Assembly: GCA_050331235.1 (NCBI GenBank)
Contig: JBHJHA010000011.1
Coordinates: 64,001 to 128,000 of the forward strand
Direction of reading: 5' to 3'
DNA length: 64,000 bases
Source of the DNA: Leptolyngbyaceae cyanobacterium
Lineage (GTDB): Bacteria > Cyanobacteriota > Cyanobacteriia > Phormidesmidales > Phormidesmidaceae
Shown: one piece after another, positions 1 to 64,000 of the stretch
How positions within the stretch are numbered: position 1 is the stretch's first letter
Layout: each line of letters begins with the position of its first letter
Translations under genes and position numbers: made by a program
The notes under the pieces: model-generated
What the model was told of the DNA's origin: nothing
The model's input: the letters and a program-made list of their open reading frames with translations, nothing else
Database searches by the model: none

Positions 1-461
1 TGATCGATGATGGTGTTGACCACAGCAGCCGCCGTTTCCGGATCATCGCTGACATATTCAATTTCAACCACGTCTGTTCCACTGACAATGCCCACATCCA
101 AATTGGACGATAAAGCACCAGGTCTGATTGGATCACCATCTTCATCACGAAGGTCAAGGACCTCAACGGTTTCCGCAAGGATAGGTCTCGACTTAATGAT
201 TTGTATCTGAGTAGTCAAGGGCGTTTGGTCGTTGAGCAATGACTCTAACCGTGCCCCTTGACCGTCACCTAAGTCAGTCAGCGCAGAAGCTGTATCGACC
301 TTGGTAAAGAGTAACTTAGCATCAGCGGAGTACGTAGGTTCAACCCTAGTTGACGCAAAAGCTGCTAGGGCAATACATGTTGCAAATGCCCCCACTGCCA
401 GCAGCCCAGATTCACGAATTGAGCGGCTAATTTGTCGCATTTCTAGACCTTTCAACTCCAT
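1..461 (-). CDS. GumC/Wzc-family polysaccharide chain-length determinant / tyrosine autokinase, N-terminal part (runs off window)
   Basis: Not in ORF track. Manual translation from ATG at 461: MELKGLEMRQISRSIRESGLLAVGAFATCIALAAFASTRVEPTYSADAKLLF...PLTTQIQIIKSRPILAETV...GTDVVEIEYVSDDPETAAAVVNTIID, i.e. an N-terminal TM helix, PxYxAxAxLL, TQxxIIxSxPIL and the DPxxAAxxVN motif of Wzz/GumC proteins. Confidence 0.8.
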   Translation of the reverse strand, partial: MELKGLEMRQISRSIRESGLLAVGAFATCIALAAFASTRVEPTYSADAKLLFTKVDTASALTDLGDGQGARLESLLNDQTPLTTQIQIIKSRPILAETVEVLDLRDEDGDPIRPGALSSNLDVGIVSGTDVVEIEYVSDDPETAAAVVNTIID

Positions 462-1561
462 ATCACCTGCTTAGCTCAATCAGTTTCTCTAGAGCCATTT
501 AGTTTATCTTCCTGTAGTAGCGATTGGTGCCCAGCTTGGCTGCGGGTGTCGGATTGGTTTCACCCAAGACGAATGCGACTGCTGAGTCGACTTAAATTTC
601 CCCAATTTAGCAATGACGTGACTCGGTCCATCCATAGAAAATTTTAGGACTTTAGAGGTTTTCGTAGAGAAAACGGTAAACGCATATTCGGATTTTCGTT
701 TGCAAGCGAGATATGACAGACACCTCGAGTCATTCTTATCTGATCAAATTGTCAGGTGTAAGCTCTCTCGCGATCGCTCCCCTATATGCTGCCCTGAGTC
801 GCGGTTTTCCATTCAACCCGATATCTATTAAAAATGATAGAAGCAATTTCTCCCTTACTAAGGGAATTATGGCTTTCATTGTTTGACATTTTATAATTAG
901 ATGTTGAAGTTAAAGCTTCTGCAAAGTATCCACCAACGCTCTTCAGTAAAAATACGCGAAGCCTAGTAAACCAACTAAAAAACTTACCAGGCAAGGCTTT
1001 TGGTCCCAAAATCAATTCAAGCCAGCATCTTGCCTGTATCTTTTGAAACTCATCTTACGGAATACCCAACAGAAACTTTATATCAGGCGCTCTCCTCTCA
1101 GTAATAATGCCCAGTGCTTCGCTCAAAATGCCAGAAGCAAAGATGTTTTCTCGGGCTACGCATCGAGAAACGATTGAAACGGCTGTCAAGTTTGAGGAAC
1201 CAGTTTGAGGTTTAATGACGGTTGTCCTGAGCGATTAAGTTCCCGACTTGATTGGGATTCCGCCGCGGACAGAGGATCAGTAGATTGCCGTGAGTACTCT
1301 ACCTAGAGAGCAAAAATCCGGGTCCAAGGTGCCGCGAAAGACCTTGACATAGGCGATTCGACGATGGTGAAGATATCCAGCTCGGCGAAAGTTCACAAGT
1401 CGTTTCTTCTACGGAAAGTAACAGAAGAGAGACATTAGATCGAAAGCGCTAGTTAGGCGCACACCGACTCAAGAGGCAGAAAACTTCGGCAGCAAACTGG
1501 CTTGGACAGCCATCTGTAGGCAACATGCCCTTAAGATGACCTGGACATAGAAGGCTATTGG

Positions 1562-2953
1562 CTAGCATTCGATTACATTCACCGGCAGCACGCTCACGGC
1601 CAGTCCGCCCCGTGAGGTTTCCTTGTATTTTTCATGCATGTCTTTGCCGGTATCGCGCATTGTCTGGATAACTTTATCTAGATGAACACAGTGGGTGCCA
1701 TCTCCCTTGAGGGCCATTCGCGAGGCATTAATCGCTTTGATAGCGCCCATGGCATTGCGTTCGATACAGGGGATCTGTACCAACCCGGCAATGGGATCGC
1801 ACGTCAGCCCGAGATTGTGTTCCATCCCAATCTCAGCCGCATTTTCCACTTGGGCAGGGGTACCTCCTAGGACTTCTGTCAAGGCGGCGGCGGCCATTGA
1901 GCAAGCCACGCCAACTTCACCCTGACAGCCCACATCAGCTCCTGAAATCGAGGCATTTTTTTTATACAGTATCGCAATCGCCCCTGCCGTCAATAAAAAT
2001 CGCACAATCCCCCGATCAGTGGCACCGGGACAAAACTGTTGATAATAATGCGCGACTGCAGGAATGATGCCGGCAGCCCCGTTGGTCGGCGCAGTAACGA
2101 TGCGCCCGCCAGCGGCATTTTCCTCATTGACGGCCATAGCGTAGACATTTACCCAGTCCATAATGTGGAGCGGATCAACGAGACAGGAGGCCGACTGAGA
2201 TTTCAAGTGAGTATAGAGATTCGCAGCTCGTCGCTCGACTCTGAGCCCTCCCGGCAGGACTCCATAGGTACGACAGCCCCGGCCAACGCAGGCCTGCATG
2301 ACTGCCCAGATCCGCAACAGCCCTTTGCGAATGGTCTCCTCTGAGTGCCATGCCTGTTCGTTTTGCAGCATTAGGTCGCTGATTGAGAGCTCATTTTGCT
2401 GACAGTGCCTCAGCAACTGCGCCGCTGAATCGAATGGGTAAGGAACTGGTGATCGATGAAGCTGATCGCCATCGACGCTACTTGCGGCTTCATCAATGAT
2501 AAAGCCGCCGCCAATCGAGTAGTAAGCTCGGCTTTGCACGATCGCCCCCCAGCGGTCAAAAGTAGTAAACACCATCCCGTTGGGATGGGTGGGTAATGGC
2601 CGCCAGTGCCACTGAAAATCTGTCTTAGCCTGAAAGGGAATGGGCATTTGACGTAGGAGCCATAGAGCCCCCGTAGCATGAATGCGGTGCAAGTGACCCT
2701 CGACCAAATCGGGGTTGGCGCATTCTGGCAATTCGCCTTCGAGTCCCAGCAACACAGCGCGATCGCTACCATGGCCGCGACCAGTGGCCCCGAGAGAACC
2801 ATGCAAGTCAATCTGCATTCGCTTGACCTGATCGAGCAAACCAGCCGCGGCCAACCCTTGGACGAACTGTCTCGCTGCTTTCATCGGCCCCATCGTATGG
2901 GAGCTAGAGGGGCCAAGACCAATCTTGAAGATGTCGAAGACACTAATAGACAT
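1562..2953 (-). CDS. sdaA: L-serine ammonia-lyase (single-chain Fe-S serine dehydratase)
   Basis: [55 protein letters not shown] and [10 protein letters not shown] motifs; start set at MSISVFD (ATG 2953). Confidence 0.93.
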
Positions 2954-3160
2954 TGATTGCTCGCCGGCTACTTTGTTTGTCCCAAGCTGATAGCAGGGAG
3001 CGTTAGGATATCTTTGATCTGCTAGTGAGTAGGTGAGCGGGATCAGCCTATCTATATCCAACAAAAACGAGCATTTACTTAAGCTCAGGCCCAGGTACAG
3101 GCACCATGGGGGCCTCTATTGGCAGATTTGTAGGTACAGTCGCGCTGCTCAGCCCCAGCT

Positions 3161-5584
3161 CTAAAGCAATTTTTCAACCACCGTAGCCGCTAGAGGCTGG
3201 CCAAAATATTCCACCGTCACTGCCGCTCCAGGATGGGCATACCCCAGGGGCAGATAGGCATAAACGATACATCGTCCGAGGCTGTAGCCATATCCGGCAC
3301 TGGTGACATATCCCAAGACTTTGCCATCTGCGATGACTGGTTCTTTGCCCATCACTACCGCTGTTGGATCATCTAAGGTGATAAAGCAGAGCTTGCGGCT
3401 GGCGTACTCTCGACGCTGTAGCAGCGCCTCTTTGCCCACAAAATCTCCTTTGTCCGGTTTTACGGCAAAGTCCAATCCGGCCTCATAGGGATCATATTCT
3501 GTGTGAATATCTGAGCCCCACAATAAAAAGCCCTTCTCTAATCGCAGGGTGTCAAAGGCTCCTAGCCCCGCTGCGACCAGACCCGACGCTTGCCCCGCCG
3601 CCCACAGAGTATCCCACAGCTTGAGTCCGCACTCCATTGGGGTGTACAGTTCCCATCCGGCTTCACCGACGTAGGATACCCGCACTGCCAAAACTGGAAG
3701 GTTGCCAATCTGTAAATAGCGGTTGCTAAAGAATTTGAAGTTGGCCCTGGAGACATCAGCGGCGGTCACAGACTGAAGGATTGCTGGAGCCTTGGGTCCC
3801 CAGAGTCCGACACAGCAATAGCTTGAGGAAACATCGGTAATGCGCACCGAGCCATCGGCCGGTAAGTGCGATCGCAGCCAAGCTAAATCATGTCCATAGA
3901 CAGAGCCCCCTGTCACCACCCAGTACTTTTCTGGACCTAAACGACTGACTGTGAGGTCGCACATGATGCCGCCATTGGAATCTAGCATCGCCGTATAGAC
4001 GACCTTACCCACCGGCTTATCCACGTCATTAGCACACAGCCCCTGCAAATAGGCCACAACGCCAGGTCCCGTCACCTCAAACTTAGCAAACGGCGTCAGA
4101 TCGTAGAGTGCGGCCCGCTGCCGAGTTGCTAGATGCTCAGCCCCTTGGATGGGCGACCAGTGCCGAGCTTCCCAGCCCTGTCGCGGTGGAATAGTGAACT
4201 CATCTAGCAGCGCAATGTTGGATTTGAACCATTGGGGACGCTCCCATCCAGCACTGAAGACAAACTGCGCCCCTAGCGCTTGCAGACGAGGATGAAACGG
4301 ACTCACCCGGAGTTCGCGAGAGTGAGCTTGCTGCTCTAAAGGGTGGATGATGTCATATACCTCGTCATACTGCTGCGCCCCCGCCCGCATAATAAAATCG
4401 GCACTTTTGCACACGGCAGGAAAGCGATTGATGTCCATTTCATGGATATCGAGGTTTGACACCCCGGTAGTCATCAGGTCGGCAACCACTTTGCCAACGC
4501 CACCCCCATGGGTGACCCAAACCGCTTCGGCCACCCAAAATCCTTTAGCCTGGCTAGACTCACCCACCACAGAACCGCCATCCGGCGTAAACGAAAACAT
4601 GCCGTTGATTTTATAAGTCAACTCAGCCTCGGCCAGCGCCGGAAATAACTCCTGGGTTGACTGCCAAGCTGGACCAAAATGCTCCTCGGTGAATGGCTTA
4701 ACCGATGGCATCACCGGGGCGTCTGCATAGGGCAAGATATAGTCCGGATCCACGAGCAGCGGTTCATGTTGATAGGAGCCAATCCCCCAACAGTCGCCAT
4801 GCTGACGGAAATACATCGCGTGATCTTGGTGACGCACGATCGGATAGCTCACTTCTTCGGTGGCATGGCTCAGTTCCGGGATTGGGGAGGTTTTGACATA
4901 CTGATGCTGCACGGGGGTGAGTGGTATGACTTCCCCAACCATGCGACCAACGCGAGGGCCCCAGATACCTGCACAAACCAGCACCTTGTCAGTCTCAATG
5001 CGGCCCTGATCCGTGACCACGGCTTTGACTTGGCCAGCGATCACCTCAATGTCGGTCACGGTCGTGTTGCCGTGAAAGGCGGCAGCCTCAGCATCAATGG
5101 CAAATTGTGCCAAGGCCTCGGCTGCCCGCAAAGCCTTAGCAATGCCATCCGTTGGCACAAAAAAGCCCCCCAAGATTTTCGCCTCGTCTAGCAGCGGCAG
5201 CTTAGCTTTTACCGCCGCTGGGGAGAGTAAGCTGGCACCTTCGACGCCCCAAGCTTTGGCCCAGCCAAGCTTACGCTGGAGTTCGGCCAGACGAGCCTCG
5301 GTATAGGCCACTTCGATGCCGCCAACGGGGTAAAACGCAGGCCCTTCCTCCGTTTTGAGCTGGCTGTAGAGCTCAACGGTGTACTGGGCTAACTTGGTCA
5401 TCGTTCTCGACGGGTTGGTTTGAAACACCAGTCCCGGAGCGTGGGAAGTAGAACCGCCGGTCGCGAAGAGAGGGCCTTGGTCGATAACCACTATATTTTG
5501 CCAACCGAGCTTGGCAAGATGGTAAGTCGTGCTACAGCCGACAATGCCAGCACCGATAACAACAAGCGTCGCATGGGATTGCAT
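3161..5584 (-). CDS. Dimethylglycine oxidase-like flavoprotein (FAD oxidase + GcvT folate-binding domain)
   Basis: GAGIVG FAD motif; GSTSHAPGLVFQTNPS, HQYVKT, RHQDHAMY, FSFTPDG and AEAVWVTH closely follow Arthrobacter DMGO as I recall it, including the flavinylated His; C-terminal GcvT domain (LRLEKG, GYVTSAGYG); start set at MQSHAT. Confidence 0.88.
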   Translation of the reverse strand: MQSHATLVVIGAGIVGCSTTYHLAKLGWQNIVVIDQGPLFATGGSTSHAPGLVFQTNPSRTMTKLAQYTVELYSQLKTEEGPAFYPVGGIEVAYTEARLAELQRKLGWAKAWGVEGASLLSPAAVKAKLPLLDEAKILGGFFVPTDGIAKALRAAEALAQFAIDAEAAAFHGNTTVTDIEVIAGQVKAVVTDQGRIETDKVLVCAGIWGPRVGRMVGEVIPLTPVQHQYVKTSPIPELSHATEEVSYPIVRHQDHAMYFRQHGDCWGIGSYQHEPLLVDPDYILPYADAPVMPSVKPFTEEHFGPAWQSTQELFPALAEAELTYKINGMFSFTPDGGSVVGESSQAKGFWVAEAVWVTHGGGVGKVVADLMTTGVSNLDIHEMDINRFPAVCKSADFIMRAGAQQYDEVYDIIHPLEQQAHSRELRVSPFHPRLQALGAQFVFSAGWERPQWFKSNIALLDEFTIPPRQGWEARHWSPIQGAEHLATRQRAALYDLTPFAKFEVTGPGVVAYLQGLCANDVDKPVGKVVYTAMLDSNGGIMCDLTVSRLGPEKYWVVTGGSVYGHDLAWLRSHLPADGSVRITDVSSSYCCVGLWGPKAPAILQSVTAADVSRANFKFFSNRYLQIGNLPVLAVRVSYVGEAGWELYTPMECGLKLWDTLWAAGQASGLVAAGLGAFDTLRLEKGFLLWGSDIHTEYDPYEAGLDFAVKPDKGDFVGKEALLQRREYASRKLCFITLDDPTAVVMGKEPVIADGKVLGYVTSAGYGYSLGRCIVYAYLPLGYAHPGAAVTVEYFGQPLAATVVEKLL

Positions 5585-5668
5585 AAAGGAGGCTCCGGAT
5601 TGATGAGGAATAGGCAGGAGGAGCAATGCTGGTTGACAAAGAGTTGCCTTCGCGCTTTTTGCTAAGGA

Positions 5669-6904
5669 CTAGCCGGAGGGAGAATCTCCGACGGCTTTAG
5701 CAACCATTTGCTGAAAGCGATAAACGGTCCGCTCCAACTCCGGCGAAAAACAACCGCCATCAAAATGTGGCGATTGGCGACCTACCTGCATCCGCTCAAT
5801 CATTTCGATGTCTTCGTCGTTGGTCGCTTGCCAGAGGTCAATAGGTAAATGGCGTAAGGCTTCGTTTTCGGGCGTCATCGCGTCATCGCCGACAAAATAA
5901 AAGACCATACGCTCTCGCGTCTGACTTGGCCCTAGCGGATTGGCAATAAAGACGAGAACGTAATCAGGATGTACGCCCAGCATCAAATTTGGGAAAACCG
6001 TGATGTACTCTGCCACCGTGTCTTTCTGGTGTGTGGCCAGATTGGGAAAGGTCGGCAGCGATCGCCCCGCGATGACACCACTCTTGTACAGTAGACTACC
6101 TTGCCCAACATGGATGTCACCGACATCAAAACCGAAATGGTCTTCCATGCGGGAGTAACTGTTTAACGCTGGATGCACCCAACTTAGGTGATAGCTTTCA
6201 GAAAAGTTCTCGACGGCTAACTTCCAGTTGCTGTTGCAGGTGAGCGTAACTTCACGCGGTTCTCGCCGCAGCTGACTCAAATCGTAGGTTGACCAGCGAT
6301 CGCACACGGGCTGCAAATATGTGGACAGCGGTGGCGCATCGCCAGACAAGTTAACAAACACAAGATCCAGCCACTGCTCACAGCGAATCGGCTGTAGCCC
6401 CCGGCTCTCTCGGTCAAATCCAGGAAATGCATCTTTGTAGTACCCACCAAAGTGGGGCGTACTTTTGAGCTGTCCATCCAGACGATAGGTCCAAGAGTGA
6501 TAAGGACAGCGAAGATTACCTTTGACATTGCAAGGGGTAGTGACTAACTGGAGCCCCCGGTGACTGCACACATTGTGAAAGGCTCGCAATTGTCCCTCGC
6601 GATCGCGTACCAGCGCGATCGGGATCCCCGCCACCTCAGCAGGATATACGTCGCCAGGTAAAGGGAGATCTGAGGCTAAACCAACGCAGACCCAGTAACG
6701 ACTAAATACGCTTTGCCGCTCCTGCTGCCAATAAGCCTCATCAACATACGCCTGAGCTGGCAACCCCGGAGCATGATAACCGCCGAGGCGGAGCGTGGGA
6801 GACAGCGAGGCCGCAGGCAGATCTAAAGATACATTGGCACATCTACCCCGCCCCTTAACCATAGCGAGATCAGGCGGCAAAGCCGCAATTTCTTCTGGAG
6901 GCAT
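5669..6904 (-). CDS. Rieske non-heme iron oxygenase alpha subunit, quaternary-amine (choline/betaine monooxygenase) group
   Basis: Rieske motif CSH...CPYHSW; mononuclear Fe motif NWKLAVENFSESYHLSWVHP and late ED; substrate inferred from gene context. Confidence 0.85.
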   Translation of the reverse strand: MPPEEIAALPPDLAMVKGRGRCANVSLDLPAASLSPTLRLGGYHAPGLPAQAYVDEAYWQQERQSVFSRYWVCVGLASDLPLPGDVYPAEVAGIPIALVRDREGQLRAFHNVCSHRGLQLVTTPCNVKGNLRCPYHSWTYRLDGQLKSTPHFGGYYKDAFPGFDRESRGLQPIRCEQWLDLVFVNLSGDAPPLSTYLQPVCDRWSTYDLSQLRREPREVTLTCNSNWKLAVENFSESYHLSWVHPALNSYSRMEDHFGFDVGDIHVGQGSLLYKSGVIAGRSLPTFPNLATHQKDTVAEYITVFPNLMLGVHPDYVLVFIANPLGPSQTRERMVFYFVGDDAMTPENEALRHLPIDLWQATNDEDIEMIERMQVGRQSPHFDGGCFSPELERTVYRFQQMVAKAVGDSPSG

Positions 6905-7030
6905 TTTAATCTCTCAGACTAAAAGAAATGTACAAACGCTTTTGAACTTGCAGCACAGACACAGGCATCCGCACGAAGCGAATGCCGAAGTAAACCAGAC
7001 TCTCAAAAGCTATCATTACAGGTGATAAAC

Positions 7031-7046
7031 ACATGTAATAACAAGT
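7031..7046. promoter_or_regulatory. Putative GntR/HutC-type operator (ACATGTAATAACAAGT) upstream of the Rieske gene
   Basis: Imperfect palindrome with TGT-N4-ACA core, similar to a second site at 7385-7400; a GntR-UTRA gene lies in the cluster. Confidence 0.5.
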
Positions 7047-7384
7047 GAATAAATGAACAGTATCTTTGGCAATTCCCATCTTTTGTCTTATAGGAAACAG
7101 TTTTTTATTTATTTCTTCAGGGAATCTTGACCTCTGACCGTCTACTAAGATAGTTACCGAAAGCTTAAACTCTCCCTACAAAAGGATTTGAAGCAGAAGC
7201 AATCTAGTCTTCTATTGAGCTGCTTCTAAATTTTAAGGTTCTGGATAGACAGGAGACAAATCTTCTCAGGTTCTGCATCAACTTTACGGCTGATTGGCTC
7301 GAAGAGTAAGAATCCACTGCTATGTTCAAGGGAATTATCTCTAAGAAGCAGGGCTACCCTTGGTAATATCAAGCGTCGTTTTGT

Positions 7385-7400
7385 GCTTGTAGTGACAACT
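7385..7400. promoter_or_regulatory. Putative GntR/HutC-type operator (GCTTGTAGTGACAACT) upstream of the BCCT operon
   Basis: TTGT-N4-ACAA palindrome sharing TGTA(A/G)T(A/G)ACAA with 7031-7046. Confidence 0.5.
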
Positions 7401-7442
7401 GTAATTTTGAAAACAGTTTTATTGACTAGCAGGCTCTACGTT
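7401..7442 (+). promoter_or_regulatory. NtcA-type promoter candidate: GTA-N8-AAC, 22-nt spacer, TACGTT (-10)
   Basis: GTAATTTTGAAAAC at 7401-7414 (one mismatch to GTA-N8-TAC), then exactly 22 nt, then TAN3T at 7437-7442. Confidence 0.4.
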
Positions 7443-7887
7443 GGCATTGATAGAGTTTGCTAAAACCTTGTGTTTTGATCGTTCACGACCGTCTAGGTTG
7501 AATGAGAGGAGGGCTTTTATCTGTCAAACTAAACCCCTAGAGCTTGTTGACAAATGGCATGCTAGACGTGGTGGGTTACACTCACGCTGGTTCCGTTAGA
7601 GCGATGGGTGCTCGTTAGGTCTGTCAGCGATGCTTTTCCGCAGCGGTACTGCTATGGCCCAGGCCGCCAGAACTTTGTAACGGGGTATTGTACTTACTTG
7701 ACAAGCCCTGAAGACTGTTGAAGGGTATTGATGTGCGACAGCGGAGGCAGAGGATGTCACAGCTTTATGTGTCGGATGTAACTTTCCACTGTGAGAGTAC
7801 ACAGGCCGAGCATATGCCATGTTTGAGCTCAGACTGTCGAGCCATCGCTGCCTATCGATATGTTGGAACCTAAATTAAATAACCATC

Positions 7888-9561
7888 ATGACCTCTGAGA
7901 ATTATGGGCATAGCCAGCCTGAGGAGCATTTTCAACGAATGCCAGAGCATGCGCCCACTCGCCACCTTGATCGTCGACCGGGCGATCGCAACATCACCGC
8001 TAGGGGGTTCGACTTTCATCCTGAGGTGTTTTTAGTTTCAGGAGGACTAATCCTACTGTTTGTGGTGTTGACCCTCATCTTCCAGGCACCGGCTGAGAGT
8101 CTTTTTGGTCAAATCCAGTCTTTTATCGCGGGCTCGTTGGGCTGGTTCCTGATTTTGTCTGTATCTGTTTTCTTGGTATTTACCGTCTATATCGCCTTTA
8201 GCAAGTTAGGCAAAGTGCGTTTGGGCGGTCCTGATGCAAAACCAGAGTTTCCCACCTTCGCTTGGATTGCCATGCTCATCAGCGCTGGTATGGGCATTGG
8301 TCTCATGTTTTGGAGCGTGGCAGAGCCGATTTACCATTTCCAGTCGCCCCCAGCTTTGCTCGGCGAGATTCCGCCTAACTCGGCAGATGCCGCCAAACAG
8401 GCCCTGGGCATTACCTTCTTCCACTGGGGTCTGCATGCTTGGGGCATTTATGCCTTAGTTGGTTTATCCCTCGCATTTTTCACCTATAACTGGGGCCTCC
8501 CACTGACCATTCGTTCCGTTTTCTTTCCCCTGTTGGGCGAGAAGATCTATGGCTGGCCCGGCAATATGATTGATATCCTAGCCGTTGCGTCCACTTTGTT
8601 TGGACTAGCAACATCCTTGGGCTTTGGGGTACAGCAGGTCAACGCCGGACTAAATTTCCTGTTTGGCTTAGATACCAGCACTACGGTTCAGGTCGGATTA
8701 ATCGCCATCATCACGGGCTTTGCTACAGCCTCAGTCGTCTCCGGTCTGGGAAATGGAGTACGGCGACTGAGTGAGCTGAATATGATTTTGGCCGCCACCC
8801 TGATGGTGTTTGTTCTGTTAGTAGGACCCACCTTATTCATCTTCAACTCCTTTGTGGAGACGGTAGGCTACTACGCCGCTTCCCTACCGACGATGAGTTT
8901 CTGGACAGAAACCTTTTCGGGTACTGACTGGCAAAATAGCTGGACTGTCTTTTACTGGGGATGGTGGGTCTCTTGGTCACCATTTGTTGGTATCTTCATT
9001 GCTCGGGTCTCCAGGGGACGGACGGTTCGTGAATTCATTCTGGGCGTTTTGCTCTTGCCCTCCTTGCTGACGTTTTTGTGGATGTCAGTCTTTGGCGGCA
9101 CAGCCCTCAACTTTGAACTGGGCGCTGAGACCAGTGGCGTCATTAGCAGTGCCGTCAGCGAAAACGTTGCAACGGCTCTGTTCGTGATGCTGGAGCAACT
9201 GCCGCTAACCGGGCTGACCTCCTTTGTAGGCATTCTCCTGGTAGTCGTATTCTTCGTCACCTCTTCTGATTCGGGTTCTTTGGTGGTCGACAGTTTGACC
9301 TCTGGCGGCAAGCTTGAATCACCCATACCGCAGCGAGTTTTTTGGGCGGTGATGGAGGGCGTCGTGGCAGCTGCCCTCTTGTTAGGAGGTGGATTGTCGG
9401 CCTTGCAAACTGCAGCGATTACCACGGGCCTACCCTTTGCCATTGTGCTGTTGGTGATGTGTTACAGCATCTACAGAGGTTTGCAGTACGAGCACGATGT
9501 CATTCACGTCAAGGACAAGCTAAAGGAGTCAGAAGCTGCAGAAACGGCGATCGCCCCTTAA
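7888..9561 (+). CDS. BCCT family (betaine/carnitine/choline) transporter
   Basis: About 12 TM segments; SAGMGIGLMFWSVAEP, FFHWGLHAW, WTVFYWGWWVSWSPFVGIFIARVSRGRTVREF and FFVTSSDSGSLV signatures. Confidence 0.95.
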   Translation: MTSENYGHSQPEEHFQRMPEHAPTRHLDRRPGDRNITARGFDFHPEVFLVSGGLILLFVVLTLIFQAPAESLFGQIQSFIAGSLGWFLILSVSVFLVFTVYIAFSKLGKVRLGGPDAKPEFPTFAWIAMLISAGMGIGLMFWSVAEPIYHFQSPPALLGEIPPNSADAAKQALGITFFHWGLHAWGIYALVGLSLAFFTYNWGLPLTIRSVFFPLLGEKIYGWPGNMIDILAVASTLFGLATSLGFGVQQVNAGLNFLFGLDTSTTVQVGLIAIITGFATASVVSGLGNGVRRLSELNMILAATLMVFVLLVGPTLFIFNSFVETVGYYAASLPTMSFWTETFSGTDWQNSWTVFYWGWWVSWSPFVGIFIARVSRGRTVREFILGVLLLPSLLTFLWMSVFGGTALNFELGAETSGVISSAVSENVATALFVMLEQLPLTGLTSFVGILLVVVFFVTSSDSGSLVVDSLTSGGKLESPIPQRVFWAVMEGVVAAALLLGGGLSALQTAAITTGLPFAIVLLVMCYSIYRGLQYEHDVIHVKDKLKESEAAETAIAP

Positions 9562-9698
9562 TCGCCTCAGCTTCTCATCTCTCGGAGAGATCCTCGATGG
9601 GTACTCTTGGATCTCTCTATCGGGTTCTTAATCCTCAAACACGGCACCATCCCTAGCAAACTCTATCGGTTCACCTTTCGCTAGGAGCTTGGTTTGTC

Positions 9699-10856
9699 AT
9701 GACCACCCATTTTGATGCAATCGTTATTGGCGCTGGTGGCGTCGGCAGCGCAGCGGCCTACTATCTGGCCAAAGCGGGGCAAAAAGTATTGTTGCTAGAG
9801 CAATTTGAGCTCAATCATCAATACGGCAGTTCCTATGGCTTTTCGCGGGTTATCCGATACACCTATGACAATCCAACCTACGTCGACCTCATGCGCGACG
9901 CCTACCCCCTCTGGTTTGCCTTACAAACCGAAGCTGGAGAAGAGCTATATATCAAAACAGGTGGATTGGACTTTGGATTTCCCGATGTCGATACCTTTCA
10001 GCGGTTAAAAAGCAGTTTAGACACCTCTGGTCTGGACTATGAGCACCTCACTCACTCCGACATTGCCGAGCGCTATCCACAATTTGCCCTATCTGATGGC
10101 ATGGAAGGGCTGTTTCACGCTGAGTCCGGCTTACTCAAGGCATCTCGCTGCGTCTTGGCCCACATTCGACTGGCCCGGGCCCGAGGGGCAACCGTTGTCG
10201 ACCAAACCCCCGTCTTGAAAATCACACCGACAGAGTTTGGGGTTGAAGTGCAAACCGCTCAGACTACCTATGGGTGCGATCGCCTCGTCTTAACGACCGG
10301 CAGCTGGGCTAGAGGACTTTTAGCGGCACAGGGCATCGAACTGCCGCTCAAGATCATGCCCTGTCAGCTAGGCTTTTACCAACCGCAGCAGCCAGAAAAT
10401 TTTACGCCAGATCAGTTTCCCGTCTTTTTTGCCCATATGAATGGCGACTATGGCGAAATGCCCTATGGAATTCCCCATAAAGATGCCAGCATTGGCCTCA
10501 AAATCACGACATTTTATGGCTGGCAAACGGTTGACACCCCCAGCGAAGTCGATTACACCCCGAGTCTAGACTGGGCCGAGCGTATCCGCACTTGGGCGCA
10601 GCAGTATATGCCCACTGCAGCGGGGCCTCTGTTATCGACTCGTCGGTGTCTTTATACGCTGACTCCGGATAAAGATTTTGTGGTAGATTGCCATCCCTAC
10701 CATCCTCAAGTTGTCATTGGTGCTGGGTTTTCAGGCCACGGCTTTAAATTCACCACATTAATGGGCAAAATGCTCGCTGACCTTGCCGTTCAAGGCAGTA
10801 CTCCCCACGACACTAGTCGGTTCAAGTTGGCTCGATTTCAATTGGTTACAGCATAG
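9699..10856 (+). CDS. Monomeric sarcosine oxidase / N-methyl-amino-acid oxidase (MSOX/SolA family)
   Basis: GAGGVG FAD motif, GSSYGFSRVIR, covalent-FAD Cys motif CLYTLTPD, GFSGHGFKF. Confidence 0.9.
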   Translation: MTTHFDAIVIGAGGVGSAAAYYLAKAGQKVLLLEQFELNHQYGSSYGFSRVIRYTYDNPTYVDLMRDAYPLWFALQTEAGEELYIKTGGLDFGFPDVDTFQRLKSSLDTSGLDYEHLTHSDIAERYPQFALSDGMEGLFHAESGLLKASRCVLAHIRLARARGATVVDQTPVLKITPTEFGVEVQTAQTTYGCDRLVLTTGSWARGLLAAQGIELPLKIMPCQLGFYQPQQPENFTPDQFPVFFAHMNGDYGEMPYGIPHKDASIGLKITTFYGWQTVDTPSEVDYTPSLDWAERIRTWAQQYMPTAAGPLLSTRRCLYTLTPDKDFVVDCHPYHPQVVIGAGFSGHGFKFTTLMGKMLADLAVQGSTPHDTSRFKLARFQLVTA

Positions 10857-10943
10857 TGCTTACGGCGGCGATCGCCGTCTCTAAACTGATCACGCGCAGA
10901 GCCTGACGCGCTATTCCACCATTCCTCAACTATTTTCGATAAG

Positions 10944-11717
10944 ATGCCAGGGGATAGTCAGCGGATGATGACAATTTTTATGGTTCCCCATGGGCAGGAG
11001 ACCGACAAGCAGCCCCTACATGTGGCGATTTCTGAGCAGCTCAAAGCCAAAATTGAGTCCGGGCAATATCGCCCCGGTGAGCGCTTGCCTAGTGAGTTTG
11101 ATCTCGGTGAAATTTTTGAGGTCAGTCGCACAACCATTCGTAAGGCAATCGCCAATTTGATCCAGCAGGGGCTGGTCACCACCCAGCAGGGTAAAGGGAT
11201 TTTTGTCACAGAGCAGCACAAGATCAGCTTCTCGATGTCAAATCCCCTCATGTATTTCGACGCTGCTCTTAAGCAACAGGGCTATGTTGGTAGCGTTCAG
11301 TCCCTGCGATTTCAGCTGACCCGACCTTTGCCAGAGGTACAGCAGCAGCTGAGACTGGGCGATCGCACCAAGGTTTTTTGGCAAGAAAAGATCTATTACG
11401 CCGACGAAACGCCGATTGCTTTAGACATTACCTATTATCCAGAGGCGATCGGCGAGGCCTTGGGAGACGAATTACAGCGGGGCTTTACCTACAGCACGTT
11501 AGTTGACCGAGGCATCCACTTAAACGGTGCCAAAGTCAGCTTAGAAAGCATACCTGCCAGTTATGAATTGAGTGAGTATCTCGCCATTCCTTTAGGCATG
11601 CCATTGCTGGTCTTTAACTACGTCGCATTTCGAGCGGATCAGGTCCCTGTTGTGTGTGGCAAAACCTTATCTCGTTCTGACTGGACCTGCTACACCGCCG
11701 AGATTGCTCAGGTTTAA
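10944..11717 (+). CDS. GntR family transcriptional regulator, HutC subfamily (UTRA domain)
   Basis: wHTH motif PGERLPSEFDLGEIFEVSRTTIRKAI...QGKGIFV and UTRA-length C-terminal domain; exact start uncertain. Confidence 0.92.
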   Translation: MPGDSQRMMTIFMVPHGQETDKQPLHVAISEQLKAKIESGQYRPGERLPSEFDLGEIFEVSRTTIRKAIANLIQQGLVTTQQGKGIFVTEQHKISFSMSNPLMYFDAALKQQGYVGSVQSLRFQLTRPLPEVQQQLRLGDRTKVFWQEKIYYADETPIALDITYYPEAIGEALGDELQRGFTYSTLVDRGIHLNGAKVSLESIPASYELSEYLAIPLGMPLLVFNYVAFRADQVPVVCGKTLSRSDWTCYTAEIAQV

Positions 11718-11951
11718 CCCGGATTTGACCAGTCTCCTGGTCGCAGCACGGAATTGGCCCCAAACGAAAAATTCCCTCTGTCCTAAACAACCCTTTAAAT
11801 GCAATAACAGTTTCTTGTTGGGAATAACAGATACGTGCGGCTGCCGATTAATTTTAGTTGCGGTAGCTTCTCTTGATTGACACATCAAATACGATAGTTT
11901 CAGATATCCATGTGGGCATTTCATGCCCACCTACTCTGACATTGACAGCGA

Positions 11952-13469
11952 TCAGTCAGATTGTAATCGCTGTTTGAGGTGGTCACTCAAGGAGCTGCGC
12001 GAAGCTAGGCGAGCTTTGCCAGATGCCGCCCAAGCCTGTAGTGCATCGACCTGTTCTTGGGCAGTCCGCGCTAATGGCACGATTTGGCTGGCGGCCTCTA
12101 AAATATCTTCCGTAGTGAAGTCACGATTTTGGCTAAATCCAATGTGCATCGCTTCAACAATCGCCTGCTCGATTTCAGCACCTGAAAAGCTGGGCGTTTC
12201 GTAAGCCAGGCGCTCCATGTCGTAACTTTGTAAGTTGTGGGCGCGTAAACGACCTAGATGAACTTCGTAGATCGCTTTGCGTTCCTCTTGAGTAGGAAGT
12301 CCCACAAAAAAGATTTCATCGAAACGACCCCGCCGCAGCAGTTCTGGAGGCAAGGATTGAATGTTGTTAGCCGTCGCCACTACAAATACTGGAGACGCTT
12401 TTTCTGCCATCCAGGTAATGAAAGTCCCAAAAACCCGACTGCTAGTGCCAGCATCACCGCGACCATCGACTCCGGCAAAAGCCTTGTCAATTTCATCAAT
12501 CCACAGAATACAGGGTGCCAGCGCTTCAGAAATTTGGATCATTTGCCGCGTTCGGGATTCTGACTCGCCAATCAACCCGGCAAACAGCCGACCGACATCT
12601 AATCGGAGGAGCGGGAGATGCCAGTGATGGGCGATCGCCTTAGCCGTCAGAGATTTTCCAGTACCTTGGATGCCTACCAGCAGCAAGCCACGGGGATAAG
12701 GGAGGCCATACTGTCGAGCTTTGGCGGAGAAAGCATTACCTCGACGTAGCAGCCAATCTTTGAGATTATCGAGACCCCCAATCTCAGAAATTTGCTCCTT
12801 TGCCGGATAGAAGTCCAGGATTTGAGTCTGTCGAATAGTTTGACGTTTTTCCTCCAGGACTAGCTCAATATCATCGGGGCAAAAAGTTCCCCGAGCGGCA
12901 ATTCCCCGGGCGAGAACTCGCCGAATCCGCTCCATGGATAACCCTTGACAAGATTGCACCAGCGCATCCAAATCAGCAGAGGACAGTTGAACATTTAAGC
13001 CGTCTAATAAGCGCGTCACCTCGGCGCGGATTTCCGTCACGTCAGGGAGCGCAAACTCAATAATGGTAACGACCTCGGTTAAGTCGTCGGGGATTTGCAC
13101 CTGAGGCGCTAGTAGGATGATATTTTTGGCCTGGGACTTTAACCGACGGGCCAGGTTTCTCAGTTTTCGAGAAATGGCAACGTCCTCTAAAAATCGATGA
13201 TAATCGCGGAGGACAAACAGCGCCGCGACAGACTCTGATAGCTTTTCAACCTGCTCGAGCGCTTGCAGCGGATTACGCCGAGCCACGCCCTGATCGTTTG
13301 GGTTACCACGGTAACCATCAACAAAGTCCCAGGTGTAGAGATTGCGGTTGTTTAGCTGTTGCGCCACATTCGCGATAGCCTGTTCAGCCCGTTCTTCTTC
13401 CAGCGTCGACAGATAGATGACGGGATAACGCGCCCGCAAGAATAGCAGTAATTCGTCTTGGAAGCTCAT
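11952..13469 (-). CDS. ycf46: Ycf46-family AAA ATPase
   Basis: RARYPVIY N-terminus, Walker A GIQGTGKS, Walker B LWIDEIDK, LLRRGRFDEIFFV; conserved position after yidC-jag-yceD. Confidence 0.88.
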   Translation of the reverse strand: MSFQDELLLFLRARYPVIYLSTLEEERAEQAIANVAQQLNNRNLYTWDFVDGYRGNPNDQGVARRNPLQALEQVEKLSESVAALFVLRDYHRFLEDVAISRKLRNLARRLKSQAKNIILLAPQVQIPDDLTEVVTIIEFALPDVTEIRAEVTRLLDGLNVQLSSADLDALVQSCQGLSMERIRRVLARGIAARGTFCPDDIELVLEEKRQTIRQTQILDFYPAKEQISEIGGLDNLKDWLLRRGNAFSAKARQYGLPYPRGLLLVGIQGTGKSLTAKAIAHHWHLPLLRLDVGRLFAGLIGESESRTRQMIQISEALAPCILWIDEIDKAFAGVDGRGDAGTSSRVFGTFITWMAEKASPVFVVATANNIQSLPPELLRRGRFDEIFFVGLPTQEERKAIYEVHLGRLRAHNLQSYDMERLAYETPSFSGAEIEQAIVEAMHIGFSQNRDFTTEDILEAASQIVPLARTAQEQVDALQAWAASGKARLASRSSLSDHLKQRLQSD

Positions 13470-13519
13470 GTCAATCTCTGGCTGACAATTGTCTAGCGTT
13501 TCTTTCGGATTGCCTAGGC

Positions 13520-14047
13520 CTATGGGCGGGGTGATTCGTCACTGGTCAGCTGCTGTTTAAGCGCTTCTAACACTGACCAGCGCTCATCTACGACAGGACT
13601 GGCATGCGGCTGAGGGGATTCAACGGTCAACCCCTGACAGTTAGCATCACAAACCTGCCGTTGCGGCAGTTGCAAACAGATCTGCTCATAAATCCAAGTT
13701 TCAGGATCAAAGTATCCGTAAGGCGACAGACTCTCCACTAAATCCTCAAGGCTTACCTCCTGCTCCAAGGGTAACCCCTGAGCAGCCGCAGCAGATTCAT
13801 CTAACCAGATAATCTCATGGGCATCGACTACGACCCGATGGTTGTATTGCTGCAAACAGCGATCGCAAGATAGCGTCACAATGGTAGACGCTGTCCCCTT
13901 GACTTCCAAAAAAGTCGTGCCGTGCCGCATCGACACTTCAGCCCTAACCGGGGTCAGCGTCTTCAAATCATCGAAATCGACTTCAAACTGCAGCGATCGA
14001 GTCCGATTGACCGCATTGAGCAGATGTGGAATGTAAACCGCCGGCAT
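13520..14047 (-). CDS. YceD/DUF177 family protein
   Basis: CDRCL and CDANCQG cysteine pairs, DERWSVLEALK tail; start set at MPAVYIP. Confidence 0.85.
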   Translation of the reverse strand: MPAVYIPHLLNAVNRTRSLQFEVDFDDLKTLTPVRAEVSMRHGTTFLEVKGTASTIVTLSCDRCLQQYNHRVVVDAHEIIWLDESAAAAQGLPLEQEVSLEDLVESLSPYGYFDPETWIYEQICLQLPQRQVCDANCQGLTVESPQPHASPVVDERWSVLEALKQQLTSDESPRP

Positions 14048-14095
14048 TATGTCACTCCTCAACTCTGCCAAACATTTTGAACTCGTCATGCAACT

Positions 14096-14602
14096 CTAGT
14101 CAGACTCAGTATTAGAATCTGCTAACTGACGCACAACCAACCGTCGATCAGGTTCACGACCTCGACTAAACGTTTCCAAGCCTTCATACGAGTTCAGAAA
14201 ATGATGCACCTGCCGACGTTCAGCTGAAGACAGCGCTACCATTTCAAACTCTTCGCCAGTTTCCTGAGCCGTTGTAGCAGCTTCCGTTGCGAGTGCCATC
14301 AGTTCAGACTTACGCTTAGTTCGATGCCCCGCCAGTTCAATCGTGTAGGGCTGCTGCTCGCCCGGGTCACACCCTAAATTCAAAGTCGTGTTTGCAAGGT
14401 ACTGAATCGCATCTAAAGCATGTCCCTGCTCGCCAATCAGCTTAGCTATCTCCTGATCCGATAGCTGAGCATCGCGAATGATCAGCCACAAACTCGAGCC
14501 AAACTCATCATCAACTAGAGAAGCATCAACTTTAGTCTCTATCCCTTGAAAAGCCAACAGAGACTGCAGCCATTCAATCCCTTTCTGTTCCGGATTTGCC
14601 AT
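14096..14602 (-). CDS. Jag/KhpB-like RNA-binding protein (KH + R3H)
   Basis: LIGEQGHALDAIQYL, R3H motif ERRQVH, SRGREPDRRLVV; directly downstream of yidC. Confidence 0.9.
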   Translation of the reverse strand: MANPEQKGIEWLQSLLAFQGIETKVDASLVDDEFGSSLWLIIRDAQLSDQEIAKLIGEQGHALDAIQYLANTTLNLGCDPGEQQPYTIELAGHRTKRKSELMALATEAATTAQETGEEFEMVALSSAERRQVHHFLNSYEGLETFSRGREPDRRLVVRQLADSNTESD

Positions 14603-14608
14603 TGTTGT

Positions 14609-15763
14609 CTACGATGCCTTTTTCTTCTTTTTAGAGCGCCCAGGCTCAAACGGTAGCGTCTGACGACTATCGTCCGACTCATCATCAGACTGCGCATCGA
14701 CAATCTTTTGAAGGTTTTCCGGCAAGGGTTCTCTAGAAAGAATAAAACTCTGCAGAGTTTGAAAGATGTTGGCAATCACCATGTACATCAAGACGCCGGC
14801 TGGCAACGGAAAAAATAAAAACATCCCCGAGAAAATGATAGGCGTAAACTTATTGATGGCCGCTTGCTGAGGATTATCGCTGCTCGACCCACCTTGTCCA
14901 GAGAGCAGCTGATTGACATATAAGCTGACGCCAAAGGTCAAGACCATGAGTAAAATATCCCAGTGGATAGCACCATCATCGCCTCTAACGCCAACGCGTC
15001 CTAATGCCTCAATAAATAGGAAGCCCTTACCTGCAGCTAACCCAGGAACCTTAACTTGCAACGTCACATCACCCGGAGCGATCGCTTCAATCGTCCCATC
15101 CTCAGCGATGTTGACTAGCTGTTCACCCTTAGTAACCTCAACGTAGGGTTGAACATCAGATGCACTGCTGTACCCCTGTGCGATTTTTTCTAAGGACTCG
15201 CCCTGCTCGTCCTGAATCTGAAAGTCTGTCTTTTCGCCAACTGCCAGACGATTCCCCCCTGGAATGGTGACCGACATCGGGAAATGCACACCATCAGTCA
15301 CATAAATACTCTTGGAAGACGTAGAAAAGGCCTGAGGCTGAATCTGCTCGACCTTATCGGAGGTAAGAATTTGTAAGTTGACTGGATAAGCAACATCGGC
15401 AAAGGGCGATCCTCGCAGAGTCGCGAACAAAGCAAATAAGATCGGCATCTGCAGCAAGACAGGAAAGCAGCCTGCCAAAGGGTTACCAAATTCTTTGTAA
15501 ACTTTGCTCATTTCCTCCTGTAATTTCGGAGGATCATCCTTATAACGCTCTTGAATTTCTTTCACCCGCTTTTGCATGACGGGTTGAGCAACTTTCATGC
15601 GCCGCATGTTTCGAATTGACCCTGCATTTAGCGGGTAAAGCGCAAACCGAATCACCAATGTCAAAGCGACAATCGCCAAACCGTAGCTCGGCACAACCCC
15701 ATAGAAAAAATCTAGGATTGGCAACATGATGTTGTTTGAAAGGAAGCCGATACCAAAATCCAT
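14609..15763 (-). CDS. yidC: Membrane protein insertase YidC (Alb3/Oxa1)
   Basis: [64 protein letters not shown]. Confidence 0.96.
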
Positions 15764-15939
15764 TCGCGCTCTACCTCTGTGGGCCTATCTAATGTACGCT
15801 GCGTCCGAGTAAACCTCTAATAGGGTAACTCCCAGAGGGGCAGTCTGAAACCTCGAGACGATTCAGTCATTAGCCTAAGCTACTTCACACCTAGCCTCGT
15901 TACGGTTTTCACCCCAAGAAAACAAATTCTACTCACGCA

Positions 15940-16332
15940 TTAGGTGCCAATTGCCCCACTGGCGGTCTGGGCTTTAGCAGGTAACTTCTCGCTGATGTAG
16001 TCATACACTTCACGGAACTTGGGCACGGCCCGGAGCTCTAGCTTGCTGCCATCTTTGAGGGTCACCACCATATCCCCCCATAGTCCTAATCCACGGGGCA
16101 CAGTGACGATTTTCTTCACTTCTGAATAAATAATGTCAGAGCGAGTCCGCCCCATCCAGCCACCAGTAATGGAGATGCGACGGCTAGTAATGCGATAGCG
16201 TAACCACAAGGCCCGGACGATCGCACCAATAGTCAAGGGAATGCAGACCAATGTAAAAGCCAACAGCACATTAATAATCAAGTCGCCCACATGGGGACCC
16301 CCTTCGTAGAAAACCTCCTCCTTAATGCCCTT
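15940..16332 (-). CDS. Bacterial PH-domain membrane protein between rnpA and yidC; expected ATG appears as AAG
   Basis: The frame extends upstream of the called GTG (16290) as (K)GIKEEVFYEGGPHVGDLI; the codon at 16332-16330 is AAG with an in-frame TAG just before it; core RYRITSRRISITGG...WGDMVVTLKDGSKLELRAVP. Confidence 0.8.
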   Translation of the reverse strand, partial: KGIKEEVFYEGGPHVGDLIINVLLAFTLVCIPLTIGAIVRALWLRYRITSRRISITGGWMGRTRSDIIYSEVKKIVTVPRGLGLWGDMVVTLKDGSKLELRAVPKFREVYDYISEKLPAKAQTASGAIGT

Positions 16333-16702
16333 CTAAAACCTCAAGATCTAAAAATAACTTTTCTAATTCTCGCAGAAATTGCCAATAGTCGCACTGGGTA
16401 GCAGCACTGCGAAGCACCACTACCACCCATAAACCTGGCGACAACTGCGGAAGCAGTGTTTGCAGTGCTGCTCGAACTTGCCGCTTTAACCGATTACGAA
16501 CGACGGCCCGCTTGCTGACTTTTTGGCTAATAGTTATGCCAAAACGGGAGCAAACTGTTGAGGTCGAATCTTCTGACACGTTGAGGACTCTGACCACTAA
16601 GTGCCCTGTAGATGCTTGTCGACCGACTCGATAAACCTGCGAAAACTCTCTTGTTCGATTGAGTCGATGCTGCTTAGGTAAAGCCACTTTGGCATCTGCC
16701 AT
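16322..16702 (-). CDS. rnpA: Ribonuclease P protein component
   Basis: ALPKQHRL, RFGITISQKVSKRAVVRNRLKR (RNR motif); true start may be GTG 16687. Confidence 0.95.
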   Translation of the reverse strand: MADAKVALPKQHRLNRTREFSQVYRVGRQASTGHLVVRVLNVSEDSTSTVCSRFGITISQKVSKRAVVRNRLKRQVRAALQTLLPQLSPGLWVVVVLRSAATQCDYWQFLRELEKLFLDLEVLEGH

Positions 16703-16804
16703 TCAGCGTCAGCCTGCACTTCAAAAGCCAGGCGAGTAGTTACCAAGAAATCAAGCGTTGTCCGCGTGAGGACTACGGAATCGAGAAAGACACGAAGGAA
16801 TGCC

Positions 16805-16942
16805 TTAGACGGCCAGCCGAGCCCGCCCACGACGACGACGATTTCGGATTACGCGACGCCCCGTAGCGGTCCGCATGCGAGCTCGAAAGCCCGAAGTCCG
16901 CTTTTGCTTACGATTTGTTCCACCTAATGTTCTTTTGCTCAT
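16805..16942 (-). CDS. rpmH: 50S ribosomal protein L34
   Basis: Not in ORF track (45 aa): [45 protein letters not shown]; upstream of rnpA. Confidence 0.97.
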
Positions 16943-17194
16943 GATCTTTTCCCTTTACTTCAATCTCTGCTAGTTAGCGCTGCAGGCACTTCAACAAGGC
17001 AATAGGATATCGGCCTTCGTTTCTAAAAGCGGCTTCCCATCGTAGCATTAACCCAGAAATCGTGAAAGCATCGCAGAAGTAACCAGAACTTTTCCCATAC
17101 ACAGGCAAACCCTTTAGGCTCTGTGCATGGGCAGTTTGAGCGTCTCGGGGCGTGAGCGAGGGGGCCGAGACTGTAGCTGTTCGGTATATGAAAT

Positions 17195-17749
17195 CTACTC
17201 GGCAGATACCTCCAGTGGCCAAATCCCCACCAGTTCCCGAAGAGGACCGCCCTGATAAAGCGCATCGAGATAGAAGTAGAAGTTGTTATAGCGATTGGGG
17301 TTGCGGACCTCGTGGAAAACAACCACAAAGCTGCTATTAGGCTCTATAGGATCAATTGGATAAATCTCAAAGGTATTGGTTTCTTCATCGTAGACCACCT
17401 CATCGACGGGAATAGTCGCCCCCCCGCGCCCCGATCCTTCGCGTAGCTCTACTCGAGCTTTAGTAAAGTATCCACCTTGGTCTTCAAACTCTTCCGGATA
17501 CGTAATTTGCAGCTCCAAGATTTCTTCATTCACCTTACGCCCTGCCACTTGCAGGTAGTAACGCGCATCCGGGCTGCGGCGCTCATTGTTATCAATGAAG
17601 TAGCCCAGACGGTACTCTGAATCAACGCCACCAAAAATCGTAAAACCACCCGTCGTGCTTTGCGCGATCGCACTACTGCTAGCGATTGCCAAGCTAGACG
17701 CAGCAAAAGCTCCCATCAAACCCCGATGTAGCCATTTCTTAAGTGACAT
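17195..17749 (-). CDS. Secreted DUF2808-like cyanobacterial protein
   Basis: Signal peptide ending AIA-Q, FTIFGGV, VRNP..F.F motif; usual position upstream of rpmH in cyanobacteria. Confidence 0.7.
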   Translation of the reverse strand: MSLKKWLHRGLMGAFAASSLAIASSSAIAQSTTGGFTIFGGVDSEYRLGYFIDNNERRSPDARYYLQVAGRKVNEEILELQITYPEEFEDQGGYFTKARVELREGSGRGGATIPVDEVVYDEETNTFEIYPIDPIEPNSSFVVVFHEVRNPNRYNNFYFYLDALYQGGPLRELVGIWPLEVSAE

Positions 17750-19222
17750 TCGTGACCTCCCAAAATCGCATGCTTGCTATTGTGTGCCTATTTTCAGAAC
17801 GATACCTAGCACCATCAGACTCTAATGAAAGTGTCCACTCTCGGAAACTTTGCGCTCACCAAACGAAGAATGACAGTGACTAGCCTGAGATTCAGGCAAG
17901 AAATCAGGTGCCCACACACCAATCTCAACTTGACATTTTACATGATCAAACCCGCTTCACCAGACTACTCAAAGCTTCTGCGAATCGGATTCATAGAGGC
18001 GCCCTCTACAATCAAATTCTCCTAAAAAATAAATCTCCAGCCTCCGGGTAGGGTAGCGATGGCTGTGATAGTTAGGCTTATAAATCGCTGGAGAGTTTGA
18101 TCCCTATACCCATTTAGCCCTTTTACATTGATTCAGACTGCTTCCTTAGGTGATCGCGAATCAACATGTCGACCTTTGATCCATATTCTTAACCCATACT
18201 TAGATCCCCCAAGTATTGAGCAAAAAAGTATCAACACAGGCCAGCCATTAAAATCAAAAAAATATCGCAAGATTGCATTATGCCTACCTCGTACAAGCTC
18301 AATGAATACTCCTTTAAAGGAGGTAGCTTAAAACAAATTAAAAGCTGTAAAGACTTGTGCAACTTCAGCCAATAGCTACAAGCTCAAAAAGCAATATTTT
18401 TCACCTAAATTGCACTTACGCATTCTCAATAATCAATCAAAAGCCTTGAACAAACAGACAAATATACATAACGTCAAGACGCCACGGATAGCCACGGCTT
18501 TTAGGGATACTGGACGGCAAAATCGCCAAAGAAGCAACTAGGAAGCATTGTTATCCAGGAGATATCCCCTTAAAGTCATTTAACAAACAATGCTTTTTAA
18601 GTAGCTAATGGCAGCTTTTCCAAGCATTAAACGATTGCCGCGACCGGCCACCAAAAACCAAAAGCGAGCATATTTTTTCTCTCAGAGCACTATCGTCCCA
18701 CTCGATGAGATGGCTCCCAATCACTTAAGCCATCGATGAAGTATTCAAGCATCGTTAAGTTTCGTTTCGAAAATAAACACCAAAACTCAATAAACTCTCG
18801 GAGAATGTAAAAAAAGGCTGATCAACATTTTGATTTTGGACCTGTCACGCTAAAAAGAACTGCAATGAAGCATGATTTTGGTGGTCATTTGTGTCTAAGT
18901 GTGAAGCGAACAGCTTTAGGGGTCGTCGTTGACAGTCGGAGTAGCCACAAGGACTTGGGAGTGTAGGAGTCCTGTAACGCTAAGTAAACAATTGGCTGGC
19001 TAAGATGCAGAGGCAAATTAGTAGCCAAAGCAGACATTTAAATCACCGCATTGATTCCGGCAAGTAAAGACGGTTTTGCCGGTAGTTCAGGAGCTGCAGT
19101 CGGCCTCATCTGGCATCGCTCCTGCGGAAAAGGTATCGCTGGGAAATCCCGGTTGCAGGTTTTGCCGAGTGAAGTTTCCATCATCGTTAGATCGTCCTGC
19201 AGAAGATTAGGAGAATGATTTT

Positions 19223-20830
19223 ATGACCGTTGCGATCGCATCTGATACGACAGCGCCGTCGGATACTCATCCCAAGATGCGGGTGGGCATTCCCAAAGAA
19301 ATTACCCAGGGAGAAAAGCGCGTTGCCGCAACCCCCGATACTGCTCAAAAGCTACAAAAGCTCGGCTTTGAAGTTTGGATCGAATCAGGCGCGGGCATGG
19401 CGGCAAGTTTTCCCGATCGGGCCTATACCGCAGCGGGGTGCCATGTCGTTCATGATGTGGTCATGTTGTGGGCCGAGTCTGACATTATTCTCAAAGTGCA
19501 GGCACCTCACTGGCACACTGGGATCAATCAACACGAAGCCGAACTGTTGCGTCCCGGTGGCAAGTTGATCAGCTTTATTTGGCCGGCCCAAAATCCGGAG
19601 TTGCTAGAGCAGCTTTCGCAAAAAGGGGCAACGGCAATGGCGATGGATGCCGTCCCGCGGATTACCCGAGCCCAAAAGCTCGATGCCTTGAGCTCTATGG
19701 CCAATCTGGCGGGCTATCGGGCGGTGATCGAGGCAGCGAATCAGTTTAGCCGAGGATTTACTGGCCAAATCACAGCGGCGGGCAAGATTCCCCCTTGTAA
19801 GGTGCTCGTCATCGGGGCGGGCGTTGCGGGCCTGGCCGCCATTGGTACGGCGCGGGGCTTAGGGGCGATCGTTCGTGCCTTTGACACCCGCCCCGTGGTC
19901 AAGGAGCAGGTAGAAAGCCTCGGGGCAGAATTTCTGGAGCTGCATTTCGAAGATGATGAGAATGGCGAAGGTGGCGGCGGTTATGCCAAGGTGATGAGTC
20001 CGGCCTTTATCGCGGCGGAAATGGCGTTGTTTTTAGAACAAGCCAAGGAAGTTGACATCATCATCACAACGGCGTTGATCCCTGGAAAGCCCGCCCCCCG
20101 TCTCATTACCCAAGAGATGGTCGAAGCGATGAAACCGGGTTCAGTAATTGTCGATATGGCTGCGGAACAGGGGGGCAATTGTGAGCTCACTCGCCCCCAC
20201 GAAATCTATGACCACAACGGCGTCAAGGTTGTAGGGCTAACCGACTTGGCCAGCCGCATGGCCAACCAAGCGAGTCAGCTCTATGGCACCAACTTGTACC
20301 ATCTGCTAAATGAGTTGGGTGGCGCTGAAGAGCATCATTTTGACCTAGAGGATGATGTGGTGCGTCAGGCTACCGTCGTCCATGAGGGCAACGTGATTTG
20401 GCCAGCACCGCCACTAGAGCGTCCCGCACCACCGGCCCCCACCCCAAAAGTGGTCGTCGAGACGGACGCTGCGCCGAAAAAGGCAAATCCGCTCAAACAG
20501 TTGATCTGGCCAATTTTGATCAGCGCCGCCTTAGTGGGGGTCGGGATTGCCGCGCCGGAATCTTTTATCTCGCACTTCACGGTCTTTGTGCTGGCGATCT
20601 TTTTGGGCTGGAAGGTGATTTGGGACGTTACCCCCGCCCTGCATACGCCATTGATGAGTGTGACGAATGCCATTAGCGGCATCATCATCATCGGCGGCAT
20701 GTTGCAAATTTCTGGGCCACTGACCTCCACCGTGACAATTTTGGGGGCGATCGCGATTTTTGTAAGCACGCTCAACATCTCCGGTGGGTTCTTTGTCACC
20801 CAGCGCATGTTGAACATGTTTCGCAAATAG
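19223..20830 (+). CDS. pntA: NAD(P) transhydrogenase subunit alpha
   Basis: GIPKE...[61 protein letters not shown] at 19209. Confidence 0.96.
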
Positions 20831-20876
20831 GCTGCATCCCTAACCAACTCGACACAGTACGCAGGATCTTCTGAAT

Positions 20877-22307
20877 ATGTCTAATAATCTGTTGACGGTT
20901 GCTTACATTGCAGCCAGCATTCTCTTTATTCTCAGCTTGGGGGGGTTGTCAAACCCCGAAACGGCCCGCCGGGGCAACCTTTACGGCATTGCCGGCATGG
21001 TGGTGGCCTTGGGAGCCACGGCCTGGAGCCGCCAAGTCACTAACTATGGGGTGCTCTTGGCGGCGATGGGACCCGCCATCTGGATTGGTGGTCTGCTGGC
21101 AACCCGCGCGGCCATGACCTCCATGCCGCAGCTCGTGGGTTTGCTTAATGGGTTTGGCGGTTTGGCGGCAGTGCTCGTCGGCTACGCCAGCTTTCTCAAT
21201 CCCGATGCCTCCCTACAGGGCATCGACTTCACCATTCACAAGGTAGAAGTTTACGTCGGCATCTTCATTGGTGCAGTGACCTTCATCGGCTCCCTGATTG
21301 CCTGCGGTAAACTCCAGGGCATTGTCTCTAGCAAGGCGATCGTGTTGCCGGGGCGACACATTCTCAATATTGGCTTGTTGGCGGCGGTCGTGGGGCTGGG
21401 CTATCGCTACATGACCGTGGGCGAAACGGCGGCCCTACTGCCCTTAGGCATCATGACGGCGATCGCCGCTGTTTTAGGCATCACTTTGGTGATTGCGATC
21501 GGCGGAGCCGACATGCCAGTGGTCATTTCCATCCTCAACAGCTACTCCGGCTGGGGGGCAGCGGCGGCGGGCTTTATGCTCAACAATGACCTGCTGATTA
21601 TCACAGGTGCTCTGGTGGGCAGCAGCGGCCTCATCCTCAGCTACATCATGTGTCAGGCGATGAACCGCTCGTTTGCCAATGTGCTGCTCGGCGGCTTCGG
21701 CAACACCAACTACCAGGGCAAAGCCGTCGAAGGGGAAGCCACTTCCACCTCAGTGGAAGAGACCGTAGAGCTGCTAAACACGGCTAGCAATGTCGTCATC
21801 GTGCCCGGCTATGGCATGGCCGTGGCCCAGGCGCAGCACGCCGTGGCCGAAATCACCCGCATATTGCGCGATCGCGGTACGCAAGTGCGCTTTGGCATTC
21901 ACCCTGTGGCGGGGCGGCTCCCCGGTCACATGAATGTGTTGCTGGCGGAAGCCAATGTGCCCTACGATATCGTGCTGGAAATGGAGGAAATCAACGGTGA
22001 TTTGCCGGCGACTGACGTGGTGCTCGTCATCGGTGCTAACGACACGGTCAACCCCAGTGCGCTAGAAGACCCCGACAGCCCGATGGCTGGGATGCCCGTA
22101 TTGGAAGTGTGGAAAGCGCAAAATGCGATCGTGCTGAAGCGCAGTCTCTCCGCCGGTTACGCCGGCGTAGCAAATCCCCTCTTTTACAAAGAGAATACGT
22201 CGATGCTGTTTGGCGATGCCCGGGCAAATGTCATGGCGATTTTAGAACAGCTCAACCGTGAGCAGTCTAGCGCTCCAGCCACTACGCTGGCGATCGCCAG
22301 CAAGTAA
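20877..22307 (+). CDS. pntB: NAD(P) transhydrogenase subunit beta
   Basis: [58 protein letters not shown]. Confidence 0.96.
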
Positions 22308-22340
22308 AGCTTGCCACGGTGTCAATAGGTCATTTTTGGA

Positions 22341-22378
22341 ATGCCCCCGGCTCAGCTAGTGTTTCTGAGTGGGGGCAT
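22341..22378 (+). terminator. Stem-loop after pntB
   Basis: ATGCCCCC-GGCTCAG...CTGAGT-GGGGGCAT inverted repeat about 34 nt after the stop; no clear U-tract. Confidence 0.55.
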
Positions 22379-22640
22379 ATTGCTGAGACTGCCGAAATTA
22401 GAGGCGACGATAAAACAGTCTGAGGAAACCATCTTGTGCTTTCTGCCCCATCAAGTCCTTTGCATTTGGGCTAACATCAGCGGAGATTTACGAACCGATT
22501 CAAACCTCGCTGGTGTGGTCAGAGCTCACCATTGATCTGGTTGATTAAGCTTTAAAGCGCTCTACGACAGAAACCAACACCGCTGCTGCCAACTGGCTGA
22601 TGGAGTACGATCGCTAGCTTCATAAAGTCCCAAGGTCGCT

Positions 22641-23525
22641 CTATTGAGAATTTAACCACCGCCGCCGCCAGTGACCCGTTGGCTGTAGCGATGACTGGGC
22701 TTGCTCTTGCGATCGCCGCCGCTGAATCGTGTCCGCATCATCCCGCAGAGACGGATCGCGATAGGGAATGGCGGCCCGCGTCTGGAGGTGTTCGCGCTCC
22801 TGCGGCGAGAGGTCAGGCAAATCGGTATTAGTGTGACGGGCAAGGGTGCTGGGCCAGCGACGACCCGGGGCCGCCAATGACCCGATGTGCAGCCCTGCCA
22901 GTTGCAACGCGGTGCGCACCGCCGCCGCACAGGAATAGGTCACAAGCACCCCCTGAGGATGTAGACACTGCGCTACCAGCGTCAGGAACTCCGCCGTCCA
23001 CAATTGCGGACAGCGGGGGGGTGAAAAGGGATCCAGAAAGATGACATCGGCCTGAAATCCCCCCCTTGCCAGCGGTTGAATCCGTTGCCGGGCATCGCCA
23101 ATGAATAAATCCGCCTGTAGCGACGTGCGGAGCCGCTGCTGCTCTGCCAGCTTTGTAAGGGCCATCTGCACCGTATCCGGCCATTCCTTGAGCAGCCCCT
23201 GAGCGATCGCTGCCCTGGGCACTCCGGCATCTAACTCTAAGCCAACGTGCTGAATTGGCAGACCTTTATCCTGGGCCCAGATGGCCTCTAGCGCCGCCGC
23301 CGTGTTGTATCCCAGCCCGTAGCAGACATCTAAAATTGTGATCTGCCCCTGGGCTTGGGCCCGCTCAACCAGCCCAGTAGCTAGCACATAGGTGCTGCGG
23401 GCTTCTTCGTAGGCTCCGCTGCGGCTATGAAACCACTCGCCAAAGGCCTCTGAATAAAAGGTCTCGCTGCCGTCAGCGGTGAGTTCAATCGGGAAGGCAT
23501 CCGTTTGCATGGCAATCTTTAGCAA
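22641..23525 (-). CDS. MnmC/MnmD-like SAM-dependent methyltransferase (tRNA mnm5s2U)
   Basis: TADGSETFYSEAFGEWFHS, ILDVCYGLGYN, FLDPFSPPRCPQLWT, LVTYS. Confidence 0.8.
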   Translation of the reverse strand: MLKIAMQTDAFPIELTADGSETFYSEAFGEWFHSRSGAYEEARSTYVLATGLVERAQAQGQITILDVCYGLGYNTAAALEAIWAQDKGLPIQHVGLELDAGVPRAAIAQGLLKEWPDTVQMALTKLAEQQRLRTSLQADLFIGDARQRIQPLARGGFQADVIFLDPFSPPRCPQLWTAEFLTLVAQCLHPQGVLVTYSCAAAVRTALQLAGLHIGSLAAPGRRWPSTLARHTNTDLPDLSPQEREHLQTRAAIPYRDPSLRDDADTIQRRRSQEQAQSSLQPTGHWRRRWLNSQ

Positions 23526-23639
23526 AACCTGAAAGACTGATAAAAGATCCTAACTGCATTCTTTCGAGAGATACGGCAGAATGGTATTGATTAAGAAACA
23601 TTTCTGTTGTTAAAGTCTTTTTCTACTAAGGAGCGCTCA

Positions 23640-25364
23640 ATGGTTGTCGCTGCACCCCAATTGCAAAAACGCCTCACCATGCAGGTAGAGCCCAACATCG
23701 CGGCGGACACTACGGCTATTCGCTCCCTTGATTGGGATCGCGATCGCTTCGACATTGAGTTTGGCCTGCAAAATGGCACCACCTACAACTCCTTCATCAT
23801 TCGCGGTGAAAAGACAGCCTTAGTTGATACCTCCCACGCAAAGTTTCGAGATCTCTATCTCGATGCCCTAAAGGCACAAATCGATCCCGCTGAGCTTGAC
23901 TACATCGTCATCAGCCATACCGAGCCTGACCATAGCGGCTTAGTGCGTGATGTGCTGACGTTAGCGCCTAAGGCAACGGTGGTCGGGGCCAAGGTCGCTC
24001 TCCAGTTTTTGGATGATTTGGTGCACCAGCCCTTTGAGCGCTTACAGGTCAAAAGTGGTGAACAGCTGGACTTGGGCAATGGCCACGTTCTGGAATTTGT
24101 TAATGCGCCTAACCTGCACTGGCCCGATACGATTTTCACTTACGATCATCAGAGTCAAGTGCTGTTTACCTGTGATGCCTTTGGGTTGCACTATTGCAGC
24201 GATGCCGTTTACGACGAAGACCTCGCCGCGATATCTCCTGACTTTCGCTTTTACTACGAGTGCCTGATGGCCCCCAACGCGCGGTCGGTGCTATCCGCTA
24301 TGAAGCGCATGGACAAGTTGCCCGAGATCACCACTGTCGCCACTGGTCACGGTCCGCTGTTGCGGCACCATGTAGGCGAGTTGACAGATCGCTATCGCCG
24401 CTGGAGCCAAGAAAAGAGCCAGGCAGAAACGCTGGTTGCTGTCTTTTACATGTCTGATTACGGCTACAGTGATCGCCTCTCCCAAGCGATCGCCCGTGGC
24501 ATCACTAAAACTGGCGTGGCGGTAGAGATGCTTGATCTGCGATCCGCTGATCCCCAGGAAGTGAACGAACTAGTAGGGCGGGCTCGGGGCTTGGTCATCG
24601 GCATGCCTCCGGCAACCGGGGCAAAAACGGCCCAAACGGCGCTGGGAACGATTTTTGCAGCCGTTCATGATAAGCAAACGGTAGGGCTGTTTGAATCCTA
24701 CGGTGGCGACGACGAGCCAATTGACACCCTGGCTACCCGGTTCCAAGATCTGGAGCTGCGCTCGGCGTTTAACCCTATTCGGGTCAAAGACACCCCTGAT
24801 GAGGCCCTCTACCAACTCTGTGATGAAGCGGGCACTGACCTAGGTCAACTATTAGGTCAAGCTAAAAAGCTCAAGAAGCTCAAATCTCTCAACGCGGAAA
24901 TGGAAAAGGCGCTAGGGCGGATTAGCAGCGGCCTCTACATCATGACCGCGAAGAAAGGGGAGGTTTCCAGTGCGATGCTGGCTTCTTGGGTTTCCCAAGC
25001 CAGCTTTGAACCCCTAGGCTTTACCGTGGCTGTGGCAAAGGACCGGGCGATCGAATCTTTGTTACAGGTGGGCGACACGTTTGTGCTCAATATTTTGGAA
25101 GAGGGCAATTACTCGGCTCTGATGAAGCACTTCCTAAAGCGCTTTCCACCGGGGAGCGATCGCTTTGCCGGCATTCGGACGCGCCCCGCTCAGAATGGTT
25201 CGCCGATTCTCGGCGATGCGCTAGCCTATTTAGAATGCACGGTCACGAGCCGTATGGAAGTCAGCGATCACTGGATCGTTTACTGCACCGTTGACGAGGG
25301 GAAAGTATCTGATCCTGAAGGCACTACGGCGGTACACCATCGGAAGGTCGGCACCTACTATTAA
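23640..25364 (+). CDS. flv3: Flavodiiron protein (class C, Flv3-type) with MBL, flavodoxin and flavin-reductase domains
   Basis: RSLDWDRDRFDIEFGLQNGTTYNS, intact diiron ligands HTEPDH, LHWPD, CDAFG, GHG; ends HHRKVGTYY; SD AAGGAG before ATG 23640. Confidence 0.85.
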   Translation: MVVAAPQLQKRLTMQVEPNIAADTTAIRSLDWDRDRFDIEFGLQNGTTYNSFIIRGEKTALVDTSHAKFRDLYLDALKAQIDPAELDYIVISHTEPDHSGLVRDVLTLAPKATVVGAKVALQFLDDLVHQPFERLQVKSGEQLDLGNGHVLEFVNAPNLHWPDTIFTYDHQSQVLFTCDAFGLHYCSDAVYDEDLAAISPDFRFYYECLMAPNARSVLSAMKRMDKLPEITTVATGHGPLLRHHVGELTDRYRRWSQEKSQAETLVAVFYMSDYGYSDRLSQAIARGITKTGVAVEMLDLRSADPQEVNELVGRARGLVIGMPPATGAKTAQTALGTIFAAVHDKQTVGLFESYGGDDEPIDTLATRFQDLELRSAFNPIRVKDTPDEALYQLCDEAGTDLGQLLGQAKKLKKLKSLNAEMEKALGRISSGLYIMTAKKGEVSSAMLASWVSQASFEPLGFTVAVAKDRAIESLLQVGDTFVLNILEEGNYSALMKHFLKRFPPGSDRFAGIRTRPAQNGSPILGDALAYLECTVTSRMEVSDHWIVYCTVDEGKVSDPEGTTAVHHRKVGTYY

Positions 25365-25541
25365 TCGCGATCGCCCCGGGTGACGTTGAGGTTTCCACCC
25401 GGCGAACGTAGGTCGGCCCTTCGCTGAGGCACCCTTGCGATTTCAGAGATAACTCACCTGTGCGCGAGCTACACCAGCCTTGGCGTTGACTCCTCTCCAT
25501 ATGGCGCTGGGCCACCGAGCCCACAAAAGGCTTTAAAGCAG

Positions 25542-25573
25542 CAGCGCCGCCCTAAGTCATTAGGGCGGCACTG
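25542..25573. terminator. Stem-loop between convergent flv3 and cp12
   Basis: CAGCGCCGCCCTAA-GTCA-TTAGGGCGGCACTG, 14-bp stem with one mismatch. Confidence 0.65.
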
Positions 25574-25597
25574 ATTATATCTGCTTAGGATTAACGC

Positions 25598-25825
25598 TTA
25601 GTCTTCGTAAACGCGACACTCATCCGCATCGGGATTGTCGTCACAGTACTTCTCGAGGGAAGACTTTTTGGGGCCAGTTTGACGCTGGTGAGAGGCCTCA
25701 GCTTGCAGCTCTTCGACTGCATCCCAAGCAGCAGCGCACTCAGCGGAGGAGGCGCCAGATGTATCACAAGTGTTGCGTGCTTCTTTCAACTCTTCTTGAA
25801 TTTTGTCTTGAATGTTGTTGCTCAT
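25598..25825 (-). CDS. cp12: Calvin cycle regulator CP12
   Basis: C...C-AAAWDAVEELQA core and C-terminal YCDDNPDADECRVYED; start set at MSNNIQ. Confidence 0.96.
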   Translation of the reverse strand: MSNNIQDKIQEELKEARNTCDTSGASSAECAAAWDAVEELQAEASHQRQTGPKKSSLEKYCDDNPDADECRVYED

Positions 25826-26407
25826 AAGAACCTTTATTAGACCGTTCTCCAACTTGATAACGCATTGCCAACTACAAAATTAGCAATACCAATGTCCTTA
25901 GCTAGTTTAGCGCTTTGCTTTGGCTAGAACGGTGTAAACCATGGCAAAGATTTGCATAGCGGCTGACTCCGTATAAATACTGCAACATCCCTCAATAGAG
26001 GGGTAGCAGAACTCTCAACTCCTTACAAACTAATGCTTAACTAGGCCTAGCTGTAGGGGTAAAAACCTCACTTTTAGTTCGGTTCTATTGAGTGAATACA
26101 GCTTATATTCATAGCTTAGCCCAGCTATTCTCCATCCAAACCAACCTTAAGCTGGAACTCAGATTACGCCATAAGTCAGAATTAACTGCCGGGGTAGAAA
26201 TATCGGCCAAAGACGCATTTCAGCAATGAATACCATAGATTCAAGTAAATCAATATTTGCTAATTTATCTGGAAGCCGCTTAAACTTGGTGAACTTCGGA
26301 TAAAGAACCCGTAGAATTGCGTCGATTTCTGTAAGACGATTTGCTTAATTGGCCTTAGGGTGAAATAAGCTTCACTAAACAGCAGCAGTGCAACCCCCAT
26401 TTTTCTG

Positions 26408-27667
26408 ATGCCTGAAACCTCCGGATCGATGCAGTGGGTTAGTGCCCTCTCAACCAAACCATCTTTAGAAGCGGCGGTGCGAGACATTGCCGAACAAGTC
26501 AAGGCACAACTCCAGCAGCCACCTGATTTGGGGTTGATCTTTATTTCAGCAGCTTTTGCCAGTGAGTTTGCGCGTTTACTGCCTCTTCTGAATGAAGCGC
26601 TGCCTATCCCCTGTGTGATTGGCTGTAGCGGCGGCGGCATCGTGGGGACTGCACCAGCAGAACCAGCGCGGGAAATTGAACAACGTCCGGGCTTGAGTCT
26701 CTGTGCGGCAACGCTACCCGGAGTGACCATCCAGCCCTTTGCACTGAAAGAGGAAGCCTTACCAGATTTGGATAGCCCACCTGATGCCTGGGCCGAAAAG
26801 ATTGGCGTGGCTCCCGCACAAAACCCGAATTTCATTCTGCTAGCGGATCCATTCACGGCGAAAATCACCGAGCTCTTGCAGGGGCTAGATTTTGCCTATC
26901 CCGGCACGGTCAAAATCGGTGGTTTGGCCAGCATCAGCGGTGTACAAAGAAATAGCGGGCTGTTTATCAACGGCACCCTGCAAACGGAGGGATTGGTGGG
27001 GTTGGCACTATCCGGCAATCTGGTGCTAGATGCGATCGTGGCTCAGGGATGTCGGCCCATTGGTCGACCATTCCGGATCGCGGCGGGCGATCGCAATATT
27101 TTGCTAGAGCTTGAAGAGATTGACGACTTCGGGGGGGAAACTCAGCTGCCATTGGAAGCGTTGCAAGACATTCTCCAAGACCTGAGTGAAAGCGATCGCG
27201 AACTTGCTAGAGATGCGCTCCATGTTGGCATTGCCCAGGATGGCTTTAAGCAAACCTTAGAGCCTGGCGATTTTTTGATTCGTAATCTTTTAGGCATTGA
27301 TCCCCGTTTGGGAGCTTTAGCCGTTGGCGATCGCATTCGAGTTGGGCAGCGCATCCAATTTCACCTGCGCGACGCCCGCACGTCTGCCGACGACTTAGAA
27401 ACTTTGCTCATCCGCTATCGTAGCCAGCACAAACTCGACGAAGAGACTCCCATTGGTGCCCTGATGTTCTCCTGCATGGGTCGCGGCGAGGGGCTTTACC
27501 AAAAGCCGCACTTTGACTCCCGCTTATTTCAGGAATTTCTAGGCGAGATGCCGCTCAATGGCTTCTTTTGCGGCGGCGAAATTGGCCCCGTCGGGAACAC
27601 CACATTTCTACACGGATACACATCGGTTTTTGGTATCTGTCGCCCAGCCCCCGACTCCAATAGCTAA
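26408..27667 (+). CDS. FIST N/C domain signal-transduction protein
   Basis: IGCSGGGIVG, KIGGLAS, VAQGCRPIG, FHLRDA, MFSCMGRG, GFFCGGEIGP, LHGYTSVF. Confidence 0.9.
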   Translation: MPETSGSMQWVSALSTKPSLEAAVRDIAEQVKAQLQQPPDLGLIFISAAFASEFARLLPLLNEALPIPCVIGCSGGGIVGTAPAEPAREIEQRPGLSLCAATLPGVTIQPFALKEEALPDLDSPPDAWAEKIGVAPAQNPNFILLADPFTAKITELLQGLDFAYPGTVKIGGLASISGVQRNSGLFINGTLQTEGLVGLALSGNLVLDAIVAQGCRPIGRPFRIAAGDRNILLELEEIDDFGGETQLPLEALQDILQDLSESDRELARDALHVGIAQDGFKQTLEPGDFLIRNLLGIDPRLGALAVGDRIRVGQRIQFHLRDARTSADDLETLLIRYRSQHKLDEETPIGALMFSCMGRGEGLYQKPHFDSRLFQEFLGEMPLNGFFCGGEIGPVGNTTFLHGYTSVFGICRPAPDSNS

Positions 27668-27688
27668 TACTTGGCCCCAGGGCTCGGA

Positions 27689-28123
27689 TTACATCTCGCT
27701 CACGTCAGACGCTGAGGCCTGTAAAACCGCCATCACCTGCTGATGCAGCGTAGCAATTTGGGGATAGTTATCCACCGCTCGCTGATAGCGCACTGCCGCT
27801 TCGCTGGACTCATCTGATTCTAAGGGTAGCAAGTCATGAGCCTTTTGCAAGAGGCTATGAATTTCATTGGGTGATACCGGCTCCTTAGAAGCAAAGGACT
27901 CATCAATGGTCGCAATGAACTGGGAAATGGGTCGGAGCCAAGCAAACCACTCATCATTAACAACCAACTGAAATAATTCCATCTTGGAGGTGACCGGGCC
28001 GTGAACCCGTTCGTAGCTGTCTTGTTCCGCATCTAGGAGCGCTTTGTGTAGTCGCAGCATTAGCGGGCGTAGGGCCTTGAGTTTTTCGTAGGCAGGCATC
28101 GAACCAAAAGTCGAATCAGTCAT
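27689..28123 (-). CDS. Hypothetical helical protein
   Basis: LRLHKALLDAE..YERVHG and DEWFAWLRP.S look like a conserved hypothetical family; start set at MTDSTF. Confidence 0.7.
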   Translation of the reverse strand: MTDSTFGSMPAYEKLKALRPLMLRLHKALLDAEQDSYERVHGPVTSKMELFQLVVNDEWFAWLRPISQFIATIDESFASKEPVSPNEIHSLLQKAHDLLPLESDESSEAAVRYQRAVDNYPQIATLHQQVMAVLQASASDVSEM

Positions 28124-28400
28124 GCAATCAGGCAAGCGTTCTACAGTCTGTATCATCTTGTCACATCTTGCGGACAGGGTTCACCGACATCAGCTTGAGA
28201 CGCCACAGCGATCCCTGGCCAATACGTAGACAGTTTGCGGTCAAGGGCAATGACTCCTGACCGCATCCCCACATCTAGGCTGCTGTCTAGGAAAATCCTG
28301 TTTTTTTTAAGGCTCGCCCCATCACGTTACATTTGGTCAGTCAGCGGGGAAGCTAAAAACTGAAACATCGAGTTTGATATTTCGAAGAGAGGCTCCGCGC

Positions 28401-29117
28401 ATGATGATCAATCCTTTGGGCACCCTGGCGATCGCCACTAGCTTGTTGACGACCGGGCTCTCTAGTCCAGCGCCTGCGGCATCCACCTTTGCCGAGCTAT
28501 GTGCAGCGCTACAGGACTATCGCCCCCTGCCAGAGCTCGACGGAGCAGCTGCTTGGGACACAATGGATGCTCTTTTGGCTGCGGTTGCAACCGAGGACTG
28601 CGCCGCGGCTGAAGCCAGGCTAGCCATGGTAACTGACCTCCACCCGCCGAGCTTGACGACAACGCCAACCGAGGCTGGCTTGGCCATCGACCTGCCCATT
28701 ATGGTTGACCTGCAGATTATCGCGATCGCCGCCCCGGCATTAACGCGCCTCGACTTGAATGGCAGCGTGGTCAGTGAACTGGATGCGATCGCTGAGCTGA
28801 GCAATCTTCAAGAGCTTCATCTGGCGAATACTCAACTGACTGATCTCACTCCCTTGGTCAGCCTGGCACGTCTCAAATTCCTGGATGTGAGCCACAACCA
28901 GATTGCCTCCATTGCTCCGCTGGCCGATATCCCCACATTGCGATCGCTTAACTTGGCCTTTAACCCTGTGACCGACCTCAGCCCCCTTGGTGAAATCTAC
29001 ACAGTCCGGGCCGATGAAGAACCTTGGCGACTACTCGATCTCCGCGGCTTAGACTATGACCTGAGGACCTGTCCAGGGGTTTTAGGCGATGTCTGCGAAG
29101 GCGACATCTACGAGTGA
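28401..29117 (+). CDS. Secreted leucine-rich-repeat (internalin-like) protein
   Basis: Signal peptide and four LxxLxLxxNxIxxLxPL repeats. Confidence 0.8.
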   Translation: MMINPLGTLAIATSLLTTGLSSPAPAASTFAELCAALQDYRPLPELDGAAAWDTMDALLAAVATEDCAAAEARLAMVTDLHPPSLTTTPTEAGLAIDLPIMVDLQIIAIAAPALTRLDLNGSVVSELDAIAELSNLQELHLANTQLTDLTPLVSLARLKFLDVSHNQIASIAPLADIPTLRSLNLAFNPVTDLSPLGEIYTVRADEEPWRLLDLRGLDYDLRTCPGVLGDVCEGDIYE

Positions 29118-29132
29118 ATGGCCTCCAAACAC

Positions 29133-29171
29133 AGCGGCGATCACAGCACTTTTGACACTACGATCGCCGCT
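29133..29171. terminator. Stem-loop between convergent LRR gene and acs
   Basis: AGCGGCGATC ... GATCGCCGCT inverted repeat. Confidence 0.5.
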
Positions 29172-29187
29172 AGCTGTGTCCTGATGC

Positions 29188-31158
29188 CTAGGATCCCTGA
29201 CGGAGCTTGTCGAGCACGCTTTGGTCTTCCATGGTGGTCGCATCGCCCACGATATCTTCGCCGCTCGCTAGATTCCGTAGGAAGCGACGAATGATCTTGC
29301 CCGATCGCGTTTTGGGCAGCGAGTCAGCAAAGCGAATATCCGCCGGTCGGGCGATCGCGCCGATTTCTTTCACGACGTGCTGTTTCAATTCACCTTTCAG
29401 GTCATCGCTGGGCGAGTGAGTGCCCTCCAGAGTGACAAAGGCAAAGACCTCTTCGCCAGTGATTTCATTTTTGCGCCCCACGACGGCAGCTTCGGCCACG
29501 GCAGGATGAGAAACCAAGGCTGATTCAATTTCCATCGTGCCCAGACGGTGACCGGAGACACTTAGCACATCATCGACCCGACCCATCACCCAAAAGTAGC
29601 CGTCCTCATCCCGACGAGCCCCGTCGCCAGCAAAGTAGAGATACTGGCCGTCTTTGGGGGGAATGTGCTCCCAGTAAGTGCGACGGAACCGTTCATCGTT
29701 GCCGTAGACGGTGCGCATCATACTGGGCCAGGGATGCTTGACGACTAAATAGCCCCCCTCGTTATCGCCAACAGGGTTGCCTTCTAAGTCCACCACGTCT
29801 GCCAAAATGCCGGGAAAAGGTTTGGTTGCCGAACCAGGCTTTGTTGGCGTGGCCCCCGGTAGCGGCGTTAGCATGAAGCCGCCAGTTTCCGTTTGCCACC
29901 AGGTATCCACAATCGGACAGTTACCGCCGCCAATGGTGTTGTGATACCAAATCCAGGCTTCGGGGTTGATCGGTTCACCCACGGTGCCCAAGATGCGTAG
30001 GGAAGAAAGATCGCGGGCTTTTGGTTCCTGATCGCCCATTTTCATAAAGGCGCGAATTGCCGTAGGTGCCGTGTAGAAAATATTGACGCCGTACTTTTCC
30101 ACAACATCCCAAAAACAGCCGGGGTTCGACGGACGGGGCACCCCTTCATACATTAGGCTGGTGGCCCCATTCGATAACGGACCATACACGATGTAGCTGT
30201 GGCCAGTGATCCAGCCCACGTCAGCCGTACACCAGTAGACGTCTGTATCCTTATGGTCAAACGTCCATTTGAAGGTCATATGGGTGTAGAGGTTGTATCC
30301 CCCCGTTGTATGCACCACGCCCTTGGGTTTACCGGTGGTGCCGCTGGTGTAGAGGATGAACAACATGTCCTCAGCGTCCATTTCCTCAGCGGGGCAGTTG
30401 CCAGAGGCGCCGGGTTTGAGGTCATGCCACCAGTGGTCGCGCCCTTCCACCATGGGAATGTCTTCTTTCGTGCGCTGCACCACGAGAACGTTCTCGACAC
30501 TCGGTGCCGCATCGTTTTCGAGGGCCTGATCTACCGCTGCCTTGAGGGGAATGACCTTATCTTTGCGGAAGCCGCCGTCAGCAGTGATAACGAGTTTGGC
30601 TTCGGCATCATTGAGGCGATCACGCAGCGCATCCGCACTAAAGCCTCCGAACACGACAGTGTGGGGTGCCCCAATCCGGGCACAGGCCAGCATGGCGATC
30701 GCCGCCTCCGGAATCATGGGCATGTACAGCCCAACGCGATCGCCCTTTTGCACGCCTAAGTCTTTCAGTACGTTCGCCATCTGGCAGACTTCGCGGTGCA
30801 GTTCACCATAGGTTAACGTCCGTGAGTCGCCGGGTTCGCCTTCCCAAATGAGTGCTGCCTTGTTCCGCCGCCAGGTGGTGAGGTGGCGATCCAAACAGTT
30901 GTAGGAAATATTGATCTTGCCGCCGCTAAACCATTTTGCAAAGGGCGGTTGCCAGTCAAGTACCGTGTCCCATTTCTTGAACCAGTGCAGCTCCTTTTGG
31001 GCTAAGTCAGCCCAAAAGGCCGCCGGGTCCGCAGCCGCTTTGTCATTAAGTTCCTGGTACTCTGCCATGCTCTTGATGCGGGCATGGTCGGCAAAGTCAG
31101 CCGGCGGCTCAAACAAGCGCTTTTCATTCAGGATGGATTCGATCGTCGGTTGAGACAT
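29188..31158 (-). CDS. acs: Acetate-CoA ligase (acetyl-CoA synthetase)
   Basis: [42 protein letters not shown]; start set at MSQPTIES. Confidence 0.96.
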
Positions 31159-31544
31159 AGAACGTGATGTGAAACTGCGAAATCTAAGGGCAATGCTGAT
31201 GGTCAGCAGGCTGCCTCTCAAACTTACTGTGTTTTTCAACACAGAAAAATTAGTCTGTGTGAATTTTTAACGTCGGGTTAGCCAGCGATCGGCTCTCTTG
31301 GCGGTGGAAAAAGTCCGGTCCCATATCCAGAATTCCTGGCGGCCGATATCGTTCTGACGTTGCCTGCTCAAACCCGCATCTCGGCGTTGTTTGGCCTAAT
31401 TGCGGTTACTGTGGTTGCGATGAATCATGTTCAATCGGGAAAGCAAAATCAAAGGAAGCAAGCTAAACCCTCACGGTTGACCCCAGCAACCAGCCCTTGA
31501 CGACCCTATGCTTAAATCAGCGGCGCTATGCAGGAACCTCCATC

Positions 31545-32093
31545 ATGCCGATTCGTCCGTTTTCTTCCTTTCGTCATCGCAATGCGTTCCTCTTCCTGGT
31601 GGGGCTTTTGCTTCCAGGAGTGGGTGCTTGCTATGAGCAATCTTTATCTTGGGATGCCCTGAAGAGTGAAATTCGGCGGGAGTTTCCGACGGTTGAGCAT
31701 ATTTCGGTGGCGGAGCTAGAGCAGCGCCTAATCGACACAACTAGCGACCAGATGCTGATTGTCGACGTGCGTAGACCGGAGGAATTTGCTGTGAGCCACT
31801 TACAAAACGCCGTTAATTTGGAGGATCCAGCGGCAATTGTGGCGCTAGCGGAGCAGACCCAAGCCGACCAAATCGTGGTTTATTGCTCGGTGGGCTATCG
31901 CTCCGCCAGAGTGGCTGCAGAGCTGGAAAATCAAGGGTTAGATGCAGTGGTCAACCTTGAAGGCTCGATCTTTGCGTGGGCTAACTCACAGCGCCCGGTC
32001 TTCCAAGCGAGCAAACCAGTGGGCAAAGTTCATCCCTTTGATCAAACGTGGGGGCAACTGCTGGATCGGCAATATCACCCCGAGGAGCAGTGA
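31545..32093 (+). CDS. Rhodanese-domain protein, probable lipoprotein
   Basis: Hydrophobic N-terminus ending VGAC, DVRRPEEFAVSHL, active loop YCSVGYRS, NLEGSIFAW. Confidence 0.8.
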   Translation: MPIRPFSSFRHRNAFLFLVGLLLPGVGACYEQSLSWDALKSEIRREFPTVEHISVAELEQRLIDTTSDQMLIVDVRRPEEFAVSHLQNAVNLEDPAAIVALAEQTQADQIVVYCSVGYRSARVAAELENQGLDAVVNLEGSIFAWANSQRPVFQASKPVGKVHPFDQTWGQLLDRQYHPEEQ

Positions 32094-32175
32094 GTGGGCT
32101 GTCGCATATCTGGTGTGATGGTTCACCGGCTGTGCCAGACTATTGACCAGGTGAGATTGCAGGTGGGCAAGGCGG

Positions 32176-33234
32176 ATGAACATGTACCGGTCAACTCGGA
32201 GACAGGCGATCGCGGGCTTGGGCTTGTTAGCTGGAGCATGGCCATTTGCCCAGGCGCTGTCGGCACGAGCAGCTGAGGCAGAGGTTATCAAGCCGCCACG
32301 GTTGCGTCCAGGAGACGAGGTTGGCATCATCAGTCCGGCGGGGGCCACCTTTAATACCAGTGACTTAGATATTGTGATGGATGCCGTGCGCGGACTGGGC
32401 TTAGTGCCCCGTCCAGCTCCCCATGTTTTGGCGCAATATGGGTATCTGGCCGGGCAGGATCGCGATCGCGCCGCTGATGTGAACGAGTTTTTTGCTGATT
32501 CAGAAATTGCTGCACTGCTGCCCATACGGGGAGATTGGGGCAGCGCTCGCATTTTGCCCTACCTCGACTATGACCTGATTCGCCGCAACCCAAAGGTCAT
32601 TACTGGCTTTAGTGATCTAACGGCGCTACTGCTAGGCATCACTGCCCAAACCGGATTAGTCACTTTTCACGGTCCGAATGGATTGACCGCTTGGCGACCG
32701 GACCAAACTGAGCCGTTTCGGCAAGTCTTGTTTGAGGGGCAGGCGCAAACCTTCGCAAATCCCCTGGCAGCGGAAGATCGCGATCGCCTGATGCAAACTC
32801 GCTTTCGCGTTCAAACCATCACTCCGGGGCAGGCCCGTGGCAAACTCTACGGTGGCAATCTATCGGTCATCGCGGGCATTGTTGGCTCCCCTTACTTTCC
32901 GGACATGACTGGCCACATCCTGTTTCTCGAAGATGTGGGTGAATCAATCTACCGGATTGACCGGATGTTGACGCAGCTAAAGCTGGCGGGCGTTTTGGAT
33001 CAGTTGGCAGGATTTATCTTTGGTCAGTGCACCAACTGCGGGCCTTCAGGCGGCTATGGTGGGTTGACGCTTGAGCAGGTGCTGGCCGATCACATTGCGC
33101 CCTTGGGCATTCCAGCTTGGTCAAATGCCGCCATCGGTCATGTGGAACCGATCCTCACGCTGCCCCTGGGCACGGAGGTCACGATAGATGCAACGACGGG
33201 TCGCATGACTATGACTGAGCCGGCCGTCGCATAG
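32176..33234 (+). CDS. LD-carboxypeptidase (peptidase S66) with Tat-type signal
   Basis: TRRQAI twin-arginine signal; GFSDLT (Ser), FLEDVGE (Glu) and IGH (His) triad; GGNLS. Confidence 0.9.
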   Translation: MNMYRSTRRQAIAGLGLLAGAWPFAQALSARAAEAEVIKPPRLRPGDEVGIISPAGATFNTSDLDIVMDAVRGLGLVPRPAPHVLAQYGYLAGQDRDRAADVNEFFADSEIAALLPIRGDWGSARILPYLDYDLIRRNPKVITGFSDLTALLLGITAQTGLVTFHGPNGLTAWRPDQTEPFRQVLFEGQAQTFANPLAAEDRDRLMQTRFRVQTITPGQARGKLYGGNLSVIAGIVGSPYFPDMTGHILFLEDVGESIYRIDRMLTQLKLAGVLDQLAGFIFGQCTNCGPSGGYGGLTLEQVLADHIAPLGIPAWSNAAIGHVEPILTLPLGTEVTIDATTGRMTMTEPAVA

Positions 33235-33270
33235 AGATTTTTCAGCTATTAGAGAACCAAGAGCCTTGCG

Positions 33271-33837
33271 CTAGCGACGAATCAAAATCACTTCGATTTC
33301 CAGGTCGTCGTAGTCATCTAGCTCGGTAATGTCTTCGAAGCTGATTTCGTAGCGATCGCCGTTGGTATAAATCGACTTTTGCACCCGAACCGCCCGCGCA
33401 TTGCGAAAGTCGAGCACTTCGTCCAAACGGTTATCGCCTTCAAAGTAATAGGTGAAAAAGCCGTTTTCAGCGCCCAAAGAGAACCACTGCGACGGGTCAT
33501 TATTTTCCACCTCGTAAACAACGGTGGAATCAGGGGGGAGCATATAGGGCGATCGTGGCGGGGCCTGCTCTTTATAAACCCGTAGTCGCTGTTGGTAATC
33601 AGCTTCCCCCGAAAGCACGCGGAACCAAACCTCATGGCGCTGATCAGCATCAGCATTCCATAGGGCATAGGCTGTGGCATCGGGCTGGGAAATATCGAAA
33701 CTGTGCACTAATTGTTGGAGAGGAGGAGGGGTGCTGCTAGTTTGCGCCTGTAGCGATCGGGACGATACGGCGATCGTCATGAGCACCGTAGCAAGAAACA
33801 GTGAGCCGATTTTATGGGACCAGAAGCGCTTGTCCAT
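33271..33837 (-). CDS. Secreted hypothetical protein with acidic C-terminal FED...DYDDL motif
   Basis: Signal peptide (LQA-Q), SD AGGAG, beta-rich sequence. Confidence 0.7.
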   Translation of the reverse strand: MDKRFWSHKIGSLFLATVLMTIAVSSRSLQAQTSSTPPPLQQLVHSFDISQPDATAYALWNADADQRHEVWFRVLSGEADYQQRLRVYKEQAPPRSPYMLPPDSTVVYEVENNDPSQWFSLGAENGFFTYYFEGDNRLDEVLDFRNARAVRVQKSIYTNGDRYEISFEDITELDDYDDLEIEVILIRR

Positions 33838-33965
33838 CTCCTAAACTCCTCATATAAGCGTTGCTGACATCAAAGATAGCTCGCCCATAAAGTTTTGAGC
33901 CATCTCGCTGATCAACCAAGCGTCGCTATCCCACAGCAGCGCCAGATTTTCTCTTCATTTTGCCC

Positions 33966-34466
33966 ATGTCCCTCTCCCACGACATCCCCCTTTGGATACT
34001 CATTGGGCTACCTGGTAGCGGTAAGTCCACTTGGGCCCAGGCCATGCAACAAAGCAGTCCATCATTGAAATATATTTCAACCGATCGCATTCGCAGGGAG
34101 CTGTTTGGCGATGAGGCCATCCAAGGGCCGTGGCGGCAAGTCTGGCACCAAGTCCTACAGGAATTTCAACTGGGTGTTCAACAGGCATCCTCGGCGGGCG
34201 GTGTCGGTGCAATCTATGACGCGACCAATGCTCGTCGCCGGGGGCGACGCCAAGTGATAGCCGCCGCTCGCATCGTTGGGTTCACCCGACTCCTAGCTGT
34301 CTGGTTAGACCTGCCGCTAGAGATCTGTCTACAGCGGAATTACCAGCGATCGCGGCAGGTTCCCCCTGAAGTCATCCACGGAATGGCGCGTCAACTCACG
34401 GGAGCACCGCCCCACTGGCAAGAGGGGTTTGACGCCGTGTATCGCACATTGTTGCCGACAAAATAG
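33966..34466 (+). CDS. P-loop kinase (AAA_33 / polynucleotide-kinase-like)
   Basis: GLPGSGKST, STDRIR, YDATN, RNYQRSRQVP. Confidence 0.8.
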   Translation: MSLSHDIPLWILIGLPGSGKSTWAQAMQQSSPSLKYISTDRIRRELFGDEAIQGPWRQVWHQVLQEFQLGVQQASSAGGVGAIYDATNARRRGRRQVIAAARIVGFTRLLAVWLDLPLEICLQRNYQRSRQVPPEVIHGMARQLTGAPPHWQEGFDAVYRTLLPTK

Positions 34467-34507
34467 CGACCTAACCTGGCGTACAAGACTCAGGCTATGT
34501 CGAAGTG

Positions 34508-35434
34508 CTAAAGACTGTTGACCACCGCTTTCATCGCTTGGTCAACCTGGGGATACTGATACTCAAAGCCCTCGGCCTGAAGATGTTGGGGAATGACCCG
34601 CTGCCCCTCCAAGACTACGATGGCACCATCTCCCAACAGAGCCTCAATAACAAATTCCGGCACAGGTAGCCAAGACGGTCGATGGAGGGCTTGCCCCAAG
34701 GCTTCACAAGCTTGCCCCATGCGTACCGGATTAGGAGCCGTTGCATTATAGACTCCCTGCATAGAATCATCTGTAAGGGCACGAAGCAAAATCGCCACCA
34801 GATCATCTTGATGAATCCAGGAAAACCACTGACGACCAGTACCAATAGGTCCACCCGCAAATAGCTGAAATGGGGTCAGCATCTTTTCCAGAGCGCCGCC
34901 GTCTCCCAACACAATGCCAATGCGCGGGATGACCAAACGCACGCCCAAATCCTTGACTTTTTGAGCTTCTGCCTCCCAAGCACGACAAACTTGGGAAAGA
35001 AAATCGTCATCCACAGGGGCGCTAGTTTCGTCAAAGGTCGCCGTCTCACTGGTGCCGTAATAGCCGATCGCGGAAGCACTAACCAGCACCTGTGGTCTTG
35101 ACTCCGCTTGGGCGATCGCTTCTACCAATTTGGCCGTACCGACCTGTCGGCTATCGATCATGGCTCGCTTATGGGCTGGGGTCCAGCGCTCTGAAATGGG
35201 AGCCCCGGCCAGATTAACCACCCCATCACAGCCTGAGATAGCCGCCTGCCAAGCCCCTGAAGTTTGTGGGGTGTATGCCACCAGCGTTACCTGTGGATAG
35301 GTCGACTCAGGAAAAAGCCGCCGAGCTTTAGCCAGGTTGCGGGTCAACACGAGAACCTCATGGCCTGCCTGCTGTAGCTTTTCGACTAACCGGCTACCGA
35401 CAAAGCCTGTGCCCCCGGTGACTGCTACCTTCAT
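34508..35434 (-). CDS. TIGR01777-family NAD(P)-binding epimerase-like protein
   Basis: TGGTGFVG, VNLAGAPI, SASAIGYYG, GGPIGTGRQWFSWIH, VLEGQRVIP. Confidence 0.9.
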   Translation of the reverse strand: MKVAVTGGTGFVGSRLVEKLQQAGHEVLVLTRNLAKARRLFPESTYPQVTLVAYTPQTSGAWQAAISGCDGVVNLAGAPISERWTPAHKRAMIDSRQVGTAKLVEAIAQAESRPQVLVSASAIGYYGTSETATFDETSAPVDDDFLSQVCRAWEAEAQKVKDLGVRLVIPRIGIVLGDGGALEKMLTPFQLFAGGPIGTGRQWFSWIHQDDLVAILLRALTDDSMQGVYNATAPNPVRMGQACEALGQALHRPSWLPVPEFVIEALLGDGAIVVLEGQRVIPQHLQAEGFEYQYPQVDQAMKAVVNSL

Positions 35435-35538
35435 TGACCCCCGACTCCTTAATGGTGAACTGTCTTTAACCTACCAAATCGCGACCGAGGGGTGGGCATT
35501 CGCCGCTGTACTCAGTCACCGCAGGAGTTCGCTTGGTC

Positions 35539-35910
35539 CTAGCCGGGTTCCCCATAAGCCATGCCATTGGCCTCAGCATAGCGATGCATAAACCGCATAA
35601 AGCGCTCCCAATAGTCCTCGCGATCAATGGTAAGGGTGCATTCCACATGCTTGAGGTCGTCCCCCTCGGGCCCCGAAAAGATGAATTTCACCCCAGACGG
35701 TTCAATCGTAATGACCCCTTCACTATCGGTCAGCTTCAGAGCTTTAGAAAATCGACTGCGAAAACTTTGAAACTCTTCGATCGCCTGGAGCCGCTCAAAC
35801 ACCAGCAAAACCGTACGAGCGCCAGTCGCCTGGTCCCGACGCAGGCTGACATTGCTGATCTCTTCAGGAATGCCGTCATAAAATTCGACGGTGGGAGTGG
35901 CGTCTGACAT
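35539..35910 (-). CDS. psb28: Photosystem II assembly factor Psb28 (Psb28-2 type)
   Basis: VSLRR...L.D.EG.I...WERFMRFMHRYAEANGMAY; start set at MSDATP. Confidence 0.9.
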   Translation of the reverse strand: MSDATPTVEFYDGIPEEISNVSLRRDQATGARTVLLVFERLQAIEEFQSFRSRFSKALKLTDSEGVITIEPSGVKFIFSGPEGDDLKHVECTLTIDREDYWERFMRFMHRYAEANGMAYGEPG

Positions 35911-35953
35911 AATCGCTTGCTTCAACTCAGAGTTTCAGTATACCGACTGGGAG

Positions 35954-36634
35954 CTACTGCCCCAGTCGATAGCCCTTGCCATACACAGTGTGAATCAATG
36001 GTGGCGTGCCCTTGGGCTCAATCTTGCGTCGTAACAGTCGCATCTGAGCCGCCAAAACATTGCTAGCCGGTTGCTCAGTGTCTGCCCAAACTGCCTGGTG
36101 AATTTGTTCGCGTGTCAAGACTTGCTCAGGATGACGTAAAAAGAAACCTAGGAGCTGGGTTTCTTTTTCTGACAGCTCGACCGTTTGCCCCCGGCGATGG
36201 GCTAGTTGATTGGCCTCATCTAGCTCTAAATCTTCGTACTGCAGCTTGGGCGATCGCGGCGGCGTTTCCAGAATTGGTGGACGCCGCAGTAAGGCCCGCA
36301 CCCGGGCGAGCAACTCCCGCAGCTCAAAGGGCTTAACGAGGTAATCATCCGCTCCGGCATCCAACCCGTCCACGCGATCGTCAAGGGTATCTTTAGCCGT
36401 CAGAAACAATACGGGTGTAGCATCACCCCGCGATCTCACCTGTTGACAGATTTCAAGGCCGCTACAGTGGGGCAGCATCCAATCCAAAATCAGCAAATCA
36501 TAGTTTGTTGACGTCGCGAGTCGGACCCCTGATTGACCATCAAAGGCCACATCAACCTCGTACCCCGCCTTAAGCAACACTCGACTCAGTGGGGTAGTCA
36601 GTTCGGCTTCGTCATCGACCAGCAAAATCTTCAT
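35954..36634 (-). CDS. OmpR-family response regulator (RppA-like), no adjacent kinase
   Basis: LLVDDE, LDWMLP, FLTAKD, DYLVKPF, SNVLAAQMRLLRRKIE, TVYGKGYR. Confidence 0.9.
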   Translation of the reverse strand: MKILLVDDEAELTTPLSRVLLKAGYEVDVAFDGQSGVRLATSTNYDLLILDWMLPHCSGLEICQQVRSRGDATPVLFLTAKDTLDDRVDGLDAGADDYLVKPFELRELLARVRALLRRPPILETPPRSPKLQYEDLELDEANQLAHRRGQTVELSEKETQLLGFFLRHPEQVLTREQIHQAVWADTEQPASNVLAAQMRLLRRKIEPKGTPPLIHTVYGKGYRLGQ

Positions 36635-36743
36635 GGACAGATTAGCTTTGCCTGAACGCGTTCATTCCAGCATACGGTGACGCTGAGAGCCTGACGCGCC
36701 CAAACAGCGGCAGCACACTGCCCTACCCCAACCAGACAGTTCC

Positions 36744-37241
36744 TCAGACAGTCATCTCTTCGAAGCGATAAATGACTGCACCAGACTCGGGATGATTGTC
36801 AACCCCAACATAACCAGACCGGGCCATCTCCTTCAGCAGGGTTTCAACCTCTTCAAAGCCTAAGCCGGTTTCGAGCACTGCTGCCGTCACTGATAAATAG
36901 CCGCCCGATTGCTTGGCTGCCCGTGTCAGCTTCACCATCTTTTCTTCGCGGGTGAGCGGACGATGGGGCTGAGCAGTGGTCAAGGGTTGGTTGAGCAAAT
37001 CGTAAATATTGTCGCCGTAGTGCGATCTCAGACGCCGCAGCTCATGGTCTTCCGTCATACCAGGCACTAAGAAAACGTCGATGAACTGGCCGAAGCCAAA
37101 CAAACCCAACGTAAAGAACCAAATCAGCCCGCTAGTGATTTTGCCGTTGTAGAGCCGATGTAATCCTGAAAATCCGAAAAAACCACCTAACCAAAGCAAA
37201 TAAGACAGGGTCAGCCGCTGACGGCTTGCAGACGACGCCAT
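36744..37241 (-). CDS. TM2/NINE-domain membrane protein
   Basis: YLLW...GLHRLYNGK..SGLIWFFTLGLFGFGQFID, C-terminal wHTH-like part; start set at MASSAS. Confidence 0.85.
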   Translation of the reverse strand: MASSASRQRLTLSYLLWLGGFFGFSGLHRLYNGKITSGLIWFFTLGLFGFGQFIDVFLVPGMTEDHELRRLRSHYGDNIYDLLNQPLTTAQPHRPLTREEKMVKLTRAAKQSGGYLSVTAAVLETGLGFEEVETLLKEMARSGYVGVDNHPESGAVIYRFEEMTV

Positions 37242-37364
37242 TGCAATATTCCTTCCAAGATTGAGCAACTTGTCGATCTTAGTCAACGCCTCAGTCACAG
37301 GACGGCGTACTTCCCCCAAGCCGGGAGTAGGGATCTTGCGCCATTGCGCACAACGCAAACAATC

Positions 37365-37382
37365 GTTACATTATTTAACAAC
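37365..37382 (+). promoter_or_regulatory. HLR1-like (RpaB) tandem repeat GTTACATT-AT-TTAACAAC
   Basis: Matches (G/T)TTACA(T/A)(T/A)-N2-(G/T)TTACA(T/A)(T/A) with two mismatches, in a divergent promoter region. Confidence 0.4.
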
Positions 37383-37457
37383 AGGTCAGGCTTTTGAGGC
37401 TTGACAAACTTAGAGCTGGTTCTGCCGCTCTAGCCTCTTCATCAACGAGTGTTTCCA

Positions 37458-38003
37458 ATGCAGATTGTGCAGCTCTTAAAAAGTTACTCAGGCGGCCGGC
37501 GCGACTTTAGCGGCGTTGACTTCCGAGAGGCTTGGATGCCTGGATTGCAGCTAAATCAGGCGATCCTATGCGGTGCTGATTTGACCGGCAGTAACCTCAG
37601 CCATGGTATGCTGCAAGAGGTTGACTGCTCTCGGGCCATGCTCTGGCGGGCAAATTTCACCCATGCCAAGCTGACGCGATCATCTTTTCAGGGGGCCACG
37701 CTGATTCGCTGCCAGTTAACCAACAGCGATTTGCGCAGCAGCTCTTTAGTAGATGCTGACCTACGGCTTGCTGACCTGAGTGAAGCCAATCTGACACATA
37801 CCGATGTGCGCCATGCTCGGCTGTGCTACGCCAACTTGACAGGGGCCAACCTCCAGGGCATCGATTTCAGAACGGCTGATCTCACTGGTGCTGCGATCGC
37901 CCATGCCAACCTGAGCAATTGCCGATTTAGCCGTGAGCAAATAGAGGCGTTGGGATTGTCTCCACAGCGATCGATCCTTGCCGACTCTCGAATGGCGGTT
38001 TAG
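37458..38003 (+). CDS. Pentapeptide repeat protein
   Basis: YSGGRRDFSG N-terminus and many A(D/N)Lxx repeats. Confidence 0.9.
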   Translation: MQIVQLLKSYSGGRRDFSGVDFREAWMPGLQLNQAILCGADLTGSNLSHGMLQEVDCSRAMLWRANFTHAKLTRSSFQGATLIRCQLTNSDLRSSSLVDADLRLADLSEANLTHTDVRHARLCYANLTGANLQGIDFRTADLTGAAIAHANLSNCRFSREQIEALGLSPQRSILADSRMAV

Positions 38004-38016
38004 TACTGCTCATCGC

Positions 38017-38265
38017 TCAAAGCAACATATCGCTGCGCCACAACTGGGCGCGGCACAACAGCGCACTAAATTGTGAAATGAGTCGTTTATGCTCTGGGGT
38101 CGGTGATTGGGCAAACAGCTCAAATTTCACGATGACCTTCGCCAGAATCTGCGCTTCCCGTTTAGGCACGCCTTCTCTCACTAGCTTTTGCCAATAGATA
38201 ATACTCAGACTGCGAAAATCGTTGGCAATGTCAATCGCGGGGGCAGTTACCGTCATTGCGCTCAT
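38017..38265 (-). CDS. Hypothetical protein (82 aa)
   Basis: Clean ORF filling the gap, plausible composition; no recognisable motif. Confidence 0.55.
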   Translation of the reverse strand: MSAMTVTAPAIDIANDFRSLSIIYWQKLVREGVPKREAQILAKVIVKFELFAQSPTPEHKRLISQFSALLCRAQLWRSDMLL

Positions 38266-38438
38266 GTTTGAAGGGGACTCATCTAAACTTCACACAATTA
38301 ATTCTTCACGAAGTGACCGGTCTTTTCCGTGATTACACGGGAGACTTTTCGTGACGTTGACAGTTTCCAAGCGTGACTAAAAAAAGTAGCTGCGGTGACA
38401 AACCTCAGCCGAAGACTCTGTACGGCGTCATGCTTCCG

Positions 38439-38454
38439 TGTGATCGCCATCACT
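38439..38454. promoter_or_regulatory. CRP-type site TGTGA-TCGCCA-TCACT
   Basis: 9/10 match to TGTGA-N6-TCACA, upstream of the 82-aa gene. Confidence 0.5.
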
Positions 38455-38464
38455 CATCAAGGAT

Positions 38465-38956
38465 TTAACCCCGCGGTCGAAACGGCACAACCCGCCGCCG
38501 AAAGCTTTCAAAATCAATGACTTTGGAGCACTGAGCAGTATCCCAAACCTCATGGGTTAGCTCCCGTAGAGATGGTAAGGTCATCAACTGTAGCTGACCC
38601 ACATGGCAATCAGCTTTGGCAGCGACCCGCACCACCTGGGGTTCAGTGTTTCCTCGGACTTGGACCCAGCTCACTTCGCCATTAGCGATAATTAAGTGCT
38701 TGTCATGCAAGGCGCGATCGCACCCCGTGCCTTCCAAAAACGCTAAAATTTTGCGAATTGTTTGTAGTGACACCTGACGTCGCAAATCTCGAATCGCCCG
38801 CAGCTCCAAGATTTGCTCCCAAGTGTAATGTACCTGAGGGGCAGCCGGTGGCCTGGTCGGCGATGGGACGACGACCCCCGTTTTTGCCAAATATGCTAGC
38901 CGGGCATGACTGGTACGCGTTAATATGACGGTCTCACGGCGGGTAAAATGCTGCAT
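38465..38956 (-). CDS. MerR-like HTH DNA-binding protein
   Basis: FTRRET..LT....RLAYL.KTGVVVP...YTWEQILELRAI..LR..VSLQTIRK pattern of a MerR wHTH. Confidence 0.7.
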   Translation of the reverse strand: MQHFTRRETVILTRTSHARLAYLAKTGVVVPSPTRPPAAPQVHYTWEQILELRAIRDLRRQVSLQTIRKILAFLEGTGCDRALHDKHLIIANGEVSWVQVRGNTEPQVVRVAAKADCHVGQLQLMTLPSLRELTHEVWDTAQCSKVIDFESFRRRVVPFRPRG

Positions 38957-39342
38957 CAGTGACCCTCACTGCAATAGATCGCCGCAATCACCCACGCCAA
39001 CCACCAGTAACCTAGCGACTGTCGCAAAAACCCAGTGGCCGATCTACGCCATAGGAAAGCAGGGGCGACTGCACTAACAGTCGAGCGATGAACCCTAGAA
39101 AAATCGGTAAAGCTTAATTCCACTGTACGATAGCCGCCGCCGAAACTCATAGATACAAATGCTCCATTAGCGCCATATATGGCGGCCTACATTTCGCCAA
39201 ACTCCGCATGTAGGGGTAGTTATCGGCAATCATAAAGAGATATAGCGATTTTTATCATCTTTGCAACTGTCTCAGGGTAGCGGCAGCAGCTTAGCCGACC
39301 TGTTGCTGTGACAAGATGAAAAGAAGACACCCATAGTAATTT

Positions 39343-40602
39343 ATGAACGGGCAGCGACAAGTCATTGTGATCGGTGGAGGGGCAGCCGGATTTTTTGGTG
39401 CGATCGCCTGTGCCGAAGCGGCCCCCCACGCCCAGGTCACCTTATTAGAAGCCGCTGCCACTCCGCTGGGCAAAGTCCGCATCTCGGGCGGGGGACGGTG
39501 CAATGTCACCCATCACTGTTTTGATCCGGCGCTGCTCGTTCAGCATTATCCACGGGGGGGGAAAGCTCTGAGGGGAGCGTTTAGCCGCTTCCAACCGCAG
39601 GATACCGTGGCTTGGTATCAGCGGCGGGGAGTGCGCCTCAAAACTGAAGCAGATGGGCGCATGTTTCCGACCACAGACGACTCTGCAACGATTGTGGACT
39701 GCCTAATGCGGGAAACTCGGCGCGTGGGCGTCACCGTCCGCACTAAAGCCGCTGTCAAGAGCATCCACAAAATCGCCCGGGGCTTTGCGGTGCAGCTGCG
39801 ATCAGGAGACTCTTTAGTCTGCGATCGCCTCCTACTGGCGACTGGTAACAATCCCCAGGGATATCGCCTAGCCGCCGACTTAGGCCACACAATCCTCAAG
39901 GGCGTGCCCTCCCTATTCACGTTTAATGTGGCAGATCGGGCGCTCCATCAACTAGCTGGGGTCGCCGTTGACCCCGTTGCGCTGAAACTGTCAGTGCCCT
40001 CAGTGAAGCATCCTCTGAGTCAAACAGGACCGCTGCTGGTGACCCACTGGGGATTGAGCGGTCCAGCGGTCCTTAAGCTCTCAGCCTGGGGGGCTCGACT
40101 GCTACACGAGAACCAATATCGAGCGACGTTGCAGGTCAACTGGCTGCCGGCCCTCACCAGCGAGCAGGTACGCGCCCAGCTCATGGCAGCAAAACAGGCC
40201 GTGCCCAAGCGGGCGATCGCCAATCATTGTCCCTTTGAGTTGCCCAAGCGGTTGTGGCGTTATTGGATCGAACAGGTCGATCTAGACACCACCACCTGGA
40301 GCAACTTACCGAAAAAAACCGCCAACCAGCTGGTAGAGGCCATGAACCGGGGAACCTTTGCCGTTCAGGGCAAAGGGATCTTTAAAGACGAATTTGTCAC
40401 CTGCGGGGGCGTCAAGCTCGCGGAGGTCGATTTCAAAACGATGGAAAGTCGCCGCTGCTCGGGGCTGCATTTTGCCGGTGAAGTGCTTGATATTGATGGC
40501 GTCACCGGCGGCTTCAACTTTCAAAGTGCATGGACCACAGGCTGGCTAGCCGGACAGGCGATCGCCGCCGCGCTGGCGGAAACGTCCCTGCCTTTAAAAT
40601 GA
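39343..40602 (+). CDS. HI0933/BaiN-family flavoprotein
   Basis: GGGAAG, KVRISGGGRCNVT, GRMFP, THWGLSGPAVL, GEVLDIDGVTGGFNFQSAW. Confidence 0.92.
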   Translation: MNGQRQVIVIGGGAAGFFGAIACAEAAPHAQVTLLEAAATPLGKVRISGGGRCNVTHHCFDPALLVQHYPRGGKALRGAFSRFQPQDTVAWYQRRGVRLKTEADGRMFPTTDDSATIVDCLMRETRRVGVTVRTKAAVKSIHKIARGFAVQLRSGDSLVCDRLLLATGNNPQGYRLAADLGHTILKGVPSLFTFNVADRALHQLAGVAVDPVALKLSVPSVKHPLSQTGPLLVTHWGLSGPAVLKLSAWGARLLHENQYRATLQVNWLPALTSEQVRAQLMAAKQAVPKRAIANHCPFELPKRLWRYWIEQVDLDTTTWSNLPKKTANQLVEAMNRGTFAVQGKGIFKDEFVTCGGVKLAEVDFKTMESRRCSGLHFAGEVLDIDGVTGGFNFQSAWTTGWLAGQAIAAALAETSLPLK

Positions 40603-40603
40603 A

Positions 40604-40645
40604 AAGTCGAGCTGCCCTTTTCCGAAGAAGAGTTCAGCTCGACTT
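40604..40645 (+). terminator. Stem-loop after the HI0933 gene
   Basis: AAGTCGAGCTG ... CAGCTCGACTT 11-bp inverted repeat immediately after the stop. Confidence 0.55.
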
Positions 40646-40993
40646 GTGCTCAAGGAGCACACGCGAGTCTACAGGATGTCTACATAGTCACTCAGGGGCT
40701 TTCCAGCAACAACGGGGAAAAGTTCAGTTAAATTCAGGTGTTGACCAGAAAAATTGGGGTGTTGCCGACGGCTAAACCAGCCAATCCCTTGTCCTGCAAT
40801 CAATTCAGCCATTTGAGGTGATGCGATCTAGTGCCTGGCAAACAGCCTCGGCAGCACTGCAGTCCCCCTTGCCACCGTCCCCCCGCAGCCAGAGCCCTAG
40901 AGACCTGCTTAGGAAGGATATCTACATAACATCTCAGGCTGGCTCGACCTCGTAAGCTCTACTCATGTCATTGACTGGAAACTAGGAGAGGCC

Positions 40994-41149
40994 ATGTTTT
41001 TTAGCTGCTTTTTTCCCGATGAGGAGACTCGCAACAAGTACCGCGCTCACAAAATCAGCATGCTGAAGGCGATGCGTGACTCCTTGGAAGCACGATTGGC
41101 CGCTTTGAACGCCGCGATCGAGACGTTAGAGCGGCAACAAGGAATATAG
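40994..41149 (+). CDS. atpT: Small protein (51 aa), probable ATP synthase inhibitor AtpTheta (Norf1)
   Basis: Not in ORF track. SD AGGAGAGG then MFFSCFFPDEETRNKYRAHKISMLKAMRDSLEARLAALNAAIETLERQQGI; family assigned from my memory of the RDxLExRLAxLNAAI pattern. Confidence 0.6.
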   Translation: MFFSCFFPDEETRNKYRAHKISMLKAMRDSLEARLAALNAAIETLERQQGI

Positions 41150-41358
41150 CAGCGCTGGTATGAGAACGCGGAGCGGTTGGCCAGATTAATGGTCCATGAT
41201 CGCCAGTCCCCAAAATTGTCCATGACTCGGCTAGACGACTCTATTGCACCGGTGCTCGCGATCGCCCCATGCAATTCTAGGCTTCGACTCAGCAGTTTCT
41301 CATCTCAGTGCGAAAGGCTAAGAGCATGGAATATTTATCCGCGATGGATGAGGAAGCT

Positions 41359-41802
41359 ATGTTACACACCGAAAAGACCGCCGGCAGAGTGCCCCTAGTG
41401 CTGTTGTTGTTGCGCCTGGGGGTCTTTATCGTGATGTTGGTTTGGGCGCTGGACAAATTTTTCAAGCCCGAACATGCCAGCCAAGTATTTGCCGCGTTTT
41501 ACGGTCTCCAAGGACTTGGTACCGGCTTGATTTATCTTTTGGGGGCCATTCAGCTACTGATTGTGCTGGGCTTTGTGGCGGGGTTTAAAAAGACCTGGAC
41601 CTATGGTGCCGTTTTGGTCATGCACGCCCTGTCTACGGTTGTCTCTCTACCACGCTATTTTGACCCGTTTACATCCCCCAACCTGCTGTTTTTTGCCGCA
41701 TTTCCCATGTTGGCGGCCTGCTTTGGCCTGTTCTACTTACGTGACCTCGACACGCTGTGGACCATCGACAAACCCAAACGTCAAAAACAGATTAATGTTT
41801 AA
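41359..41802 (+). CDS. DoxX-like membrane protein
   Basis: LLLRLGVFIVMLVWALDKF..P, four TM helices; SD GAGGAAG before ATG 41359. Confidence 0.75.
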   Translation: MLHTEKTAGRVPLVLLLLRLGVFIVMLVWALDKFFKPEHASQVFAAFYGLQGLGTGLIYLLGAIQLLIVLGFVAGFKKTWTYGAVLVMHALSTVVSLPRYFDPFTSPNLLFFAAFPMLAACFGLFYLRDLDTLWTIDKPKRQKQINV

Positions 41803-41823
41803 CCAGATCACATCCACCGCTGC

Positions 41824-44800
41824 TCACGGTTGCAAATAGTCTTGTAGGGCTTTGACGCCCAGCGTGTTGGTTTGCAACGAGCGAATGGCCGCGGTAGTAG
41901 CATGGGCCGCGGCGATGGTCGTAATCGTTGGCACTTTGTAAGCCAAGGCAGCGCGGCGAATCTCGTGGTCATCTTGCTGCGCTTTGTCACCGATGGGCGT
42001 GTTGATAATGAGTTGAATCTGGCCATTTTTGATCAGATCCACAATGTGAGGGCGACCCTCATGCACCTTCAGCACCGTGTCGACGTCTAAACCATTTTGC
42101 TGGAGGACTTCCTGGGTACCGCTGGTGGCAACGATCTCAAAGCCAAGCTCCATTAACTGCTGCACGACGGGAACGACCGCTTTTTTGTGGCGATCGTTCA
42201 TCGAAACAAATACCTTGCCGGATAAGGGGAGTCGCTGATTAGCGCCCAATTCCGCTTTGGCAAAGGCTCGACCAAAATCAACGTCTAACCCCATGACCTC
42301 GCCGGTCGATCGCATCTCCGGCCCCAGAATGGTGTCCGTACCGGCAAAGCGCTCAAACGGCAGCACAGCCTCTTTGACTGAGATATGACGGGGCACGACT
42401 TCTTCGGTCATCTGGAGCTCGGCCAGGGTTTTGCCAGACATCACCTGTACCGCTCGCTTGGCTAGGGGAACCCCCGTTGCCTTGGAGACAAAGGGGACGG
42501 TGCGCGACGCCCGAGGATTGGCTTCAAGAATGTAGACCTGATCGCCTTTGACCGCAAACTGAATATTCATCAAGCCCACCACCTGCAGTCGTTTGGCGAG
42601 TTTCACAGTCCACTCGCGGATAGTGGCCAGCGCGGCTTCGGGCAAGCTGATCGTGGGAATCGAGCACGCCGAGTCGCCGGAGTGAATGCCGGCCTGTTCG
42701 ATGTGCTCCATAATGCCGCCAATCACTACGTTGCCAGTCGCATCGGCGATCGCATCTACATCCACTTCAATGGCGGATTCCAAAAACTTGTCGACCAAAA
42801 TCGGGTGATCAGGCTCCACCTGCACCGCATAGGTCATGTAATATTCCAGTTCTTTATCTGAGTAAACAATTTCCATCGCTCGGCCGCCTAAGACATAGCT
42901 AGGGCGCACGACTACGGGGTAGTCGATCTGGCGGGCGATCCGCAGCGCCTCATCGGTGCTGCGGGCAATGCCGTTGGCGGGCTGCACGATGGCCAATTTC
43001 TGCAAAATTTGCTCAAACCGTTCGCGATCTTCAGCCGTGTCGATGGAGTCGGGAGAGGTGCCCCAGATTTTGGTCTGACTGTCGCTATGCTGCTCCAAGT
43101 AAGTCTGCAAAGGCACAGCTAACTTAAGCGGGGTCTGCCCGCCAAACTGAATGATGATGCCCTCGGGCTGCTCTGCCTCGATGATATTGAGCACATCTTC
43201 TTTGGTGAGTGGCTCAAAATACAGGCGATCGCTGGTGTCGTAATCGGTAGACACGGTCTCAGGGTTGGAGTTGACCATGATGGTCTCAAAGTCATCCGCC
43301 TGTAGTGCAAAGGATGCGTGGCAGCAGCAATAGTCAAACTCGATGCCCTGACCAATGCGATTCGGTCCACCGCCGAGGATCATCACCTTGCGGCGATCGC
43401 TGGGCTGCACTTCGGTTTCGGCTTCATAGGTAGAGTAGTAGTAGGGTGTGTAAGCTTCGAACTCCGCAGCGCAGGTATCCACGGTTTTATACACGGGATG
43501 CACGCCCAGGGCTTGGCGGCGCTGGCGCACGTCATCTTCAGTGGAGTTTTTGGCAAAGGCAATTTGGTGATCGCTAAACCCCTGCTGCTTCAAGCGATAC
43601 ATCTGCTCAGTAGTCAAGGCCGCCAAGTCAATCCGCTTAAGCCATTTTTCTGTTGCCAGCAGCGTCGCCAACTGATGTAAAAACCAGGGATCGATGCCCG
43701 TCAGCGCATAGATTTCATCGAGCTCTAACCCCAACTGCATGGCATGGCGGACGGAAAAGATGCGATCGGGACTGGGCGTGCGCAGTCTGGAGCGCAAGGT
43801 CGACAAGTTGGGCAAGGTTTCCCGGCGATCGCAGCCCCAACCGGCGCGGCCTGTTTCCAGTGAACGAAAGGCTTTTTGGAACGACTCCAGAAAAGTACGA
43901 CCGATCGCCATCGCCTCCCCCACCGACTTCATCTGGGTCGTAAGCACGGCTTCCGTCCCCGGAAATTTTTCAAAGGCAAATCGCGGCACCTTAGTCACTA
44001 CATAATCGATAGTGGGTTCAAAGCTGGCGGGCGTCTTTTGGGTGATGTCGTTATTAATCTCATCCAGGGTGTAGCCCACGGCCAGCTTGGCCGCAAACTT
44101 GGCGATGGGAAAGCCCGTTGCCTTGGATGCCAGGGCAGAACTCCGCGACACTCGAGGATTCATCTCAATTACGATGAAGTCGCCATCAACCGGATTCACG
44201 GCAAATTGAATGTTGGAGCCACCGGTTTCCACCCCAATTTCCCGAATGATGCGAATAGAGGCATCGCGCAATCGCTGGTATTCTTTGTCGGTCAGCGTTT
44301 GGGCAGGCGCAACGGTAATTGAGTCGCCGGTATGAATGCCCATGGGATCAACATTTTCGATCGAGCAGATGATCACCACGTTATCGGCGAGGTCGCGCAT
44401 TACCTCCAGTTCAAATTCTTTCCACCCGAGGAGCGACTGCTCGATGATAATTTGGGACACAGGGCTCGCATCCAACCCCGATTGGGAAATTCGCTCAAAC
44501 TCCTCCTGGTTATAAGCGATACCGCCCCCGGCTCCCCCGAGGGTAAAGGCCGGCCGAATGATTAACGGAAATGCCCCGATGCTGGCAGCCACCGCTTTTG
44601 CCTCGGCCAGGGTCTCAGCCAACCCCGACGGGCAAACGGCCACCCCAATGCGCTCCATCGCCTCTTTAAAGAGCTTCCGATCCTCTGCCTTTTCGATCGC
44701 GCCGAGCTTAGCCCCAATCAGCTCCACCCCATACCGGTCAAGCACCCCGCTCTTAGCCAAATCCACCGCAATATTGAGCGCGGTCTGGCCGCCCATCGTT

Positions 44801-45063
44801 GGCAACATGGCATCGGGACGCTCTTGCTCAATTACCTTAGCAACCAGCTCTGGCGTCAGTGGCTCAATGTAGGTGCGATCGGCCGTTTCGGGATCGGTCA
44901 TAATTGTTGCCGGGTTAGAGTTCACCAGCACCACCTCATATCCCTCGTCACGCAGCGCCTTACAGGCCTGAGTCCCGGAGTAGTCAAATTCGCAGGCCTG
45001 GCCAATGACAATTGGGCCAGAACCAATCAACAGAATTTTTTGGATATCGTCGCGGCGGGGCAT
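41824..45063 (-). CDS. carB: Carbamoyl-phosphate synthase large subunit
   Basis: [17 protein letters not shown], duplicated ATP-grasp domains, [20 protein letters not shown] domain; start MPRRDDI. Confidence 0.98.
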
Positions 45064-45362
45064 AGGCTTGTTCCACACTGGCAGGGATTACCGAATCCAA
45101 ATCATTCTATATGCCGATGTTGATCCCTACTCGGGGTTATCTAGATTTGATGGGATTTGGGTCCCAGTCGCGACCGGCTGCCATTTCTACGCGTCACTTC
45201 GCGGCAGTTCACCTGGCTGGGTTAAAACTGGTCGGCCATTGCGCCCCCCAAAGTGCGGCAGGCGCTTCGGCCGATCCCTTAAAATTTGCATGGAAGTAGG
45301 AGATGCTGAAGATACTTCAGCAACATTCTCTAGATCAAGAACTGGTTTGGGAGATCAAAAAT

Positions 45363-45569
45363 ATGGAAACGGTAAACTGCGCCGAAGTCTGCCAAGACGG
45401 CTGCGTTTTAGGCGACAAGTGCCCCAACTTAGAGTACAAAGCTCAAGCCTCTAAATTTATTGAAGAAACATCTTTAGACCAGATGCTCTCGATGGCCGAC
45501 GAAGCGGTACGCCGCAAGATTATGGAGCGCGCCTCTCAGCCCCCTAAGTGGGTTTTGCCGGAGGACTAG
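45363..45569 (+). CDS. Small cysteine-rich hypothetical protein
   Basis: METVNCAEVCQDGCVLGDKCPN..., CxxxCxxxCx5C motif; SD GGAG upstream. Confidence 0.7.
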   Translation: METVNCAEVCQDGCVLGDKCPNLEYKAQASKFIEETSLDQMLSMADEAVRRKIMERASQPPKWVLPED

Positions 45570-45661
45570 GGAGATCGGAGCAGCTAGAGGCTTGGCTTGC
45601 CAGGCCACATCGCTGCGCGGCTCATCCATTGGCGCTGGCTAAGACCGTCAGCGCCGATGGG

Positions 45662-47656
45662 TCAGTTGCCGCCACCCTCGCCGTTTCCGCTAGCGGAAAC
45701 CAGCTCCGACAGTTCCACCGATGGTGAAGCCTCATGGGCTGGCACCATGACCATGGTGGGCGCTTCCGACTTATATACCGGCAGGTCAAACCAAAAAGTC
45801 GTGCCGCAGCCTACTTCGCTCACCAAATGTACTTGACTGCTGTGCTTTTCCACGATGTTTTTGACGATGGAGAGGCCCAGTCCCGTACCTTCTAGGGTGT
45901 GGACGCGATTTTCGACCCGAAAAAAGCGATCGAAAATCGCGGCCTGATCTTCCAACGCAATCCCGATACCGGTATCAGCAATCTCAATGCGGATAAATTC
46001 ATCGATGCTGTCGGGATGAGTTTGCTCTGACAGTTGATAGGCCCGAATCATCACCTGACCGCCGGCTTCAGTAAATTTCAGCGAGTTACCCACTAAGTTG
46101 CCAAAGACTTGTAGCAAAAGGTCATAGTTGCCCTGGACCGGCGGCAAATTGGGCTCAATTTCATGGTGAAGGGTGACTTGCTTATCGCGGGCATTGAGCT
46201 GATAGGTGCGCAGCGTCTGCTCAATCGGCTGGGCCACATCCACGTCACAGAGCTGATAGCGACGATTGGACTCCAGTCGGGAAAGATCGAGAACATCATT
46301 GACCAGCCGAGTGAGGCGATCGGTCTCGTGATTAGTGGTTTCTAAAAACTCTTGCCTTTCCTCAGGGCTAAGGTCGTCGCCGTACTCGTGCAGGGTCTCA
46401 ATGAAGGATTTGATGTTGAATAGGGGGGTACGCAGCTCATGGGACACATTGCTAATAAACTGGCTCTTCGCTTCGTTGAGCGCGACCTCACGGGTGACAT
46501 CTTGAACGGTAATGGCAATGCCCTTGACGTTTTCTCGCGATTGGTCAAATACGGTATTTAACATCACCCGAATGGTGCGATTGGTAGGCTCACTGAGCAC
46601 AATCCGAAACTCCATACCCTCTGACTCGCCGGATACAGCCATAAAGAGGGGCCGCGTCAACTGTACTCGAACGGCATTGGGGAAATGCTGCAGCACCGTA
46701 TTGCTCGAGAGCTCGCGCCCCTCCCAGCCAAAAATTCGCCGGGCGGCTGGATTCACCAGTACGATGTGCATGTCCGTATCGAGCAGCATCGCCCCATCGG
46801 CAATGGTAGAAACCAGAGTTTCTAACTTGGCCTTTTCCGCGGTCAGTTCCTCAATATTCTGCTCTTCATAACGCTCTAGGCGCTCAGCCATGTCGTTGAA
46901 GCTATAGATGAGCTCACCGAGCTCGCCCCCCAAGGGCAAATCAATCCGTTGCTGAAAGTTACCCGCCGCAATGTTTTTAACCCCGGTTAGCAGCTCCTTA
47001 ATCGGTTGAGTAATGGTCAATGCATTAAACACCGCCCCCAAAATCACCATGGCCCAAATCGAGACAAATACGGCCACCGTGACATCGCGGGTCAGATTAG
47101 ACGACGCGACTACAGTCGGGTTGGGATTGATGCCCAGGGCAAGCACCCCAAGATAGTTGCCGTCGTACTTAATCGGCACAAACACATCTGTCACCTCCCC
47201 CGCCGGCGTGATGTGCTGTCTCACCAGGGGCAAGTTAGCGTTTCTGGCATACCCATCGGGGAGCTGCATCCGACGGCGAATCGTGAGTGAACTCTGCACC
47301 GAATCATCGGAGTAGGGAATGCCAAAATAAATGGCTCCGTCTTCGTCGGCATAGAGCATGTAGCGGACGCTGGATGTGCTCTGGTAAAAGCTGTAGGAAA
47401 AACGGGCCAACTCTTCGCGATCGCCCGCATACACCAAGGGAGAAACATTCGCTGACAACAGTAATCCCAAATCGCGACCAAATCGGGTGTCATTGAGCCG
47501 CGCATCCTGCTGAATCGAATTGACCGCCCAAAAGGTCAGCCCACTCATCAATAGAGACACCACCAGCGTAGCCCCTGCCAGCAGGCGCGTTTGCAACGTA
47601 AAATCGCGCCACCAGCGCATCAAAACATCGCGAATTTTCGAAAGCAGGGTGATCAA
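45662..47656 (-). CDS. nblS: Sensor histidine kinase NblS/Hik33 (TM-HAMP-PAS-HisKA-HATPase)
   Basis: WWRDFTLQTRLLAGATLVVSLLMSGLTFWAVN...NDTRFGRDLGLLL, SHELRTPLFNIKSFIETL, RVENRVHTLEGTGLGL. Confidence 0.93.
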   Translation of the reverse strand: MITLLSKIRDVLMRWWRDFTLQTRLLAGATLVVSLLMSGLTFWAVNSIQQDARLNDTRFGRDLGLLLSANVSPLVYAGDREELARFSYSFYQSTSSVRYMLYADEDGAIYFGIPYSDDSVQSSLTIRRRMQLPDGYARNANLPLVRQHITPAGEVTDVFVPIKYDGNYLGVLALGINPNPTVVASSNLTRDVTVAVFVSIWAMVILGAVFNALTITQPIKELLTGVKNIAAGNFQQRIDLPLGGELGELIYSFNDMAERLERYEEQNIEELTAEKAKLETLVSTIADGAMLLDTDMHIVLVNPAARRIFGWEGRELSSNTVLQHFPNAVRVQLTRPLFMAVSGESEGMEFRIVLSEPTNRTIRVMLNTVFDQSRENVKGIAITVQDVTREVALNEAKSQFISNVSHELRTPLFNIKSFIETLHEYGDDLSPEERQEFLETTNHETDRLTRLVNDVLDLSRLESNRRYQLCDVDVAQPIEQTLRTYQLNARDKQVTLHHEIEPNLPPVQGNYDLLLQVFGNLVGNSLKFTEAGGQVMIRAYQLSEQTHPDSIDEFIRIEIADTGIGIALEDQAAIFDRFFRVENRVHTLEGTGLGLSIVKNIVEKHSSQVHLVSEVGCGTTFWFDLPVYKSEAPTMVMVPAHEASPSVELSELVSASGNGEGGGN

Positions 47657-47789
47657 CTCGGTCTCCGCTAGCCAAAGCAGTCACGGTAGTTACCGGACTT
47701 CTCTAAATCCTATCGTTTGATAGATAATCAAACCGCTTTTATTGTGGCACGTCGGCTAAAATTGGCGAACTCATCACCCCTTGAATGCC

Positions 47790-48590
47790 ATGGCCTACGT
47801 GTCTCCGCTGATCGGGACGAAGCTGCTGCGGGAAACCCTGGCGGTAGCGCTACGAATTTGGCAAGACCTGCTAAGACGCCGCCGCAGCTTAATTTTCTGG
47901 GCGATCTTTCCGGTCTTGATGCTGGTGATGAATGGCCTCATTTTGGCAGAGCGGGCTCAACTCACCACGGCTGAGGCCTATGAACAGGCAGCGGCCCCCA
48001 CCTTAGTCGGAGCGGCCTTGTTCTTCAGCTGCCTTGGGGGTAGCGTTGCCACGGTGGTCTCAGAACGGGAGCAGCAAACGCTCAAGCGCTTATTTCTCTC
48101 GCCGCTGAGTGGCATCTCTTACTTTTTAGGCATTTTCATAGCGCACTGCGGCATCGGGTTGCTGCAGACAGGCTTGATTGGGGCGATCGCCCTCGCGGTT
48201 GGCGCACAATTTCCCGGATCGCTGGGGTTGGCAGTGGCGATCGTGCTGCTTAGCATTGCGGCCTACGTTGGCCTGGGGTTTGTCTTAGGCACGCAGCTAG
48301 CCCGCCGCACCGAAGATGTAAATGCGTTGGTCGCAGCCTTTGGGGTGCCTCTACTGCTGCTAGGGGGGGCTTTTTTGCCGATCAGTCTTTTTCCAGATAC
48401 GCTGCTCACCTTAGCCACCTATAATCCTGTCTACCACATGATTTCAGCGCTTCAGGGGGCGGTCACCGACCAAGAAACCCGGAACGAAATCCTGCCACAC
48501 CTCAGGTTTTTGGTGCTGTTTGCCCCACTGATGGTGATCGCGGGCTGGGCGTCTTATCGACGAATGCTACAGATCGAGCGCCACCTGTAA
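47790..48590 (+). CDS. ABC-2 type transporter permease (no ATPase gene adjacent)
   Basis: VSEREQQTLKRLFLSP motif, six TM helices, LGGAFLP, NPVYH. Confidence 0.85.
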   Translation: MAYVSPLIGTKLLRETLAVALRIWQDLLRRRRSLIFWAIFPVLMLVMNGLILAERAQLTTAEAYEQAAAPTLVGAALFFSCLGGSVATVVSEREQQTLKRLFLSPLSGISYFLGIFIAHCGIGLLQTGLIGAIALAVGAQFPGSLGLAVAIVLLSIAAYVGLGFVLGTQLARRTEDVNALVAAFGVPLLLLGGAFLPISLFPDTLLTLATYNPVYHMISALQGAVTDQETRNEILPHLRFLVLFAPLMVIAGWASYRRMLQIERHL

Positions 48591-48813
48591 CGAACCCAAA
48601 GACGCTTTTGCAAAAAGTTGATTAAAACCGTAGCAGGCTTATCACTTTAGACAGAAATAGTAGTCTATTTGTCAAATCCTTTTTACATTTTGTAAGATAT
48701 TCGTAACTAATCGCAGCGGATGTCCGCAACTGCGGCTAAAACGGACCTAACTTGCACAAAGTTCTGTTTCGGATCCTTTGCGAGGGTTGTTTCTCAAGTT
48801 GGACGAATTAACC

Positions 48814-49002
48814 ATGAATGAAGACACTCAACTTACCCTGGAGCAAAAATTTAGTCTCCGGTCTTTTGAGACACAGGTTGACAAGATGAGCCGGGAGCAG
48901 GCTCAGGAATTCTTAGTCAAGCTGTATGAGCAAATGATGATGCGCGAAACCATGTACAAGAAGTTCCTCAAGCACGAGTGGGGAATTGACTCCGCGGCTT
49001 AG
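48814..49002 (+). CDS. nblA: Phycobilisome degradation protein NblA
   Basis: LTLEQKFSLRSFETQVDKMSREQAQEFLVKLYEQMMMRE...LKHEWG. Confidence 0.95.
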   Translation: MNEDTQLTLEQKFSLRSFETQVDKMSREQAQEFLVKLYEQMMMRETMYKKFLKHEWGIDSAA

Positions 49003-49434
49003 GCTCGTCGGTTTCATCGGCTAATTTAGGAGGCGACCTCCTTCTCTTGCCAGGTTCTGAGAGAACTTTGCTGGGGTTGTCGGGGCGTTTACCCTAACTT
49101 TCTACTTATCTTAAAATTCATTTTTTCTTGGCTGTAGCCAGTTATCTCTAGACCGCTCACATTTAATTAAGCTATTCAAATTACAGATATTTAACCTGGT
49201 TTTTCTATCCGATCGCCCATTGCAATCGCGGTTTCCGGCGATCGCTTTTGGTCACGCTTGCCGGTGGCCCTAACATAGGCAGTCCCTGGTTAAGGCGGCG
49301 ATACAGACACTTCCAGTGCGGTCCTCCATCTTTGGGTAGGTTTACAGACTTTGATATGCGATCGCGGTTACATTGCTGTGGGGGCTCAAATAGATCATCA
49401 TTAATTACGGCGTTGCCCCGTGGAGTCACCTTTG

Positions 49435-50319
49435 ATGTTTGAGCAAGCCCTGATCAGCACAGATTTTTCCGACGGTCTTGAGCGGTTGGGTTACACCATT
49501 CCTAGCTTGGTAGACAGTGGAATTAAGCGCATCACATTCTTTCATAACGTGGCAGTGGAGACCGATCGCAGCGTCCCCAGAGTCGACGAGGCCAAAATTG
49601 ATGCAGCCCGTCAAGAGCTAGAAGCGATGATTGCGCAAGCCCCCAGCGAGGCCGAGGTCAAAGTGGTGGTAACGGGGGGACAGCCGAGCAGTAATATTTT
49701 GCGGCAGATTGAATCTTCGGGGTGTCAAGTGGTCTTTTTGGGCACACCCACCCGCAATATCTTGACCGAAAAAGTCTTTGGCAGCACCACGATAAAGCTG
49801 ATAGAGAAAACAACGGTGCCAATGATGATTTTGCGCCCTCAACTGGTCTCTACGTTTACGACTGAAGAACTCTCAATCCGCTGCCGCAACTTGTTTCGTC
49901 GATTGTTGATTCCCTATGACGGCACCGATGGTTCGATGGACTTTTTGGAAACGCTGAAGGCGCAAATCCAGAAAAATCCGCCGGGGGAGGGCCATCAGTA
50001 TTGGCTACTATGGGTGATCGATGCCAATGTGCGACGCGAACTGCGGGGCGATCATCCATTGCAGGAGGCTCAAGAGCGCTTGCATAAAGTCGCGGATACC
50101 CTACGGGAACTGAATCTCAATGTCGAAGCTCTGGTGACGGAAGGGGACCCGCTGCAGGAAATCTTAAAGACGGCGGACAGATGCGACATTGGAGCGATCG
50201 CCACCTCATCACGCGGCATTGGCGGGCTGCTGCGCTGGTCAGTGCCCAGTCTAGCTCGGGAGATTTTGCGCCAGAGCTGGCACCCGGTGCTCTACTTTCC
50301 TAAGGCCAAGGCAAAATAG
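49435..50319 (+). CDS. Universal stress protein with tandem USP domains
   Basis: ALISTDFS...FGSTT..L....VPMMILR and LLIPYDGT...GDP..EIL..A...HPVL. Confidence 0.9.
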   Translation: MFEQALISTDFSDGLERLGYTIPSLVDSGIKRITFFHNVAVETDRSVPRVDEAKIDAARQELEAMIAQAPSEAEVKVVVTGGQPSSNILRQIESSGCQVVFLGTPTRNILTEKVFGSTTIKLIEKTTVPMMILRPQLVSTFTTEELSIRCRNLFRRLLIPYDGTDGSMDFLETLKAQIQKNPPGEGHQYWLLWVIDANVRRELRGDHPLQEAQERLHKVADTLRELNLNVEALVTEGDPLQEILKTADRCDIGAIATSSRGIGGLLRWSVPSLAREILRQSWHPVLYFPKAKAK

Positions 50320-50709
50320 CCACAAAGTCGGCGGATTGGCAAGGCGCGGGGTGGACGATTTTGAACGATGGGTTTCAGTCGGCGATCGCCCAAACGTCAA
50401 TCTTGAAGCAACACCGATGGCACTGAAGCGGCAATCTGTCGTAATGTAGCTCGCAGCCTTTGGTCTGCCTGAAAACCGGCGATCGCAATTCCGGGGTCGG
50501 GGATGTTAATTACGCCAGCGCAGGGTGAGGTGTTTAGTCTGTTGCGGCGCGATCGGCGGTTGGATTAAGCCACTCATCATTTCTCGATGAGTGGCGATAG
50601 CGTAACCCCCAACACCCCAGCACGACTAACGAGTGAGCGTAGTTTCCCAAGTCTCCCGCCATGCGCCACAATGGGGGGCACGTTTCACTCATTTGTCTGA
50701 GTTGCACCC

Positions 50710-53016
50710 ATGTCAAATAGCGGCAATTCCTCCCAAGTAGCCAATCAACTTGCCGAATACGCTAGCAAGGTTCTCCAGCCCGGTGGAGTTGCCGTTGGCG
50801 GAGCCTATGGTCTCTGGGAACTATTCGTTCAGGATGATGCGGGGAAAGCAATCGCCGCCGCTCTCATTGGGTTTTGCATCTCCTATGGCGGGCATTTACT
50901 CAAAGATTGGCATCAAGGCAATCAAAAACGGATGCAGTCGGCGGGTGCCGCTATAGAAAAAGTCTTCAGTGGCACGATTGAGCAAATGTTGGCCAAGGCC
51001 ACCAAAGCTGAGGATGCCTACCTATTGCTGCAAGTGCTAGATTGTCGCGACTATCGCACCGCCGGCATGGGCGATCGCGGTCAGGGCATTTTAGAATTGC
51101 CAGAAGTCTTTGTCCCACTTGAGCTCGATTCGAGTTCCATTCCAGCGGGGTTTGAGCAGTTGGCACGATTGCCGGATCTAGAGCAGTGGCAGCGCGAACT
51201 CGATATTTGGTACTTCCTGCGTCAAGCAACGGACAATCGCGCTTATCGCCAACTGGCCATCATTGCCTGGGGTGGTTACGGCAAAACCACCCTGCTCAAG
51301 TATCTGACTTATATCTTCGGCACCAGGCAACACGAACAGTACAACGTCCCATTTCTGATCCCGATGTTGTTGCCATTGCGGCAATATCGCGATGCGCTCA
51401 CCGCCGAACCGCCCCCCGACTTATCCGGATTAGTGCAACAACAGCGACTGAAGCAACTGCAAGAATTAGATGTCGACAACAAATTAGCCCGTTTACCCGC
51501 GACCTGGGCAGTGGATGTGTTGCGCAATGGCAAAGCGCTGGTGATGCTGGACGGGTTCGATGAAGTGCCCAATACAGAACGCCCTGCCCTCAGCCAGTGG
51601 CTACATCGGCAAATGCAGCGCTTTAGCGAGTCTACCTTTATCCTGACCTCGCGCCCCACGGCTTACAAGCAAGATTTTGCGCAACCGTTGCGGACCAAGC
51701 TATGGGTGCGGCCCTTTGAGCCCAAGCAGCAAACCCGGTTTGTTGAGCAATGGTATTTTTGCCAGGAACGGCAAGCCCGAGGCGGACGCAACACCCCCGA
51801 AGTGCGGCGAGCCGCCAACCAAGGTGCTGCCAATTTACTCGCCCAGGTGCAAGACCCCCATCGCCCCGAACTGTCTAAACTCGCCAAAAATCCCCTCTTG
51901 TTGAATCTTCTTGCCATTTATCACCGCAATGGCGAACAAGGGGAAGAATTGCCCCGCCAACGAGCGGAGCTATATCAGGATATTTGCCAACTGCATTTGA
52001 AGAAGCGACCAGAATTTCGCAAAATTGCCCTGCCGCTGCCGCCCAATGCCCGCCAAGAAATCTTGCAGGAAGTAGCACTCGCGATGATGCAGCGCAAACG
52101 GCGGCTGATTGAGGAAGAAGATTTGTTAGCCCTGGTGACTCAAGCCCTGGATGAAGCCAAGCATCCCATCACAGCGGCAGAATTTCTCCAACCGATTGTG
52201 GCGGTGAGCGAACTGATCGTGAAACAGGGCTTGGAAGGCTATGAATTCGCCCATCTCAGCTTTCAGGAATTTCTGGCCGCTGCCCAAATCAAAGCGCTAA
52301 AGCAGGAGGAACTGCTCTACCCCCACCTGAGCGAAGCTAACCAAACTAGTGCCAATGGCGCAGAAGAACCCTGGTGGAAGCAAACCATTCTGCTTTATGC
52401 CGCCCAACTGCAAAATCCGACTAGCCTGATTGAGGAGGCGATTCGCCAGGGGGCGACGAATTTAGCCTATGCCTGTTGGCAAGAGACGCAATATTCCCTG
52501 CCCCCCGAACTGGAAGCAAAACTGCAAACTCAGGTGCAAACCTCGCGCTACGCCAAACTGGAGGCGTTAATGCAGCAGGGCAAGTGGCGTGAGGCGGACG
52601 AGGAAACCTACCGGTTAATGATCACCACCGTAGGCAAGGAAGAGGGGCAAAGGTTTGACAGTGAAGACTTGGAGACCTTTCCCTGCGAAAACTTGAAGGT
52701 GGTCGACAGTTTATGGGTGAAATACAGCGATGGTAAGTTTGGCTTTAGTGTGCAAAAGCAAATCTGGCAAAAATGTAACCGTCCTGTAAGTGGTCGAGGT
52801 AAAGATTGGGTGCCCTTTCTAATAAAAGTTGGATGGTCCTACCCTGATGGCCGGCAAAAAGAATATGAGCTTCTCGCAGCTGATCCAGAACTATCTCCAT
52901 CAGGTGAATTTCCGAATTTTATGGTCTTCAGTCCTCCCTCTAGAAAATTGCTGCTTGCAACTTTTATGACAGACATGAAAGGAATATTTTCTCGCGCAGA
53001 AACGTGTGGTCCTTGA
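50710..53016 (+). CDS. NACHT NTPase with C-terminal GUN4-like domain
   Basis: VFVPLEL, Walker A GGYGKTT, Walker B LDGFDEV, ILTSRP, NPLLL, FAHLSFQEFLAA; GUN4 W.EADEET...FPCENL..VD.LW.KYS.GKFGFSVQKQIW. Confidence 0.88.
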   Translation: MSNSGNSSQVANQLAEYASKVLQPGGVAVGGAYGLWELFVQDDAGKAIAAALIGFCISYGGHLLKDWHQGNQKRMQSAGAAIEKVFSGTIEQMLAKATKAEDAYLLLQVLDCRDYRTAGMGDRGQGILELPEVFVPLELDSSSIPAGFEQLARLPDLEQWQRELDIWYFLRQATDNRAYRQLAIIAWGGYGKTTLLKYLTYIFGTRQHEQYNVPFLIPMLLPLRQYRDALTAEPPPDLSGLVQQQRLKQLQELDVDNKLARLPATWAVDVLRNGKALVMLDGFDEVPNTERPALSQWLHRQMQRFSESTFILTSRPTAYKQDFAQPLRTKLWVRPFEPKQQTRFVEQWYFCQERQARGGRNTPEVRRAANQGAANLLAQVQDPHRPELSKLAKNPLLLNLLAIYHRNGEQGEELPRQRAELYQDICQLHLKKRPEFRKIALPLPPNARQEILQEVALAMMQRKRRLIEEEDLLALVTQALDEAKHPITAAEFLQPIVAVSELIVKQGLEGYEFAHLSFQEFLAAAQIKALKQEELLYPHLSEANQTSANGAEEPWWKQTILLYAAQLQNPTSLIEEAIRQGATNLAYACWQETQYSLPPELEAKLQTQVQTSRYAKLEALMQQGKWREADEETYRLMITTVGKEEGQRFDSEDLETFPCENLKVVDSLWVKYSDGKFGFSVQKQIWQKCNRPVSGRGKDWVPFLIKVGWSYPDGRQKEYELLAADPELSPSGEFPNFMVFSPPSRKLLLATFMTDMKGIFSRAETCGP

Positions 53017-53154
53017 AGGATGCTGTCTCAGCCATCCCTTATCTGGTACCTGTAGTCAGGTCGTATCTGTAAATAGCAGAACCGCAATGTCAGGGGGGGT
53101 GGGCATCAAACCAACCACGCATACCCAAACGTGTTGATTCGCCTGACGGTCTTT

Positions 53155-53192
53155 GTAGGGGCGCACTACCCGCCCGACCCTGGATGCGCCCC
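53155..53192 (+). repeat. GTAG-type REP-like element upstream of the RAYT gene
   Basis: GTAGGGGCGCAC at 53155-53166; its complement arm TGCGCCCC (53185-53192) follows after an 18-nt spacer. Confidence 0.6.
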
Positions 53193-53258
53193 CCCGGCCC
53201 AACGATTCGCAGCAGACTGGTTGGGGAATCCTGGCCTTATTCCCAGTCGCCCATGCCC

Positions 53259-53852
53259 ATGCCATACAATCCCGATAAACACCACCGTCGGTCCATTCGC
53301 CTCCAGGGCTATGACTATTCATCCACCGGGGTCTATTTCATCACCCTCTGCACCTTTCAACGTCAGTGCCTATTCGGAAAGATCATCGACGGCACCATAC
53401 AATTGAATACATTTGGCCAAATCGTTGCAGAGGAATGGCGGCAATCCAGCAGCATCCGGCAGGAAATTGAATTTGGTCAATGGGTCATCATGCCGAACCA
53501 CCTACACGGCATTGTGTTGATTAATCCCGTCGGGGCGCACAACCGGGTAGGGGCGCACGGTCGTGCGCCCCTACGGATGGGAATTGCACACCGCAAACCC
53601 CGATCGCTGTCATCATTCATTGCCGGATTTAAATCTGCCACCACCAAACGCATCAATGCCGCCCGCAATTCGCCCAGAACCCCGGTTTGGCAACGCAACT
53701 ATTACGACCACATCATCCGCAATGAAGCATCACTGCAAAGGATTCAGCAATATATTCAAAACAATCCTGCCACCTGGCAAGATGACCAACTAAATTCGTC
53801 TAATCATCAAAGGTTTAGCAGCCGAGAGGCTGAAAGCGATCATCCACAGTGA
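53259..53852 (+). mobile_element. REP-associated tyrosine transposase (RAYT; IS200-like Y1 HUH nuclease)
   Basis: RRSIRLQGYDYS..G.YFITLCT, MPNHLHGI (HUH), WQRNYYDHIIRN, YIQNNP (catalytic Tyr). Confidence 0.9.
53529..53574 (+). repeat. In-frame REP copies inside the RAYT gene
   Basis: Half copy GTCGGGGCGCAC (53529-53540) plus perfect 13-bp-stem palindrome GTAGGGGCGCACG-GT-CGTGCGCCCCTAC (53547-53574), translated VGAH-NR-VGAHGRAPL. Confidence 0.85.
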
Positions 53853-54009
53853 TCAGTCTGCAACCGAGGCCGGTCATCGCCCACTAACCCTAAGATTTAT
53901 CTCTCAATGATTGGCGAATGCCCAGGTGGGTTGGCAGCTATGCAGTCTTAGGTCAGGATGTGAAACAAGCTCTCAAAAGGCCCCTTCCGCATCATATACA
54001 GGTGTCCCC

Positions 54010-54540
54010 ATGACTCATCATTTTCATAAAATAATTTCGTGGCTAACAGCCATGGTGTTGATGGGGATATCCCTACTCAGCCCGATTTTGTCAACCTCAC
54101 CTGCTCTGGCAGCCATCCGACAGTTAGAAGAGGCCACAGGGCAAATTGTTTATCAGTCGCGTCAGGCAATCTCGGATCAGCATGGCGATCGCTGGCAGGT
54201 AATCGCCTTCAATCGCCTACGCCCGGATGGCAGTAGTCACGTTTATCTACGACTTGTCGGGTTTCCCGGCAGCGTGACTATTGATCGCACCCAACCACTC
54301 CAGTTAATTAGTTCGATGCAGCAGATTTTCACGGTTCAGGATGCATCCAGCCACATCTTTACCAATGAGTCAGCCCCCGAACCCCACATTGGGCAGTATG
54401 ACTTGCAAGCGATCGCGTCACAGTTGCCGACCGCCATACCGATGCAGCTAGTCCTGCCGACCGTGGGTCAAGAGGCCATTGTGCTGGCCCTATCCCCTGG
54501 GCTAATTCAAGAATGGCAAACTGTAGCAACCCATAACTGA
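54010..54540 (+). CDS. DUF3122-like secreted cyanobacterial protein
   Basis: Signal ending PALA, EEA.GQ..YQSRQ...DQ.G..WQ.IAF, LRLVGFPG, GQYDL. Confidence 0.7.
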   Translation: MTHHFHKIISWLTAMVLMGISLLSPILSTSPALAAIRQLEEATGQIVYQSRQAISDQHGDRWQVIAFNRLRPDGSSHVYLRLVGFPGSVTIDRTQPLQLISSMQQIFTVQDASSHIFTNESAPEPHIGQYDLQAIASQLPTAIPMQLVLPTVGQEAIVLALSPGLIQEWQTVATHN

Positions 54541-54666
54541 GCCAGACTGGCAGCCCCCTTCCTATCCCTTAATCCTTAGGGAATAGGGCTGAACGCTCAT
54601 CACAGCAAATGTAATGTTGGCGAGTCACGATACCCCGCCCTTCTATCGATACAACTGTAGGCAGCT

Positions 54667-55380
54667 ATGGATACGAAAGCACTTTTAGCCCGGTATCAAG
54701 CCGGCGATCGCGATTTCTCTCAACTCAAGCTGTTAGAAATTGAATTGCTCCAGCTCATGTTCAACCAGGCAAATTTCAGTCACTCTGACCTGCGCCAGTC
54801 ACGACTAGGGCGCACCCGTTTCATCCAGGCTAACTTTGAGCAAAGCGATTTGAGCGAAGCGCTCTTGTGGGGCAGCAACTTGAGTGAGGCCAATTTAGTG
54901 CAAGTCCGGTTGCGAGAGGCCGATTTGAGCGGTGCGGTCTTGACTAAGGCTAATCTGACCGAGGCCCATCTGCTAAAGGCAAGTCTCAATGGCACTAACT
55001 TCAGAGGGGCCAACCTGTCCGGAGCCTGCCTTATCGAAGCGGATTTGCGATCGGCGGCGGATCAGCAAACTAACTTGCAAGGGGCCAATCTACAACGAGC
55101 CAATCTCAGCTATAGCAAACTGAACGGAGCCAATCTGCAACGGGCTGATTTGTCCCATGCGATCCTCTGTCGCGCTCACCTGAGTATTGATTATCGGCCT
55201 GGAGCAGTGCCCACTGACCTCAGCAAGACCAATTTGCAGGGGGCTGATTTAAGCTACGCCGACCTAAGCGGCGCGAATCTAGCCGAGGCCAATCTGCAAG
55301 GGGCCGACTTGACTGGAACAATATTGAGCCAGGCAAACCTGCGCCATACCGTCATGCCAGATGGTAAGCGCCACGATTAG
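54667..55380 (+). CDS. Pentapeptide repeat protein
   Basis: LLARYQAGDRDFS, many ANL/ADL repeats, MPDG terminus. Confidence 0.92.
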   Translation: MDTKALLARYQAGDRDFSQLKLLEIELLQLMFNQANFSHSDLRQSRLGRTRFIQANFEQSDLSEALLWGSNLSEANLVQVRLREADLSGAVLTKANLTEAHLLKASLNGTNFRGANLSGACLIEADLRSAADQQTNLQGANLQRANLSYSKLNGANLQRADLSHAILCRAHLSIDYRPGAVPTDLSKTNLQGADLSYADLSGANLAEANLQGADLTGTILSQANLRHTVMPDGKRHD

Positions 55381-55728
55381 CGTTCCTGGCTGCATCCACC
55401 GTAGGACGACCTGAGATGCAGTAAAGCTTTCTCTTGATTCCCCTAGGCAAGGGGATCTCATGGCTAAGACCTGTCAGGGCAACATCCAGTGGGCATTCTG
55501 GCGATCGCTGGTAGCGGGTCGCCCAGCAGAGCTACAGGCTAAGTGATGAGCCTCAGCTTCTGAGCTTTACAACGTGGTGATGGAACGTTTGCCACATCAG
55601 CAACCGAGCAACTTTTATACAAGGAGCCACTTGATCAAGGATGAGCTCGAGCCGGCTAGCAATGTAGTTTCCCATGACAAGGGACGGCGACAGCCAGGGG
55701 AGCGCCGCCACAATTTTTGAACCTAGGG

Positions 55729-56799
55729 CTATCGCACCTCATTTCTGGTGGCTTCGGCATCGATGGGACGCATCCAATAAAGCCTTAGCAAATCGCCCAC
55801 AGTGCCGGCAATGAGAGAGGCTTTACGGAGAAATTTCCACAGCTTAGGAGCTGAACCTTGCGCCATGTCTTTGAGCTTCAAATTCCGCTCTGCACAGCGA
55901 TCAAGACGCCGAAAAAATTCGGGATGATCGACGTTGAGGATGACCGGAAACGCCCGGACCGAAGTACTGTTCGTCTCTCGCACGACGGCTCGATCGAACT
56001 CAGTTGCATTTAGCCCCAGCATCTCGTAGAAGTCGGTCCGCTCATGAACCGTCAAGCTGTGGGTGGCAAACACTGACAACAGGAAAAATCGGCTCCAGAG
56101 GCGAGACTGCCAGGTATTCCACATGTGGGATTGCGATCGCAACAGCGCTTTGAAGATGTCGCCATGGCGGTTTTCATCCTGACACCAGCTCTCAAAGTAA
56201 TTGAACAGCGGATAAAAGCGGTTTTCAGGATGCTGTTCTAGATGTCGGTGAATCAGGATATAGCGCCAGTAGCCAATTTTCTCGGAAAGATAGACCGCGT
56301 AGATAACCCACTCCACCGGGAAAAAGGTGTAAGTGCGCCTTTTCGTCAGCTTGGCCAAATCTAGCGAAAGGCCAAAATCTGCCATAGCTTTATTCAGAAA
56401 TCCTGCGTGACGAGCTTCATCACGGGCCATAAGTGAGAAAATTTCCGCGAGGAGGGGATTGCGACCCTTCAGTTTACGAGATAGCTCTTTGAATAGGAGA
56501 AAACCCGAAAACTCTGAGACGCAGGAGCGCTCTAGATAATCAATGAACGCCTGACGCTCTTTACCTTGGATGGCGTCCCAGTTGCCTTGAAAGGATTCGT
56601 CTCGCACAAAGTGATCGCGGTTGTAGTCAGCCCGCATTTCTGCCAGCATCGCCTCGAGGTCGACTTCTCCAGCTGACAGGTCTAGACTTGCCGCTTTTTC
56701 AAAGTCAGTTGTGTAAAAGCGAGGGGTGAGAAGAGTCTCTTCAACCGCAGATTTTGAGCTCGATACCGACTTTGCAGATGATGACGCAGTACTGACCAT
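55729..56799 (-). CDS. acsF: Mg-protoporphyrin IX monomethyl ester oxidative cyclase, ChlAII/AcsF2 (low-oxygen) type
   Basis: ETLLTPRFYTTDF, EFSGFLL, DEARHAG, LSEKIGYWRY, DENRHGD; the EWVIY and FATHSLTV segments resemble ChlAII rather than ChlAI as I recall them; SD GGAGG before ATG 56799. Confidence 0.92.
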   Translation of the reverse strand: MVSTASSSAKSVSSSKSAVEETLLTPRFYTTDFEKAASLDLSAGEVDLEAMLAEMRADYNRDHFVRDESFQGNWDAIQGKERQAFIDYLERSCVSEFSGFLLFKELSRKLKGRNPLLAEIFSLMARDEARHAGFLNKAMADFGLSLDLAKLTKRRTYTFFPVEWVIYAVYLSEKIGYWRYILIHRHLEQHPENRFYPLFNYFESWCQDENRHGDIFKALLRSQSHMWNTWQSRLWSRFFLLSVFATHSLTVHERTDFYEMLGLNATEFDRAVVRETNSTSVRAFPVILNVDHPEFFRRLDRCAERNLKLKDMAQGSAPKLWKFLRKASLIAGTVGDLLRLYWMRPIDAEATRNEVR

Positions 56800-56822
56800 G
56801 CAGTCCTCCAAGCGAAATAGCT

Positions 56823-56844
56823 TTGATAACCAAACGGCTATCAA
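56823..56844. promoter_or_regulatory. Palindrome TTGATAACC-AAAC-GGCTATCAA just upstream of acsF
   Basis: 9-bp arms with one mismatch, between an extended -10 on the minus strand (TGATATAGT, 56863-56855) and the SD. Confidence 0.5.
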
Positions 56845-57056
56845 CTAGAAACAGACTATATCACTTTGGCCCCTAGGCGCGATCGCCCCTTTAAAGCTTC
56901 AGCTACGCAAACGGACCTAATCTGCCATCGCTGGGGCTATCAAAAGGTCTATTTTGAAGATTTAGAGACTTTTCAAAAAGTTTCTTCATCCTGCCATACC
57001 CAGTCCTTCTCGCCTGAGCAAGATATGAAGTTTTGACAACAAAAGCCATCATGAGG

Positions 57057-57080
57057 TTTCATAACCGTAGAGTAATGAAA
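57057..57080. promoter_or_regulatory. Palindrome TTTCATAACC-GTAG-AGTAATGAAA upstream of the FabX-like gene
   Basis: 10-bp arms with two mismatches; shares ATAACC-N4 with 56823-56844. Confidence 0.45.
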
Positions 57081-57267
57081 GCAATATCCCCAGCTAGCGA
57101 ATTCGACTTGCAGGCTATAAGCAGGCTGTCCTCAAGTGCTGCGGCTGTCTACTCTCCCAGTCGGTTTAGCCACACTCCGGGCCCACGGGGTGCATCCCGT
57201 GGTTGCCCTGCCAACCGCAAATGCGTCTGACAAATTCACTCTAAACCTTTCATTTAATCTTGCCCCT

Positions 57268-58371
57268 ATGACATCACTACCGGCATTGAAAATTGGTCAA
57301 CACACGGCTCGCTATCCCATCATCCAGGGAGGGATGGGCATCCGCATTTCAGGGGCGAGCTTAGCCGCTGCCGTCGCCAATGCGGGCGGCATTGGGATTA
57401 TCTCGGCAATAGGGTTGGGGCTGAGATCGCCCTATTTCGATCCGTTAGAACCCAGCCCCAAAAAGCGCCACGAAAACCTTCTAGAAGCTAACCGTTTAGC
57501 GCTGATTGACGAGCTCCAGAAGGCTCGAAAAATTAGCCCTCACGGCATTATTGGGATCAATGCGATGGTGGCCGCTCACGGCTACGAAACGCTCGTAAAA
57601 ACTGCGGCCCAGCATGGCGCAGATTTGATCATTTCCGGCGCAGGGCTACCGCTACCGCTGCCAGGGCTGACCGCCGAATTTCCTTCTGTCGCGCTGGTGC
57701 CGATTGTCTCTAGCGTGCGCACCGCCAGAATCATTTGTCAGAAGTGGCAGCGTCAGCACGATCGCTTACCGGATGGGATCGTGGTCGAAAATCCTCGCTC
57801 TGCTGGCGGGCATCTTGGGGCAAAGGTTGATCAGTTGGAAGACGAGACTTTAAACGCCTCAACTGTTATTCCCAACCTGGTTAGTTATCTCCAGCAAGAC
57901 CTGAAAGTCGATATCCCCATCGTCGCCGCTGGCGGCGTCTGGGATCATGCCGACATTTTGCAAGCCCTAGCTTTAGGAGCGAGCGGTGTACAAATCGGCA
58001 CGCGGTTCATTACGACTGAGGAATGCGACGCCGATCGCCGCTATAAGGAATTTCATTTACAAGCGCAGCCTGAGGATGTCGTACTGGTCTCCAGTCCTGT
58101 GGGACTGCCGGGGAGAGCCTTGCGTAATCCCTTCGTAGACAAGCTCTTGGCCCAGGACGCTGAAATCACCCAGGAGCCCTGCCTGGCAAACTGCTTAAAA
58201 GCCTGTCAGTATCGCGATCGGCGCGAAACCTACTGCATTTTGCGGGCCTTGGATCAGGCATCACAGGGTGAAATTGAGTCAGGGCTCATTTTTGCCGGTA
58301 GCAACGCCGGTCAAGCCAAGCGCATTCTACCCGTTGCGGAGCTCATGGCGGAATTAACGCTCTCTTCGTAA
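57268..58371 (+). CDS. Nitronate monooxygenase / FabK-superfamily flavoprotein, FabX/UfaA-like with [4Fe-4S] cysteines
   Basis: LKIGQHTARYPIIQGGMG, SGAGLP, AGGHLG, AAGGVWD, GASGVQIGTRF, SPVGLPGRA, C-terminal CLANCLKAC...YCI; start set at MTSLPAL. Confidence 0.85.
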   Translation: MTSLPALKIGQHTARYPIIQGGMGIRISGASLAAAVANAGGIGIISAIGLGLRSPYFDPLEPSPKKRHENLLEANRLALIDELQKARKISPHGIIGINAMVAAHGYETLVKTAAQHGADLIISGAGLPLPLPGLTAEFPSVALVPIVSSVRTARIICQKWQRQHDRLPDGIVVENPRSAGGHLGAKVDQLEDETLNASTVIPNLVSYLQQDLKVDIPIVAAGGVWDHADILQALALGASGVQIGTRFITTEECDADRRYKEFHLQAQPEDVVLVSSPVGLPGRALRNPFVDKLLAQDAEITQEPCLANCLKACQYRDRRETYCILRALDQASQGEIESGLIFAGSNAGQAKRILPVAELMAELTLSS

Positions 58372-58377
58372 ACGGAG

Positions 58378-59019
58378 TTGACGATGATATTTTCTACGCC
58401 TCCGGCCGAACCGGGGTCAGCGCTGCCAGCGATCCCCGCTGACCATCTCAACCTCATGGGATACGTTGATCGCTCAGAGGTAAATGGGCCTGGCTATCGC
58501 GCCGTCGTCTGGGTGCAAGGGTGCCGGCGGGCCTGCCCGGGTTGTTTCAATCCTGAATCTTGGTCTTTTGCGCCCAATCAGATTGGGCCTGTTGACAACA
58601 TCCTTGCCCGCATCTTGTCTGAACCCCGCAACGACGGGGTGACTTTTTCCGGCGGGGAACCGTTTTGGCAAGCTCCGGCGTTAGCTAAAATTGCTCGGTG
58701 GGTCAGGCAGCAAGGACTCACTGTCATGTCGTTTACTGGCTTCACTTTGGAGCAATTGCGGGCAAAAGCGGCCCCCGCAGGAACCAACGCCTTGTTAGCA
58801 GAGTTAGACGTCTTAATCGACGGCCCCTACGTAGAGTCATTGGCGATTCATGATCCAACTTCGCCAGTTTCCTCTAAAAATCAGCACGTGAATGTGTTCA
58901 ACCCGGATCTAAAAGACCGCATCACTTGGGCCAGCGATCAGGTAGAGGTGCATATCCTAAAGGATGGTAGCCGCATTGTGACAGGGTATCGAGGAAGTCT
59001 AAAGGATGGGCAGCAATGA
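58378..59019 (+). CDS. NrdG-like small radical SAM protein
   Basis: VNGPGYRAVVWVQGCRRACPGCFNP (CxxxCxxC), GVTFSGGEPF, DVLIDGPY. Confidence 0.88.
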   Translation: MTMIFSTPPAEPGSALPAIPADHLNLMGYVDRSEVNGPGYRAVVWVQGCRRACPGCFNPESWSFAPNQIGPVDNILARILSEPRNDGVTFSGGEPFWQAPALAKIARWVRQQGLTVMSFTGFTLEQLRAKAAPAGTNALLAELDVLIDGPYVESLAIHDPTSPVSSKNQHVNVFNPDLKDRITWASDQVEVHILKDGSRIVTGYRGSLKDGQQ

Positions 59020-59047
59020 CGTTGGTCACGATCAGTTCTCTCAGGGC

Positions 59048-59611
59048 ATGAGCAATACTCACCCCTGGCAAACCCGCGATCGCATCCTGCAGCTTCAGAC
59101 TCGATGGTTCACGCTGATCGGTGAGCATCTGGAGACAACGCCGGGCACTGTCCTGGAATATTGGCGGATCGAAAAGGTGGATTCTGTGATTGTGCTGCCA
59201 ATTTGGCGGCAGCAGTTAATTTTGCCAGTTGCGACCTATCGGCCCGGCGTGGGCAAGTCCACCCTAGATTTTCCTGGCGGACGATGCCCCGAAGACCAGC
59301 GTCCGGCTCAGGCGGCGATATCCATCTTGCAGCGAGAGTTAGGCGTTGTTGAAAACGCCATCGATCATCTGGTGCCGCTCAACTCAGCCGGATGGGCGGT
59401 GAACAGTTCGTTTTCTAACCAGCGGCTCTACGGCTTTGTAGCGCATTTACAGTCCGCCAGTGACATCCCTGAAGCCGGCATCGAAACGACCTATCCGGCA
59501 GACTCTCAGGGCATCCGGTCATTGCTGCAGGTGCTGGAATGTTTGCAATGCCGGTTAGTGCTCCGAGAATGGCAGGCACGATATTTAGAAAAGGAACCGT
59601 CAGTAGACTAA
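59048..59611 (+). CDS. Nudix-fold protein with degenerate Nudix box
   Basis: YRPGVG..TLDFPGG...AA...L.RELG; start uncertain (59006 or 59048). Confidence 0.7.
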   Translation: MSNTHPWQTRDRILQLQTRWFTLIGEHLETTPGTVLEYWRIEKVDSVIVLPIWRQQLILPVATYRPGVGKSTLDFPGGRCPEDQRPAQAAISILQRELGVVENAIDHLVPLNSAGWAVNSSFSNQRLYGFVAHLQSASDIPEAGIETTYPADSQGIRSLLQVLECLQCRLVLREWQARYLEKEPSVD

Positions 59612-59649
59612 ACGGCCCATGCTCCAGGTTCACCGGGTACAGGCAGGCT

Positions 59650-61038
59650 CTAAACGACCTCAAAGCCTGCTGATTTCCAAGCGCTCATACCACCTAAGAC
59701 GTTGATCACCTCAGCCCAATTTTGCTGCTGAAGCAAACTTGCTGCTACCGATGCCCGGTATCCGCTACCACACACCACTGCGACCGGGCGCTCTTTGGGG
59801 ACTTCATCCAATCGCTTCGGCAGCTCCGCCCCGGTAATGTGAATCGCATTTTCAATGTGTCCGGCATTCCATTCCCCAATCTGACGCACATCTAGCGTCA
59901 GCAAATCAGTATTGCGCTGCTGCTGTTCTCGCAGGGTGTGTACCGTCCACTGGGTCAGCAGCGCCAGCTCTTTTGCCGCAACTCGCCAAGCCATCATGCC
60001 CCCCGCTAACCAGCCCTGGGGCAAATCGTAGCCAATTCGCAGCAACTGCCAGCAAACCTCCCAAAGGTCTTGAGGGCGCTCCAGCACCAAAATTAGCGGC
60101 GTATCTGGTGGCAGCACGGAACCAGCCCAGGTAGCAAAGGATGAACCAAGCCCCACATTCACGGCCCCGGGAATATGATTTGAAAAGGCTTCGGGCGATC
60201 GACAGTCCAACACAATTGCCCCCTGCTGTCGCCATTGGTCAAACTGACTCACGGTTAGCGGGGAGGGATCGGTAAGGACTCCGAGTAACGAGGGCCCTTG
60301 CTGATTAGCCTGACGCATACGGGGCCAATAGGGCGGCACGGCAGGCAGCTCAGACAGATCCATACACTGCTGGGTAAATTCGTCTTGGGCCGCAAGATTT
60401 GCCAGCATTTTGTTCATGCGGCGCTCGTAGCCAATCGTGGTGGAGAGGCGACTGCCAATGCTACCGCCGCAAAGCGAACCGGCCACATGGGTGGGGTACA
60501 CCTGCACATAATCTGGCAGCTTGAGAATTTTCTCTTGCAGGGTGTGACACAGCTGTCCGGCGTGCTTGCGAATGTCGTCTTCTGAACCGAGCAGATCGGG
60601 ACGGCCCACGTCATCCACTAATAGAGCGCCCCCAGACAGCAGCAGCACGGGTTCTTCTCCGCGATCGCGATCGGTGACCAGCCAGCTCATATGCTCTGGC
60701 GTGTGTCCTGGGGTTTGTAGCGCTTCAAAAACAATTTCCCCCATTTCTAGGCGATCGCCATCACTCATGGCGCGAATGGGATAGTCCAAGTCGGCCCGAG
60801 CACTGCCGATGAGCTGAACGTTGCCTCGCTCTGGCAGTTCACAGATCCCTGTGAGGTAGTCATTATGCTGGTGTGTATCCGCTGCATATCGAATCTGCAT
60901 CCCCTGAGCTTGGGCCGTTTCAAAGTAGATATCGACATCGCGGCGCACATCCAGGACTAGCGCTTCGCCAGTTGTTTCTGATCCCACAAAGTAGGAAGCG
61001 TGGCCTAAGCTTTCGAGATAGAACTGTTTAAAGAACAT
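59650..61038 (-). CDS. MBL-fold + tandem rhodanese protein (CstB-like persulfide dioxygenase-sulfurtransferase architecture)
   Basis: LGHASY, DTHQHNDY, TPGHTPEH, VGRPDL, PTHVAGSLCG, C-terminal rhodanese VCGSGYRA and GGMSAW; start set at MFFKQF. Confidence 0.88.
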   Translation of the reverse strand: MFFKQFYLESLGHASYFVGSETTGEALVLDVRRDVDIYFETAQAQGMQIRYAADTHQHNDYLTGICELPERGNVQLIGSARADLDYPIRAMSDGDRLEMGEIVFEALQTPGHTPEHMSWLVTDRDRGEEPVLLLSGGALLVDDVGRPDLLGSEDDIRKHAGQLCHTLQEKILKLPDYVQVYPTHVAGSLCGGSIGSRLSTTIGYERRMNKMLANLAAQDEFTQQCMDLSELPAVPPYWPRMRQANQQGPSLLGVLTDPSPLTVSQFDQWRQQGAIVLDCRSPEAFSNHIPGAVNVGLGSSFATWAGSVLPPDTPLILVLERPQDLWEVCWQLLRIGYDLPQGWLAGGMMAWRVAAKELALLTQWTVHTLREQQQRNTDLLTLDVRQIGEWNAGHIENAIHITGAELPKRLDEVPKERPVAVVCGSGYRASVAASLLQQQNWAEVINVLGGMSAWKSAGFEVV

Positions 61039-61140
61039 GGTTGCGTCCCAAATATCGCAAGAAAATTGTTCCAGCATGACCGGGGCAGAGAGTTGGCGCA
61101 GCATCAGAGACAGGCACAGTCTGAACCCACGGTCGTGTAG

Positions 61141-61602
61141 CTATGCTGATGGTTCGGTCTTGGAATGGTGCTCGATGTAGTGCACAAAGAACTGCTTCAT
61201 CTGAGGATGGGCATCGCAGTCAAAGCCGTTTTCCTGGCCTTTTGCCATCGCTGCTTCAGCACCCATATTGTTCCGCGTTGCCATATATATCGGCGCCATG
61301 GCCCCCGATCTCATGCCACTTTTACAGTGCGTCAGGGTAGGTTTCGGCAGTTCATCTAAGGTCTGCATCACCTGGTCAGCCAATTCCTCCGTCATGTCGC
61401 TAGGGTTGACCGGAATATTTTCGTAGGTCATTCCAGCCTGTTCAACCTGTGTCGGTTCATCAGACAAAGTGCCCGTTTCCTGGGGCGATCGCAAATTCAA
61501 GACCGATTGAAATCCAGCATTGGCCACCTGCTGAATCTGCTCGGGGCTGAGTTGACAGTCGGCAACGGCAATATCAGCGCTCAGGGATTTAACAAAGCTC
61601 AT
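61141..61602 (-). CDS. DUF442 / PTP-like sulfurtransferase
   Basis: GFQSVLNLRSPQE, Y.NIPV, HCKSGMRS loop; start set at MSFVKS. Confidence 0.82.
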   Translation of the reverse strand: MSFVKSLSADIAVADCQLSPEQIQQVANAGFQSVLNLRSPQETGTLSDEPTQVEQAGMTYENIPVNPSDMTEELADQVMQTLDELPKPTLTHCKSGMRSGAMAPIYMATRNNMGAEAAMAKGQENGFDCDAHPQMKQFFVHYIEHHSKTEPSA

Positions 61603-62275
61603 AGTTTTCTTGAGTTGATTCAATACATTCTTTTGTCTCTGCAATCAGCACATGGGCTAAAACTCAGTGCTGTCCTCACCTGTGGGAGCCCCAGAAGCTT
61701 TGCTGGCAAGCAAAACAAACCAAGGCGTCCATCATGATTCAAAGCTTGACGTGACTATCTGACAGGCCTCCTCATCGGAATAATCGGCAATTTTGCCACC
61801 GTTCAGAAACCGCAAAGTTTTTACCGAAAAAATCTCAGGACCATAGACAGCTCTCACAATCAATGACGTTGGCGCCAAAGTAGTCAACATCGCCTCAGCA
61901 ACTAGGTTTAAGGGTCTACCGACGCGGGCCTTTTAACTTCCAGCAAAAGGAAGAGCAGTGTTTGCAACCTAGGACAGATACCTGTTTTATTGCGATCGCC
62001 CGTTAGCCCGTCATCAGTTTCCTGAGCCGTAGTATTCGTCAGGTATTTTGCCTTGGAAGCCAATGTAGTTATAGATGTTGCAAAACAGCAATGGGGATTA
62101 GGAACTCCACGAAAGTGAGCATAAATACAAACGAACTGGGAGCGCGGCGGCGGCTTCATAAAGGATGACGCCAAGGGGAAAATGATTTCTGGGAAAATCA
62201 CAAACCCTAAACAATAACTACTGATGCTGCAGGTAGTGTAAGGCCAGCCAGCAACTCAGGACCGAGAGAGCAACT

Positions 62276-63055
62276 TCACCGCTGAATCAACACAAAGATT
62301 GCGACTGCCAGCACAAAATAGCCAAACCCTTTCTCAAGCTGCTTGGCACTAACAAATCGATTCAAATAAGATCCCACCAAAATTCCTAAACAAGCGGCGG
62401 CGGCAAAGGGAAGCAGTAAGCCCCAATCAATCGGCACGTGACCAAAATATCCAGCAAATCCGGTCACAGATTTGAGGGTGAGAATAATCAGTGATGTTCC
62501 CACAGCCTCTTTCATTGGGGTTTTGCCCAACAACACCAGCGCCGGAATAACGAGAAAGCCACCACCAATGCCAATAAATCCGGTGAGTACCCCTACAACT
62601 AAGCCTTCTACTGGAATAGCCAACCATTTTGGCACGATGGCGTGCTGATCATGAGGCTCAACCTTCTCTGAAAGGGCTTCAGATTTTCCGGAGCCTTTGC
62701 GAATCATCATGACCGAGGCGACCAGCATCATGATGCCAAAGGTGACAAGCTGAATCGTTGGGGTAACAAACGGGAACGATGCGAGCCTTGCTCCCAGATA
62801 GGCACCAACCATGGCAGCCGGGGCAAACATCGCAACAATACCGAAATTGACATTACCCTGCCGCCAGTGGGGAATGGCTCCAATCAAACTGGCTACCCCA
62901 ACGATTACCAGCGTCATGGCGAACGCTGATTTGGCAGGTACTGCCATGATGTAAATCAGCACGGGTGCAGCCAGGATCGAACCGCCACCGCCAATAAGTC
63001 CGAGACTGATTCCAATACAAACAGCCAGCAAATACCCAACAACGGTGATTAACAT
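62276..63055 (-). CDS. TauE/SafE (TSUP) sulfite exporter family protein
   Basis: GLIGGGGSIL..P and GFIGIGGGFLVIPAL repeats, AVGTSL; start set at MLITVVG. Confidence 0.92.
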   Translation of the reverse strand: MLITVVGYLLAVCIGISLGLIGGGGSILAAPVLIYIMAVPAKSAFAMTLVIVGVASLIGAIPHWRQGNVNFGIVAMFAPAAMVGAYLGARLASFPFVTPTIQLVTFGIMMLVASVMMIRKGSGKSEALSEKVEPHDQHAIVPKWLAIPVEGLVVGVLTGFIGIGGGFLVIPALVLLGKTPMKEAVGTSLIILTLKSVTGFAGYFGHVPIDWGLLLPFAAAACLGILVGSYLNRFVSAKQLEKGFGYFVLAVAIFVLIQR

Positions 63056-63208
63056 AGGCTGACATTTCCCAATTAGGGTTAAACGTGGCGATCGCGGCAT
63101 TCGTGGCATGACCAAGGGCATGATTTGCATCACCCAACTGCCATTTCGAAAAAGACACTAAGGTTCGCAAAAAATAGGACGTTCCCAAGAATGTCCTTCC
63201 AGATCGAC

Positions 63209-63778
63209 CTATTGGTTCCAGGGCATCTGAGCTAACAGCATCCCCAAAGCGCAGGTATCAGTAATCCCAGCAAAGACCAGGCCAACACCGACAAAGCCGC
63301 TAAGCAGCAAGAACCAAGGCGATATGAGCGCCCCTAAAATAGTGCCAATCACCACAAATGAACCCGCAACAATTTGTACCTGGCGGAATATACTAATGGG
63401 CGCGTTCTTGCCGGTTTGGGTAGGATAGTTTGCTGCTTCCCAAGCCAGTAATCCGCCTTCTAAATGCGTGACGTTTGAGACTCCCGCCTTGAATAGTTTC
63501 TGGGCGGCCTGAGTAGAGCGAGAGCCAGTTCGACAGTACAAAACAGTCGATTTATCAGCGTCAAAAGGAACACTGTCTGGGTCAAATTTTGACAGTGGCA
63601 TTGGTATCGAACCTGGAATCTTTTTGCCGGCATGCTCAACGGACTCACGCACATCCACTAAATTGACGGATTGCTGATCGAGCCGTTTATTCAGATCTAC
63701 CGGACTCATTTCATACAATTCCTGCTGCCCCACCCAAGGCGATAACGGGCTCGGGTCTGCTTTACTCACACGGGTCAT
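63209..63778 (-). CDS. Rhodanese + DUF2892 membrane sulfurtransferase (YgaP-like)
   Basis: DVRE, YCRTGSRS, LEGGLLAW; RQVQIVAG...FAGITDTC..GMLL..MPWN. Confidence 0.9.
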   Translation of the reverse strand: MTRVSKADPSPLSPWVGQQELYEMSPVDLNKRLDQQSVNLVDVRESVEHAGKKIPGSIPMPLSKFDPDSVPFDADKSTVLYCRTGSRSTQAAQKLFKAGVSNVTHLEGGLLAWEAANYPTQTGKNAPISIFRQVQIVAGSFVVIGTILGALISPWFLLLSGFVGVGLVFAGITDTCALGMLLAQMPWNQ

Positions 63779-63824
63779 TCTCGTCTCCTCATCTAAGTAC
63801 TTGCTAAGAATGAATTGTTGGCAT

Positions 63825-64000
63825 CTAGCTCGTCACAGGTACGCTGCCGCATCGCTCATTAGCCGGAACTGCTTCCATGATCTTCTTTGGATCTGGCAGG
63901 TCCAAATTTTCCATAAACTCAATGAACTGATCACGCGTCCGCCCCGCAAAGCGAGGATTCCACGCCTTTTCTTCGGCAATAGTGGATACGCTATGTCCTC
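63825..64000 (-). CDS. ETHE1-type persulfide dioxygenase, C-terminal part (start outside window)
   Basis: Not in ORF track. Manual translation GHSVSTIAEEKAWNPRFAGRTRDQFIEFMENLDLPDPKKIMEAVPANERCG, a typical type-I PDO tail. Confidence 0.85.
   Translation of the reverse strand, partial: GHSVSTIAEEKAWNPRFAGRTRDQFIEFMENLDLPDPKKIMEAVPANERCGSVPVTS

Follow-up and report, generated by a model that had tools for sequence, protein, structure and literature searches.

The window analysed here is a stretch of 64,000 nucleotides from a Leptolyngbyaceae cyanobacterium, in which a sequence-only reading had described six co-located genes as a near-complete glycine betaine catabolic cluster. All six open reading frames are intact, and Pfam, NCBIfam and PDB searches confirmed the family of each (Table 1). 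The genes form two divergent arms, one on the minus strand comprising the Rieske oxygenase, dimethylglycine oxidase (DMGO)-like and sdaA genes, and one on the plus strand comprising the BCCT transporter, monomeric sarcosine oxidase (MSOX)-like and gntR genes. Intergenic gaps measure 84–207 bp within the arms and 983 bp between them, with the Rieske gene 84 bp upstream of the DMGO gene. Comparison with relatives indicates that the true start of gntR is probably at 10968.

Table 1. Genes and putative operator sites of the cluster (positions in the window)
Feature	Position	Strand	Evidence
SdaA, single-chain Fe-S L-serine ammonia-lyase (serine to pyruvate and NH3)	1562..2953	-	TIGR00720, 705 bits (cut-off 345)
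DMGO-like flavoprotein with folate-binding GcvT domain	3161..5584	-	PDB 1PJ5, E 1.8e-244
Rieske non-haem iron oxygenase alpha subunit, predicted glycine betaine N-demethylase	5669..6904	-	PF00355 and PF00848
Palindromic operator 1, ACATGTAATAACAAGT, putative GntR site	7031..7046		127 bp upstream of Rieske start; 21.8 bits
Palindromic operator 2, GCTTGTAGTGACAACT, towards BCCT arm	7385..7400		19.8 bits
BCCT transporter, predicted Na+-coupled quaternary-amine importer	7888..9561	+	PF02028, E 3e-193
Monomeric sarcosine oxidase/SolA-family flavoprotein	9699..10856	+	Best PDB match Bacillus MSOX
GntR regulator, HutC (UTRA) type	10944..11717	+	PF00392 and PF07702; in 31 of 37 related loci

The host genome (4.8 Mb, 95.5% complete) is cyanobacterial, with the HIP1 motif GCGATCGC at 1.35 per kb genome-wide and agreement from named relatives. 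The cluster is internal to a 190-kb contig, and its 10,156-bp span contains 10 HIP1 sites, at least one in each gene, where composition alone would predict 0.19 and spans of equal size average 13.8 across the genome. In 37 related loci, HIP1 sites occur at 1.21 per kb within the cluster and at 1.07 per kb in the flanks. Contamination or a single recent transfer is ruled out by this HIP1 content and by the presence of cluster genes (Rieske and DMGO) in all 13 genomes of the genus. The flanking intergenic DNA has no repeat or IS copy elsewhere in the genome, an Rfam search of positions 1–20000 of the window returned no match, and promoter and terminator scans stayed at chance level.

An even sample of 401 genomes from the phylum gave close DMGO matches only in the present genome and one congener, and distant matches in two others. 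Within the order (one family, 173 genomes), close orthologues of the Rieske protein occur in 52 genomes (56 matches, four distant paralogues dropped), of DMGO in 53 and of MSOX in 58 (60 matches, two dropped), and BCCT was found in 58. Rieske, DMGO and MSOX occur together in 49 of the 173 genomes and all four, including BCCT, in 46. A synteny survey, as proposed with the sequence-only reading, shows a recurrent cluster and favours the betaine-catabolic reading. Strong Rieske matches were found in 27 of 401 genomes of the class, spread over six cyanobacterial families, together with 11 weak ones. The source names of the homologues are mostly Leptolyngbya, Nodosilinea, Phormidesmis, Elainellaceae and Pleurocapsales, some of them cultured strains, and from these names we infer a saline habitat for the bearers of the cluster.

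We fetched 40 cyanobacterial loci, 37 of which contain the Rieske gene and some of which stop at contig ends. These 37 carry DMGO (36), MSOX (34), BCCT (31), GntR (31) and, as an optional member, SdaA (19), with a MetF-like gene (17) and an EamA gene (12) as further partners. The ycf46 and yidC neighbours seen in the window are absent beside the cluster in all 37. In one cluster-bearing genome a transposase interrupts the Rieske gene. The cyanobacterial DMGO copies form a separate clade of their own, and a DMGO tree (20 rows) rejected the monophyly of three host families (p-AU 0.02, 1e-6 and 7e-4), which suggests exchange of the cluster among cyanobacteria, although many of the hosts are assembled bins. 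The earlier argument that HIP1 sites inside the genes speak against a very recent acquisition holds, but has to be set beside this apparent mobility between cyanobacterial families.

A palindrome near ACTTGTAATTACAAGT is present in the divergent region of all 37 loci, in two or more copies in 35, amounting to 84 sites compared with 0.28 in shuffles. With a matrix built from the relatives only, leaving out the window's own sites, operators 1 and 2 rank first and second genome-wide, the next site scoring 16.0. A wider regulon is ruled out because only these two promoter sites score high. HutC operators have a palindromic consensus of the GT-N-AC type; the cluster regulator combines a GntR helix-turn-helix with a UTRA domain and has a palindrome of this type near its genes, and judging from its HutC type it likely binds these sites. 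The cluster is real, conserved and co-regulated, and not a one-off. NtcA control was ruled out, as the window's promoter contains no GTA-N8-TAC and the matches in 6 of the 37 regions are scattered and not aligned. Given the absence of a conserved NtcA box, control looks substrate-driven rather than nitrogen-driven; with SdaA in only about half of the loci as well, the suggested use of betaine as a nitrogen source found no specific support.

The 807-aa DMGO-like protein matches Arthrobacter globiformis DMGO (1PJ5) over its full length, FAD and folate domains included, and resembles this enzyme far more than any other of solved structure (dimethylglycine dehydrogenase, E 1.7e-123). Its residues H48, H227, Y258 and D543 align with H48, H225, Y259 and D552 of 1PJ5; we take them to be the FAD-linking histidine, the His-Tyr dyad (H227-Y258) and the catalytic aspartate of the folate domain. 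The FAD-His and His-dyad motifs are retained in 36 of 36 cyanobacterial copies. In its key residues and folate domain the protein corresponds to a dimethylglycine oxidase, and this fits the absence of ETF genes from the genome in blastp searches with SAR11 ETF queries. The 385-aa MSOX-like protein is closest in the PDB to Bacillus MSOX (1ZOV, E 3.4e-71; N-methyltryptophan oxidase, E 2.9e-50) and has C317 at what is presumably the FAD-linking Cys position of monomeric sarcosine oxidase. It scores below the cut-off of TIGR01377 (327 vs 480) and above that of the SolA/N-methyltryptophan oxidase model PRK11259 (355 vs 257), and oxidases of the SolA/MSOX family accept several N-methyl amino acids. 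Catabolism of dimethylglycine and sarcosine, as predicted from these genes, is very probably a function of the cluster.

The Rieske protein retains all of its Rieske ligands (C113, H115, C133, H136), the bridging carboxylate E236 and the iron triad H239/H244/D365. These ligands, the bridging Glu, the 2-His-1-Asp motif and a fold nearest CntA and Stc2 are those of the group V quaternary-ammonium oxygenases; in Foldseek searches with the predicted structure (pLDDT 75.5), CntA was the best match and Stc2 scored nearly equally. Against the GbcA model NF058607 the protein reaches 153 bits, below the cut-off of 670, and the ESM Atlas returned generic Rieske clusters only. Trees (FastTree on 73/109 rows and a quick tree on 48 rows) give no branching order among the cyanobacterial, Salinisphaera and aldehyde dehydrogenase (ALDH)-linked clades. 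Three genomes checked contain both GbcA and a member of the ALDH-linked clade, which indicates that the wider family has other substrates. The cyanobacterial protein belongs to an uncharacterised subfamily, distinct from GbcA/BmoA of Pseudomonas, and for that reason its demethylation of betaine is a prediction.

Phe234 occupies the position of CntA Tyr203 and is the same in all 36 homologues aligned, whereas GbcA has Asn. According to the excerpted text of PMC7948474, an aromatic residue here marks group Va (carnitine, choline and benzalkonium oxygenases), and GbcA and Stc2 have Asn; by this rule Phe234 would place the protein with the carnitine/choline oxygenases and speak against a demethylase. 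An aromatic residue is also found at this position in the Rieske proteins of analogous Priestia and haloarchaeal modules, which counts for the demethylase reading despite Phe234. Also in favour of a demethylase, Asn362, adjacent to the iron ligand D365, is common to the Salinisphaera clade, GbcA and Stc2; the same position is Phe in CntA (Phe319) and in the ALDH-linked sister clade (Halomonas, Pseudomonas, Phaeobacter). The CntA Cys206/Cys209 pair is replaced by S237/L240.

The 64-kb window contains no reductase for the Rieske protein, and a search for YeaX-, PDR- and rubredoxin-reductase-like genes and ferredoxin found none of them within the cluster, either here or in the 37 related loci; one reductase-like match lies several kb outside one cluster. 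The genome contains three plant-type ferredoxin motifs, and overall charge gives no sign of adaptation to ferredoxin. Plant choline monooxygenase lacks a dedicated reductase and is fed by ferredoxin, and by analogy a plant-type ferredoxin is perhaps the most plausible electron donor.

The BCCT transporter, the only one in the genome, has the GxGxG motif as GMGIG (134–138) and a full aromatic cage (W180/W185/Y188/W359/W360/W363). It scores 588 against the betaine-BCCT model NF047988 (cut-off 650). Of the residues described in the excerpted text of PMC11708041, it has neither the Asp that marks proton-coupled (choline) carriers nor the Phe that marks DMSP carriers. Its best PDB match, TmaT, carries the same motifs, is TMA-specific and does not bind betaine, so the motifs do not fix the substrate.

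By identity, the nearest non-cyanobacterial relative of the Rieske protein (51%) is found in Salinisphaera aquimarina. There the gene is divergent from a GbdR-like gene and followed downstream by a reductase, and the locus adjoins soxBDAG, sdaA, a dimethylglycine oxidase-like gene, BCCT and fhs. Betaine and dimethylglycine induce GbdR, which in turn activates gbcAB (PMC12093977, excerpt); the GbdR of Salinisphaera scores just below the model cut-off (462 vs 480). A strong GbdR-like match is present in 9 of 21 genomes of the genus; four of these have canonical GbcA, five have the Rieske relative beside gbdR and a reductase, and none has both, while the other 12 have neither. As a pattern of gene content, this mutual exclusion strengthens the betaine reading, although the replacements may reflect few independent events since kin are not independent. 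Because the Rieske trees leave the order of the clades open, orthology of the Salinisphaera proteins is suggested by identity (48% vs 42%) and shared columns (68 vs 57 of 89). S. aquimarina also has a stand-alone gene of the homocysteine methyltransferase family that could be BHMT.

Elsewhere in the host genome are glyA, gcvP/T, folD, purU, frmAB and katG. The claim that the cluster encodes every step except GlyA is borne out insofar as glyA is present outside it, but a reductase for the Rieske protein is also missing and the first enzyme is not GbcA/BmoA. A search of the genome for other betaine demethylases found none: MttB is absent, and MetH alone carries a homocysteine methyltransferase domain. 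Orthologues of BetA and BetB are likewise absent (best BetB match 32%), as are stand-alone BHMT and GSMT. A GSMT query, its identity checked against PDB 5GWX, matched one of the 173 family genomes, and that genome gave no match for Rieske, DMGO, MSOX or BCCT; scans of viral contigs and of five genomes for a GSMT sequence found none. Recycling of home-made betaine is disfavoured by the near absence of GSMT from the family and of a BetA/BetB orthologue from this genome, which is 95.5% complete. Since GSMT is rare in the family and absent where the cluster is present, betaine would be scavenged, and this is likely what the cluster serves; possibly it also disposes of imported betaine once salinity falls. 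Also present in the genome are a GgpS/OtsA-like GT20 gene and an ABC importer of the ProVW type.

Betaine catabolism is well known in heterotrophs (PMC9321204, PMC12093977, PMC12478193, excerpts). The route of Pseudomonas, Chromohalobacter and Vibrio natriegens, as given in the excerpted texts of PMC12093977 and PMC9321204, comprises gbcAB or bmoAB, dgcAB, soxBDAG, glyA and sdaB, with GbdR as regulator. The cyanobacterial cluster shares with it three predicted demethylations, a Rieske enzyme at the start and a serine dehydratase at the end. In contrast, its Rieske protein is ~25% identical to GbcA, has Phe rather than Asn at the 203 position and lacks a GbcB; DMG oxidase and monomeric sarcosine oxidase stand in place of DgcAB and SoxBDAG; the regulator is a HutC-type GntR and not an AraC-type GbdR; and the host is phototrophic. 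The single Arthrobacter locus examined contains folD and a MetF-like gene but no Rieske gene, whereas the cyanobacterial DMGO follows one. Similar in design are the modules of Haloferax volcanii pHV3, Haladaptatus and a Priestia megaterium plasmid, in which Rieske, SolA, DMGO and BCCT genes lie together, that of H. volcanii also with glyA and a serine/threonine dehydratase (ilvA). Their Rieske proteins, however, are only 27–29% identical and branch elsewhere, giving the same design with a different first enzyme. For haloarchaeal DMGO-BCCT loci, betaine use has been proposed as putative (PMC3102087, excerpt).

The sequence-only reading knew of no characterised betaine catabolism in cyanobacteria. 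This has to be qualified by the title of Incharoensakdi and Waditee (2000), on BHMT-dependent betaine degradation in Aphanothece halophytica, which appears in the reference list of PMC8777070; unlike that betaine-producing halophile, with its methyltransferase, the present genome lacks both stand-alone BHMT and GSMT. We found no description of this cluster or of the Rieske subfamily in a literature search with limited coverage of subscription papers, and the excerpts of PMC7240134, PMC13381886 and PMC10952381 contain nothing on it. Prochlorococcus is described in an excerpt of PMC12324868 as lacking betaine degradation genes. The pathway itself is already known; what is new is the host group and the first enzyme.

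We consider the cluster best explained, with a probability of roughly 0.65, as a substrate-induced pathway from betaine through dimethylglycine and sarcosine to glycine that starts with a non-GbcA monooxygenase, betaine probably being the substrate on which that enzyme acts. The catabolic reading gains from synteny, from the retained catalytic residues, from the operator and from the replacement pattern in Salinisphaera, with step one predicted for a Rieske protein that is not GbcA. Betaine made by other organisms would be imported by BCCT together with Na+, and the Rieske enzyme would hydroxylate one N-methyl group to yield dimethylglycine and formaldehyde, borrowing electrons most plausibly from a plant-type ferredoxin. 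DMG oxidase would then form sarcosine, H2O2 and, through its folate domain, 5,10-methylene-THF, and sarcosine oxidase would release glycine, formaldehyde and H2O2. Glycine would pass to GlyA and the glycine cleavage system, both encoded outside the cluster, and SdaA would deaminate serine, giving pyruvate and ammonia. Formaldehyde and peroxide would be removed by FrmAB and KatG, whose genes also lie outside it. GntR would probably sit on the two palindromes and keep both arms repressed until its UTRA domain binds one of the pathway compounds.

It is conceivable, but in our view unlikely, that the Rieske and flavoproteins demethylate another entry betaine (proline, hydroxyproline, beta-alanine or homoserine betaine) or several betaines. 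The sister clade of the Rieske subfamily sits in a different gene context, Stc2 is among the closest solved relatives, and the MSOX-like protein falls below the MSOX cut-off in a family of broad N-methyl amino acid use, all of which would suit such a substrate; yet DMGO keeps its active-site residues and is nearly constant in the related loci, SdaA and the MetF-like gene are recurrent partners, the GbdR/GbcA replacement pattern points to the glycine series and no proline-pathway gene recurs. The JGI automatic annotation labels the Rieske homologues 'choline monooxygenase', and an enzyme of this kind would convert choline to betaine aldehyde for betaine synthesis, leaving the rest of the cluster to consume external dimethylglycine and sarcosine. 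The aromatic F234 of group Va and the missing reductase, as in the plant enzyme, agree with that label, but the genome would lack both a BetB partner and any enzyme for the step from betaine to dimethylglycine. Moreover, an aldehyde dehydrogenase occurs in two related loci only, one of them from a separate paralogous cluster, the Rieske gene directly precedes DMGO, BCCT lacks the Asp of choline carriers, and S. aquimarina already has a BetA above the cut-off, so we regard this role as improbable.

The third possibility is C-N cleavage as in CntA, giving trimethylamine and an aldehyde, with a TmaT-like BCCT moving TMA and the oxidases acting separately. TmaT as the best BCCT match, CntA as the best Foldseek match and F234 point in this direction, and the protein shares with CntA/YeaW, plant choline monooxygenase and OxyBAC (group Va) the aromatic residue, the bridging Glu and the fold. 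It differs from that group in its 28% identity to YeaW, the absent Cys pair, Asn in place of the cage residue Phe319 and the lack of a CntB, in a comparison made without a plant choline monooxygenase sequence. As no partner aldehyde dehydrogenase is present, TMA feeds neither DMGO nor MSOX, and Stc2 scores almost as well as CntA in Foldseek, this reading is very unlikely.

The betaine-catabolic reading may be carried further, though only tentatively and with the odds against it in full: the Rieske protein would represent a second, non-GbcA glycine betaine monooxygenase family mislabelled as choline monooxygenase, whose cyanobacterial form has lost its reductase and draws on ferredoxin reduced by photosynthesis. 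Mat and benthic filaments that make no betaine could then use light to demethylate the osmolyte of neighbouring organisms and so obtain nitrogen and one-carbon units. Betaine in saline mats and biofilms also feeds the production of TMA and methane. Betaine cycling is described in the excerpted texts of PMC12478193 and PMC12324868 as production by phototrophs and consumption by heterotrophs. If the proposed pathway is true, phototrophs would join the consumers, with the cluster in about three of every ten genomes of a large filamentous family, and aromatic residues at position 203 would no longer exclude demethylases, as the published rule has it. The proposal is directly testable, as cultured strains exist and a gbcA mutant has been published. 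A candidate second family of betaine monooxygenases would be missed by gbcA-based surveys, and 'choline monooxygenase' labels would count it as betaine synthesis.

Many of the related loci carry a MetF-like gene and an EamA transporter between sdaA and the gene for the dimethylglycine oxidase-like flavoprotein (DMGO); the window's cluster lacks both. This MetF-like gene, present in locus L095 and likewise in 16 further loci, is short and divergent, scoring under the cut-off for Pfam MTHFR and sharing ~40% identity with SAR11 copies. Two queries for MetF gave no match in the window's genome. The genes flanking the window's cluster, of which the left one is separated from it by 1.1 kb without a long ORF, were common to none of the related loci.

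Coordinates of related loci and of the flanks of the window's cluster
Feature	Location	Genomes
MetF-like gene	L095:3986-4768	
Rieske gene split by transposase	L099:8460-11010	G430
Sister Rieske clade	L011-L013, L015, L016, L022, L028, L029, L140, L141	
Pelagibacteraceae Rieske	L019, L020, L023, L026, L030, L031, L034, L036, L039-L041	
Paralogous cluster	L158:5148-9705; L159; L160:5093-11047; L161:3918-11466	G527, G732, G759, G620
Left flank, Wzz/Wzc-like chain-length gene	window 1-460	
Right flank, ycf46-like AAA, yceD, jag, yidC	window 11952-17749	

One relative, G430, is a natural mutant in the predicted first step, its Rieske gene being split by a DDE transposase while DMGO, BCCT, MSOX and GntR are all intact; its locus is also without sdaA. 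Seven genomes of the family have an MSOX orthologue with no Rieske or DMGO match (for example G542, G555 and G560, loci L135, L136 and L137), reflecting either partial loss or incomplete assembly.

Some relatives possess an additional paralogous cluster comprising a SolA-like oxidase (35-37% identity), a Rieske protein (33-36%), an aldehyde dehydrogenase nearest to BADH (537 against a cut-off of 669) and a PucR/AdeR-like regulator, adjoined in G620 by a betaine-type ABC importer. It may serve the oxidation of choline or some other N-methyl pathway.

Beyond these relatives, the sister Rieske clade occurs in Halomonas, Pseudomonas, Colwellia, Marinobacterium and Phaeobacter beside genes for an aldehyde dehydrogenase, a PuuB-like oxidase, an EutQ cupin, a BCCT and a reductase, the last being fused to rubredoxin in several loci; this gene set represents a putative, uncharacterised amine-cleavage pathway. 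Related Rieske genes of Pelagibacteraceae (37-40%) adjoin MetF-like and GcvT-like genes, several loci also having BHMT, DMG-dehydrogenase-like and betaine ABC genes. Modules in Priestia and haloarchaea (L142, L143 and L144) have the same DMGO-SolA-BCCT design as the window's cluster, but their Rieske proteins are unrelated both to each other and to the window's (25-29%). Different oxygenases have been repeatedly recruited into one DMGO-SolA-BCCT design.

Follow-up and report, generated by a model that had tools for sequence, protein, structure and literature searches.

Cyanobacterial lipid unsaturation is taken to need O2-dependent desaturases. In Synechococcus 7002, desF is essential under microoxia, and an 'other mechanism' has been postulated for strains without chlR (both PMC4500134). 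In the FabX family, a function has been reported for two members, each of which makes unsaturated fatty acids (PMC8626469; NGO1024 via PMC11300592). FabX of Helicobacter pylori requires O2 in vitro and produces superoxide, and the loss of its Arg164 abolishes ACP binding; its cluster domain is absent from other characterised family members according to the FabX paper (PMC8626469). N. gonorrhoeae requires a FabX homologue, UfaA (NGO1024), to make unsaturated fatty acids anaerobically, through an acceptor that is unknown (PMC11300592). Cyanobacteria do not appear in the legend that describes the FabX survey (>50% identity, seven phyla; PMC8626469 Supplementary Fig. 30 legend). On the regulatory side, SqrR, BigR and HlyU are persulfide-sensing ArsR repressors (PMC10054925).

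Locus layout and identity of the FabX-type protein

We analysed a 64,000-nucleotide stretch of a Leptolyngbyaceae cyanobacterium genome, hereafter the window. Here, acsF2 (55729..56799, minus strand; TIGR02029, 511 bits) lies divergent from a gene encoding a 367-residue FabX-type FMN/[4Fe-4S] flavoprotein (57268..58371, plus strand), across a 468-bp spacer. The acsF2 reading frame spans 55729-56844, with a probable ATG at 56799; the fabX-like gene starts at ATG 57268, the listed frame from GTG 57136 being probably too long.

The best PDB match of the window protein was H. pylori FabX (255 bits, E 8e-75), with 93 bits for FabK and at most 56 bits, in partial alignments, for solved nitronate monooxygenase (NMO) and nitroalkane oxidase chains. 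Comparison of the predicted model (pLDDT 94.8) with FabX gave a TM of 0.89, a Z of 51.4 and an rmsd of 2.2 over 357 residues, whereas FabK reached a Z of 37.5 and P. aeruginosa NMO one of about 30. With the FabX residue positions taken from PMC8626469, His182 of the AGGH motif aligned with FabX His182, and Cys305, 309, 313 and 323 with Cys300, 304, 308 and 320. The FMN-binding residues N99, E175, Q240 and T243 were present alongside the catalytic His182. All 361 full-length homologues kept the four C-terminal cysteines, and the structural match extends over the full length, including the predicted C-terminal four-Cys [4Fe-4S] subdomain.

The tree comprised 80 rows, 41 having been dropped (four fragments or frameshifted sequences and 37 near-duplicates) and four plasmid proteins added, with no NMO rows. 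Six Campylobacterota sequences stood in for H. pylori FabX (one of them, L076, matches it at 565 bits), and two Burkholderiales plasmid proteins, on a long branch of their own, for the betaproteobacteria, with no Neisseria sequence. All 35 cyanobacterial rows formed one clade (100/99), placed within a 100/100 clade with the Campylobacterota stand-ins and apart from FabK. The window protein is FabX-type, not FabK or NMO. A FabK identity was rejected on its TIGR03151 score (122 bits for a cut-off of 453; control L130, 489), the presence of the cluster cysteines and the separate clade. The preliminary description had likened this product to Helicobacter FabX, including the GGH histidine and four C-terminal cysteines, and alignment, PDB match, model and tree all agree with it; the clustering with FabK or NMO that it named as contrary evidence was not observed, FabK standing apart in the tree and NMO not being best by PDB scores. 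That the protein is a true NMO detoxifying nitroalkanes, as Pfam PF03060 and the source database names suggest, is extremely improbable: PF03060 spans FabX and FabK too, the solved NMO and nitroalkane oxidase chains align only in part, and the cluster domain sets FabX apart from the other characterised members.

Downstream lie genes for an NrdG-like radical SAM [4Fe-4S] protein (58378 or 58384..59019, plus strand; PF13353, CxxxCxxC; TIGR02491 102 bits, under the 126 cut-off) and a weakly Nudix-like protein (59006..59611, plus strand; NudE model E 6.6e-6; PF00293 17 bits, under the 21.1 cut-off). The former, found in 86 of 401 genomes, has no NrdD partner, NrdD not being found in the assembly. 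From the 6-12 bp gap between the first two genes and the 14-bp overlap of the last two, we infer that the three genes from 57268 onward would fit one operon. Tight spacing is compatible with the three-gene operon proposed earlier, but its second and third genes are not steady partners of fabX-like: the NrdG-like gene lay behind it in just 2 of 30 other loci, and no homologue of the Nudix-like gene clustered among them.

On the other side of acsF2, a DUF3122 gene (54010..54540, plus strand; PF11320) holds the same position in the L044 and L045 islands, its cluster occurring in 3 of 30 other fabX-like loci. It is followed by a HetL-like pentapeptide-repeat gene (54667..55380, plus strand; NF047416 303 bits, above the cut-off of 260), the commonest fabX-like neighbour (13 of 30 other loci). 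Beyond the operon, a minus-strand sulfur-handling cluster (59650..64000) encodes an MBL-rhodanese, a Blh-like sulfur transferase, TauE, a rhodanese-YgaP and a persulfide-dioxygenase-like MBL, and runs past the window end to a palindrome (window-equivalent 64618) and an ArsR gene (64974-65378).

Low-oxygen context and candidate regulation

The window acsF2 is 63-80% identical to four acsF genes adjoining ho2/hemN in other fabX-like loci, whereas the other acsF copy of the genome (contig C8) is 58% identical to it, so the ChlAII-type (AcsFII) label given in the preliminary description fits, on pairwise identity. As also described there, acsF2 has neither of its usual neighbours ho2 and hemN beside it. 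Neither gene was found elsewhere in the 95.5%-complete assembly, which gave no TIGR00538 match for hemN and whose sole heme oxygenase is 50% identical to an island ho2; sqr and bchE were not found in it either. The ho2-hemN block appears to have been deleted from this locus. A faint ho2 trace (57187..57261, plus strand; tblastn with two island ho2 proteins, E 0.02 and 0.08) may be its remnant, a weak signal whose ho2 profile score was equalled by 1 of 300 shuffles; the hemN and bchE profiles performed no better than shuffles.

These losses, the possible remnant and spacer palindromes scoring under most training sites (see below) could mean that the family works as proposed elsewhere and that here the island is decaying and the gene barely used. 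We regard this as very unlikely, since the reading frame is unbroken and retains every catalytic and cluster residue, many close homologues share 73-76% identity with the protein, and its terminal branch (0.28) is of unremarkable length; at 95.5% completeness, the absent genes may merely be missing from the assembly.

The cyanobacterial fabX-like clade was present in 21 of 175 sampled genomes. Of 30 loci, 10 had low-O2 marker genes no farther than about 9 kb away; the 20 others showed no strict marker, some of them being cut by contig ends. Among the other same-class genomes that carry fabX-like, 20 of 21 had hemN, versus 100 of 175 genomes overall; these kin are not independent, and fabX-like was absent from 80 of the 100 hemN-positive genomes. 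The gene directly follows hemN in L044 and L045, and the low-O2 operon of L059 carries a desaturase gene and a fabX-like gene of subgroup B (defined below) side by side. A betaproteobacterial relative faces U32-peptidase/SCP2 (ubiUVT-type) genes in a denitrification cluster. No fab gene occurred among 94 Pfam-annotated neighbour proteins. The named entries of the best 120 matches included no Geitlerinema PCC 9228 homologue, a result silent on absence.

Published microoxia RNA-seq of Acaryochloris marina (PMC5295598 Table S3) revealed a rise of AM1_0459 from 4 to 113 (log2FC 4.5, about 23-fold); this apparent counterpart was equated with P0044 from its length, chromosome and annotation and not from a sequence comparison. 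In the same table the delta-9 desaturases AM1_0821 and AM1_1527 changed by -0.8 and 0.0, another 'fatty acid desaturase' (AM1_4659) was induced (log2FC 2.2), and the pentapeptide gene AM1_0464, in the position of the window HetL-like gene, reached 5.8. The hypoxia-locus reading of the preliminary description is strengthened by this recurrence of low-O2 context across genomes and by the response of the counterpart, the low-O2 induction on which that reading had been made to depend.

The spacer contains two palindromic candidate ArsR operators. Scanned with a matrix trained on other genomes only, site 1 (56823..56844, core ATAACC-N4-GGCTAT), 24 bp before the acsF2 ATG and in the same position (27 bp) in L044 and L045, scored 11.7 and ranked 14 of 4.79 million positions; site 2 (57058..57079), 189 bp before the fabX-like ATG, scored 10.3 and ranked 26. 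Both score below most training sites, and the palindrome at 64618 ranks first in the genome. The same palindrome is found elsewhere before fabX-like, psbA and arsR genes. It is likely, judging from sequence, the candidate operator of a persulfide-type ArsR. The island ArsR carries a Cys pair in alpha-2 and alpha-5 (from the alignment, with helices assigned by eye) and has sulfurtransferase neighbours, as in the SqrR/BigR type (PMC10054925), its score to the BigR model being merely 37 of 155 bits. No ChlR motif (TTMCC-N3/4-GGWAA) occurred in the spacer at 0-1 mismatch, the published motif being perhaps loose; one two-mismatch site overlaps palindrome 2. The genome has 19 exact matches elsewhere and a ChlR-like gene on contig C91. 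A sigma-70 scan was uninformative (one promoter-like site versus 2.7 expected).

Acyl-ACP docking and proposed function

Twelve acyl-tunnel residues are named in PMC8626469; six are identical in the window protein, four are conservative swaps and two fall in a poorly aligned stretch, leaving a hydrophobic tunnel as in FabX. The ACP dock was compared at FabX K152, K159, R160, R164 and T130. The basic alpha-7 helix keeps R151 and K159 with a net charge of +4. FabX Arg164 aligns with Gln163, a conserved R162 standing one residue earlier, and this column is also variable in non-cyanobacterial homologues; Thr130 aligns with Leu129 and Tyr277 with Leu280.

Grouping of the 361 homologues on residues outside the helix yielded subgroups A (n=271) and B (n=90). 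In subgroup A, which includes the window protein, 266 of 271 sequences have R151, and 264 each have K/R159 and K/R162, a conservation expected for an ACP dock. The sister subclade, subgroup B, no longer has the basic helix, and all 90 of its sequences carry Lys where FabX has Tyr277. Since subgroup B still occurs in the same islands, residence in an island does not by itself demand ACP binding. Subgroup B is present in Anabaena strains (P0368, P0352), where a possible second activity would be easy to test genetically.

On balance, we favour the view that the window protein is probably a hypoxia/sulfide-induced acyl-ACP dehydrogenase/isomerase. Its family, its residues, the island context, the palindromes and the induction of the Acaryochloris counterpart are established; from these we infer the mechanism, in all its steps. 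Low O2 or sulfide would raise persulfides; ArsR would then come off the palindromes and no longer repress acsF2, the fabX-like operon or the sulfur genes. An acidic acyl-ACP of medium chain length would dock on R151, R154, K159 and R162. His182/FMN would strip two hydrogens, the cluster storing the electrons, and the product would be isomerised to the cis-3 form, unsaturation thus arising during chain elongation and not by membrane desaturases. Given a C10 substrate, the single FabF would then extend this product to 16:1 delta-9 and 18:1 delta-11. The acceptor would most likely be trace O2, as in H. pylori, or possibly a quinone or photosystem-I-linked carrier in anoxia; 'desaturase-independent' need not equal 'O2-independent'. 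The genome encodes fabZ, and fabA was not found in it. Three DesC-like desaturases are also encoded, of which two share 58-60% identity with the one in the L059 low-O2 operon, so the FabX route would be a backup.

Alternatively, the protein could be a redox enzyme with the FabX fold whose substrate is a different thioester or a small molecule linked to sulfide or redox stress, and not a precursor of membrane fatty acids. The palindrome is common to rhodanese, sulfur-transferase, sqr and psbA genes, subgroup B has neither the ACP patch nor the tyrosine, fab genes are lacking nearby, and Arg164 is out of register. Against this stand the strongly conserved basic helix and hydrophobic tunnel of the window protein and the unsaturated fatty-acid synthesis reported for both family members, and we consider it fairly unlikely.

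Reduced ferredoxin is abundant in cyanobacteria. A further possibility is that the enzyme does bind acyl-ACP but works in the opposite direction, reducing enoyl-ACP with electrons from ferredoxin or flavodoxin as a backup for FabI under hypoxia. The fold family is that of FabK, and with F. nucleatum FabX overexpressed, a FabK inhibitor had an MIC of 3.1 instead of 0.4 ug/mL (PMC11091888). The same paper argues, however, that FabX cannot stand in for FabK, the TIGR03151 score is far below its cut-off, and fabI is present without O2 need, which would leave such a backup without clear purpose; this reversal is decidedly unlikely.

Returning to the dehydrogenase/isomerase, a wider reading is offered tentatively. 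About one eighth of oxygenic cyanobacteria may possess a putative desaturase-free FabX route working even in full anoxia, with electrons passed to the photosynthetic chain, under a persulfide-sensing ArsR regulon separate from ChlR that would also cover low-O2 psbA, sqr, petC, acsF2 and ho2-hemN, while subgroup B would have a second, ACP-independent activity. If so, this would identify the enzyme responsible for the 'bacterial-type' route by which, in the 1980s, Oscillatoria limnetica was reportedly seen to make unsaturated fatty acids anaerobically, and for the 'other mechanism' postulated in chlR-less strains. Any FabX route would explain membrane fluidity at very low O2 in mat and sulfide-tolerant strains and would predict chain-elongation isomers such as 18:1 delta-11, with a bearing on lipid biomarkers. 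A. marina offers a cultured system for seeking the electron acceptor of anaerobic FabX/UfaA enzymes, and the palindrome a direct test of a low-O2/sulfide regulon without ChlR.

Comparison with known systems

The preliminary description knew of no such route in cyanobacteria, and our literature search, which covered titles and abstract starts outside subscription journals, likewise found no paper on a cyanobacterial FabX-like enzyme. The ChlR-controlled acsFII-ho2-hemN-desF operon of Synechococcus 7002 (PMC4500134) likewise combines a low-O2 acsF with a lipid-unsaturation gene; its DesF is an O2-using di-iron desaturase, unlike the FabX-type protein. The fabX-like gene occupies the place of desF in L044 and L045 and follows a desaturase gene in L059. 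Unlike that operon, the window locus lacks a ChlR motif as well as ho2 and hemN, and its palindrome is of another kind.

For the cyanobacterial psbA-sqr-arsR islands (PMC5061849), the terms 'fatty acid', 'desaturase', 'dioxygenase' and 'monooxygenase' appear nowhere in the paper, and its excerpted text names no operator. SqrR binds ATTC-N8-GAAT, unlike the window palindrome. FabK (TIGR03151) is also an FMN TIM barrel with a catalytic His, but it has no cluster cysteines, a short alpha-7 helix and a separate clade.

The closest likeness is to H. pylori FabX (PDB 7E1Q; PMC8626469), with which the window protein shares the fold, His182, Glu175, Asn99, Gln240, Thr243, Ser273 and the four cysteines, together with most tunnel residues and the basic alpha-7 helix. 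It differs in overall identity (about 37% by structure alignment) and in the Arg164 to Gln163, Thr130 to Leu129 and Tyr277 to Leu280 replacements. In H. pylori, FabX is essential and the sole route; the window gene, by contrast, accompanies a complete set of desaturases and belongs to a putatively inducible island.

Gene content and setting of the acsF2 island

The ChlAII-type cyclase gene acsF2 (55729-56799, minus strand; TIGR02029, 511 bits) is separated by a divergent spacer of 468 bp from a plus-strand gene (57268-58371) encoding a PF03060 flavoprotein of 367 aa. An NrdG-like radical SAM protein gene (58378-59019) lies 3′ of this fabX-like gene and precedes one for a weak Nudix-like protein; acsF2 and the three divergent genes stand where the preliminary description had placed them. 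Upstream are a DUF3122 gene and a HetL-like pentapeptide gene (54667-55380). Downstream, an opposite-strand sulfur cluster encodes MBL-rhodanese, Blh-like, TauE, rhodanese and persulfide-dioxygenase-like proteins, and an ArsR gene lies just beyond the window end (contig C11:128971-129378). Just upstream of the island, 50710-53852 holds a NACHT-GUN4 fusion gene and, after it, a gene for a REP-associated tyrosine transposase.

Two other cyanobacterial loci (L044 and L045) share the order DUF3122, hetL-like, acsF (reverse), ho2, hemN, fabX-like, nrdG-like. The window reproduces this order minus ho2-hemN, in agreement with the earlier remark that acsF2 lacks these usual neighbours. The spacer holds a faint ho2 trace (equalled by 1 of 300 shuffles, with three families tried); a decaying island in this genome is a reading that we consider very unlikely. 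acsF2 is 63-80% identical to acsF genes adjoining ho2-hemN at four other loci, as against 58% to the second acsF of this genome on contig C8. Within the assembly, which is 95.5% complete, hemN and nrdD gave no match and tblastn returned no sqr or bchE orthologue. A ChlR-like MarR/HxlR gene is present (C91:5747-6172; 62% to that of another cyanobacterial locus, L059), and ho2, like hemN, was not found in this genome.

Family and fold of the flavoprotein

The first product of the probable divergent operon had been likened to Helicobacter FabX, and sequence scores, fold, and catalytic and cluster residues point the same way. Its best four PDB sequence matches are H. pylori FabX (E 8e-75, 255 bits), against 93 bits for the enoyl-ACP reductase FabK and at most 56 bits for solved nitronate monooxygenases, which leaves a true nitronate monooxygenase hardly credible. 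An AlphaFold model (62-row alignment, pLDDT 94.8) matched FabX with a TM-score of 0.89 (Z 51.4, with 357 residues superposed at rmsd 2.2) and FabK with at most 0.72 (Z 37.5). In sequence alignment, FabX His182, Glu175, Asn99, Gln240, Thr243 and Ser273 have identical counterparts, as do the four cluster cysteines, which are present in 361/361 full-length sequences from 381 homologues. Fatty-acid genes of this genome comprise fabZ, one acpP-fabF pair and fabI, with fabA not found, as well as nine genes of the desaturase family, of which three are DesC-like. The reverse reaction, enoyl reduction (PMC11091888, available part), is in our judgment a distinctly unlikely function.

In an IQ-TREE phylogeny of 80 rows rooted on five FabK rows, in which H. 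pylori FabX and Neisseria UfaA were represented by L076 (565 bits to FabX) and two Burkholderiales plasmid proteins, the 35 cyanobacterial rows formed one clade (support 100/99). This clade is nested in a 100/100 clade with six Campylobacterota, two betaproteobacterial and clostridial rows; three non-photosynthetic rows of the same phylum fell outside the cyanobacterial clade. Of the comparison proposed in the preliminary description, this phylogeny covers FabK and stand-ins for FabX and UfaA; it sets the flavoprotein clade apart from the FabK root rows and with the Campylobacterota FabX stand-ins.

A deeper clade of Patescibacteria, Fusobacteria and clostridial anaerobes (L107-L109, L113, L114, L116, L118-L123, L126, L127, L129) has the four cysteines but a short FabK-like helix, and looks intermediate between FabK and FabX. 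On Cupriavidus necator pHG1 (L141:4239-8137), a four-Cys FabX-family gene faces genes of the ubiUVT type (U32-peptidase and SCP2); nosZ flanks this group on one side and a Crp/Fnr regulator on the other.

Distribution, low-oxygen expression and a candidate operator

At 1e-30, fabX-like matches occurred in 26/401 sampled genomes of the phylum, this one included, and in 21/175 genomes of families f1-f30. At 30 other cyanobacterial loci (two sets, 20 + 10, with some congeneric loci and some truncated at a contig end), the genes found up to about 9 kb away were HetL-like (13), ArsR (10), ho2 (6), psbA (6), hemN (5), acsF (4), petC (4), sqr-like (3), bchE (2) and NrdG-like (2); at least one strict low-O2 marker was near the gene at 10 loci and none at 20. 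L059 carries chlR-like, acsF, ho2, hemN, desaturase and fabX-like genes in that order, and bchE-type O2-independent cyclase genes lie directly 5′ of fabX-like in two cyanobacteria (L067:5736-7814, TIGR02026 752 bits; L068:5951-7918). Pairing with psbA recurred at three more loci, two of them on plasmids and one in a genome; Pseudanabaena galeata and Aulosira laxa have plasmids that carry the psbA-fabX-like island and its palindromes (L142, L143). In six of eight D1 proteins encoded nearby, position 286 holds Ala, which we take to mark microaerobic D1, where the ordinary D1 of the genome has Thr. hemN occurs in 20/21 other same-class genomes with a fabX-like gene versus 100/175 overall, kin not being independent, and the fabX-like gene is missing in 80/100 hemN-positive genomes. 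The NrdG-like activase was found in 86/401 genomes, at most 8 kb from hemN in at least seven.

Low-O2 induction, raised in the preliminary description as a transcriptomic question, is seen for the apparent counterpart in Acaryochloris marina. AM1_0459 ('2-nitropropane dioxygenase', 366 codons) was matched by length, chromosome and annotation to P0044 (ABW25515.1, 366 aa, 68% identical). In the portion of PMC5295598 at hand, including Table S3, its values in control, microoxic and hyperoxic cells are 4, 113 and 10 (log2FC 4.5), within an induced run that includes psbA1, rhodanese, Rieske, sqr, arsR, pentapeptide, acsF, ho2 and hemN (log2FC 3.4-7.1). The same portion lists two delta-9 desaturases as not induced (-0.8, 0.0), and another fatty-acid desaturase (2.2) and an omega-3 desaturase (1.3) as induced. 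The main text mentions neither 'nitropropane', 'fatty acid' nor AM1_0459. The window HetL-like protein passes the HetL cut-off and belongs to the commonest island neighbours; microoxia strongly induces a pentapeptide gene in a similar position in A. marina (PMC5295598, same portion), and the protein may have a function under low O2 that is separate from heterocysts.

No ChlR motif was found in the acsF2/fabX-like spacer at 0-1 mismatch. A palindrome with the consensus ATAACT-N4-AGTTAT occurred in 16/31 upstream regions, where shuffles averaged 0.9; the count is partly circular because the consensus was drawn from the same regions. When those 16 sites, all from other genomes, were used to train a matrix, the top-ranked of 4.79 million positions in this genome was C11:128618-128639 (window-equivalent 64618; L146), before the persulfide-dioxygenase-like operon of the sulfur cluster, just past the window end and adjoining the ArsR gene, whose product has alpha-2/alpha-5 cysteines; the spacer sites at 56823 and 57058 ranked 14th and 26th. 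Under leave-one-locus-out training, sites scoring at least 10 preceded fabX-like at 20/30 loci, psbA at 5/5 (two sharing the spacer with fabX-like), arsR at 8/10, acsF at 3/4 and ho2 at 3/6, against 9/282 other genes; at site-less loci the fabX-like gene is often internal to an operon. Genome-wide, 22/3828 ORFs had such a site, three of them in this island. Sites upstream of arsR itself suggest that an ArsR may bind the palindrome; similar ArsR proteins occur in 135/401 genomes, with two in this one.

ACP docking, proposed role and known systems

The weak point of the FabX assignment is the ACP dock. H. pylori FabX Arg164, essential for ACP binding, is Gln163 in the window protein, and Thr130 and Tyr277 are leucines; the docking helix is still basic (net +4), and the Arg164 column varies in non-cyanobacterial homologues too. 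Subgroup A, to which the window protein and P0044 belong and which was defined by residues outside the helix, keeps R151 in 266, K/R159 in 264 and K/R162 in 264 of 271 sequences. That the substrate is another thioester or a sulfur-linked compound is, for the window protein, unlikely. In the nested subgroup B (90 sequences; support 100/100 for its 10 tree rows; L050, L051, L053-L059, L061, L062; P0284, P0352, P0360, P0368) the helix is neutral, its net charge averaging 0.4 versus 5.1, and Lys replaces Tyr277 in 90/90, whereas His182 and the cluster cysteines are retained. Both types occur in one named strain (P0061 and P0360), and this divergence suggests that subgroup B probably acts on another substrate, maybe with a different activity. 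Anabaena strains are among its carriers.

We think it fairly probable that low O2 or sulfide would relieve ArsR repression, and that the FabX-type enzyme would convert medium-chain acyl-ACP into cis-3-enoyl-ACP for elongation by FabF, as a backup for O2-dependent desaturases. The electron acceptor would probably be trace O2, as for FabX; for these electrons ferredoxin is too reducing an acceptor, and plastoquinone is not. Anoxic turnover would be possible, because the Neisseria homologue functions anaerobically, with an acceptor not identified (cited in PMC11300592, available part). The need for low-O2 lipid unsaturation is real, since the desaturase DesF is essential in Synechococcus 7002 under microoxia (PMC4500134, in the section available).

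No paper on a FabX-like enzyme in cyanobacteria was found in the literature searched. The accessible parts of PMC12691678 and bioRxiv 10.64898/2026.05.15.721447 do not treat the case, those of PMC8002359 name desaturases alone, and a term search of PMC5776472 found no mention of such a gene, though its strain carries one (P0114). The FabX survey covers seven phyla, cyanobacteria not among them (PMC8626469, as far as available), and the psbA-sqr-arsR linkage is already described, with no mention of fatty acids in the available part (PMC5061849). The enzyme family is known, and so are low-O2 islands of this kind; the present locus, well placed and easy to test, joins to such an island a putative FabX-type activity.
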